From Paraspadella gotoi (taxonomy: Eukaryota; Animalia; Chaetognatha): a stretch of DNA of 64,000 nt. The position numbers and the translations under genes were made by a program. Each line of letters begins with the position of its first letter. The first letter of the stretch is position 1. The stretch lies in NCBI GenBank assembly GCA_051294375.1, contig CM119263.1:8684908-8748907 (forward strand). Direction: 5' to 3'. Positions 1 through 64,000 of the stretch are shown piece by piece. The notes below the pieces were generated by a model. The model did no database searches, was not told the origin of the DNA, and saw only the letters and a list, made by a program, of their open reading frames with translations.

Positions 1-1130
1 CGACTGAGGCGCGTTTAAATGCAGCAGACGAAGTAAAGAACGAACTTAATAATATTAAAATTTATTTATATATTGAATAAATTAATGAAATTTGGAAAAA
101 ATAATCAAATGCTAGCCCCGTGATAAAATAAAATAATATAAAAGAAAGACTATTGGCAAAATTAATGATTAAAACGATTTAAAAGAATTAATTGTAGAAA
201 GAATGAATTATTAATAATGATTTATTAATAAAACTTATAGAAAAGACTAATTGTTTTGGTAGCTTGATTTTTGATTTTTGTGAATGAAGAATAAAAAAAA
301 AAAATGTGTGCTAGTAAAAACAAAAAAAAAATCGATTGAATGATTAAAAAAAGTTTTACAACTTCAGTTGAAGACGGTGGGAGGCAAAGAAGCCTCATTT
401 GCAGGTTCTGGCTCATGTCAACTTGAAGAAGTTTGAAAAGATGTCGGTAAGGATTATATTTTAAAATGNNNNNNNNNNCAATGAAAAAAGAGCACGCAAA
501 GCCAGTATACGAGTAACCGAAAGTGAAGTAACAAAAAAGAAGCGACACAAAATATCGAACGCGCCTCTTAGAAAATAATTTCTTTGAAATCTTCCATCCA
601 TCCCCTCTCTTTTGTTACCCCCGCTCCATTCCCTGGCTTTCTCAAGTCTCAACCTGCTCCTATTCCGCAGCGCATGATCTTTCCCTCAGTCGGAGCGCTC
701 GACCACGCTCGTCTCGTCGGGCGGGATTGGGACCAGGAGACGCGCTCTGGCCGAGCGGTTAAGCGGAGAGGGGGAGGGCGATTTTATGAAGAAGGTCGCG
801 CGGTTAATTGAAGAGAAAAGGATTGTATTTAGTTGAATAGTAGAGAAAGGGTATAATAGACACGGTAGTAAAGGGTGGTCAGGAAGAAAAATGAAAATGT
901 TACACATTAAACAAGATAACGAAGGAAAAAAAAAACAAACTAAAATTCAAGTGTTTCCCATGAATTTCCTTCTCATTGTTTTCTTAATCTGCGTTATTAA
1001 CCAGAAAAATCTTCCGTGGAAAAATATCAAATTTCGTTTTTGATGAAGACGAGAAGGTGAATTTAATCAAATAGCTTCCCTTGTGGACCAAGGTATTTCC
1101 GGTCTGGTTTATTTCTTCTCTCTCTCTCTC

Positions 1131-1217
<87 letters not shown>

Positions 1218-1608
1218 CCTCTTGGGAGAAGGATTTTTTAATTAAAAAAAAATTATCCCGCACAAAGCGATTGAAACAATATCGAAAAATTTACTATTTA
1301 TTTTTTGAGAGAAAGAAATTCAGGACAAAAATTTGGAGTGGTTCATGACAAGACGGTTAAACTACTCCCTCTTCAATTCTTCATTCATAATCATTCCGAG
1401 GGTGACCACTGACCCCAACCGCAGCAACAATCTGACCTACGGACAATTTGGACACTCGCCCCATCACTCCATGATAAAAGCCCAACAATTTTCCAGCGTT
1501 CACCTCTCGTCAGCCTCATTTCCATGTTGTAGTCGGCGCTGGGCCTTTCGCCTCTCACGACCGTCACTGTGGCCATGCTGCGTTTGATGTTTATCATCGA
1601 CCCGACGC

Positions 1609-1695
1609 GTCGGCTTGGGTCGGAGTCGGCTTGGGTCGGAGTCGGCTTGGGTCGGAGTCGGCTTGGGTCGGAGTCGGCTTGGGTCGGAGTCGGCT
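1609..1695 (+). repeat. 16-bp tandem repeat (GTCGGCTTGGGTCGGA) x5
   Basis: Directly visible; a noisier mirror copy lies at ~6910-7020. Confidence 0.9.
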
Positions 1696-2129
1696 GGTGC
1701 TGTGACGAACGAGCTTGCGAACGATGAGGCCAACGACGAATCGAAGGGATTGAAACAATATCGTTGTCTTCTTTTTCTTTGGCGCGAATTTAATTTCTAA
1801 ATTAATTATTTATTATCCGTTTTTAATTTTTTTATTATCAGCTAATTTTTTTAAATTGATCCGCTCCGTTTTTTTTTTGGTTTAATCCAGTATTTTTTTC
1901 TTTGGTTTTCCAGGTTTTTTTTCTTTTTATTTAATTTTCCGTCGCTTTTTTTCTTGTTATTTTAATTATTTTTTTTTCTCCCTTTTTTTCCCTAATACAT
2001 TGTCTTTTGTTTTTTTTTATTCTTTTTTATCCCAACGAAATTTCGGCGCAAATCGATCGAAGCTGAGGATCGAGAGAAGCGGAAGACGAAAATCTCGCGT
2101 TTTACTTTTTTAACATATTTTTTAAAAAA

Positions 2130-2162
<33 letters not shown>

Positions 2163-2621
2163 TTAGATGGCGACGAAGATGACGAGTTACGACGACAACG
2201 ACCACGACGACGAACCTCGTGATTGAAAACCTTGATTTTTTTTCTCTTATCATCGCTTGCTCTCATTTCGTATTCAATGACCAATCGAAACAGTAAAATA
2301 GGCATCATAATTATATTACCCAACAAGGAACTGTGTAGGAGACTTTTCAGTACTTAAAATCAGCAAGAAGTAAAAAGAATTTGAAAATGTGAATTAATCA
2401 ATCAATCATTCAATGAATGAATGAATGAATCAATCAATTAATCAATCAATCATTTAAAATTTTTCCACCAAAGTTTTATATGTTCTAGTAAAAATTCACT
2501 GACAAAAAAATAATTTTCTTTTATTTACAAATATTTATTTCCTTTTTATTGACATTTAATTGTCTAATATTATCGAAAGCGACCCATCAATGAAAGTTTA
2601 GAGAGGTATAGCGAGAAATAG

Positions 2622-2710
<89 letters not shown>

Positions 2711-3599
2711 CTTTCAGGAAATCAAGGACACCTAGTAAAATTCAGTGCATAATACAGCTTATGTACATAGACATTGTAAAATGTACTTACATTGTACAAT
2801 TTTCTTCTTCTTTTCTGCCATTAGCCTGATTTAAAGACCTGGAAACAGTAAATACTAAAGTTTACCGCCATGCTGGTACAACTATTGCAATTCCATTGAA
2901 TTCATGATTAGAAATAATTACATTCGTTGAACCAATTTCCCAAGAACTTTTGAACTTTTTCCGTTGCTTTTAACTAAAATGCTCTGCTATGTATACATAT
3001 CGAAACTCACCTTTTTACAAGATACTTTCTCGTCAAAATATGACCAGCCTGACGCCTCATTAAAAACCTTTTCAACAACGATTTTTTCACTTCGTTTAAA
3101 AATGTCTAAAAATCCGTCGTAAAAGTAAACAAAAAAAAATATCAAAGACTCTAATTTTCTCGCCGATGATTTACGAAGCAAAACTTTTTCTGACAGAACA
3201 AGGTTCACAGTAGCTTCTTGTCTTATTGATTCAAAATTTTGGAACGGTTGCACGTCAAGTTAAGTTTTTTGTTGCATTGTTTTCTTTTTATAGTCTTAGT
3301 TGTTTTAAATTTTTTATTTGGATTTCATCTTTTTAACAACTTGACTTTTGCTATTACAAATACATCGTATCTTTTATCTTATCACATCTTTTCTCATGTC
3401 ACATAAAGTCCTTGCCCATTAATCATTCGTTATACAATGATTAATTTTATTAGAAGAGCCCTTTGTTTTTCTTGTCCTCTCATTAGCATATTTTCTTAAA
3501 ATTGCTCGTTGCATCTCATCTCATCTCATCTCCTTTTTCACGACCTCCTAATATCACACGAACTCATCGCTCTTTAATTCACTCTTCACTTCGCATTGA

Positions 3600-3972
3600 C
3601 TTTTTACCTTTCCCTTCACTCCTATTATCCCAACTTCTCTTTTCTCTTTTTACCTTTCCCTTCACTCCTATTATCACATCTTCTCTTTTCTCTTTTCACC
3701 TTTCCTTTCACTCCTATTATCCCATCTTCTCTTTTCTCCTTTTACCTTTCCCTTCACTCCTATTATTCCATCTTCTCTTTTCTCTTTTTACCTTTCCCTT
3801 CACTCCTATTATCCCATCTTCTTTTATCTCTTTTTACCTTTCCCTTCACTCCTATTATCCCATCTTCTCTTTTCTCTTTTTACCTTTCCCTTCACTCCTA
3901 TTATCCCATCTTCTCTTTTCTCTTTTTATCTTTCTCTTCACTCCTATTATCCTATCTTCTCTTTTCTCTTTT
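3600..3972 (+). repeat. 46-bp pyrimidine-rich minisatellite, ~8 copies (mirror copy ~4375-4860)
   Basis: The unit TTTTTACCTTTCCCTTCACTCCTATTATCCCATCTTCTCTTTTCTC recurs with period 46. Confidence 0.9.
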
Positions 3973-4094
3973 TAACTCTCGTCGTCCGGAGTTCAGATGA
4001 GGCGGCCGCAACCAATGTCAGCTCATCCAACAGAATCCATTTTTTAAATCCAGAGTTTGATAAAGTGGCTTTCAGGTGAATGTACCGCAAGAAT

Positions 4095-4131
<37 letters not shown>

Positions 4132-4150
4132 GGAGAGAGAGAGAGAGAGA

Positions 4151-4233
<83 letters not shown>

Positions 4234-5908
4234 GAGAGAGAGAGAAGAGCTATTCTTGCGGTACATTCACCTGAAAGCCACTTTATCAAACTCTGGATTT
4301 AAAAATGGATTCTGTTGGATGAGCCTGACATTGGTTGCGGCCGCCTCATCTGAACTCCGGACGAACGAGAGTTAAAAAGAGAAAAGAGAAGATAGGATAA
4401 TAGGAGTGAAGAGAAGATAAAAAGAGAAAAGAGAAGATGGGATAATAGGAGTGAAGGGAAAGGTAAAAGAGAAAAGAGAAGATGGGATAAAGGAGTGAAG
4501 GGAAAGGTAAAAGAGATAAAGAGAAGATGGGATAAATAGGAGGTGAAGGGAAAGGTAAAAAGAGAAAAAGAGAAGATGGGAAAAATAGGAGTGAAGGAAA
4601 GGTAAAAGGAAGAAAAGAGAAGATGGAGTATTAGGAGTGAAAGGAAAGGTAAAAGAGAAAGAGAGATGGGATAATAGAGTGAAGGGAAGGTAAAAAGAGA
4701 AAAGAGGAGATGGATAATAGAATGAAGGAAAGGTAGAAAAGAGAAAAGAGAAGATGGTAATTAGGTAGTGAAGGGAAAGGTAAAAAGAGAAAAGTGAAGT
4801 TGGGATATAGGAGTGAAGGAAGTAAAGAAGAATAGATGGATAATAGGTGAAGAAAAGTCAATGCGAGTGAAGAGTGAATTAAAGGCGATGAGTTCGTGTG
4901 ATATTAGGAGGTCGTGAAAAAAGAGATGAGATGAGATGAGATGCAACGAGCAATTTTTAAGAAAATATGCTAATGAGAGGCAAGAAAAACAAAAAGGGCT
5001 CTTCTAATAAAAATTAATCATTGTATAACCGAATGATTAATGGGCAAGGACTTTATGTGACGATGAGAAAAGATGTGAAAAGATAAAAGATACGATGTAT
5101 TTGTAATAGCAAAAGTCAAGTTGTTAAAAAGATGAAATCAAATAAAAATTAAAACAACTAAGACTATAAAAAGAAAACAATGCAACATAAAAACTTAACT
5201 TGACGTGCAACCGTTCCAAAATTTTGAATCAATAAGACAGAAGCTACTGTGAACCTTGTTCTGTCAGAAAAGTTTTGCTTCGTAAATCATCGGCGAGAAA
5301 ATTAGAGTCTTGTGATATTTTTTTTTGTTTACTTTACGACGGGATTTTAGACATTTTTAAACGAAGTGAAAAAATCGTTGTTGAAAAGGTTTTTTAATGA
5401 GGCGTCAGGCTGTCATATTTTGACGAGAAAGTATCTTGTAAAAAGGTGAGTTTCGATATGTATACATAGCAGAGCATTTTAGTTAAAAGCAACGGAAAAA
5501 GTTCAAAAGTTCTTGGAAATTGGTCAACCAATGTAATTATTTCTAAATCATGAATTCAATGGAATTGCAATAGTTGTTACCAGCATGGCGGTAAACTTTA
5601 GTATTTACGTTTTCCAGGTCTTTAAATCAGCAAGGCGGAAAAATTAAATTAGTAATACATGCTAGTACAAAAGAGAATAATCCTAATGAATAATTTTGTT
5701 ATTTCAATTTTAACAGGACTAACTGTTTCAGATTAAACATTGTTACTTAATAGTAGTATTATACAAAAGATGGGTACTATTATAAAAAGATAACATATAG
5801 TACACTTATAATAAGATACTGCTAATTTGTCACTTATTCACCTGTACAATAGTATTACAGATTAAAGTGTCCTTGATTCCTGAAAGTTATTCTCTCTCTC
5901 TTCTCTTT

Positions 5909-5960
<52 letters not shown>

Positions 5961-7408
5961 CTCTCTTCCTCTCTCTCTCGTATCTATTTCTTCGCATACC
6001 TTCCTAAACATTTCATTGATGGGTCGCTTTTCGATAATATTAGACAATTAAATGTCAATAAAAAGGAAATAAATATTTGTAAATAAAGAAATTATTCTTT
6101 TTGACAGTGAATTTTTACTAGAACATATAAAACTTTGGTGGAAAAATTTTAAATGATTGATTGTAATTATTGATTGATTCATTCATTCATTCATTGAAAT
6201 GATATGATGATTGATTAATTCACATTTTTCAAATTCTTTTTTACTTCTTGCTGATTTTAAGTACTGAAAAGTCCCTACACAGTTCCTTGTTGGGTAATAT
6301 AATTATGATGCCTATTTTACTGTTTCGATGGTCATTGAATACGAAATGAGAGCAAGCGATGAAAGAGAAAAAAAATCAAGGTTTTCAATCACGAGGTTCG
6401 TCGTCGTTGGTCGTTGTCGTCGTAACTCGTCATCTTCGTCGCCATCTAACGTCGTCGTCGTCGTCGTCGTCGTCGTCTTCTTTTATTAAAAAATATGTTA
6501 AAAAAGTAAAACGCGAGATTTTTCGTCTTCCGCTTCTCTACGATCCTCAGCTTCGATCGATTTGCGCCGAAATTTCGTTGGATAAAAAGAATAAAAAAAA
6601 ACAAAAGACAATGTATTAGGGAAAAAAAGGGAGAAAAAAAAATCAATTAAAATAACAAGAAAAAAAGCGACGGAAAATTAAATAAAAAGAAAAAAAACCT
6701 GGAAAATCAAGAAAAAATACTGGATTAAACCAAAAAAAAACGAGAGCGGATCAATTAAAAAAATTAGCTGATAATAAAAAAATTAAAAACGGATAATAAA
6801 TAATTATTTAGAAATTAAATTCGCGCCAAAGAAAAAGAAGACAACGATATTGTTTCAATCCCTTCGATTCGTCGTTGGCCTCATCGTTCGCAAGCTCTCG
6901 TAACCAGCGTCCGCCCGACTCACCAAGCCGACCCACCAGCCGACTCCGACCCAAGCCGACTCCCGCCGACCCAAGCCGACTCGACCACCGACCCCCAAGC
7001 CGACTCCGACCCAAGCCGACGCGTCGGGTCGATGATAAACATCAAACGCAGCATGGCCACAGTGGACGGTCGTGAGAGGCGAAAGGCCCAGCGCGACTAA
7101 CAACATGAAATGAGGCTGACGAGAGGTGAACGCTGGAAAATTGTGGCTTTTATCATGGAGTGATGGGGCGATGTCCAAATTGTCCGTAGGTCAGATTGTT
7201 GCTGCGGTTGGGGTCAGTGGTCACCCTCGGAATGATATGAATGAAGAATTGAAGAGGGAGTAGTTTAACCGTCTTGTCATGAACCACTCCAAATTTTTGT
7301 CCTGAATTTCTTTCTCTCAAAAAAATAAATAGTAAATTTTTCGATATTGTTTCAATCGCTTTGTGCGGGATAATTTTTTTTAATTAAAAAATCCTTCTCC
7401 AAGAGGAA

Positions 7409-7477
<69 letters not shown>

Positions 7478-8218
7478 GAGAGAGAGAGAGAGAGAGAGAT
7501 GAGAGAGGAGAGGATGAGAGAGAAGAATAACCAGCCGGAATACTTGGTCCACGAAGGGAAGCTATTTTGATTAAATTCACTTCTCGTCTTCATCAAAAAA
7601 ACGAAATTTTGATATTTTTCACGGAAGATTTTTCTGGTTAATAACGCAGATAAGAAAACAATGAAAGGAAAATTCATGGGAAACACTTTGAATTTCTAGT
7701 TTGTTTTTTTTTTCCTTCGTTATCTTGTTTAATGTGTAACATTTTCATTTTCTTCCTGACCACCCTTTACTACCGTGGTCTATTATACCCTTTCTCTACT
7801 ATTCAACTAAATACAATCCTTTTCTCTTCAATTAACGCGCGACCTTCTTCATAAAATCGCCTCCCCCTCTCCGCTTAACCCGCTCGGCCAGGCGCGTCTC
7901 CTGGTCCAATCCGCCCGACGAGACCGAGCGTGGTCGAGCGCTCCGACTGAGGGAAAGATCCATGCGCTGCGGAATAGGAGCAGGTTGAGACTTGAGGAAA
8001 GCCAGGGAATGGAGCGGGGGTAACAAAAGAGAGGGGATGGATGGAGATTTCAAAGAAATTACTTTTCTAAGAGGCGCGTTCGATATTTTGTGTCGCTTCT
8101 TTATTTGTTACTTCACTTCGTTACTCGTTATACTGGCTTGCGTGCTCTTTTTCATTGACTGATGGTCCTTACCTAACTACAATTAGTAACTAATCAATTT
8201 GGTTGTACTTCTTCTCTT

Positions 8219-8257
<39 letters not shown>

Positions 8258-9001
8258 NNNNNNNNNNNNNNNNNNNNNNNNNTCTCTCCCAATGACCACA
8301 TAAGAAAAGGGCCGTTTAATTGTATCTCCGTCCTTTCAAAACAAAAAATTCGCGAGCAATCTCATTAGATTTTAACGATTTTAAAGGTCATTAAATCTTT
8401 ACATTAATTAGATCCTCAGGGGAGATAAAGAGTCGTTATGTCCATTAGGTGTAGGTAATTGAAATAAATAGATGATTCGTCGTTGATTATTTATTATATA
8501 TTTATTTTCGTTAGTTTGTTGCTACTCGAGTCTAATCATTTATTACTTTTTTTCGACTTAAATAAATTTTTCGACGAAAATAAATAAATAAATCGACTGA
8601 ATCAAAATAGAAATTTAATTAAAATACTACTTTAAAAGAAACTCACTATTTCACGTGATTCAGAAATCGGTACGGGAAGGAGAAACACCTTCACAATGGT
8701 ATTAAAAATGTTTCCGTATTTAACAAGCGAAAGCCTTCCATTATTGTTTCTCAAAAACGCGAGCCTCTCTCTCTCTAACCCTTTTCGAGAAAGACCCCAT
8801 AAATTAAACATCTTCTCTGTTAGCTTTCATCGTCGTTGTCGTCGTCGTCGTCGTCGTCGTCGTCAACCAGTCTTGTTGTTTCTTCTCCGAATATTCATCA
8901 ACGCGTTCCCAGCAGGTGACCGACAAAGCGGGCAAGAAGTCGAGAAGAACTCGCATGTCATTTCAAAGTTACAATATTTTGACGTGAAAGTAAATTGTAA
9001 A

Positions 9002-9417
9002 TTTAGTAGTTAATAGTTTGATTTGGTCTTTTCATGCCAATAATATAAAAGGAAAACAAATTATTTCTGGAAGTAACATAAATATTTATATTTAAATAAG
9101 CACTGATCTTCAGAGACTTCTGTCTCCCTCAAGGTGCATAAACAAATTAACACAAAATTTACAAAACAGTTTTAGGTAAGGTTTCTACTCTTACCATTTG
9201 GCTGAAAATCCATTCAGCCAAATGGAAGAGTAGAAACCTTACCTAAAACTGTTTTGTAAAATTTGTTGTTAATTTTGTTATGCACCTTGAGGGAGACAAA
9301 GTCTCTGAAGATCAGTGCTTTATTTAAATATAAATATTATGTATTCTCCAGAAATAATTTTTTTCCTTTTATATTTATTGGCATGAAAGACCAAAGCAAA
9401 ACTATTAACTACTAAAT
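9002..9417. repeat. ~415-bp fold-back hairpin (~205-bp arms, ~7-nt loop); foldback/MITE-like
   Basis: Centre ...CCATTTGGCTGAA AATCCA TTCAGCCAAATGG...; arms remain complementary out to ATTTAGTAGTTAATAG / CTATTAACTACTAAAT, with scattered mismatches and indels. Confidence 0.9.
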
Positions 9418-9538
9418 CTTCTGCCAAAATCATGACTCTGAAACAAAAATTGTAAATTGTAATCTCCTTAACTGCCGTTCTCATTTCATCGCCCCTAACG
9501 ATCCAACGCTTCCTTTAAACCTAACCAGTAATCAATCG

Positions 9539-9631
<93 letters not shown>

Positions 9632-10439
9632 GAAGACGCTTTCAACGTCGACGTTTACGGAGGCATCTGTCTCCTTCGATTTTACGCGTTTTTCTTTCGC
9701 TTGAAACGATTATGCTAATTAGTTTTTTAGCGCAAGATGAAAAAGAAACTCATTTTTCAATTTCTATTTCAAAAGAGCAAAAGAGCAAAAGAGCAAAAGA
9801 GCAAAAGAGCAAAAGAGCAAAAGTCGATCGATGATCGAATCAATGAATCAAAAGACAAGTGAATTAGTAATTAATTACGGAATTGAATACATCTATAATG
9901 AATAAATATGTCATTGAATAAATGAATGAATGAATGAATGAATTTATGACTGAATAATTGAATGAATGATTGAATAATTGATTAAAGTAATAAATGAATG
10001 AACGAACGCATGAATCAAACGCTTGCACCACTTGACCACATGACCACAAACGACATCCATCCATCCATCCATCCATCCATCCATTATCAATCAAGCTTTT
10101 TTTTGACAAAACTGGAATAACCCATAGATCGATCTAAAAGAAAACAAACTGATCTACTAATCCATCCGTCCGTCCGTCCGTCCGTCCGTCCGAAAATTTC
10201 TTCTTTCCGATCAATCCGTCGGCGTCGGGTTTACCTCCTCGACTCCCCACCCCCTCTCCCTTCTCCCTCTCCGCCCCCCTTCGCCTCCCTTCGAATCACG
10301 AATCCGTCATAACGAGAGAGAAAACGTTTAAAAGTTTTATGTCTGTCGCTTTAAATTCCTTAACTCGAGATCATTTCTGAGTCTGACGCAGACGAAAACA
10401 TCATTCTGTCCGGAAAATGACGAACCTGATTTTTTTTTT

Positions 10440-10497
10440 TATGTTCGTGATTTCCAACGAATTCTCGGTGCTTCTTTCTCTCTCTCTCTTCCTCTCG

Positions 10498-10529
<32 letters not shown>

Positions 10530-10733
10530 CTCTCTCATCTCTCCTCCTCTTCTGCTCTCCTTTATTTCTCTTCTCATGATATTGTTGGGGCCATCAATGT
10601 CTTCCATCGAAAAAATTAGGGAGTTTTTCTTTTCCATTGTTGTTGTTTGTTGTTTATTTATATCTTTATGATATGGAGGAGGAGAATTGACGACGACGAC
10701 GACGACGAACGATGATGAATGATGATGATGATT

Positions 10734-10778
<45 letters not shown>

Positions 10779-11792
10779 AATCGTTAGAATGGTTTCTTCA
10801 TTTAACTCACATTTAATCGCTCAAATTCGCAAGACACTACTTTGGTTACTTTCTCCATTCTTCGAATCTTTGAAACGAACAAAAAACGAACCAAAAAAAA
10901 ACAAAAAAAGACAAAAACAACAAACAAAAAACAAAGAGAATACAAAAACGAACAAAAGAGTAACAAAAAACGACAAAAAAAAAAAACAAAAAGAGAGAAC
11001 AAAAAACGAACAAAAAAAACAAAAAAAAAGAGAACAAAAAGGAACAAAAAAAAACAAACAAATAAGAGAACATTTAAACGAACAAAAAAAAAAAGATGAA
11101 AAAAAAGAGACAAAACTCGTCGGCGCGATAATTTTTCCTCAAAATCACAAAATTCAAAGNNNNNNNNNNNNNNNNNNNNNNNNNAGCGACTTCGCATCTC
11201 CCCACTGATCTCTCCCTCTGTCTTAGGCTAAGTCCAGGGATAAAAGATAGCGACCGCACTTTAATCTCTTTACCTCTTACTCTATTTACCACCGAGTGTC
11301 CGACATCTGAACGATGGTATCTTCGCTATAAAAATGTTCGTATTTTCCAACGAATTTCTCTCTCTTCTCGTCTCTCTCTTCTCTTGCCATCTCTCTCTCT
11401 CTCTTCTCTCTCTACTCTCATTCTCTCTCTCACTCTCTCTCTCCTCTCTCTCTCTCTAGCCTTTTATTCTCCTATGATATGTGGGGCCATCAATGCTCCA
11501 TCGAAATAAATTAGGGATGTTTTTCTTTTCCATTGTTGTTGTTTGTTGTTTATTTATATCTTTATTGATATGGAGGAGGAGAATTGACAGAACGACGACG
11601 AACGACGACGACGAGACGATGATGATGATGATGATTATGATGATGATGATGATGATGATGAATGATGATGATGATGATGATGATATAATCGTTAGAAATG
11701 GTTTCTTCATTTACTCACATTTAATCGCTCAATTCGAAAGACACTACTTTGGTAACTTCTCCATTCTTCGAATCTTTGAAACGAACAAAAAA
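10440..11792 (+). repeat. ~450-bp direct duplication (10440-10886 and 11334-11792) flanking an N-gap; likely assembly redundancy
   Basis: Both copies have the same order of (CT)n, GGGGCCATCAATG, (GAT)n and CTCCATTCTTCGAATCTTTGAAACGAAC. An A-stutter (10880-11110) and a gap (11160-11184) lie between them. Confidence 0.8.
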
Positions 11793-12877
11793 AGGCTTCA
11801 CCTGCCGATCAACTGAAGAATAGAAAAAAATCGTTAACGTTTGACCTTTGACTTTGTTGACTGAGGTCGATCTGACGACGACGACGACGATGGAGACAAA
11901 GAAGTCATCGTATCGATCACTCGCCATTGTTCTTCGAAGCCCAGGCAGGTGTCGTTGGCGTCCGAGTGTCTGGTCAACAGCATCATGGAAAATTGGTCAG
12001 TTTTTCTCTTTACGACTTCGACCAACCTTATTCTCCTCCTCCTCCTCCTCCTCCTCCTTCTCCTCCCTCTTCTTCTTCCCCCTGATTTTTCCAAAGTCAA
12101 TCCATCGAGATTTTGATGAGGACAAAATCGTAAAAAGAACCGAGAAAAATGGTCAAAGACGATAACCATGACGACGACGACGACGACGACGACGACGTTT
12201 CTCGATGGAAACGTTCCAAGTTTGATTTCAAAACACCCCTTTTCTTATAGACTATCGAAAACCAACTAAACCGTTTGTCGCTGAACTTCTTGCGGAAAGA
12301 TAAAAAGTCGCATCTGTTAATCATCTTAAAATGGCATTTGTCAAGCATTCGGGTCACTGGATCTTCTTCGGCACGAGTTGAGAAAGCTGAGAGAGTTGAA
12401 AATAACAATAACGGATAAGGGTTAAACTTAAGTTCAGGGATTAAACAAAAATAAGGCGCTTTTGGAAAAGAGAGCCATATTGTGAACCTCGAACCTCGGG
12501 ACTTTTTTTTTGGTCCACTGTCGTTGGTCGTCGTCGTCGTCATCGTCGGCGCATCTTTCGTTGTCGTGGTGCTCATGGTCCGCTCCGCAGCAATCGACGG
12601 CGACTGTGTTCCTCGACGTCGTCTTCATCGTCGTCGTCGTCGTCGTCGTCGTCGTCATCGTCGTGGAACTCTTGACCGTAGAATAAAAGGCGTCGATTCG
12701 CTTCTCGGCTTCAATTTCGACTTCGATTCTTTGGCATCGACATCTCAAAGTCCAGACCTCTTCAAAAAAAAAAAAAGAAAGTTAAGATAAAAACTATTTA
12801 AATAAAAACCTTCAACCGCGTGTAATAAAAATCCGAAATATAAATTCACCTAATTTATTTTAACAACACCGATCACA

Positions 12878-14204
12878 ATGTTGTCTTCGACACGTCTTGT
12901 CACTGGCGCCGTCTTCCTTCTTCTTCTCTCCCTTCGTCCCGTCGGAGCGCACCCTCGTCACCAGGGTCTCCGACGTCTCCCGCGCGAAAGCCCCGACCGA
13001 GCGCCCGCGCGCGATGGCGAAGACGCCAAGGCCTCTGCTGCCGCCTTCGACGATTACTCGGAGACGGGCGCCTACGAGTACGACTACAACAACTACGATT
13101 ACTACGAGGAGGAAGACCCAGATTACTACGAGGACAAGGAGCAGGAATGGGCCTTTCCATGGGCGGGTCCCGTCTACCCGGTGGAGGGGCCTCTCAAGGA
13201 CGAATGTCTCGACGGCCCGTGCCTTCAGGGCGGGCGATGCGTGGACCTCCCTCAGGGCTTTATCTGCGACTGCCCGCCCCAGTTTATAGGGCAGAGATGC
13301 GAGATGGAGCTGGATCCGTGCCAGCCCAACCCCTGCCGCAACGGGGGTAAGTGCTACGAAGCGGACGGGACTGGCGCCTGCGAATGTCTCCACGGATTCG
13401 AGGGTAAGTTGGCTAGTTTTTATTGTAGTAGTATTAATTGATTAAAAAAAATAAATAAAACGAAATCGGCTCTCGAAAAACAACTCTCGTTTTTCGGAAT
13501 ACTGCAATCAAAGTAGATCTTGCTAAATCAACATGTAAATTAAGTAATGACAAGTGATTTTTTTCAACCAGCGCTGTACCGATCCCTTTATCTTTAACTA
13601 AAATTTGTATTTACCAGGTTATTTCTGCGAGAGAGAGGATTTCTCCAACCGGCACATCCTTTTCTCGCAAACGGAGGCTTGTAGGGCGACCATCTGCAAG
13701 AACCGAGGCGAATGCAGATTGGGTCTGTGGGGTGGCACCTGGGTCTGTGATTGCGATACTGGGTTCTATGGTAAGTTTTTTCTTTTCCTTTTTCTTTTCT
13801 TTTCTTTTCTTTTCTTTTTTCTTTTCTATTCTTTTCTTTCCTTTTCTTCTCTTTTTCCATATCATTCTTCTCCATTTTTTTTCCTTTTCTATTTCAGGTC
13901 GGTTCTGCGAATACTCAGTCAAATCTAACCCCTCACCGACTCGAGACCGTTGCCGAAGCGTCGAATGCCAAAACGGTGGCAGCTGCGTCGACGCGGCGGG
14001 GCAGCAGCCTTTTTGTAAATGCGTCTCGGGTTACGAAGGTGGGTTTAAATTGAGCAACATTGATATTAAAATCATAGCTAATTTGAAGTTTTTATAATTA
14101 CTTACTCTTACTTATTTTTAACTCATTATGTCTGTTATTTTATTTTAGGTCAAGTTTGCGAAAAGGTCGTTCAAGTTGCGATCGACGTGGCTGCTGCATT
14201 CTAG
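12878..14204 (+). CDS. Secreted 4x EGF-repeat protein with acidic Tyr-rich N-terminal segment; exons 12878-13403, 13618-13770, 13898-14038, 14149-14204
   Basis: Signal peptide MLSSTRLVTGAVFLLLLSLRPVGA; four CxxxxCxxxGxC...CxCxxxF/YxGxxC domains; all introns GT-AG phase 1 and frame-consistent; no TM segment. Confidence 0.9.
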
Positions 14205-14682
14205 CCTCATCAAAAAGCTTTCATTCTCCCAACACTGCTTTGCAATAGGCATCTATGTGACCAGTTCGAATAGGAGAACTCTGCTAGACCCACCGATGTT
14301 AAGATATCATCTGGAAAAAGACATTCTAACGAATTTCGAACTCATTGAGTTGATTATATTCACTATTTAATATTTATTCTCGAACAACTATTATTACTGT
14401 ATGTATAATTCTTATTCTTCGTCTTTCTCTTCATTTGTTGCACTTTCCTAATTCTGTTTGCGAACTGTAGTCATCTTTTTATTACGAATTCCAATTAGTC
14501 ATGAAAACCGGATGTTTTCTCTCCTATTTAAAACATAAATAATGTTTTTGAAACAAAAGTTCTTGTATTAAAAATTCTTTGTTGTTCCCGCAAAATAATT
14601 GCAATGCTTAATTTTCCGTATAGGTTATTCAAAAGTATAAACGTGTTTGATAATTAAAAACCTAAAAAACAAAACAGCAAAA

Positions 14683-15345
14683 ATGTACGGCTTTGTCATC
14701 CTGATGTTTTTGGCCACCGCCTCGGCCCAATATTTGGGACCAGGCCCAGTCTTCCCCGCCATGCGAAGACATGTGAATTGCTTTAACAGCCCCTGTATGA
14801 ACGGAGGAGTCTGCTACGACATTCCCGGGGGCTTCATGTGCCGGTGCCCACCCGGCTACTCCGGACCCACTTGTCTGTTTCCTCAACCTCCTTGCGATCC
14901 TTATCCTTGCATGAACGGAGGTCTCTGCTACATCATGGACGAGCGAACCGTCTGCCAATGTCCGCCGCAATTCAAGGGTAAGTTTTAAAGGTGAGGTTTC
15001 AAGCGAGAAGTGAGTTCCTTTCATTTATCATATAATTACTCTTTTCAGGTGAGTTTTGTCAGCTGGACAACACCATGAACCTACCCATCGTCTTCAGACA
15101 GCCCGACGTCTGCCGTTCCAGCCCTTGCATGAACGGTGGCTATTGCAGATTCGGCCTTATTGATGGACAATACATTTGCCAGTGCTACCCCGGATTTTCT
15201 GGTAAGGGAACGGCTAAAATATTATTATATTTAAATATTTAACACAAAAATATTTTAACAAATAAATAACATAAACAACAGTCATTTTAAATCTGAAAAA
15301 TAAAAAATAAAAAATAAAGATAGTGAAACAAGTAATTTTGCAACT

Positions 15346-15435
<90 letters not shown>

Positions 15436-16144
15436 GCTACGAATAACTTTTTTGGTGCCAATTATAAATATGACTGATAACTATTTAATAGATGTGGTAA
15501 GTGAAAGGTTTGTTTTCTCCACCGGCTCTAAATGTTTTTTTTTAGGACTCCGTTGTGAGATTCCTCCTCCTTGCCGATGCCAGAACGGAGGCTCTTGCGT
15601 CAACGCCATCAACCAGAGGCCCGTCTGCCAATGCCCAGCTGGCGTTACAGGTGAGTCCAAAAAAGGAATGTTTATTTTTAAATGCCAGTTTTCTTTAAAA
15701 AAAAAATCCCAGTTTTTGAGGTGTACTTGAGATAGAGCAGCAGTTTGTTGACCTGTTTCCAAAAAAAAAGAAATCAATTACTTTGTCAGATTTAACCTCT
15801 TTTAACTTAAATGATTGAATGAATGAATGAAAAAAATTTTGAATTCACAGAGGATGTTGAAAAAGCTACGAAAGTCGAAAGTCAGCTTCAGCCCAATCAG
15901 CATCTTATCCACAATGATTTCGTATTTCCCAAACACGATCAATAATAAAAAATAATAAATAAACAATGAATAATTTTTATTTTCAGGCGCTTTCTGCGAG
16001 AAGGTTATCACGGTTCCCCCGACTCTGCCAGTCCCAGTCTGCATGCCCCCGTGCCAGAACGGGCAATGCGTCGTCGAGAACGGGAACGCCTCCTGCAAAT
16101 GCGCGACCGGATTCAGCGGCGTAGCTTGCGAAATTCCCTGCTGA
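14683..16144 (+). CDS. Secreted 5x EGF-repeat protein, tandem paralogue; exons 14683-14977, 15049-15201, 15546-15650, 15987-16144
   Basis: Signal peptide MYGFVILMFLATASA; five EGF motifs; same three phase-1 intron positions as the upstream gene; ends ACEIPC*. Confidence 0.9.
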
Positions 16145-17016
16145 AGTCCTTTGAGAAGATGCCGCCGTTAAGAGAGAGTTTGAAAAATTTTTGAAGACAT
16201 ATGACGCGTTGATTCCATGTCGAGGATATCACATATAGATAGTTTTACACGGCCCTTACATAAACCTAAATATTTGACTAAGATGGGTCATCTTAAAATG
16301 TCTCGGAAGTTACATTTTTAGACATCCATTGAAAAGTCATTGGAGACTCCAAAATTTTGGTTGTAAAGACTAAAGAACCATGTTATTGATCATGTTATGT
16401 ACTTCTAGAAAACTGTTTCAGTTGTTTCTGCTTCCTAATAAACTCGTTTTCTAAAATGTTTTAGTAATTCTTCCGTTCTGCACTGATGTTAGAGATACAA
16501 TTTTTTTTTCCCAAGACAGTAAATGAGTCCCATTCTCAATAATTTCATTTTCTAAGATAAAAAACACAAACTTCAAAATGATCGAGAGAAAAAAAAAATA
16601 CCAATGAGTCAAACAGCGTCTCGCGACTGAAAATCTTTGCGCACGGAAATTTTTATAAAAAGCCGGTCGTTTACTTTTTCTTTTTAATCCCGAAATTAAT
16701 CGCCATCTCTCATTTAATTCCTCGAAGTTTAGTTCCCGCCGCCGCCGACGTTATCATCATTAATTTGGCAGGCGTCCAGAAAAAACAAAAGTCAGTCGTT
16801 GCGTTGAAAGTGAAAATTTGTCTTCTTGTTCAACGAATTCTAAAAAAAAAAAAATACATTCATTTTTTAGAAATTATTTTCAGTTTTTTAAAAGAAATAT
16901 AAACGAATATAACATTGAGTTGATATGGCAGATTTAGTCGTCGGTAACCGTCAATGATTGCTATTTTGTTGACTTAAATAAAAAAACAAATTTTCTTAAT
17001 CTTAATAAGAAAAACG

Positions 17017-20000
17017 ATGGTTATTCCGACCAAATGGATGATAGCACTCGTCGTTATAGTTGCTTCCGTCGAAATCATTGAGGGTAAGTTAAATGGGGAA
17101 TTATTCACATTTATACTAGTAATTCTTTTCTTTCTACAATCATAAATACCTAAGGTTTCAAACACGAAACATAGCATATATGAATACGAATTCTGCATTG
17201 TTTCAATTTTCTAGAAAAATAGTATTAAAAAAATGTAATGTTGTAGATTGTAGAAGTATTAGCACTCTTTCTATCTCTCTACCTCCCACTCTATCATCAC
17301 GACGGTGTAACATTAGCTTTGGAAAATATAATATATTACGAAATTTTTTATGAAGAAATCAAATATTCGAGATATGAGGATTAAAGCAGAAACGTAAGCA
17401 GAGAAAACAGAAATCCCAAAGGCAAAATCTGACGATGGGAAACCCTAGGTGGAAACTGGAATCCACTTCTTATTTGCTCTGCGGAATCTCACGTAACAAA
17501 ACCCAATTTAATAGAAATAGATTTTGTCCATCCGATATGACCGAGGCCTGGCTGATAATGCCCGTAAATAATACCAATTATAGTTATTATATTATGCATT
17601 GTATTTTTTTTAGATACTTTTTAGATTAGTTTTTCGCTGTCGAACGGTTGGTGGATTTTAGTCCATCGTAGCCTTTCTGATTTTTATTTTTATGCTATTG
17701 GTTTCGCGAATTTGTTTGGTATCTCTAAGGAAAAACATTCGAATCGCTCAACATTTTATTTAAAATCAATATATAACTAATAAAACATTTCCGATTGAAC
17801 GACGACCCATTTGCGAAGGCAGTCCGACGCGATGATAGATTACTTCGACGACGAGATATGTCGATCGAATCGAACTTTTCGCTTCGTCTTCAAACCTTGG
17901 AGCGATGAGATTGGAGCTGGAACGGTGGCGCCGAACCGAACCACGTCGGACATCAACGACCTGGCGCTGAACGGTCACTACTCCATCTTGCTGAAGGAGT
18001 TTTTGACCAAATGCCCCATCAACTACATCATCACTCACTTCGACGGAGGCTGGGGAAGGATTACCGAAGAGGACGAGCCTGGCATGCTGGAGGAATTATA
18101 CGAGGGCAATTTCGACATGACATTGAACGCGGGATTCGTTTTTCATTGGAAACAACAAATAGTGCGATGGACTTCTTACACGGGATTGGCCATTATGTTG
18201 GTGGTTCTAGAACCTCCCGCCAACACTTTCAACGGTTTGAAGGAAGTCTTCGAGAAGACAATGACGAACGAATCTTGGTTTGCCATTTATTTCACGTATT
18301 TGTTCGCCGTCGTTACCATGGCGATTTTGAAACATCGTCAGATGTCAACATTTCGTCTGCGGTCCTTGTGGGAATCCGCGTATCTGGTCTTGTGCGACGA
18401 ACAGCCGGATGAATCTTTTCAAACCCAAATTTTTTGGATTTTTTGGAAATTCTTCTCCTTTTTATTCGTTGCTTTGTTTTCCGCGGGAGTTTTGTCGAAC
18501 GTCATCAACAAGGAAGATGGAATTAATTCCATCTCGGATCTGCTGAGCCGAAACCCAGAACAGAAGATATTCTGGGACAATTACACGGATCAACTCCTCG
18601 TTAATCACGCTAAGGAAACCAAGTTGTATTCGCTTTTGTCACAACACCGAGTACTCTTCGGTCCGCTAATCAAATCGATTGTGGTTTTTGACATTATATT
18701 CTAAATTAAATAATTTAAATTAATAGATTAAATATTTTAGATTAACTAATTTAAATTAATAGATTAAATAATTTTTGTTTTGATCTTTTTCTTTGGAGAA
18801 CATGAGCATAAAAATATTTTAAGATATTCTTGTACTATTGTACAATATACAATATTATATTATACATGTTAGTTTTTCAAAGAAAAAAAGTATTTTATAT
18901 TTAATTTGCGGACCGTAAAGACGAAAAGAGAGAGAGTATGCTCAGTGCCGCAATATGGGAAAAGCACTTGAGCGATATGAACCACGCTTTACTTATCATC
19001 TCGGACATCGTCCACAGCTTCAATCAGTCGGTCCTGTGCCGCTGGAAATTCGTGGAGGACGTCTCTATCGTTTTGGGCAAAGGCTTCGTCGTCCAAGCCA
19101 AAGAGCCGGAGCTTCTCTCGGTCTTGAATCGGCACATCCTCGGCGAGATGGGGAAAGGCCGAGTCTATCTGGCCAAGAACATGCTCGAAAGACAAGCGCG
19201 GCTGGCGAGGTGCCCGGTACGAAAGAAGAATGGTTTCATACCCATCGCCGTCTTGAGAGACTTGGCCATCGTCACTTTTTGCGGGATGTGCGTGGCGATA
19301 GCGGTGCACTTGGGCAGGGGTATTTTCGCTGTTATAAATCGTAAAGTCGGCACTGAGGTATGAAACAATTTGATGTAAAAAATCTCGTTGTGCGGCAAAA
19401 AATCATGTGATTTGACAACTGTTTTTGCCTGAATCTTCCAGGATTTATATTTTTACTTCTGATATTCATAACGACGTGTAATTGATCTTTTAATATCTAC
19501 ATCGAATGATAAGCATTTAAAATGCACAAAGCACGTATATTATAACACGTACTATATTTCTAAAGTCTAGTTGCTTTCTCGAAAATTTATATCTCGAACA
19601 TCCCGATAAAATTCTATTAAAGAAATGAATCTGTAAAAAGAATAACAATGATCGAGCTGTACGAGGACGAGATCTGCCGGTCTAACCGGACATTTCGTCT
19701 CGCGTTCAAACCCTGGAAGTCGGAGATCGATTCCGCGTCAGATGGAAACGCTTCCACCGTCGAGGGCCTCGTCATGGACGCACGGATGACGATTCTCCTG
19801 AAGGAATTCTTTCTCAAATGCCCCGTCAAGCACGTCGTCAAGCGCTACGATGGCGGCTGGGGCGGAGAGCGGGGCGGCATGCTGGAAGAAGTGGAGAAGG
19901 GGAAATTCCACCTGGTTCTCAACGAGTACTTGGTGCGTCATTGGAAGCAGCAACGGCTGCGTTGGTCCATGCTGACGAGTCTGGAGGATCTGATGGTGGT

Positions 20001-22979
20001 GGCGAATCGCGAGGGCGACGCCTTCGACGGTTTGATCTCCGTATTTAAGAAGACGGTCAACTCCGAGTCCTGTCTACTTATTTTTCTCACCTTCCTCGTC
20101 GGGCTGCTCGCATTGGTGGTCATGAAGCGAGCGGAGGGAGTCGAATCTGACGACGATTCCCCGCCGCCGAAGCAGAAAGGTTTGTAGCAAAGTTTTTTCG
20201 ATGATATTTAGGCTAAAAATTATGCTAAGACTAATTCTTTGATTATTTATTACATAAAGTAGTGATAAACACAAAAAGACTTTAAGGAATAAATTATACT
20301 CCAATGCACCCTTGGCCAGGCATCTTCCGCAGTCTCTGGTCCGCCGTCTACTCAATGTTGAACGACAATGAACTCGGCGATTCCGTTTTTCTTCAAGCCT
20401 TTCATATTCTTTGGAAATTCTTTCTCTTTGTTGTCGTCACTCTCTTCTCGGCGGGCGTTCTCGCCAACGTGTTTCACCTCCATCGGGGCGTCCGCACCAT
20501 CCAAGATCTGGTGAAGAACCCGGACCAGCGATTCGCCTGGCATCCCTTCTTCGATCCTCTGCTGCAGCACTACGAGCCGGAGCGGGCGGGGCTGGTCAAG
20601 TCGCGCCGGGTCATCTTGAACGACTCAGCGCTCGACTTCGACAACTGGTCTAACAAATTCTTCGACGAGAAGATGGCGTTGCTCGTCTCCTCCAACGTCC
20701 TGGGCGGCGCCGATCGCGACGTCATCTGTCGGTGGAGAATTCTGGACGAGGATTCGATCGTGTTCGGCAAAGGGTTCGTGCTCGACGCGCGGGAGACGGA
20801 GTTGCTCTCCGTCTTCAATCGTCACGTGGCCTCGGCGATGGCCAGAGGGCGCGTCAATCTCTCGGAGAATCTTGATCAACTCCAGGACAAGATCAGAACC
20901 TGCGAAGGGAGCGCAGGGGAGAGCTTCATGCCGGTGTCGGTGGTCAGGGATCTCACCAGAACGACCTGCGTTGGGACATTGATGACCATGGGATTGCAGT
21001 TGGGCAGGAGGGGATTGGGGGCGTTGAAGGGGAAGAGGAGAGTCGTGGGGTGAAGAGTAGGGTGGAGGAAGAGAAGTGTTAAATGTCCATGGTGTTGAAG
21101 ATCGAGCCTTTTTCGCAAGGATGGTTCATCGGAGAACATTACAGAAATCGCGATTCATCCAAATAAAAAAAAATCTTTTTTAAACTTTTTTCAAAATCTT
21201 TATGTTTTTGAAGTATTTCATTCACATTTGTAGTATGTGTTGTTGTACACAAACATATATCTTTTTAAATATTTCATGTCCTCATCTTCGTACGTTTAAA
21301 AATATATGGTCTTGTATATTTTTGGATTGTGTATTACGAAACCCACAAACATATCAATTTGAAAAGGGTGACTTAAATTTTAAAAATAAGATAGAAAATT
21401 CTTTTAATTATATAAGCTGCTACCTTTTAAAAAATACAAAACCGATAAAAAAAAAAATTAAATAAATTCATGAAAAATCTTTAGTTATGGCAACAGCCGG
21501 GTTGCCTATGATGCCCATTGGGATGGGGCATCTCACTGTTGCTTCGGGGCTTCCCACCCTCAGTAACGCCTCCTGTCACTGGCGCTGTTACCCAAGGACA
21601 GTCTCGCTTTGCCAACGCTTGAGATGGTGTGTTCCCCCTTTGAGCCAATTTATGTGAGGCGGTGTGAATATACCACCACACAGCCTTGTTTTAAGAGATA
21701 TCTCTCTCTAAGGCTGTGTGGTGGTATATTCACTCATATATACTTATTACTCGCAAATGGGTCATTCAGTCACTCTGCCCTTATGGTACCTTTCATCTAT
21801 AACTCTCCGACAAAAGGTCTCCAGTGCATCGAATGCACCGGCTCGTCGACGCTGGACAACTGCTATCGCGACCCCGCCTCTCAAAGCTCCTACACGATCC
21901 GACGCGTGACTTGCTCTCCCAGGAATGCCAATCAAGGTACAAGCCGCTGAGGGTTATTTGCAGCAATAATAAAGACCCTGGCTATCTCAAGTCGAGCGGG
22001 CAAGGATTGATAGTTTAGCTGTCAATCACACGTTTCATTTGACGATAAGAGTGGAGAGGAATCAAGGAATGTTGCGGTGCATATTTTACGTTTTTCAGGA
22101 TTCGGTATGAATCCGATGTTATTCGGTAAGATGGGACCACTTGGCGGGAATGTCGCACCCAATCAACTACTTCCACCTTCTGGCATCAACGGTCACGCGA
22201 GTACGGACCACGGAAGCATCTACGACACGGCTGTCGGTGATCAGGGTGAATTTTATTTTATATATTTATTTATTTATTTACTTATTTATTAATTTATTAA
22301 TTTATTAATTAATTTATTTATTAATTTATTAATTTATTAATTTATTTATTTATTTTTTTATTTATTTAATAACAAATATCAATAATATCGTTAACGGACC
22401 TCGATCGTCGAGGATCGTTGCTGCTATGAAGTTTTCTTTTCGTATGAAAATATTGTAAAAAAACTTTGCTAAGTTACAGATAAACGTAGACATTGTGTTA
22501 AGCCTTTCTTTTTGTTGTTTGTTTTAGATTTAATGATGAAGGCTAGAAATCTGAGCCGAAACATGTCCAAATTTTATCTAAAATTAAATTGTTGTTTCAC
22601 GAAAATTTCGTTTCACTTAAAGATAAACGTACAAACGCGTTTTTTGTTTGTTAGGCGGGAATCTGTTGGATTCTCTCCTCGGAACCGGAGACGTCGGCGC
22701 AGCAGCCGCAGCCGACGGGATGCTGCTTAACTCCAACCCTCTCCTCAGAAACAACAACAACGCTTTCGCCTGGAATCAAATGAGAGGAGGCACCGCCTTT
22801 TGTCAAGTCATCGTCAACCGGAACAGAATCAGTGAGACGACAGTCAATAAAATAATGACACTGCATTCTTTTCTGATCCTTTGTCATTTTTAATTCCAGC
22901 CGGAGCGTTGATCAACATATCCCGGGGATGCAGTTACGCGCCTCCAGGTTTGAGAGGAGTCAAATGGAAAGAGATAAAG

Positions 22980-23016
<37 letters not shown>

Positions 23017-23304
23017 GAGAGAGAGAGTAGAGAGGAAGATGGAAAGAGAGATGAGAGAGAGAGAGAGAGAGAACATTTTTTTTTGTTAAATCTTGTCGAA
23101 ATAGTCTGAAACAGCTAAGCTTATCAATTTTCTCTTTCAGCGACGACGGAATGCGAGCGACGCTACTATCAAAGCGCTTCAACTTCCACCTGCACTCGCA
23201 ATGTCTGCCTTCAAGATTTCTGCAACGGAGCGCCATCTATGCGGAATTTATTGCATTTTAATCTCGTAGTCGCAATCTTCACTTCTCTTTTAATTGCAAA
23301 GTGA
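17017..23304 (+). CDS. GPI-anchored Ly6/uPAR (three-finger, quiver/sleepless-like) protein; exons 17017-17083, 21817-21936, 22099-22245, 22655-22831, 22900-22947, 23141-23304
   Basis: Signal exon MVIPTKWMIALVVIVASVEIIEG (phase 1) joins LQCIEC; ten Cys including ISRGC and C-terminal CLQDFCN; then GA plus a hydrophobic tail (GPI signal). All introns GT-AG phase 1. The exon 1 assignment is inferred. Confidence 0.8.
17635..17667 (-). mobile_element. 33-bp remnant of the 5' end of the LTR of the element at 36682
   Basis: Reverse complement GATGGACTAAAATCCACCAACCGTTCGACAGCG vs LTR GGTGGACTAAAATCCACCAACCGTTCATCAGCG. Confidence 0.75.
17832..19363 (+). CDS. Divergent ionotropic receptor (IR/iGluR-like, no ATD) A; exons 17832-18660, 18921-19363
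   Basis: S1-like GGWG...GMLEELYEGNFDM, M1 SWFAIYFTYLFAVVTMAIL, pore-like SLW, M3 FWKFFSFLFVALFSAGVLS, S2 start INSISDL and a C-terminal TM. The phase-1 intron restores colinearity with paralogue B. Confidence 0.75.
19648..21053 (+). CDS. Divergent ionotropic receptor (IR/iGluR-like) B; exons 19648-20179, 20320-21053
   Basis: Paralogue of A, sharing EICRSNRTFR, LLKEFxxKCP, DGGWG, WKFFxFxxVxLFSAGVL, CRW and GKGFV; GT-AG phase-1 intron. Confidence 0.75.
21489..21733 (-). repeat. Structured dispersed repeat, copy A (related to 52436-52627), with a 24-bp perfect inverted repeat at 21664-21687/21710-21733
   Basis: Shares ordered blocks with copy B, including an identical 18-mer GCGTTGGCAAAGCGAGAC. 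Confidence 0.65.
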
Positions 23305-23795
23305 AGATTCAACGTAGTAACTACCGAATTTTTATTGAAGGCAGGATATAGCATGTTTATTATCATTTATTTGACATGTTTTGTCATAAAATATTGAATT
23401 AAATCAAGCTGAAATTTGGTTATAGAAATAACGTTGATGATAGATAAGGACTATAGGTTAAGTATAGACTTTTCTACTCTGCATGTTGTAATAGAGGGCA
23501 CTTTAAAAAATAGTGATCATTTGTTGATTTTCTCAGAAATTATACTTTATTAAATAAATGCTGCTACTCTAATTTCTATACTCACGATGTTCTAATCTAA
23601 TAAGAAAAAATAATGAGGTTTAGCAATAATAAATGCAATACAAATTCTGTAACAAAAATAAGAAATAACAAAATGACGTTCTGTAAAAATATGCTATATA
23701 AATGCAAAATATGTTTCAAGTCGCAAGTCTTAATTAATCAATTACAGACCTAGCCCGAATTATCATAGTCGTCATTTGTCAATAAAGAATTGATG

Positions 23796-30563
<6,768 letters not shown>

Positions 30564-31234
30564 CGGGGAAAACGGTCTTGGGTTTGAAGAAGAGAGTAGA
30601 AGAAAAATAAATCATTTAGGACTTGTCAAAATATTTTTAAAAAATATTGAAACAAATAGTGGGAACAAAAAANNNNNNNNNNNNNNNNNNNNNNNNNNNN
30701 NNNNNNNNNNNNNNNNNNNNNNNNNNNNNNNNNNNNNNNNNNNNNNNNNNNNNNNNNNNNNNNNNNNNNNNNNNNNNNNNNNNNNNNNNNNNNNNNNNNN
30801 NNNNNNNNNNNNNNNNNNNNNNNNNNNNNNNNNNNNNNNGAGAGAGAGAGAGAGAGAAATAATCGATATTGTAATTGAAAACATAGGTTTATTTTAAGTA
30901 CGTAGTTAGAAACCGCTATCTAGATTAANNNNNNNNNNNNNNNNNNNNNNNNNNNNNNNNNNNNNNNNNNNNNNNNNNNNNNNNNNNNNNNNNNNNNNNN
31001 NNNNNNNNNNNNNNNNNNNNNNNNNNNNNNNNNNNNNNNNNNNNNNNNNNNNNNNNNNNNNNNNNNNNNNNNNNNNNNNNNNNNNNNNNNNNNNNNNNNN
31101 NNNNNNNNNNNNNNNNNNNNNNNNNNNNNNNNNNNNNNNNNNNNNNNNNNNNNNNNNNNNNNNNNNNNNNNNNNNNNNNNNNNNNNNNNNNNNNNNNNNN
31201 NNNNNNNNNNNNNNNNNNNNNNNNNNNNNNNNNN

Positions 31235-31269
<35 letters not shown>

Positions 31270-32021
31270 GGGTTCGATCTGTTTATTCGGCTTTCTTCTA
31301 TCTCTTTCACAAATCAGAATACCGGTAGAAGTTAATGGTCTTCACTTCAGTAGAAGAATAAATAAGAGAAAAAGTTGCAATCCGTTTCTTTAAAAAAATA
31401 ATGATTAAGCGAAACATTATGCTCAGTTTTATGTTCCAGAAGTAGCGAGTATAACACTTTAAGAATAAGTTATGCGAGATGAGAGTAGAAAATTTGGTTA
31501 AAGAAAATGATAAACTAACGAACAGATAAATCAATATCGGATAATACACTATGATAGGATTGAAAACGTTGCAGGGTTAAACGCGGCTCATCCAGATCGG
31601 ATAAAGAACAAAGAACCCGGTACTTTGATAAACTCCAGTTACTCAGAATGTTTCCGCAAGAAAATGATGTCCAGAACAAAATTTTTTTTGTTTTCATGTT
31701 TTCACTGTTTTTTCCATGCGCGTTTTCTTCCGCAATGAACAAAAAAGTAGCTTCACTTCGGTATAAAGGCGTAAGGTTTTCATTTATTAGGTCCAAAAGG
31801 AGCCGTTACGAGAGAAAGAGGGAGAGAGAGAAGAGCGAGATGAGAGAGAGGATGAGAGAGGGAGAGAGAGAGGAGAGTGAGAGAAGAGAGAGAGATGAGA
31901 GAGGCTAGAGCTTTTTTATCACGGCGATTTTGAAAGAAAAATAAAGTTTTGTTTTCGATTCTTGCCAAAAAGTGAGAGTCGAGTTTCGGTTTTAACGAAG
32001 TTTCAAAGTTGAGAGAGAGAT

Positions 32022-32067
<46 letters not shown>

Positions 32068-32740
32068 GATGAGAGAGAGAGGAGAGATGAGAGAGATAGA
32101 GAGAGAGAGAGAGAGAGCTTTCGTAACTTTCGGGAGTGAGGCCATAATAGGTGTGGTGAGATCGATGCCGCGATGAGAAAGGAACACAAGAAGGGCATGT
32201 GGTTAAGAGGACAGCTAGGTTTAGAAGAGTGCGGTATAGTGATCGGAGTGGTTATGCGGTCAGTTTGTTACGGGTCACGGTGGTCAATTAGGATCCATGG
32301 ACGTGGTGGCTTCGACCGTGCGAAGATTTTAATGTTCGTTTATGCTGCGAATTGAGTTGGTACATTTTACATTGACTGCATATTGTGCATTTTATGCATA
32401 TAGCGCATAAGCCATAACTTTTATTTTTAGAACTTAAAAACACCAGTTTCAGTAAAGAAACGTCTTGGGACGGCCCGATCTTTTCACAACGTCGTGTGAA
32501 GCCATTTTTTACATTTATGTCTTGGTGAAAGAGTGGCTGCAGGTACAAAATGGTGAAACTGTCTTAAATTGTGATTTAAAGGATCGAGTTGTTGTCAGGA
32601 AAAAAGAGATGAGAGAAAGGAATAGAAAGAGCAAGGGAAAAGAGAAGAGAGAAATAGATAAATTCGAGAGACCAAAAATAACGATTGTTTTCGATAAATT
32701 TTGGGAGCAGAAAGACAGGGGAGTCGAAGAGAGAGAGAGA

Positions 32741-32775
<35 letters not shown>

Positions 32776-34412
32776 GGCGGGGAGGAAAGTGAGATAGTAG
32801 GAGAGGGGGAGAAGGAGAGAGAGAGGATAACCTAAAATAAAATTATGATGGATAACTAATGAATGCTTTCGAGGGCATAGGCAGCACTTAAAATCGGGCG
32901 GGGACTGGAGGACGACTCCTAATTTAAAATGATTTTGACTTGTAGAGTCGTGCACTCTCTTTGGCTTGGGCCGAGTTGACTTCGAAACCTGTCCAACGCC
33001 CTCCACCGTTAAAAGCTCAAGGAATGGCAGCTTTACTTTTTCGTCCAGGGTCTCCAAATCATAACAAGGAAAAGTCGAAGACTGGTGTGGATCGATAGAT
33101 TGGTTTTGGTATTTAAACTATCGATGTAAATCTGATCTTTATTGGGGACAGTTTTTAGGAATTTTTAAAAAAATAAATTGTTGTAATTACACATTCAATA
33201 AAATATTTACCGTATTTAAATGAAGGATATATTTTTAAGAAGATTCATTAGCCATTGTTCCACAGAAAAATCTTTTTTTTAAAACCTAAACAATTTTTAG
33301 AGTCTCCTTTCTGTTGTGTTCTGTTCTGCAAAGTCATTAATTGATATGGTCTTAGGTAAACAAATCTTATAGATATAAAATTTGTACAACTATTATAAAA
33401 ATTATCCATTCATTTAATAAATAAGCTTCCTTGCCCCTGACTTTGGACAGGCTTTGGTGGTTAATAAAGATAATAACTTAGCAGGTCCTTTTAATCAAGA
33501 CTCTCTCACTGTTTCGTTAATTCACTCCCAGAGTATCTGGCTTCCCTATCAATGAATATTATGCTAAAAGGAGAAAGAATATTTATTAAATGAATTTCTT
33601 ATACAAACTAATCAAGAATTTTGTTTAAATCTTCACCCTATCGACCTCAACCTAATTTACAGGTTCCTGTTGACAACGACTGTTCTTTTGATTGAAAACT
33701 TAACAAAAATCCTCCAGTTGGTATTTTTATATTAAGTTATCCTCAAATGAGATTATTATTATTAATATTATTATTAAAAATACAATCTAAAATAAATAGT
33801 TCTCCTAGTTATATTATTAGTACTTATAAGTTTTTTTTATTTTAATCAGGAAACATGGCCATCAAATTTTGTCAACAACGACTTCGTCTGCTATTTATGA
33901 TAGATGCAAAGGAAGAGCAGCAAAAAGCTGCTGATGAAAGTGATTCTACTCCGGCTTGAAAATCTTTTGAAATGGAATCACGAACTCTGTACCCGAATAA
34001 ATACAGTTTATTATTATTTTATACCAACTTTTCAACTATTTTTACATTTCGATTCTGGAAACAATATCGACCAGTTCGTTTTCGAGAAGCCATTGTCACC
34101 TTGCTCCATCAAACTCTAAAAAAAAACATCGAACATTATTCCATGAAAGTTAACTTTTCATCTCCCGCTTTTGTCTTTTAAGATTTCATGTGCATTTCAG
34201 CGCTATTCTTCTCTACTGTAAAAAAACAAATAAAATCATTCATTCCCAAAACGAACGTCTTGAAGTTCGGATTTTAAAAACTAGTACATACTCATAGTTA
34301 ACTCATAATAAGGCGCTGCAAAGTCTTAATAATTTTTAACCTTTCTTGTTTCCTTTCGAAGATAAATGAATAACGACGATTGCTAAGCATTACTTATCTC
34401 CAATCATCTGAA

Positions 34413-35627
34413 ATGGAATCAAAACAAAATTTAACTTCAATTCCACAATACTTTTTGAAATGCGGAATAAATGACGTAGTTAAAGTACATTTGTGTGCTT
34501 TTTGCGATTATGTAGCTTTGAATGCGGAAAATCTTCAACATCACAATAAAAAGTGTTCTAAAAAGTTAACAGAAGATGAACAAAAATTTGCTTGTAAGAT
34601 GTGCAACTTTAGTACTCTGTATAGAAGAAATTTAAAAACACACGAATTGACTCATCAATCTGAATCGGTTAAAAATTTAGAAAAAAAATTTGTTTGTAAT
34701 ATTTGCGATTACAAAACATGTCGCAAAGGTGATTTTGATAAACATTATGAAAGGCACAAACCTAAATCAGAAAGAAGCTTCCCATGCCCTCTTTGTAAGT
34801 TTGCTTCAAACAGCTTATCCCAGTTATTTAATCATAAAAAGAAAACCCATGAAAACGAAAAAATAAGAAAATATCATGTATGCAAAATTTGTAATTATAA
34901 AACCGAATTTCCTAAGAATCTTCGAATACATCTTAACTTACATGGCCTCAATGATATTACCGATACCAAAAAGAGTTTATCTTGCAATGTTTGCGATTTT
35001 AAAACTTTTTATAAGCGAAACTTTAAAATACACTTAGAAACTCATAATCCAGAAAAAAAATTTATTTGCTCAACCTGTAACTTTGCTTCTGCGTCCGAAT
35101 TTCTTTTAAAGAAGCATGAAAAAATACACAATAAAGTGCATAATTGTAATAAGTGTGCTTTTAAAACAGCATATCAGAGTCATCTTAAAAAGCATTTGGA
35201 ATTGCATGAACCTAAAAATGTTATCGAATTAAAGAAGAAACACTTTTGCAATAGTTGTAATTTTAAAACAAGACATATTGGAAATCTTAAAACGCATCAA
35301 AGAACTCATGAAGCTGACCCGGTAAAAAATATAAGGAAAAGACATAGTTGCAAAGATTGTGATTATAAAACAGAACGTTTGAGTGATCTTAAAAAACATT
35401 ATAAAAGTCATAAACCAAAGGTGAAAAAATCAAAGAAAAGTTTGAAAACAGTCGAAAAAATTAATGACATTTATCCTAACAAAAACCTTGAAATTTGTGG
35501 ACAAGCGACAATTAAAGTTGATACTTCTAATCTAATTAAGCAGGAAGAAACTTTTGAAATATTAGAAACGGATGTCAATAATTCTGTTTATGGTTTTCCA
35601 ATAAAAAAAGAGGAATATCGAAACTGA
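34413..35627 (+). CDS. Intronless multi-C2H2 zinc-finger protein (~10 fingers)
   Basis: Repeated CxxC-x12-HxxxH with CDY/FKT cores and non-TGEKP linkers; ATG at 34413. Confidence 0.9.
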   Translation: MESKQNLTSIPQYFLKCGINDVVKVHLCAFCDYVALNAENLQHHNKKCSKKLTEDEQKFACKMCNFSTLYRRNLKTHELTHQSESVKNLEKKFVCNICDYKTCRKGDFDKHYERHKPKSERSFPCPLCKFASNSLSQLFNHKKKTHENEKIRKYHVCKICNYKTEFPKNLRIHLNLHGLNDITDTKKSLSCNVCDFKTFYKRNFKIHLETHNPEKKFICSTCNFASASEFLLKKHEKIHNKVHNCNKCAFKTAYQSHLKKHLELHEPKNVIELKKKHFCNSCNFKTRHIGNLKTHQRTHEADPVKNIRKRHSCKDCDYKTERLSDLKKHYKSHKPKVKKSKKSLKTVEKINDIYPNKNLEICGQATIKVDTSNLIKQEETFEILETDVNNSVYGFPIKKEEYRN

Positions 35628-36714
35628 TGGTTTATAATTTATTTGGAAATATGTAAGGATGCCATTTTTTAAAAAAGTTATTTCATTGGTTATGAACCAA
35701 ACTTCATAAAAAAATTAATCTGAAGCGATCATTTCATGTTGAATGCATTTTCATTTTTTATTTTATTTTATCTCAGGTTTTTTTTAAATCTTAAACTATT
35801 TTTGCTACCCCCCGTTTTCAAACGCAGAAGACCATGGAATAAACATTTTTACCTTTATAAAATTCCCAGTGTGCCAAACAATAGTTTTTTTAATAGTGAG
35901 CAATATTTGGTTATTTTTTTTTTAAATATCGTGTTTCACCCTGACCTTTTTAAAATACAAAAACGGTGACAGTACTTCAATATAAATTATTTATGTATTT
36001 GGAATTCCAAAATTTTTTTATAAAGGAGTTAATGTTGCGCAGTTAAAAACGCACAATTTTTATCCAGTTATAGTATGGTAAGGATAATTTGACATGGAGT
36101 GTCTGTAAACAGTCTAGATATATATTAAGGGTATTTAAGTTAATGCATTTCAAATGATTGCTTTTACATACAAGCTCTTTGGATTTTGTATCTACTGTGA
36201 TAATTGCAACTAGTAATTTCATAGCTTTCACAATTCGTAAATAGTCAATCAAGCTGTTAACTGTTTAATAACAGTAGGTGATCGAAAACTGTTTTATAAA
36301 AACAAGATGTTTATCATTATTGTATAGGTTAATTTTTTATGATTTATGGTAGTATATTTATGATACGTTTCAAGATAATTTTACCATTGCTTTGTGCATG
36401 AAAAATTAAAAATTTTAAGTATATTTTGTCCTAGTTTTTCAATTTTGTATTTACATTGTGGGGTCAGTAATCATGCACTTGTTTGTCGGTTGATTTTGTC
36501 CAACTTATTTTTCAAATCTTCATAACTCTGGTAAAACTGCATAAATTTAGGTAATACTTGATAGAAAGGAGCAAGCATATCATGAGATTTTTGTGCATAT
36601 GTTTCATACAATGTGCAGTAACATGACCCCTTTAGAATTGTGGTTACATTATCTTAAATGCGGCATAATTTATGTATATACTGTGGTGGACTAAAATCCA
36701 CCAACCGTTCATCA

Positions 36715-36787
36715 GCGGCCATTGGTGCCGGAGGCAAGTCATTCGCCTCCCAACCCAAAGGTCCGGGGTTCTAGCCCGGTGGTCGCC
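36715..36787 (+). ncRNA. tRNA-like (Gly-CCC-like) module inside LTR1; second copy ~37706-37779
   Basis: Acceptor-like pairing GCGGCCA/TGGTCGC, TTCGCCTCCCA anticodon-like segment and T-arm-like CCGGGGTTCTAGCCCGG. The D and anticodon arms are degenerate, so this is not a functional tRNA. Confidence 0.6.
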
Positions 36788-36788
36788 T

Positions 36789-36862
36789 AGCAGTTAAGAG
36801 GGACGGGGCGCTTAACCCGCCTAACACGGTGCTACAGCCTGATCCGAAGCTCAGGGACTGCT
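36789..36862 (+). ncRNA. Candidate twister ribozyme, type P5 (LTR1 copy; P3 partly decayed); predicted cleavage 36813/36814
   Basis: P5 AGCAGU/ACUGCU; L1 GA-CGG and U^AA; CCC-GCC; P4 CCUGA-UCCGAAGC-UCAGG; pseudoknot CCG:CGG. Confidence 0.65.
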
Positions 36863-37780
36863 TACATTGAATGGTTCTGTCACTAACACTTAACAATTAT
36901 CACTGTCTCATTGGTGAGCTCGACTTCCAAACACAACAGCAACAACAACACTTTCAGGCGNNNNNNNNNNNNNNNNNNNNNNNNNNNNNNNNNNNNNNNN
37001 NNNNNNNNNNNNNNNNNNNNNNNNNNNNNNNNNNNNNNNNNNNNNNNNNNNNNNNNNNNNNNNNNNNNNNNNNNNNNNNNNNNNNNNNNNNNNNNNNNNN
37101 NNNNNNNNNNNNNNNNNNNNNNNNNNNNNNNNNNNNNNNNNNNNNNNNNNNNNNNNNNNNNNNNNNNNNNNNNNNNNNNNNNNNNNNNNNNNNNNNNNNN
37201 NNNNNNNNNNNNNNNNNNNNNNNNNNNNNNNNNNNNNNNNNNNNNNNNNNNNNNNNNNNNNNNNNNNNNNNNNNNNNNNNNNNNNNNNNNNNNNNNNNNN
37301 NNNNNNNNNNNNNNNNNNNNNNNNNNNNNNNNNNNNNNNNNNNNNNNNNNNNNNNNNNNNNNNNNNNNNNNNNNNNNNNNNNNNNNNNNNNNNNNNNNNN
37401 NNNNNNNNNNNNNNNNNNNNNNNNNNNNNNNNNNNNNNNNNNNNNNNNNNNNNNNNNNNNNNNNNNNNNNNNNNNNNNNNNNNNNNNNNNNNNNNNNNNN
37501 NNNNNNNNNNNNNNNNNNNNNNNNNNNNNNNCACATTTGCCTCATCCTGGTGATGCACTTCCGCCAACAACACAATCAGGCAATATGCCTCAACTTGGTG
37601 GCAAACTTTCCACCAACAAACAATTCACTTGAAGAGACGCAACAGACTTCTCCCTACGGGAGGGGGGGATGTATGGTGGACTAAAAATGCACCAACTGTT
37701 CATCAGCCGGCCATAGGTGCCAGAAGCAAGTCATTCCCTCCAAACCCAAAGGTCCGGGGTTTTTAGCCCAGTGGTCGCCT

Positions 37781-37855
37781 AGCAGTTAAGAGGGATGGGC
37801 ACTTAACCCGCCTGTAACACGGTGTTACAGCCTGATCCGAAGCTCAGGGACTGCT
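37781..37855 (+). ncRNA. Candidate twister ribozyme, type P5 (LTR2 copy; intact P3); predicted cleavage 37804/37805
   Basis: As LTR1, with P3 CUGUAACA/UGUUACAG and pseudoknot CCG:UGG (G-U wobble). Confidence 0.7.
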
Positions 37856-38039
37856 TACATTGAACGGTTCTGTCACTAACACATAACAATTATCACTGTC
37901 TCCTCAATACTAAGCCCACTAAGTTGATACTTTACAAGATACCATAAAAAGATTGTTTTGCAGAGGTTTCATTCTTGCGTAGTTACATACGTGATCCCTG
38001 TAAAATATGGATGGATGTAGAACGACAAAAAGTGAATGA

Positions 38040-38730
38040 GGCTTTTTAGTCGGATCTGCTTATCAGAAGATCGACCCTGTAATCCAATTTGTCGGTCATT
38101 TACTTATATATAATATCATATCATATTAAAACATCAAACAATGGTTAAAATATGCAAAAAAATGATATCCGTCCTTCTGTCTGTCTGTCTTTCTGTCCAT
38201 CCCACCCTAGCAAAAAAACTCAAATTACTGGAAATGAGTTTAAATGGAAAAAACTTACTTGAAACTTTTTACTAATTCTAACCCATAAATACTCTAATTA
38301 ATCATAATTGGATGAATAGATAGAAATGAAATTTTGTGTGTGGGTAGGAAGGTGTGTGATTGAGCAGGATACAAAGTTTTGATGAAATCGTACGAGTGGA
38401 TATGAGTTTAAATGAAAAAACCAAAGTGAAATTGACTTGAATTTTTACTGATGTTTACTCATAAATGTTTTAATTATTATTATTATTTTTATTATATCAG
38501 TCACATTAACTTGTTGTTGTTTTATATTTCTCTCTCTCTTTCTCTCTCATCATTGCAACATCATCATTATCATTTTTATTAGTTTATGATCTATTATGAT
38601 CAGTTTTGTTTGTTTTCTCTCTCTCTCTCTCTCTCTCTCCCACTTCATCATTAGATAATTCTGATGATTGATGGATTTCCCATGACATACGATCTCTCTC
38701 TTTACATTGTTTGCTCAAACTTGCTTTTTT
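38040..38730 (+). mobile_element. HINE/DINE-1-like (Helentron-associated) non-autonomous element fragment
   Basis: (GTCY)n microsatellite followed by CCCACCYTAGCAAAAAACTC, internal GAAATGAGTTTAAATGGAAAAA repeats and TTTGCTCAAACTTG, all shared with 43500-44190. GTCGGATCTGC here is the inverse of GCAGATCCGAC in the other copy (subTIR-like). Confidence 0.5.
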
Positions 38731-38834
38731 ATTGAATATTTTTGTAGACATTGTTATGATTCTTTCTTTTCGTTGTGCTATAAATTAGGAAATACAGTTT
38801 TTATAGTCAAACAACGATTTTTATTATTAGATAT

Positions 38835-38883
38835 AAGTCGGACAAGTTTCAACTCTTAATTAAGAGACTTCTTCAGCGATCTT
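38835..38883 (-). ncRNA. Candidate minimal type-I hammerhead ribozyme; predicted cleavage after the GUC at 38843-38841
   Basis: CUGAAGA (38876-38870), palindromic stem II CUCUUAAUUAAGAG, GAAAC (38850-38846), stem I AAG-A-UCG/CGA-CUU, vestigial stem III as in PLE hammerheads. Confidence 0.65.
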
Positions 38884-39140
38884 TACCAATCAACAATTTT
38901 CTCTCTTTAACATTAGCTTTGAGAGTGAGAGAGAGAGTGAGTTTGAGAAGGAGGGAGATTCTTATCTTCTTCCCTGTCCTTACCTTCACCTGTCCTCACA
39001 TCTGACCACTGTCCTTTCTAAATTCTTTGTTGGAATCTCCCTCCTTCTCTCACTCACTCTCTCTCTCTCTCTCACTCTCAAAGCTAATGTTAAAGAGAGA
39101 AAATTGTTTATTGTTAAAGATCGCTTAAGAAGACTCTTAA

Positions 39141-39757
39141 GAAAAAGGGTCATTCAACTCGACTTCAAAATAGGCCAAAATGGAGTATAAATTTAGAAAG
39201 CTGAGCTCCTGCCGATTCCGAAAATGTATTCACTTTCCATCTGCTATTTTTTATGAATTTTTTTTTAGTGAATTCGAAAAAAGTAATAGAGAGACATTTT
39301 TAAATTTCAAACTTGTATCATTGAAATGAAACATTTTTAAACTTTAACCCTGAATTCTTCATAACTGGAATGCGTTTATCAAAATGTCTCTCTATTACAT
39401 TTTCACAAATGTTTTTAAGATTGCTAATCAAATTTTTAAATCAATATTATTGCAGTCGTAGCTCAAATTTCTTTACACTCTAATTTAACTGAAGATTTTG
39501 TTCATGACTGGAAAACCAAAAGAGTAACAAGATTAATTGTTTAATTCTCCCCTTCTAAATTATCCCTTACTGTGTTTTAACTTCTTACCTAGAATTTTTT
39601 AACAATCAGATTGAAAAACTAATCTTTAAAAAATGTGCTTACCCATAAATAAAAACTTATTTTTTTTTGTGATTACTGATGACTATAATGTATTTCTCGA
39701 TGTATTAGCTCTAATACATCAAAGATTACGCATTGTTATGCTGAATGACCTTTCCTC
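39141..39757. mobile_element. 617-bp TTAA-TSD MITE (Kolobok-like RR..YY termini)
   Basis: TTAA at 39137-39140 and 39758-39761; TIRs GAAAAAGGGTCATTCAAC vs GAGGAAAGGTCATTCAGC (14/18). Excision restores the sequence of the opposite arm. Confidence 0.7.
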
Positions 39758-39994
39758 TTAATAAAGAGTTGAAACTTGTCCGACATATCTAATAATAAAA
39801 AATCGTTGTTGACCATTAAAAACTGTTTTTCCTAATATTTTTGTAATATTAAAACCTTGTTGCACATTTATGTATTTTATAATTGTTTAGTCGCGTGAAC
39901 ACTTGGAAATTCATTGCCTTTTTTTTAGAAGTTAAAGGAATGAACTGTGGTTGAAAACTTTTTCTACTTACTCAATACTTTTTCATACCAAAAT

Positions 39995-42655
39995 ATGGGT
40001 GAAAATAACTACCATTCGGAATCAACAATGACTAAGGTCGGTTCAAGTCATTTATGTAATATATGTGGTTTTTCTACGGAATATCTGAGAAGTTTTAAAG
40101 TTCATTTGGAAATTCACGAATCAAAAGCTGAGAGAGAAGCAAAGAAAAAATTTTCATGTGATATTTGCAATTTTAAAACAAAATATAATAAACATCTTAA
40201 AGTACACTTAAAAACTCATGAACCACCAAATATTAGGAACATGAACAAAAGATATTCTTGTCATCAATGTGACCATAAATCAGATCGGAAGTGTGATATG
40301 GAAAAACACATTGATACTCATAAATCAAAGGAAGAAAGACGAGTTTGCAACATTTGTTACTTTTCAGCAGACACCATTGCTCTTCTGAAAATTCATAAAA
40401 AAACTCACAAACAATTAATTGATATGGAAAAAAAACAAGACAATGCCAGAAATGGTAAGGCCGAAAAAATAACAAGTACCAAAAAATTGCAGAATAAGGT
40501 AAGAGCAGACGTTCATGAATGTAATCAATGCGATTTTAAAACCGTTCATCTTAAAAATCTAAAATTACACATGCATATACACGACCCAAAGGATGTACAG
40601 GAAGAAAGGAAAATATATACCTGCCATATATGCGATTTCAAAACATCATACAACAGAAACTTAAGAAATCATCTCGGGCTTCATGAGCCTGAAAAAAAAT
40701 TTTCCTGCAATGTTTGTAACTTTTCCGCTGCGACGACACTTCTTTTAAAAAGGCATCAAAAAACACATAATAAGGTTCATAAATGCAGCATTTGTGATTA
40801 TAAAACTGCTTTTGCCCAGAATCTCCGAACTCATATTTCAATCCATGATCCAGAAGATATGAAGGAATTAAATAAAAAGTATGTTTGTCATATTTGTAAT
40901 TTTAGGACAAGACTGAATCAAAGTCTCAGAGCTCATCTTGTTACTCATGAAACTGAAAAAAGGCATGTATGTGATATTTGTAACTTTGCAACAAAGACTA
41001 CACACCTGTTAAAAAAACATAAGGGAATAATGCATAATGAAGAACGAAAACAAAATTTAAAAATGAAAAACAAATATGCAAAATATAGAAAGCTTGTAAA
41101 TCCAAAAATGCTTTCGGACATAAAAAACATGAATGATGACTGCGGAACAGAAAGGCCCACCAGTCAAATGATCTATAGTTCAGAAAAAGGAAGCACTGTA
41201 CAGCATAACTCAGAAAATAAAACAGAAAACTACCGTAAAACTCCTGAAATTGAAAAGAGAAAAAACTATCTAAGTGAAAGTCCAAGAAATCAAATAGAAA
41301 ACAATTTTGAAACCTCAAGTATTGGTAGTGAAAGAAACTGTTGTCCAGGAAGTGATGAAGAAAACAACCTTGAAACTCTAGAACATGAAACAAGGGCCGA
41401 CCCATCAAAATATTGTCTAAACAATGAAAACAAAATTAAAAAGGACCTTGTTAACTACATTCCTAAAAATGGAGTAAAAACCGAACTGGAATGTAATAGT
41501 TCTGAGGGTTTTCCACAAGCTTCTGATAATGAAGAAGATGCAATATTGATGAATTCGAATGTTATTAAAAGAAAACTAAAAACACAAGGGACGGAGGATG
41601 AAGAATATGAAACAACGATTTTTGATAATGTTAAAAGAGAACCGGAAACACAAGGAACGGAAAGTGATTATTCTTCCTTTAATGAGAAAGATGCAACATC
41701 CAATGTCATTAAAAGAGAACCAAAAACGCAAAGTACGGAAAAAGAATTTAATGCTCCAAATGTTCTTGGACTTGAAATTAAAACCGAAAATGAAACAGAT
41801 TACCCATTTAATGACGTGAAACCTGAAGTTAAACAAGAAATTGACTCGGATATCATAAATCCGAATTACATTAGAAAATTTATTGAAATACCAACGAGCA
41901 AAAAAAATGTCTCGAAGAAAAAAATGAAATTTAAATGCACCGTTTGTGGTTTTGAAACGATTTATCATAACTCGATGAAAAAACATATAAATCAACACGA
42001 CCCTTCGAAATGCACTTGTGAGTTTTGTGATTTCGTCGCGCCCACGGACATTGAATTACAACAACATAGAAAAATTCATAAACCTTTACTCTGCTTCAAG
42101 TGCGGTTTTAGAACGGCGCATCGATACGCTCTCGCGGTGCATATGGAATTACACGATCCGAAGGACGTTAAGGAAGCGAGAAAAAAACACGCCTGCGATA
42201 AATGCGATTTCAAAACGAGGTATAAAAAACATCTCAAAACGCATTTGCTCCTTCATTTACCGAAAGACGAGAGAGAAAACACGGCAAGATTTCCCTGCGA
42301 ACACTGTTATTATAAAACGAACCGATTGTACGATTTACAAAAACACGTCGAACGGATTCACGTCAATAAAAGCACGCCGAATGTGAAGACCAGAAAGTTG
42401 GGCGCCGAGTGGACGGAGGGCGACATCGCGAGCAAGAAGCCTAGGAAACCAAGACCTCCTCGACCAAGTCGAAAGAAAGACAAAGACAAAGATAAGGACA
42501 AAGCGAAAGGAAAATCTCGTACAAAACGGAAAACATCGGGAGAACCGAAGAAAAGGCGGAAAAAGAACGTGGTTACTATCGAAGACACTTATTTTCCGGA
42601 TATGGATATGGAATATGAAACAACTGGTGATAGATTTGAATGGGAATTGGATTGA
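39995..42655 (+). CDS. Intronless C2H2 zinc-finger protein with two finger arrays, an acidic spacer and a Lys/Arg-rich tail; paralogue of 34413-35627
   Basis: ~15 C2H2 motifs; shared block HEPEKKFSCNVCNF...LLKRHQKTHNKVH vs HNPEKKFICSTCNF...LLKKHEKIHNKVH. Confidence 0.92.
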   Translation: MGENNYHSESTMTKVGSSHLCNICGFSTEYLRSFKVHLEIHESKAEREAKKKFSCDICNFKTKYNKHLKVHLKTHEPPNIRNMNKRYSCHQCDHKSDRKCDMEKHIDTHKSKEERRVCNICYFSADTIALLKIHKKTHKQLIDMEKKQDNARNGKAEKITSTKKLQNKVRADVHECNQCDFKTVHLKNLKLHMHIHDPKDVQEERKIYTCHICDFKTSYNRNLRNHLGLHEPEKKFSCNVCNFSAATTLLLKRHQKTHNKVHKCSICDYKTAFAQNLRTHISIHDPEDMKELNKKYVCHICNFRTRLNQSLRAHLVTHETEKRHVCDICNFATKTTHLLKKHKGIMHNEERKQNLKMKNKYAKYRKLVNPKMLSDIKNMNDDCGTERPTSQMIYSSEKGSTVQHNSENKTENYRKTPEIEKRKNYLSESPRNQIENNFETSSIGSERNCCPGSDEENNLETLEHETRADPSKYCLNNENKIKKDLVNYIPKNGVKTELECNSSEGFPQASDNEEDAILMNSNVIKRKLKTQGTEDEEYETTIFDNVKREPETQGTESDYSSFNEKDATSNVIKREPKTQSTEKEFNAPNVLGLEIKTENETDYPFNDVKPEVKQEIDSDIINPNYIRKFIEIPTSKKNVSKKKMKFKCTVCGFETIYHNSMKKHINQHDPSKCTCEFCDFVAPTDIELQQHRKIHKPLLCFKCGFRTAHRYALAVHMELHDPKDVKEARKKHACDKCDFKTRYKKHLKTHLLLHLPKDERENTARFPCEHCYYKTNRLYDLQKHVERIHVNKSTPNVKTRKLGAEWTEGDIASKKPRKPRPPRPSRKKDKDKDKDKAKGKSRTKRKTSGEPKKRRKKNVVTIEDTYFPDMDMEYETTGDRFEWELD

Positions 42656-43499
42656 ACTGAATGGGGAAAGAAATCGAGTTACATTTAAGTAGATGTTGAT
42701 GTTGATGTAGATGTTGGGTTCAATATTATCCATTTTGTTCAAAATAAAGAACATCATTCTGTTAAAGTCAATGTGCTTTGTAACAAGTGAACTTCGTTAA
42801 ATTTCTATAATTCACTTTGTCGGTCCGTCGGTCCGCCCCTTCAATTCTTGTCGGGCATTCACTTATATCATGTCAGAACATCGAATTATGATAAATTATG
42901 TATATTATGGTAGCGGTAGCGCGACAAATTCTAATTATAATGGAACAGCATTAAACTAATCCATTATTGGTTATAATTATTGTGTTAAAATATTGTTGCA
43001 AAAATGTCGAACCATGAGTAATTCGCTAATTAATATTATTATATTGCCTATATAATGTTAAAATTTTTTTTGATATTTTAAGTTTTTTTAATTGATTCTG
43101 ATAGAGCTTAAAAAGTTAAGCAAAAAATATAATTACAACTTTTTATAATTTTGATATTTTATTACTAAAATTAGTAAAACTGCTAAAATCATCGGATGAT
43201 GATGATGATGATAATTTTTTAAGGTTTTTCTCAATTTTAACCCACTTATCATCAAAATATTGAAAAAAGAATTATACTTTGTGTAGATAACTTTTCATAA
43301 GCTATTTGAATCCGCTTTTAAAAATAAAAAATTCAAAAAATTTTTTTTGCATTTCCTATCTATAAATAAATATTAAAAATATTAATTACTAATGCTTCTA
43401 GCCATTTTAGAAAATTTTTGCTCCATTGAAAGTTTTCTCAGAAAATGTATGAAGTTTCATTTGAAAGGTTCCCAATCAAACTTCTGACCCACCCCATTG

Positions 43500-44190
43500 A
43501 CAAAGTTTGGCTCTAATTATGGATAAACGATGTCCGTCCGTCTGTCTGTCTGTCCGTCCGTCCGTCCCACCTTAGCAAAAAACTCCAATTACTCGTGATT
43601 GGATGGATGGATTGGAATAAAATTTTGTGTGTGGGTAGGGAAATGTGTGATTGAGCTGGATATGAAGTTTCGATGGAATCGTCCGATTAAAAATGAGTTT
43701 AAATGGAAAAAACAAAAAAATATAGTTCACTATTTGAATACCAATTACTCATGAATGGATGGGACGATTGACTTGAAATTTTGTATTTTGGTAGAAAAGT
43801 GTGTGATTAAGCTGGAAATCAAGTTTCGATGGAATCGTTTGAGTGGAAATGAGTTTAAATGGAAAAAATAAAGAACCTGTTTCACTAATTGATTATGCTT
43901 CTTTTTTTTAATTTTAAATGTAAATGCAAGATGTATTAATTAATCAAATAATTAATCAGTTAATCAATTAGTCAATTAATTAATCAATAATTAATTAATC
44001 AGTCCATCAAAACAAACATTTTGGATCAAATTAATTAATTAATTTCCTAATCAATTAAGTAATTAACTTGATTAAATTAATTATTAATTAATGAAATAAT
44101 TAATTATCTTGAATTAATTATTAATTAATAAATTAATTACCGATAATGATCGTGGGCAGATCCGACATTATTTGCTCAAACTTGTTTATA
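43500..44190 (+). mobile_element. Second HINE/DINE-1-like copy
   Basis: Same (GTCC/GTCT)n core and internal repeats as 38040-38730. Confidence 0.5.
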
Positions 44191-44604
44191 TTTTTTTTTA
44201 TTTATACATTGGCTATGAAGCGAAATACATAGATTATCATTAATTATATTATGAATTGAGCTTTTTCTTTCGTTTGCCTTGCATTCCCGGCCCAATTAGG
44301 AGTTTGCTTCCGAAACCATCGCTGCCAATAGCATTGCTATTTTTTAACGATTAATTATTTTTAAAACGAAGCAAAAAAAACAAATTCAAATGAATGTAAT
44401 TAATTTTCTAATCCATTCAATGATCAGGCAGGGTAAAAAAGGAAACGCTTTGTTAAATATATATTATTGCAATACGTGAGATCCTTGGAATTTAATTGGT
44501 TAAATTATTGCAGATATTGTTTTTCAAATGTTTAGCTTTTTCGCGAAGTCTCTGCCAATTTCCGGAGCGCCATTGAAAACTCGGCGCCATTGACCGGCGC
44601 CAGA

Positions 44605-46831
44605 TCAAGCGACCGGAGTGGCGCCGCCCTCGGCCGGCGGCCTGGTCGAGGATTGACGCGAAACGACCGATTTGGCGTCGCCGGTCTCCGCCGCCTCCGC
44701 CTGCGGGTTACGGTCTTTCTTAGGTCGTTGACGAGATTTGACGACGACGCGCATAAAGGCCGGAGCAAGGGTGACGCCGAGGAATGGCGGGTCCGTCACG
44801 TCCTGGGGTGAAGGTTTGGGTATATTAAACCGAGGCATTTTTCTGGTTGTGGCAGAGTGAAAAGATACGTATATGTATTATGTAATCAAATTTCGAGGCT
44901 CGCTTTAGCCTTGCTCACTTGCACCATAAGAACGTATTCGCCGGCGCGAGCGCAGTATGGGTTGTCCTTGTTTGGTAAATTAAAAAAAAAATAAACAAAA
45001 ACCAAAAAAATCACTTAATAAATAAAGTATTTAAATCAATTAAACTCTTACCTCCGTCCTTTTGCTCGACTCTTTCGTGGGATGCGTCCCAGTGTTTTGC
45101 GACGAAGCCCTCGACTGAGACTCTCGATGAGTCCCTGCGGCAGAAGGAAGGCCGGACGTGCGGACAGCGTCGCCCTATCGGGGAAGGATTTTTATTTACA
45201 ATATTCTCTTATTCAGTGCGAAACGAAGTACTTATAAAACGCAGTATTTTTTGCCACGCTTTTTTTTCTTACTGTCTTTAAATTGCCACGTTTTGTAGGT
45301 TCATTTGTTTACTTATTTATATTTAAATATTGTTAACTGATGTTTTATTGAAAAATGTTATAAAATAAAATTGACAAAGATCAACGTTAATTTTTTTTCT
45401 CGTTTTAAAGTCAAAATCCTAGTTTCATCATTATCTTTCCACCTGCGAAACTGCTGCTGTGAGTCCCGATTGCGCGCGTGATCTTTCTGCTGCGCCGCCC
45501 GCCGCCTCCGATGCTCCGTCATCGCCTTACAAAAAAGGTCAACTAAATTTGAGAACTGTGAGGTATTCTAATAAATAAAGAGATGATAAAATACTAATAT
45601 TAAAATGATAAAAACTGATTTAAAACTTATCCACGATAATCTGGACATACAGGCACTATTTTTAAAAAGCAACCCTTAATGTACTTAATACTTGGAATAA
45701 AATTTTTTACCCTATTATCTAATCTCTTACCAAATTCTCAACCCAACCACTAACCCTAATCCTGAACCTAATTTCTAATCCTAATCCTTAATTTTAATCC
45801 CGATCCCTAATCCTTAACCCTAATACAATCGCTGACCAGCTTGACTTTTCTCTGTGAAGGTTCCGTCTTCCGCCATCTGCTTTGCCGCTTCTTCGGCGTC
45901 CAGGATCATGAAGGGGCGATAGTTGACGGGCGGTTTGGGAAGGAAGAGTCCGTCGAAGGAGCAACTGGGGATGTGGAAAGGATCAAGGGAGGGAGAAATG
46001 AAAAGATAAAAAATATTCCACCAAGTGGAGGACGGAATTTTTAGTGAAAAGAATTCGATACCAAATAAAATGAACGAGAGTTTATTTCAGTATAACATCG
46101 AAGGGAAATGCAAATATAATAATGAGCGCGAGAATAAAATAACAATGACTTTTATATGAACTACTTTGTTTATCAAAGTAGGAATGTAAACGAAAATGGA
46201 ATTTTAGGCCGAGAGAAATATTATTTACATTTTTGTAATTTACTAAATTCTTTCTCCCAATCTTCACTGAGTGAAAAAAAGAGAGAAAAAGTATTAAGCT
46301 TTAAGGGCATCACGACAAAAGAAAACGGACCAGAAAAAGAGGAAAAATGACCAAAAAGATGAAAGAGACGGGAAGAAAATAGGCCAAGTTGAAATTTTAG
46401 TTTAATATACGAAATTTCGATAAACTTAGATGAATTGAGATAAATTTAGATATGATTTGGTGAAATTTAAAAAAATCTCCATCCTACGTACATTTAAATT
46501 TTCTCTTCCAATGATTTTCTTTCTTCATCGACACTCCTTAATTTATATGCCCCCCCTGCCTTCCACAACGTCCCGCCGATCGGCCCTACCTGCCCGCTTC
46601 CGTCCTGGCGTTGGGCGGTGGAGGCGGCGGCGCCTCGTCCTCCAAATCGTGCAACGCCGTCGAGGTGGCGCCGTCGTCGCTCATGTCGTCGAGATGGGAG
46701 GCTGTGGTGAGTGCGCGCCTGGGGTGAGGCGTCGGGGCCGCTTGCGACGCAACTCCATCGCGTGGGACCGCGGGGTTTTGGGAGAGGCGGGAGGCGATGG
46801 GAACCTGTTAAGGAGGGAAAGAGGGGGAGAC

Positions 46832-46862
<31 letters not shown>

Positions 46863-47596
46863 AATACAGAGAGAGAGAGAGAGAGAAATACAGTGAGGGT
46901 AGGGAATAAATTCGAAAATTAAATTTCGCTTTCCTTAAAACGTTGATAAATAATATTGAAAATTCCAAAAAAATTAATCAATAACCAAATCTAAATGATG
47001 CGAAACCGATCCGCTACGACCTGCGACAAACGAGACGCGGCAACAGGAGTCGGAGCAGCGCCAGGCGCAGCGGCGTCGCCTTCGACCTCTGCTTCCGGCG
47101 CCGGGACGCCGGGAGCGACCGAGAGACGAGAGGTGGCGCCGTCGATGACGTTGGCGGGCGTGGCTGGCACGGGGGCCTCTTCCGGTTTCGCGGCGCCTGA
47201 AATAAATAAATATATGAATGATTTAATAAATAAATAAATAAATTACTTAAATGACTGAATGAATGATTGAATGCGTAAAAGAAACAAAAGTACAAATTTC
47301 TCCTATTTCCTGACCCTCTTCTCCCTCATCATTCTCCTCCTCGGCCAGCGTGTTCAAGACGTTGGCCGGGACTTGATCGGTCAACGGATACCAAACGACG
47401 TTGTAGTCGAAAGGCGTCTCCACGGGCTCCTCGTCGATGAGGTCCTCGATCAGGTCGAGGAAGGGCGTGTCCTCCGGCGCCGTCACGTGACGAAAACCGG
47501 CGCCGATCGACAACTCGCGGCCTTCGTCCGTCACGAGGGCGCCGGATTCGTCCACGCATTCCACGTCGACGACTAGGAGTTCGCCTGGACGGGGAG

Positions 47597-47631
<35 letters not shown>

Positions 47632-49034
47632 TGAGTAGTTTATTGCGTTGTTGATTATAATTAACTGATCGATTGATCGAATTGTTAATTAATGAATTAA
47701 TTTATTGGCTTAAATTTTGATTAATTTTATGAAATTGGTACAACCAATTATTTTATTGCTCTATTTTTTAACATTCATTATTATTATCATTATTATAACA
47801 GATAATTACTTGATTGCAGATTAATAGTTGGATTGTTTGATTCGGGGATAAAATTAATAATGGATAAATTCATGGAATTGATTGGTTGATTGATTTAATT
47901 GATTGTTGTATAGATCGATCGCGATTGAACTCGCCTTGCTTGATTTCCACCGGCTCTTCGGTGACGATCCTCAAAGCGGCCGCCATTTTTTCCGGTTTCC
48001 CGTTGATCCAAACTCCTTCGTAGGTCATCCCGGACGCGTGGTTCAGCGTCCCTTGTCCGTTGAAGGAGTCGCCGCGGAACTGACCCTCGTAGACGCTTCC
48101 GTCCGGGTAAGTCAGCTCCCCGTGACCCTGTCGTTGACCCTTGATCCACTGACCCTCGTAGCGCTCGCCATTGGCGTAGACCTGAATAAATTTAACTTAC
48201 CTCGAATGATTTTTCTTCGCGAAGAAGTCGCATTTAAAACTGAAAGATTTGAAGATTGTGTCGGATTGCTTCGACTCCTCCATACAACCTGCATCCCCTC
48301 TCCGTGCTTCCGATTCTCGTGGAACTGCCCTTCGTACACGTCGCCCTCCTTCGTCTTCAACACTCCCGCCCCCTGGCGGCGATTACGCTGGAACCGCCCC
48401 TCGTAGTGGCCGCCGTCGCCGTAGGCCATAGAGCCGTGGCCATGAAGCTCGCCCTTGTCGAACTCGCCTGAAGGAGGTGTGGAAAGCGGGAGGTTTTTAT
48501 TTATATATTTATTTCCCTTCCATAAAAAAATAAAGTTTTAAAATACGGCGTCTTATTGTCCCCTCCTAAACCTTACTCCCTTCTTACCAGTGTACTTGTT
48601 ATCCGTTTCCGCCCAGAATCGAAACCCGTTTCCGTCGATTTCTCCGTCGACGAACTGACCCTCGTAGTATCCGCCGTCGCCCATCACCAACTTACCATGG
48701 CCGTGCTTTCGACCCTCCAGCCACTCGCCTACGGGAGGTTGGAGGGAAAATGGGAATTTGGGAGCCCCGAAGGTAAGGGAAGGTAGTAATAGAAAAGAGC
48801 AGTCAATGAAATATCAAGATGAAAGTACGAATGAGCATAGGAAAATTGATCGGGGATAGAAAGATGGATAGAGATGGCTCAAATAAACATCAATTTTATT
48901 ATTTACTGACCCTCATATCTGAAAAACTTGTTAGCGTATTGATAAACGCCGAATCCGTCTCTCAGTTGGTTTCGCACTTCACCGACGTAAGCATCCGCGA
49001 TCCCTGCCACTTCCTTGCCTATGTAGATGGCCAT
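44605..49034 (-). CDS. MORN1: MORN repeat-containing protein 1; multi-exon (49034-48911, 48728-48588, 48467-48289, 48181-47935, 47584-47315, 47196-..., last exon 44802-44605)
   Basis: [29 protein letters not shown] and further YEGxFxxxxRxGxG repeats; C-terminal GEYVLMVQDVTDPPFLG matches the MORN1 C-terminus as I recall it. Middle exons are only approximately traced. Confidence 0.88.
45740..45823 (+). repeat. Degenerate (CCCTAA/CCTAAT)n telomere-like hexamer tract within a MORN1 intron
   Basis: TAACCCTAATCCTGAACCTAATTTCTAATCCTAATCC...TAACCCTAA. Confidence 0.55.
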
Positions 49035-50214
49035 ATTTAGTGCTTTTATTGCAAATGAAGCAAAATATATTTGGGAGCACTGTCTGCATGACTGCCAGCG
49101 TCGGTAATGGGACGCCGTGGTCATGCCAACGTCGGGAGAACTTTTAGAAAACAAAAGGATAGAAGTAACCCGCTTGCCTCATGGGTGGCAGCACCAGTTT
49201 TCGGAATTCTCTTCCCGCACCTTCAAGAGAACAACGCTCTTAAGTGGATTAAAGAAATGAAACAGCAGTTCTTTATAAGATTTCTTATCCATTATTTGTC
49301 AGTCGGTCGTTTTACAGTACATCCTCTTTCGTTTAACGCTTTTATTTTTCAAACCAAAGGATTAATGCTTAAATCTCAGATAGTTAAATCCATAACGCTC
49401 AAAAGGTGACAACCTTTAATCTTTAACCATTAATCTTTCGCGGTATCATCGTTCCCATTTTTACGCGTTTGGTGTCGTCGGCACAGGCTCCGTAGAAGAC
49501 TCACCTGTAAGCAACTGCATGATCAACATCCCAGTCGGCCTCATCAAGTTTTTCACAGTTGTCGAGAACAATCACTGTCTCATCCCTTCGAAACCAGGAA
49601 TGTATCTCCACTGAAGTGACCTTCCACGTTTCCGTTGTTCAAATTATTTAAATGGGGTACTATCTGTCTTCCTCGCTGTCGTCGTCGTCGTCGTCGTCGT
49701 CGTTGGCGCAACTGCTGTTTCCAGTCTTTTATTTCGTTTCGTCTTAGTTGCCAGCACAGCCCCTTGCATGGGAACGCCGCCTATCTCTAGAATTTCCTCG
49801 ACTTGAGCAATGAGCGCCCTTCCTTCGTTGACTGCTTCATCGTTAAAGATACGAGGCCTCCCACAATCTTACGGCGTCGCCGTTTCTCTTTCTCTTTTCC
49901 GCCACAAGACGCCGCCTCCACTTCCGCTCCGCCACGCCTTCTTGGGAAGATGCCACTCCATGTCACACCTCTCCACCGTAATTCTAACGACACTCCAATG
50001 TCGTCACGCCTCTTAGCCGCCTCCGCCACCGCCGCAAGACGCCGCCCCAACGTCTCTCCGCCGCCACGCCCCCTCGGCGCTATAATCGCTTCCGGTCGCC
50101 GACGACGAAACGCATAAATTACTGTTGGCGCTTCGTTGCCGCGTCGAGATGGAGACGAGGATAGCGGATGACAAATGACCATCTCTCTCTCGCTCCATCC
50201 TTCAGCATATACGG

Positions 50215-50312
<98 letters not shown>

Positions 50313-51721
50313 CGTGTCTCAGAGTGCATGGCTTTTGTTTCTATTTTTAATGGTTTGCCTTCGGTTCTTAAAGGATTCAAAACCGACGCTTCCAAGAAAC
50401 GCGTTGTCATGACGACGACCGTGTTTATTATCGTTGCGGGAAAGATAAATTCGGATTACTGCGGTCTAAGACTAAGAGGTCGATTATATATAATATCCGG
50501 AAAATCGTTGCACATACGAAGGCTAACCGTTGAGCAATATTAAGTCGTTGCGGTAAAAGTTATGGTTTTAGCCAGAAAAATTCGATAAACAGCTGCTATT
50601 CCCACCTCCAAATTTACATCCGCAATAATAATACTTAGTCGTTTAAATACTTTATTTATTGATTTTTTAAATGATCATTCGTTGTCGACTTCCCCTTATC
50701 CCTCTAGAGTCTAGACCTTCCTCTCAGCTCACCCTCAGGAGCCACATCAGCCCCTTAATTCCCACAAATTGTGTTTACCCTTTTTAAGGATTCCGCCCGC
50801 CGCTTTGCCTGATATTTTTTGATGCATCGTAAGGAGTAAGTAGCTCTCTAACCTATGTAATACGTCTGTATTAAAATTGTATTTAAACCTTAAATCTTTC
50901 AGAGTCGTTCACGAAATTAAAGGAATGTGCTTAAAACTTCCTTCACACTGAATAGTATTCGAGCATATTTATTAATATAATATTTATATAATACTATTAT
51001 AAGGAAGAAGTAAAAGCGACGCATTGCATTCTTTTCTTTCAAAGTCTCTCATTTTTCGAGCCTCTTATTCTCATCAATCATGGGTTTTCTCTCCAGCGGT
51101 TCTGCTTACGTGCGGAAATTTTTTTTTCTCATACGGTCGGAAAATTAAATTGATTTTGCGTTTATTATTGAATGAAAATAAACATAAATATGCCGAGGAA
51201 AAATCTCACCCTATTTTCAGAGACAAGACCGGATTTTCTGATCGGTAAACGCTTTTAACGATTATCTAAAAATCAATCTTGATGTACTCTTATGTCATGT
51301 AACCACGACTCGATTATCCTATCGGTAATTTAACAATGAATGACACGAAACAATTAATAATGAAGAAACCTACTAATTTGTTTTTTTCGTTTTCCTTTAC
51401 TCAAGGACTAAAAACAACAAATTTATTTATTCTCATCTTATCTCAAAGTTTACCGATTATTCTCCACGCCCCCTGGACTCCCCTCACGAAAACAAAACAA
51501 AAGGGAAGAAGAGTTTAAACAATTAAGAGCTGAGATGCAAACACATTCGTTCGATTGAAACGCAAACAACGCACCGGGATAATGGAAGCCGAGGTCCGAA
51601 ATTTTTTGGGGAGACACAAAAATAAATTGCAACCCGTCAATCTTCGAATGCGATAAAATTCAATGATGACAAATATATCTCAACTGTCAACGAATGTCAC
51701 ATCTGAAACTCGAGGATCTCC

Positions 51722-53252
51722 TCATCCGAAAAAAGTCATGTTATCGAAAACGATATCAGCGACTCTCACGTCGCCATAACGAAGCTCGGCCACTTTTCTC
51801 AAGGCCGCTTCGAATCTCGCCGCCGCCCGAGGATTGACGCGTTCCGAGTTGGAAGCGGTCACGCCCACTCCGTCGCGCCTCTCCTTGGACGACGCCGGCG
51901 GCCCCAAGAGGACGTTCTTGATCTCGAAGACCCACTTCTCCAAAATGCCGCGAGTTGACGCTTCGATCTCCAGCATCGCCGAAGCTTCGTCGAGGCAGTC
52001 GTCGAAACGATCGAGAGAGAAGAGAGCTTGGACCTGAGATGGAAGACGAGAGGAGATGGAGGAGATGAGGAGATGAGGGGGAAAAGTAAAGGAAGGAGGG
52101 GGAGGAGGAAGAGTAGGGGATTTATGAAAAGGTTCATGAAGACTGAGGAAAGGAAGGATTTACTCATGAGTCACTGAACCCCCCATCGGCGTGAACGTGG
52201 ACAATGCGTATAGAATTTAAAATAGAACAAGATTTAAAAAAATATAGTGGGAAAGGCGAATGAAAGAGAATTAAAACATACGTATTCACTAATTTTTAAC
52301 GAGAATTAAATGAACATAAAAAACGACGACGGTTTTCCATGGGAAAAATCTGGGATAAAGCAAGCTAGGAGCTAACGAAAATAGTTACTATTATTTTGTG
52401 GTGGGGAAAAGAAAAGTCATTCGAAAATGGTATGTTGTGGCGCTATAACAACACCGCCTAACCTCCGACATTATTCAACCAATCCCAGTGGCTAAGCGGG
52501 GAACGCACAATCCCTATCCACTTCCCACTGCGTTGGCAAAGCGAGACGGCGATATGATAACCGTGTAACTACTCAGGGTCCGAAACTCCTAGCGTCAATA
52601 GGTGAGATCGCCTTCCCAGCTGTTGCTAAAAGTAATAAGTATTAAAAAATAGAGTTGAGATGAAACGGGTTCCCGTTGCTACCGAAACCCTTTCTTGACT
52701 CCAATCCCTTCACAATCAAACGCACCTTCAAAAACCTCAAGTTGGACTCGACAAAGTCGCCGGCGACGATTCCTCCGAACTCTTCAAGAGTCGCGTCGAC
52801 GGCGTCGACGATCATCTCCAACACTGAGACTCGATCTGCGGACGGAGGATGGCGGAGACAGGCTTTGTACTGGAGGTCCAGCTCGTTGAGGATGGCTTTG
52901 AGTGAAGGGAAGGAAAAATGGAGAATGGGAAATGAGATAGAGGAGATTTAAAAGAAAAGTATATTGAATGGTGTATTTAATTTTTGACTTTAAAAGAAAA
53001 GTAAATTGAATGGTGTATTTAATTTTTGACTTTAAAAGAAAAGTAAATTGAATGGTGTGTTTAATTTTTTACTGTACAGTTGCTGTTTGTTTGTTCTTTA
53101 TGTTCTCTCTTTGTATATTTATTTTGAGGATTTATTTGAAATCGTTTGTAAACTGAAGATTTTTTATTTTTCCTCATTTTCGTTTTTATTAGTTTCTGTT
53201 CCATATTTTCAACATCATCATCATCAACATCATCATCATCGTCGTCGTCGTT

Positions 53253-53291
<39 letters not shown>

Positions 53292-56200
53292 TTCGACGTC
53301 TTGTTTGTCAAGGGGTAAGTTTGCGAGTGACTCCGCTGACGAGTTGTGCAGAGAGTGAAAAGTTTATGGTGTCTTCCGGCCTAAGCCATGGGTCGGGTTA
53401 AGTGAGGTCGGGTTAAGTGAGGTCGGGTTAAGTGAGGTCGGTCGAGTTCATTGTGCTTAAAAAGATTCGTCGCTTCCGTCGTCGTCGTCGTCGTCGTCGT
53501 CGTAAAACTCCACGGAGACAGAGAAAACAAAAGACAAAGTTATATCGTCCACGACTTTATAACTTTTTAAAAGGCCATGTCCTTACGATTTGTACGTTAG
53601 ATTCAATCCTCAAACAACAAATAACAAAAACTATTAAAAAAAATTGACTAAGAATCGAGTCCGATTTGAAATTACAAAAAAAAAAATTAAAAAAAAAAAT
53701 CATCGGAAATCTGAAGTGGTTGTTGAATCTGATGTCGATTTTTATCGGAAAAGAGGAATATTAATGGTTTCACGCGGGAGGAAGGGAGGGAGGAAAGGAG
53801 GAAGGGAAAGGGGGGGAGGGTGAGAGGGGAATAAGGGGAGAGGGGAATAAGGGGATAAGGGGAGGGGAGAATTAGAGAGGGGATGGCGATGACGAAACAA
53901 GAGGAAGGGGAGAAAGAGAAAATAGGGTGAAAAAAAAACATGGGAGAATGATAAAGAAAAGATAAAAAAGGAAACAGCGATTAACGATAATTAGAAAGCG
54001 AATGAAAACAAAAAGAAAACAAAAAGAAAAAAAAACAGGTTTAGGAAAGCTAAGAAAAGGAAACATTTCAGGATATTTTTAAAGTAAGAAGATCACCAGT
54101 CAGTAAGGATTAGTGCCAAATAGAAAGAAGCGAAAAAGTCAGAAAAAAAAGAAGAAAATGCTAGTGAAGAGAATTGAAAAGAAGTCTTGAGCTCAAGTCT
54201 TTCAGAAATGCGGGATATGATGAAAGAAAAGATGGAGAGAAAGAAGCAGAGGATGAGGAGGAGAAGAGAGAGAGAAAAAAAGAGGAGATAATATCGACAT
54301 CCTGGAAACTAAGTATTGACGCTTAAAAAGAACAACAAAAGTGACTTTGACCTTAAAACAACATCCACCGAAAAGAAACTTCTATAAACGCATTAGACAG
54401 AAACAAAAAGAAAACACATGACAATTATTAGGTAAGTTAACATTAGCATGAAACTTACTCACCTTCTACCATCTCAATCTCGTCTCGTTTCCTCCACACC
54501 TCACCAACCATCGGGATGTTGTAATCCCCCAGAAAGGCCTCTCGCTCCACCATCGATTCCGGTTGTCTGTAGCAGATGGTCAGCTCCTCTCCCCGCTCCA
54601 CTCGACCACTCGTCCTCATGGTCATCACGCTCCCCTCGGTGCTCCAGACGACGTTCGGGGTGAAGGAGTGGTTGAAGAGAGCGGCCATGGGCCAGAGGCC
54701 AGAAATGTCGGTGTCTAGAGGAGGGCGGGAAGCGTGACTATGGTACATTGCCAAATGCAATAACTGATATCTGCTCAATCTGCTGTAGTTTTAAAATGTA
54801 AGAAGTAACAACTTCCGTTGCCTATGTCGAGGTTCCCTTATCATAGTAATAAATATGTTAAAAGAATATATAAAAGATAACCTCCCATGCGGGGAATCGA
54901 ACCCCGGCCGTGACGGTGAAAGCGACAAATCCTAACCACTAGACCACATGGGACGCCACTCTTTATTATCGCCTTGAGCCCAACGCGACGACAAGATGAG
55001 TTCATCTTCAAAATATCGACAAATTGGAAACTTACTTTCTTTCGGCTTATCTCGCTCCTCCTCCTCCTCCTCCTCCTTTTTCTCCTCCCTCCCTCTCGTC
55101 CTCGGTTCTCGATGCAGCAGATTGAAGAGGGCGGGATTTGCGGCGAAAGAATTGGCGGCGATGACGAGCGCCGCTTTCCGCTCCGTCGGCCAGCGGAGTC
55201 GCGGTTGTCGGCAGACGTCGAATGATGACAACAACCTCGTCGTGATTTCCTCGTCGACGTCGACCTCCAAGATTCCGGGCAGAAGCGGAGGATCGGATCC
55301 GTCGATGACGAAAACGTCCGGCGTCGGTCGGGCTTCAGTGTCCGCTGAAGGGCCGATTAACGTTTGACTATAAATTTTTAAATACAAAGTTTTAAAGCTG
55401 AAACGTAATGATATCTTGACTCCGCTTTAGTAAGCTGACAGAAGAAGGCCGCGCCAGCGTAATATAAACGGACCACGCAGGTTGATTAATAAATGTTCAA
55501 AGTTAATTAGAATGACGTTTCCTCAAGGACTTCAATTCAAAGCGACGTCGATGAATATTCATTTTCCCATAGAAAAAGGTTTAGCCTTTTAGGCCCAAAC
55601 CGAGTTGCCAACAACGTCAAACCACGTCAACATCGGATAACGTCAAAAACATCGTATACCATCGGCCAACGTCCTTCACCTTCGTCAAGTTTTTCGTCGA
55701 CGTTATCCGTCCCCACCGACAACGCCTCAACTCGCGGCGCCCATTCCGCGGCTTCGCTCGTTTCCATGGCGACCCTCGCCCGGCGCCCTCTGTCCACGGC
55801 GCCGAGAAAGGTCATCAGCGGAGCCCCGACGTGGAGGAGCACGCCGGCGTCGAGGGCTTGAGTGGCGACGACGCCGAATCCTTTGAGGGGGAGATGGGCG
55901 ACGCCGAGTGGGCCGTAGTACTCGGCCGCGTCCCAGCGGGCTGCGGTGTGATCGGTGGTGGTCGGGGTGGAGGATGTGGTTGATGCGGTGGTGGTTGTGG
56001 TGGAGGATGTGTTTGTTGTGGTGGTAGTTGTGGTGGTGGATGTGGTTGATGCGGTGGTGGTTGTGGTGGCTTTTGTGGAAGGGTAGGAGTGGACGGAGGA
56101 GAGAACGTAAGGGATCCAATCAAAGTCGCCTAATTGAGAAAAAGAAACAAAAATCAAAACAGATTATATCCTTCTGACTTTTTAAATAAATAGATGAAAA

Positions 56201-57420
56201 ATAGTAAATGGATAATAAATACATAAATGAATAATTAAACCAAAATTACAGAGTAATTTTACAGAATCGTTAAATAATAACTTACAGTTAAATACGAAAA
56301 TGACGATAAATGCCCACCACTTTAGTCCTTACCATTTCTATTTTACAATTTTTATACAATTTAATTCTATCTTCCGAGTATCGACCTGACTTTAACTCGC
56401 CACCCGGTAATAAACCCCGCCTCACCCTGTGTCTCCCTCCAATACTTCTCCAGCTTCTCCTTCTGCTTCGCCTCGAGCATCGGCGCCAACTGCGCCGCCG
56501 CGTCCGCGGCCGCTTCCGGCTGTCGCGCGAAGATGAGGGCGCGGAGGAGGAGAAAGGCGGCGTGGGAGGCGCAGCAGCAGGGCGCTGGCGGAGAGGGTGC
56601 GGCGGAAGGGACGGGAGGGGACGGTGCTTGGGAATCCGGGGCGATTGCAGAAAGCGATAAAGGTGGCGTGACCAGAAGGGGATGCGAGGAAATGAAGAGC
56701 GTCGCCAATTTCGCAAAGCTGACGATAGGGGGAAATCGGATTAATGGATTATCGGAAAACAATGGACGTTTGGACGAATGAGAACAAACAAAAATTTATA
56801 GAGATTAATCGTCGGATATGTTTTAAGTGTTAAAAATAAAAGACTGGAAGGATGATGCTGAACACGGTAGAAAAAGATAAGTCATCAAGAGGGCCTTTCG
56901 TCAACTGGGTGAAAAAAATTAATAAAATCGGCCGGTGACCAAGGAGACACTTGGCGCTCGGCAGCCGCTTTTACAAACACACGGATAACAATAACAAATT
57001 AATTTGAAAAAAAAAAAAAAACTCGAAGTTTGTTCGGTGAGCAGCAGAGTTTTTTGGTCTCCGGGAAATGAATTCTTTTTATTTATTGGTGAATAAATGT
57101 GACACTTTCAGTTACAATGTACCATTGAAAGCTTTTTTTTGATAAACGTAAAGGCGACAACGCAAAACTCCAATGACGCAGCGTCACAACGCCATCGCAT
57201 AACAAACTGGCCACCACGCCACAATGCCTTCACGCCTCCACGCTACTCACCAGACGTGACGCATAGGATGGAAACGAGAGCGTCGCTTCCAACTCTCAAC
57301 TCGATTTCGGAAACGCTTAATTCTATTTGGCGCGCGCCACGTCCGCCAACGCCACCGGAAAGCGTGTGGGCGTGGATCGGCGTCGTGGATGCGCGTACGA
57401 AAGCGAACGTTAAAAAACAT
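51722..57420 (-). CDS. SET-domain (SMYD-like) lysine methyltransferase; exons ~57420-57251 (uncertain), 56718-56426, 56129-~55680, ~55343-55036, 54714-54463, 52895-52726, 52033-51722
   Basis: SET-N LKGFGVVATQALDAG; SET-C GLWPMAALFNHSFTPN...GEELTICY; helical C-terminal region; splice phases compatible. Confidence 0.8.
52436..52627 (+). repeat. Structured dispersed repeat, copy B (related to 21489-21680)
   Basis: Ordered shared blocks with copy A, plus A-box-like TGGCTAAGCGG and B-box-like GGTCCGAAAC. Confidence 0.6.
52948..53070 (+). repeat. 42-bp tandem repeat x3
   Basis: TTAAAAGAAAAGTAAATTGAATGGTGTATTTAATTTTTGACT recurs. Confidence 0.85.
53391..53441 (+). repeat. 15-bp tandem repeat (GGTCGGGTTAAGTGA) x3
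   Basis: Directly visible. Confidence 0.85.
54882..54953 (-). tRNA. tRNA-Glu (TTC), intronic in the SET gene
   Basis: TCCCATGTGGTCTAGTGGTTAGGATTTGTCGCTTTCACCGTCACGGCCGGGGTTCGATTCCCCGCATGGGAG: intact acceptor stem and A/B boxes, one U-U mismatch in the anticodon stem, downstream T-run. Confidence 0.9.
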
Positions 57421-58044
57421 CCCTAGACAATGTGAGCTTAATTAAATATCCGAATGATCGTTAATCGATTAACTTGCGTAAAATAAAATAACCTAAGGGC
57501 GGAAAGTATTTTAACCGTTGATTGTAAACAACCTCATCGTCTGATTTGCATTGTTTTTTTTTCGCCTTTCGGTTCCGTCATCGACGACCATATATTTTAT
57601 TGGTTATCCTGTATTTGATCCGTCGGTCCGTTGATCCCGTCTCCATCAGGAATCTCGCTGATTTTGCAAACTTGTCGACGTCGGTTGCCGATTCAGCAAT
57701 TATTTTTTTTCTCGGCCTCTAAAGGTGAGTGAAGTGTAAACCCGATCGAACTTCCCGATTTCCTCTCCTCATTTTTTTGTTTTCTCTAGCGTCGTCGTCA
57801 ATTGTGGTCGGTCTGTCGCTTTCGCTTTTATTTCCCGATTTTTTCACGACTGCAAATCACTTTCTCAAATGTGTTGCATTTTTAAAAAGTAAACTGAACA
57901 TTACAATAAATCATTGATCAGTGATGAGTTCTTCTTAATCTCTAAAATATTTGTTTATTATTCAAAGTGTGTAAATTTTCGTTTTGAATTCGTTCAAATT
58001 TTACCGACGATCGTCTCTGCCATTCGTCAGCAATAAAATTAGTA

Positions 58045-59624
58045 ATGGAAAAATCGCCGCCACCTTGCCGTAGCATTTGGAGGAGAAAAAGGTGAGAATA
58101 TACCAATATCGATTCTAGTCTAAATAAATTACATCGTTATTAATATATTATTCGGTCGCTGCAGCCGAACGCAACCACGAAATTAAATAATTTTCAAATG
58201 GTTTCTCTCCTTTCATTACCCCTCGGCCCAGAATCTCCCCATTTTCTTTTTTCCTCCTGTTCTTCTCATCGAGCTTATATACCTGGGACGTCGTGTCCGA
58301 CATGCTTCAAGCCCGATCCTACGCCGCGGCCGGGCAGACCTGGTGGTCGCGATTGACCATCGCCTTCGTGTTTCTGCCGGCGATCCCGGTGGCGCTGTTA
58401 TCTCTCTATTCGATCTGGGCTTCCGACGCTTACCCTTCGAAGCGGTGGCGAATTTTGGGAACGATCGCGTCGGCGACTTTGTTGGGTCCAGTTTTCGTTA
58501 ACTGCGCCTCGGTCGCGTTGGAGGAGGCGGAAGAGGACGAAGACGATAACGTCGGCCATCGTAGAAACTCTTCCGCAAACCTACATTCAACATCGCTCGC
58601 TCCAAACGACCACCCTTCTCCCTCCCAAAGCATCGCGTCAAAATCTTGCCAAAACTTTCGAGACGTCGTCGTTAAATTTTATCCGGTTTGTACGAGAACC
58701 TGGTATTCGCGCCCGCGAGACACAGCCTTGCTACTCATCTTCTTCGAGGTCTGCTACGAATCCCTGCCGCAAACTCTGCTGCAGATCTACATCGTGATGA
58801 CCACCAACGTGATCGTTGGCCAACAGGTGGTCACCGTCGCGACGAGCATCTTCGCCGGATTCTTCAACTGCGTCTGGTACAAAATCTTCTTTTACCGAAA
58901 ACTTTTCGGTTTCATGACGAACGAACGGTTGGAGAAGAACATTTTTCTAAAGAGGTTGGGCGACGCCTTGGGCCTCGCCCTTGCCTTAAACGGACCTTTT
59001 TTCTTCCTGGTCTCGGCCAATCTCGTCGCTACGCTACCCTTCGTCGGTCAGTCCGCGCTAATGTTCGTTCTCTGCATGGTCTTCTACAGTCTCTGTCTAG
59101 CATCCAACGCGGTCAAGTATTACCTGGGCCATTTGTTTTCCAAAGGCGAGGTTTTTGTTTTTAAAGTGGTGCCGATGCTGCCGCTGGTGTTTCTCGTAGT
59201 TTTGTTCTTCATGGCGGCGCCCATTTACTTATTGGGCATGATAGCGACTGCGTCCACGTTTTCGGAAAGGGGTGTGGTCAACATTATAGGGAGCATCTGG
59301 ATGGGAAAGGATCAACCCCTGCTCAACTTGACTACCGACTGCTCGTTGCTGTCGCGAGGCGGAACGTTTTACAACAATTTCACTTTGTGGGTCTCTTCTT
59401 CGGGATGGTCCGAGAATCTGAGAGAGTTTTGGGAGGCAGATTTGGTTTGCTTGACCGAAGCTTATCCCTTAATATCAACGATTTTCCGAGTAAATGCGTT
59501 AGTTATGGCAATAGAGACTTTGATAACTGTTTTATGCATGACGGTTCACGACGCGGCTAAGTTTCGCCGAGACTCTAACTCGATCTGCTACAAAATAAAA
59601 TCTCTCAGCCTCAAGAAGTTATGA
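58045..59624 (+). CDS. XK-related (XKR scramblase family) protein 1; exons 58045-58091, 58232-59624
   Basis: YTWDVVSD, LTIAFVFLP and EVCYESLPQTLLQIY motifs; multi-TM; phase-2 intron. Confidence 0.85.
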
Positions 59625-59856
59625 TCTTGAAACACAGATAAAAACCGGTGGGTTTCATTTTAAAAATAGGAAAAACGTTATGAAATAAATTTAAAAAAAT
59701 AGAATAATTGACAATTTTAAAGATTTGTCTGTCAATTTCTTAAATTGAAATTAAATATAAATTTACAAACTTTTTATAGGTTTATCTTTAATTTAATATA
59801 CGTACGTTGATTTTCATTTGAAAAGTTTTTTTTAATTTAGAATACAGGAAATAATT

Positions 59857-61368
59857 ATGACGAATTTAATGAACAATTCCGAAAAAGAGGATGACCATGA
59901 GGAAGTAAAAGGAATCAATCAACGGAATACCAGGTTTGGTTTTCATTGCTATAATCGAGCTTTTATTGAAAAAAGAAATGGCTAATGTATTTCTATTATT
60001 TCAAGATGCCTCCTTTCATATGTTATCGCATTTCTCGGTTCTTCCTTTTATGTTTGGGATGTGACAACTGATGTGTTGCAGGTAAAACAGTAATGCTCTC
60101 ACTCAATTACTAGAATTATATATATATATTTTTTGAAAGTTAAAAGTATCGGTTCTGAACTCTTTTAGGCACGATCATATATGGTTCATGGAGACATTTG
60201 GTGGTCACGACTGACCTTTGCCTTTGTTCTACTGCCTTATATCATTATTGCAATTATCACTCTTACTTTTATCAAAAACGAAAATAGGATGACAAAGCGA
60301 AGTAAGGTCTTTGCTTCGATTGCATCATTTTGCTTTCTCGGGCCAGTTTTTATCAAGTTTATGGCTGCGTCCAAAGAGAGACGATTCCCTAGGCATAAAA
60401 TTGATGACAACCTTGAGAGTTCTAAGTCGAATTCTGCGGGCATCAAAACATCCATAAATAATAAACTCAGTTTTTTCACGTGTTTCCTCAAAAAAATGAG
60501 AAACTGGAAGAGCGACCCAAATACTACAAATGAAATGATCACACTGATTGAGGTGAAATGTGAATCGGTTCCTCAGATGCTGTTACAAATTTATATCATG
60601 ATGAAAAGTAATCTTGTTACGGGGCAACAACTTTTAACGGTTTCAACTTCTATGTGGTCAACCATTTTGCATAATTTAAATTTCAATATGTGCTTTTACA
60701 AAAATGTGTTAAACTTTGTTTTTACAAAAGTTCAAAAAGGAAAATTTTTTATTGTTTTTTATACTGTGCTCTCGTTTTTTAATGGCGACAATATTTGTAC
60801 TTTTCTTTGGCTTCTATTTAACATTACTTTTTGTTTACCATTCATTGATAAAATCATTTATATTCTGATAATGACCTTTTTTGTTTTTCAATATTACTTT
60901 TTTATTATTGGTTTGAAATTCTATTTCGGCTGTTTATTTTCTGCAAGAAATGTATATATTTTAAAAAATTTTATCTGTTTTGTTATTTTATGTGCTGTAG
61001 TAACAAGTATTTTCTTTTCATTTGCACAAATTTCAAATAATGATTTTTTAAATTATTTTGTTGATATTCTTAATAATAGAAGTAACTTTACCTTTGGAAG
61101 TGAAAATATTCTTCGAACACAACTTTCTAGAAATGGTACGTTTTATACAAACTTTTTTTTCTGGTACTCTCAAGGAAATTTTATTGAAAATATTCTAGAA
61201 TTTTGGACCAATAATATTTTGTTTATGAATGATTTTTATTCTCATACATTAAAGTATTTCTACATCAGTTTTTATATGTTGCTGTTAGAATTTATATTAA
61301 ATACTTTTATAATGTTAATTCATGATATTATTTTATGTTTTAAAAATAATAAGGATCGTTTTAAGTAG
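59857..61368 (+). CDS. XK-related protein 2; exons 59857-59933, 60006-60081, 60169-61368
   Basis: YVWDVTTD and EVKCESVPQMLLQIY motifs; consistent splice phases. Confidence 0.85.
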
Positions 61369-61869
61369 ATGAAATATAGTACTTTTACTACTATTATTAC
61401 TATTACTATTACTCATGTATACAAAACATTTGTTATTCAAATTGATTGGGATAGAATTTTTAAAATAGTTATAAATATTTTACTGGATAAATTTTTGATG
61501 TTATAGTCCTACTTCAGAGAGAAGTGTTTTCTCTATTTATTTAAACCAGGCCATTTTGTACTAAGACGCAAAAAAGTGTATCAGTCATTTTTTTAAAAAT
61601 TAGAAGCTTGTACAAGCTCATACAATAACGTTTAAGTAATTGATTCATATTTAATCAAAACGGATAAGTATTTAAAAGTTGTATACAAGATTCAAGTCAT
61701 TTAAAAAATTTGTGGGGAAAAATCTATTTCAATTTTTAAGAATCTATTTTTTTTCTCTTTCTATGAAATGTTTAAATTATTTTTAATGTATAATTAGCTA
61801 AATTAATTGTTTGGATTTTTTCGCGGCGTTGTTTATTTCGTCCTCATTTAAGGTCGGTGTTCCCAGAAA

Positions 61870-63532
61870 ATGGAAAATTCAAACCAAACCAAGTTGATTA
61901 AAGGAAAATATGAGCTATGGTAAGTCATCTTTTCTCACTTGTAAAATCGGTACAATTGGTATTTTGCTCTCTTTCCTTTTTTGTAGTCTCGACAAAATGC
62001 CTTATTTAATGGTTCTACTTACTTCAGTGCTATACTGTTGGGACATTATGTCAGATATTCTTCAGGCTTTATCATATAGTAAATCTTACCATTTCTGGTG
62101 TGCTTATCTGACTTTAGGCTTTGTCTGCCTCCCAGCGATATTAATTGCTTTATTGACACTGTTTTTAGTATGGAAATCAGACGAATATCCTTCAACGATT
62201 TGGAAAGTAGTTGGAACAATCAGTGCACTTTTAATGTTGGGACCATTATTTGTACAGTTTTCATTGGTTCTGAAGAGGAAAAAAGAAATGGCGAATTTTG
62301 AAAAGAAAAATAACGAAGAAAAAGCAGAAAGTGGCGATACAGAGGAAGATTGCAAAACAGTGACGATGTTTTCAAATAAAATTTCAGAAGATTTGGTTGA
62401 AATAACTCAGCTTGAAGAGTTGCAAACGACTGAATCAAAAGGCATCGGTTGCAATTTAAAAGCGGCTCATTATGTCAGAGAAACTGTCATGAATAACTAT
62501 CCTTTATTCTCAAAAAATTGGTATTGTGATCCAGAAAAACTTCTCCCCATACTTTTATTCATTGAGGTACATTATGAATCAATGCCACAAACAATTTTTC
62601 AAATTTACGTATTACTGATAACCAACGTAGTGACTGGTCAGCAAATAGTTACAGTTGCTACTAGTATCTTATCAGGATTTCTCAGTAATGTATCCTACAA
62701 ACTCTTATTTCATAAACATTTTTTAAACTTTCTTTTCTGTGGATTACCAAAACAGTCCCATTTATTTAGAATAATATTGGGATTTGTAGCATTTGGAGTG
62801 TCATTAAACATATCTTTTCTCTTGTTGGTTACTGGCTACATGGTTGCTGCCAGACTCTACATTAATCGACCTCTAATAATCTTTCCTCTTGGTATGGCAT
62901 TTTATACTATGCTTCTTACCATTACATCGATGAGGTATTACATTGGATCATTATTTTCAAAAACGGATGAGTATGTCTTCAAATCGGTTGTTATTTTTGC
63001 TCCAACGATTATCATTAATGCTCTTTTTACCGCAATACCGATTTTTATTGGTGGATCAGCTGTATCATCAACTATAATTATCAATAACGACCATATTTTT
63101 AATGGTAAATTGGAAAAAAATTAATATTCTTCTTTATAAATTAATCAAGTATGACCCTTAGAGTTTTTCAGTTAAAAAAAATAGGTTTACCTAATTTTTT
63201 GCGATGAAACAGGTACAACTTATGTGGAACATTTACAGAATTCATGGACTGGCTATGAAAATTTCATTCTCAACACTCACTGCAACAAATCATTGCTGTC
63301 TCGTGACGGCGCATTTTATGACAATTATTTGCTATGGTTTTCAATGGGAAAAAATTGGACAGCCAATTTTGTTGAATTTTGGGAGGTTGGTCTCTTTTGC
63401 ATAAACAATGCTTGGTCCTCCATTTATAGCGCTTTTAATTTTAATATAATCATTTTCATCTTTGAAACCATACTCATTATTCTCTTTATGATCCTTCATG
63501 ACTTGCAAAAACTTAAGAGAAATTGGAAGTAA
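61870..63532 (+). CDS. XK-related protein 3; exons 61870-61919, 61987-63104, 63213-63532
   Basis: YCWDIMSD and EVHYESMPQTIFQIY motifs; a phase-1 intron joins the two ORFs. Confidence 0.85.
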
Positions 63533-64000
63533 AGAAGTAAGCAATTAATAAAACAATAATAATAAAATTACTCGATTTTAATTTCCCTAATGATAATCTA
63601 TAAATTTCTGTCTCGGTCTTTATTTTTAGCCACGGCTACAGCCTTGATTCTTTATTATTTTACTTTTATACTACACTATACTATACTATAATATACTTTG
63701 GTTTGTCTGTTTGTAATATAAAAAAATAAAAAAAAATAAAAAAAGATACCCACTTCAATATTATACGTTTTTACAGATCCAATAAGAAAAAGAACGAGGA
63801 GGATGATAAAGAGGCGAAATTCGAAAGGGCTTTTGAAAAGTAAAGAAAGATAAGTTCTTTGATAAAGGATTAAACTAATGCCGTGATTACTTAGTAGACT
63901 GGATCTTGTATGTGTATGAATAGAGATTTTATATTCTTTTTGCTTAAATTTGAATCATTATTTTTTAATGTTTAAAGAAAAAATTTGTTTTAAGCACATT

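What the first reader, a model, noticed from the sequence alone, without database searches (positions are those of the whole stretch)
36678..37910. Animal LTR retrozyme-like element: each LTR carries a tRNA-like module plus a twister ribozyme
Seen: two ~230-bp direct repeats with TG..CA ends, a 4-bp TSD (ATAC), a PBS immediately after LTR1 (TGGTGAGCTCGAC, 11/13 to the tRNA-Trp-type PBS TGGTGACCCCGAC) and a PPT immediately before LTR2. The interior is short, with no recognisable gag/pol in the sequenced part. Each LTR holds a tRNA-like segment followed directly by a twister-like fold. Known: plant LTR retrozymes are non-autonomous Ty3/gypsy derivatives with PBS, PPT, 4-bp TSD and a hammerhead in each LTR, and they yield circular RNAs; Cassandra TRIMs carry 5S-derived Pol III promoters in their LTRs. 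Inference: this is an animal counterpart that uses a twister ribozyme and a tRNA-derived promoter. Cleavage in both LTRs would release a ~1-kb monomer (36814-37804, length includes the gap estimate) with 5'-OH and 2',3'-cyclic-phosphate ends that RtcB could circularise. I know of no described family with this combination, but could not search.
Basis: partly seen in the sequence, partly recalled or inferred. Interest (0 to 1): 0.92.

Follow-up and report, generated by a model that had tools for sequence, protein, structure and literature searches.

The report
Animal mini-retrotransposon with twister ribozyme LTRs
A short repeated element with paired terminal repeats, in what is likely an animal genome, carries in each repeat a decayed tRNA-like segment followed by a sequence predicted to fold into a self-cutting twister ribozyme, so it likely spreads through a circular RNA as plant retrozymes do, a combination not found in the papers searched.

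Summary
The anatomy is real: two LTRs (36682-36910, 37670-37906; 91% identical), a 4-bp target duplication, a Trp-type PBS and a PPT. Public runs show many copies ending at the same two boundaries. What is new is the ribozyme. Rfam's twister models miss it, but both LTRs fit a P5-permuted twister with both pseudoknots fully paired and the catalytic G and A in place (0 of 100,000 shuffles). Two of its oddities, a 3-nt P2 strand and a swapped T1 pair, occur in Rfam-recognised phage twisters; P1 is vestigial. Two published wasp Helenus families, the only ones seen with a Trp PBS, carry an apparently unreported hammerhead-like motif in the same slot. Best reading: a Pol III-driven LTR retrozyme-like element replicating through a circular RNA (0.55). 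Cleavage, transcription and circles are untested, and this copy looks old and damaged. New variant of a known kind; interest 0.72.

The parts
36678..36681 (+). Left target-site duplication (4 bp)
   Evidence: Sequence; chance about 0.008
36682..36910 (+). 5' LTR (229 nt, TG..CA)
   Evidence: 91.3% identical to LTR2; 186/140/13 contigs in X1/X2/X6 diverge just before 36684
36715..36787 (+). Degenerate tRNA-Gly-like module: 7-bp acceptor stem, 5-bp T stem, B-box 10 of 11, A-box with 2 mismatches; putative internal Pol III promoter
   Evidence: sub-threshold in ARAGORN and absent from Rfam
36789..36862 (+). P5-permuted twister-like ribozyme, copy 1; predicted cut between 36813 and 36814; P3 damaged, P1 vestigial
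   Evidence: T1 3 of 3, T2 2 of 2, P2 2 of 3 pairs; P4 5 of 5, P5 7 of 7; descriptor test; top hit of model R1 in the window, 20.0 bits, E 0.011
36912..36924 (+). Primer-binding site, tRNA-Trp type (11 of 13)
   Evidence: Compared with Fig. S2 of PMC10886601; most other copies match 12 of 13
36911..37669 (+). Interior, 759 nt of which 571 are N; the sequenced ends are made of ~47-50-nt degenerate repeat units that resemble the LTR-end/PBS junction; no Pfam family in the two short frames tested
   Evidence: Unit alignments reached in 4, 30 and 0 of 5,000 shuffles; loose end behind 36960 in X3 resembles 37583-37612; Pfam none; TRF found no array
37658..37669 (+). Polypurine tract (12 purines) abutting LTR2
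   Evidence: Sequence
37670..37906 (+). 3' LTR (237 nt, TG..CA)
   Evidence: 94/87/7 contigs in X1/X2/X6 diverge just after 37906
37707..37779 (+). tRNA-like module, copy 2, more decayed; five-T run at 37760-37764
37781..37855 (+). P5-permuted twister-like ribozyme, copy 2; predicted cut between 37804 and 37805; intact 8-bp P3
   Evidence: T1 3 of 3 (one G-U), T2 2 of 2, P2 2 of 3, P3 8 of 8, P4 5 of 5; P5 7 of 7; second hit of R1, 16.3 bits, E 0.065
37907..37910 (+). Right target-site duplication (4 bp)
   Evidence: Sequence; junction bridged by contigs in 3 of 4 runs under the tool's 31-letter rule

Best explanation
This is a short, high-copy LTR element of the Helenus (tRNA-in-LTR) type with no recognisable coding sequence in its sequenced parts, whose LTRs also carry a predicted twister ribozyme, and it likely works as an LTR retrozyme: RNA polymerase III would start at the tRNA-like module of the 5' LTR, the two ribozymes would cut out one unit length, and a host ligase would close it into a circle. 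Shown: paired LTRs, duplication, PBS, PPT, many copies with the same ends, no run of four or more T in LTR1, and a twister-compatible fold at the same place in both LTRs. Inferred: Pol III transcription; self-cleavage at 36813/36814 and 37804/37805; circularisation by RtcB, as shown in vitro for animal non-LTR retrozymes (PMC7229834). Also inferred: tRNA-Trp-primed reverse transcription of the circle by a Gypsy element's RT, which reads through the junction and rebuilds two LTRs without a terminal R repeat, as proposed for plant retrozymes (PMC4918200), then Gypsy-integrase insertion with a 4-bp duplication. The function is argued for the family; this copy is probably old and inactive.
For: Anatomy. 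Many copies with sharp ends and unrelated flanks (agreement 0.40-0.52), and short contigs holding one whole LTR between unlike flanks, consistent with solo LTRs. Ribozyme: both pseudoknots fully paired and the catalytic G and cleavage-site A present in both LTRs. The descriptor matched 2 places in the window and 0 of 100,000 shuffles. None of 73 chance motif matches from metagenomes reached a 5-bp P4, while both LTRs have a 5-bp P4 and a 7-bp P5. Natural precedent for its oddities: all 8 tested phage twisters with a 3-nt P2 strand and all 4 with the swapped T1 pair pass Rfam Twister-P5's gathering score (20 hand-picked of 208 loci). A model built only from 43 phage twisters ranks the two LTRs first and second in the window, above the best of 40 decoy loci (13.5 bits). 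A published high-throughput test found P1 and P2 defects tolerated and pseudoknot or catalytic-base defects not (PMC11662667; PMC5113685), which matches where this motif is damaged and where it is intact. Parallel case: Helenus-2_SyJa and Helenus-2_SyUm, the Trp-PBS families, carry a type III hammerhead-like motif directly after their tRNA-like module (read by eye in DataS1). Plant retrozymes also fold with the ribozyme blocked (PMC4918200 section 10).
Against: No Rfam twister hit even at E<=10. Model R1's scores are weak (E 0.011 and 0.065, rough) and it aligned the motif in a different register that fails T1, T2 and P2. The descriptor's limits were set after seeing this motif. No natural example combining a 3-nt P2, a swapped T1 and a 1-2-bp P1 was found (0 of 73). 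A competing hairpin that buries the catalytic G and the T1 strand has probability 0.76-0.79 in the predicted ensemble of LTR1's ribozyme, pseudoknots not modelled. Co-folding the two ends of the predicted monomer did not rebuild the ribozyme's closing helix. The tRNA-like module is sub-threshold. Only two copies were available as sequence, so no true covariation was measured; between them the ribozyme has 6 differing columns in 74 nt against 9 in 73 for the tRNA module and 5 in 48 for the tail, so it is not clearly better conserved. No contig listed spans the gap, and no Gypsy partner was seen in the window.
Confidence: 0.55

Rival explanations
1. The twister is active but acts as a 3'-end cutter in place of a Pol III terminator. 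Transcripts cut only in the 3' LTR (36715-37804) keep a ~100-nt terminal repeat and retrotranspose by ordinary strand transfer; circles, if any, are by-products.
For: LTR1 has no run of four or more T, whereas many Helenus LTRs show a T-run after the tRNA-like part (seen by eye). The competing hairpin would make cutting slow and partial. Cassandra is described as using a short terminal repeat made by Pol III (PMC10886601).
Against: Both LTRs carry the same motif, so cutting in one only needs an asymmetry that nothing here shows. Plant elements with a ribozyme in each LTR yield circles (PMC4918200).
Confidence: 0.17
2. An ordinary Helenus TRIM whose LTR once captured a tRNA-headed, twister-bearing SINE or LINE fragment; the ribozyme is a decayed passenger with no role in mobility.
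For: Kojima proposes SINE insertion into an LTR as the origin of Helenus. Twisters sit at the 5' end of RTE-type LINEs (PMC8501958), and the P3 arm resembles the Schistosoma twisters in that paper's Table 1. P1 is vestigial and P2 imperfect; the ribozyme is not clearly better conserved between the two LTRs.
Against: The LINE-linked twisters in that table run in P1 order, whereas this one is P5-permuted with an internal cut site. All pseudoknot pairs are kept, in a T1 version that differs on both sides from the common one. A different ribozyme class appears in the same slot in wasp Helenus.
Confidence: 0.18
3. The twister resemblance is chance, and the segment is simply a structured part of a TRIM LTR.
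For: No Rfam match; ribozyme fold z-scores are only -0.9 and -1.3; R1 E-values are modest.
Against: 0 of 100,000 shuffles and only these two sites in the window fit the descriptor; 0 of 73 chance motif matches have the helices.
Confidence: 0.05
4. Not one element: two solo LTRs or SINE-like copies on either side of a mis-sized scaffold gap, or an element whose gap hides gag-pol.
For: No listed contig spans the gap, and left-junction contigs reach only 27-30 letters into the LTR, short of the tool's 31-letter rule.
Against: Matching 4-bp duplication at the outer ends only, PBS after LTR1 and PPT before LTR2. The sequence on both sides of the gap belongs to the same repeat unit. Contigs continue from 36960 into that unit, and one joint runs from 36960 to 37627 in X1 and X2.
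Confidence: 0.05

Closest known systems
Helenus / TRIMp3 (Kojima 2024, PMC10886601), especially the Trp-primed Helenus-2_SyJa and Helenus-2_SyUm
   Same: Short LTR element, tRNA-like segment in each LTR, PBS and PPT, 4-bp duplication as in animal Helenus, length 1,225 nt within the reported 311-1,263 range, Gypsy-type Trp PBS.
   Different: A twister-like ribozyme follows the tRNA module. The paper's text never mentions twister, and mentions hammerhead only in a reference title. The twister motifs I searched were absent from DataS1 as twister-like contexts. The tRNA module is more decayed, lacks the usual A-box sequence, and has no T-run after it in LTR1.
Plant LTR retrozymes (Cervera et al. 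2016, PMC4918200)
   Same: One self-cleaving motif per LTR with an internal cut site, PBS, PPT, 4-bp duplication, non-coding interior, ribozyme predicted in a blocked fold, unit length up to about 1 kb.
   Different: Twister instead of type III hammerhead; Trp-type instead of Met PBS; internal tRNA-like promoter; likely animal host; LTRs about 230 nt rather than 300-400; circles not shown here.
Animal non-LTR retrozymes (Cervera and de la Pena 2020, PMC7229834)
   Same: Animal repeat with self-cleaving motifs delimiting a unit; RtcB circularisation is the precedent.
   Different: Those are tandem repeats with type I hammerheads and lack LTRs, PBS and PPT; a 2026 preprint's title calls them non-autonomous sequences of Penelope-like elements (10.64898/2026.07.22.740005).
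Type-P5 twister ribozyme (Rfam RF02684) and Schistosoma T-variant twisters on Perere-3 (PMC8501958)
   Same: Strand order of the P5 permutation, both pseudoknots, L1 and L4 core; P3 arm resembling the Schistosoma twisters; retrotransposon context.
   Different: P1 reduced to 1-2 pairs instead of a ~8-bp hairpin, 3-nt P2 strand with one mismatch or bulge, swapped T1 pair, A-U pair closing L4, an actual P5 helix; sits inside an LTR rather than at a LINE 5' end; scores below Rfam detection.

Membership tests
Helenus (TRIMp3) | Two LTRs with PBS and PPT at the ends of a short interior | tested here: met
   element 1,225 nt including a 571-N gap
Helenus (TRIMp3) | 4-bp target-site duplication (animal Helenus) | tested here: met
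   ATAC at both outer ends of this copy; other copies' duplications could not be read
Helenus (TRIMp3) | tRNA-derived segment with A and B boxes in each LTR | tested here: inconclusive
   Relaxed ARAGORN score 88, tRNA-Gly-like; B-box 10 of 11; A+B in 135 of 20,000 shuffles; no Rfam or default ARAGORN hit
Helenus (TRIMp3) | No protein coding in the interior | tested here: inconclusive
   No Pfam hit in the two short frames tested; 571 nt unsequenced, too short for gag-pol if the estimate holds
Helenus (TRIMp3) | Interspersed family with solo LTRs | tested here: met
   Many contigs diverge at both LTR ends into unrelated flanks; short contigs hold one whole LTR
Helenus (TRIMp3) | Pol III transcription | not testable with these tools
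   Also unvalidated for published Helenus
LTR retrozyme | Type III hammerhead in each LTR | tested here: not met
   No hammerhead hit in Rfam; the motif is twister-like. It works like a retrozyme but is not a member as defined
LTR retrozyme | LTRs, PBS, PPT and 4-bp duplication of Gypsy type | tested here: met
   the PBS is Trp-type, not Met
LTR retrozyme | Self-cleaved monomer accumulating as circular RNA | not testable with these tools
   Needs RNA from the host
Twister ribozyme | Two pseudoknots T1 and T2 | tested here: met
   5 of 5 pairs in each LTR; the swapped T1 version occurs in Rfam-recognised twisters
Twister ribozyme | Conserved L1/L4 bases including catalytic G and cleavage-site A | tested here: met
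   Present in both LTRs against the Rfam consensus lines shown
Twister ribozyme | Stems P1, P2, P4 | tested here: inconclusive
   P4 5 of 5; P2 2 of 3 plus mismatch or bulge; P1 1-2 pairs. P1 is reported dispensable (PMC5408937 abstract; PMC11662667)
Twister ribozyme | Score above an Rfam twister model's threshold | tested here: not met
   No hit; custom model R1 gives 20.0 and 16.3 bits
Twister ribozyme | Site-specific self-cleavage | not testable with these tools
   Needs an in vitro assay
Animal non-LTR retrozyme | Tandem repeats with type I hammerheads, no LTR/PBS/PPT | tested here: not met
   This element has LTRs, PBS and PPT

The most novel reading that the evidence does not exclude
Animals harbour an unrecognised class of Pol III-driven, Trp-primed LTR retrozymes hidden among Helenus TRIMs, in which the slot behind the tRNA promoter holds an interchangeable self-cleaving ribozyme (twister here, type III hammerhead in Synergus wasps) and replication runs through a circular RNA. 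In this family the vestigial P1 is a 6-nt self-complementary stretch, so the twister may cut only as a dimer formed between the two LTRs of one transcript, sparing solo-LTR transcripts and finished circles; this last step I put at about 0.2 on its own.
Probability: 0.45. Interest if true: 0.87.

Novelty: new variant of a known kind. Interest (0 to 1): 0.72.

Why it matters
Reviews describe LTR retrozymes as plant elements with hammerheads and animal retrozymes as lacking LTRs, PBS and PPT (PMC7761336, PMC7229834). In the papers read, the only retrotransposon role reported for twister is at LINE 5' ends (PMC8501958, PMC7761336). If this motif cuts, it gives twister a role in an LTR element and extends the circular-RNA route of LTR retrotransposition to animals. 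It would also show how a Pol III-transcribed TRIM can do without a terminator and a terminal repeat. The hammerhead-like motif in two published wasp Helenus families makes the idea testable at once in named genomes and suggests the design arose more than once. The motif is invisible to Rfam, so similar cases may be common and missed.

Tried and rejected
No whole genome is held for this window, so no copy collection, duplication survey or Gypsy-partner search was possible. Rfam found no twister, hammerhead or tRNA in the element. Sequencing runs: no RNA holder listed; run X3 is only guessed to be RNA and covers the intergenic flank, so it was not used for expression. A finer variant table for the ribozyme and a look at organisms B and C were not obtained, so cross-species covariation is open. 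Summed contig depth (4.7 million in one LTR bin against 200-300 on the left flank in X1) is not a copy number by the tool's own warning and was used only qualitatively. No empty-site joint was among the 15 joints shown; 194 were hidden. The metagenome scan for the family motif returned 73 loci with no BLAST similarity to the LTR, used as a negative control; 40 of the 73 were scanned with R1. The alternative register chosen by R1 was rejected because it fails one T1 pair, one T2 pair and all P2 pairs. The dimer idea: the 6-nt stretch self-pairs at -8.3 kcal/mol, but the dimer skeleton (-37.1) is far above the co-fold minimum (-58.5) without pseudoknots, and LTR2 has lost the symmetry, so it stays speculative. 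The idea that the monomer's ends are clamped by P5 was not supported by co-folding. TRF found no array in the interior. Host lineage was not resolved: one homologue search found nothing and the Atlas did not answer; 'animal' rests on EGF, XK-related, MORN and C2H2 genes. Earlier findings: none. Literature searches that showed no LTR element with a twister and no ribozyme in Helenus. Most subscription journals and Repbase are not covered, and the CHiTA supplement listing about 1,000 new twisters could not be read, so this motif could be listed there.
Full report
Observation. The window holds two direct repeats, 36682-36910 and 37670-37906, both TG..CA, 91.3% identical (13 substitutions, 12 gap columns). 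ATAC flanks the outer ends (chance about 0.008). A PBS begins one base after LTR1 and matches the tRNA-Trp PBS of Gypsy-32_NVi and Helenus-2_SyJa at 11 of 13 positions; the variant table implies most other copies match at 12 of 13. A 12-purine PPT abuts LTR2. The interior is 759 nt with a 571-N gap. The element lies in AT-rich DNA between two C2H2 zinc-finger genes; EGF, MORN and XK-related genes elsewhere point to an animal. The lineage was not resolved.

Is it a family? Nine of 11 listed runs, from 3 studies, hold the region. Laying four of them shows 186, 140 and 13 contigs (X1, X2, X6) diverging just before 36684, and 94, 87 and 7 just after 37906, with low agreement among the loose letters (0.40-0.52). 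That means many insertion sites with the same two ends. Short contigs of 264-328 nt hold one whole LTR between unlike flanks, consistent with solo LTRs. The right junction of this copy is bridged in 3 of 4 runs under the tool's 31-letter rule; left-junction contigs reach 27-30 letters into the LTR in all four. No listed contig spans the gap. However, an X3 loose end behind 36960 resembles 37583-37612, a joint from 36960 to 37627 stands in X1 and X2, and the sequenced interior consists of related ~47-50-nt units (4, 30 and 0 of 5,000 shuffles). The gap is probably a collapsed array, and interior length varies among copies, so the ~1-kb monomer is only this copy's estimate.

The tRNA-like module. 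ARAGORN at default and Rfam miss it. Relaxed ARAGORN draws a 73-nt tRNA-Gly-like cloverleaf at 36715-36787 with a 7-bp acceptor and 5-bp T stem, score 88, among 22 window hits at that setting. The B-box matches 10 of 11 and an A-box with two mismatches lies at the right distance (135 of 20,000 shuffles; box consensus recalled). Common differences among copies at 36783 and 36786 keep acceptor pairing, but these are transitions in G-C/G-U pairs and weak evidence. The module is best read as a decayed promoter. This anatomy is Helenus: TRIMs with a tRNA-like segment in the LTR, PBS, PPT, 4-bp duplications in animals and lengths of 311-1,263 bp, probably moved by Gypsy elements (PMC10886601; main text parts 1-4 of 6 read).

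The ribozyme. Rfam's twister models give no hit at any setting tried. Mapped by hand on the domain table of PMC8501958 and the Rfam consensus lines, 36789-36862 and 37781-37855 read as a P5-permuted twister. In both LTRs T1 is 3 of 3 and T2 2 of 2 pairs, P4 5 of 5, P5 7 of 7, and the catalytic G and cleavage-site A are present; P3 is 8 of 8 in LTR2 and damaged in LTR1. There are four departures from the consensus: a 3-nt P2 strand with two pairs plus a mismatch or bulge, a T1 pair changed on both sides, an A-U pair closing L4, and a P1 of 1-2 pairs. To test the first two I scanned viral contigs. Of 43 non-redundant well-formed P5-type twisters, 32 have a 3-nt P2 strand and 3 the swapped T1. 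Of 20 loci picked from 208, 18 matched Rfam twister models; all 8 with a 3-nt P2 and all 4 P5-type with swapped T1 passed the gathering score. None combined all the departures.

Controls. A generic descriptor, with limits set after seeing this motif, matches the two LTR sites only in 64 kb and 0 of 100,000 shuffled LTR2 sequences. None of 73 chance motif matches in metagenomes has a 5-bp P4. A covariance model from the 43 phage twisters ranks the LTRs first and second in the window (20.0 and 16.3 bits; E 0.011 and 0.065, rough), above the next window hit (13.3) and the best of 40 decoy loci (13.5). It used another register to satisfy its long P1, and that register fails T1, T2 and P2. Published assays find P1 dispensable, P2 defects tolerated, and pseudoknots and catalytic bases sensitive (PMC11662667 abstract, passages and section 35; PMC5113685 part 1 of 2; PMC5408937 parts 1-2 of 7). 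Against activity: a hairpin burying the catalytic G has probability 0.76-0.79 without pseudoknots, although plant retrozymes are also predicted with a blocked ribozyme (PMC4918200 section 10). The ribozyme is also not clearly better conserved between the two LTRs than its neighbours (6 differing columns in 74 nt; 9 in 73 and 5 in 48 beside it). I put the chance that this is, or recently was, a working twister at about 0.8.

A parallel in print, unremarked. I read parts 1 and 5-10 of 11 of the Helenus supplement, covering the animal families, and searched the whole file for short motifs, which misses motifs broken by line ends. I saw no twister. But the LTRs of Helenus-2_SyJa and Helenus-2_SyUm, the only families I saw with a Trp PBS, hold a complete type III hammerhead-like core with three paired stems and complementary loops directly after the tRNA-like segment. 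This was read by eye against the recalled hammerhead consensus and not run through a model. The paper's text mentions hammerhead only in a reference title. A 2020 review mentions insect elements with type III hammerheads as work in preparation (PMC7761336 passages), so animal LTR retrozymes with hammerheads may be known to that group.

Mechanism. Most likely Pol III starts at the tRNA-like module of the 5' LTR and, with no T-run in LTR1, reads through. The ribozymes cut at 36813/36814 and 37804/37805, releasing one unit with no terminal repeat. RtcB closes it, as shown in vitro for animal non-LTR retrozymes (PMC7229834 passages). A Gypsy RT primed by tRNA-Trp copies round the circle and rebuilds two LTRs, the model proposed for plant retrozymes (PMC4918200 passages). 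All these steps are inferred (0.55). Rivals: the ribozyme as a 3'-end cutter on a linear RNA with a ~100-nt terminal repeat (0.17), a decayed passenger from a captured SINE or LINE piece (0.18), chance resemblance (0.05), or not a single element (0.05). This copy is probably inactive: about 6% substitutions between LTRs, a five-T run inside LTR2's B-box region that would stop Pol III before the second cut, and a damaged P3 in LTR1.

Novelty. Nine literature searches showed no LTR element with a twister and no ribozyme in Helenus. A 2026 preprint (10.64898/2026.07.22.740005, passages) still describes LTR retrozymes as type III hammerhead elements found primarily in plants and has no occurrence of 'twister'. 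PMC13570524 (passages) lists Helenus and retrozymes separately. Subscription journals, Repbase and the CHiTA supplement were not visible. Verdict: a Helenus-type TRIM, with the tRNA criterion only weakly met, that probably works like an LTR retrozyme but is not one as defined. New variant of a known kind, interest 0.72.

Noticed in passing
PMC10886601 DataS1, Helenus-2_SyJa-LTR and Helenus-2_SyUm-LTR: Type III hammerhead-like motif directly after the tRNA-like segment in the two Trp-PBS Helenus families of Synergus wasps; not mentioned in the paper. Read by eye, not run through a model.
   Followed up: partly
window 17635-17665 (- strand): 31-nt fragment of the LTR's 5' end (93.5% identical, E 4e-8), upstream of a receptor-like gene; a truncated family remnant.
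   Followed up: partly
window 36703-36711 with 36868-36876; 37694-37702 with 37861-37869: A 9-bp long-range helix encloses the tRNA-like and ribozyme modules in both LTRs; the two differences between LTRs here keep pairing through G-U.
   Followed up: partly
window 36807-36812: The stretch where P1 should be is self-complementary (6 bp, -8.3 kcal/mol), recalling dimeric hammerheads; LTR2 has lost the symmetry, and the variant table suggests most copies keep it.
   Followed up: partly
window 36903-36960, 37537-37583, 37584-37635: The interior repeat unit resembles the LTR end plus PBS, as if the array grew from that junction; it may offer several PBS-like sites.
   Followed up: partly
L102-L151, L166-L242, L243-L309 (viral contigs): P5-type twisters with a 3-bp P2 outnumber the 4-bp form in these scans (32 against 11 of 43 non-redundant), and twisters with a swapped T1 pair are frequent; several contigs carry two or more copies about 0.3-3 kb apart.
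   Followed up: partly
window 38030-38430: A second, very high-copy repeat lies right of the element (high summed depth; related pieces at 43525-43895).
   Followed up: no
window 479-8157: A large inverted repeat (arms 479-2731 and 5867-8157 at 93%, with further nested arms); also long palindromes at 9001-9417 and 38860-39140.
   Followed up: no
window 58191-63124: Three tandem, single-ORF, highly diverged XK-related genes; the one searched had no relative at E<=0.001.
   Followed up: partly
window 17799-21053: Two tandem genes that look by eye like ionotropic-receptor-type membrane proteins; no Pfam family for the three ORFs tested.
   Followed up: no
window 54882-54953 (- strand): An ordinary tRNA-Glu(TTC) gene.
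   Followed up: no
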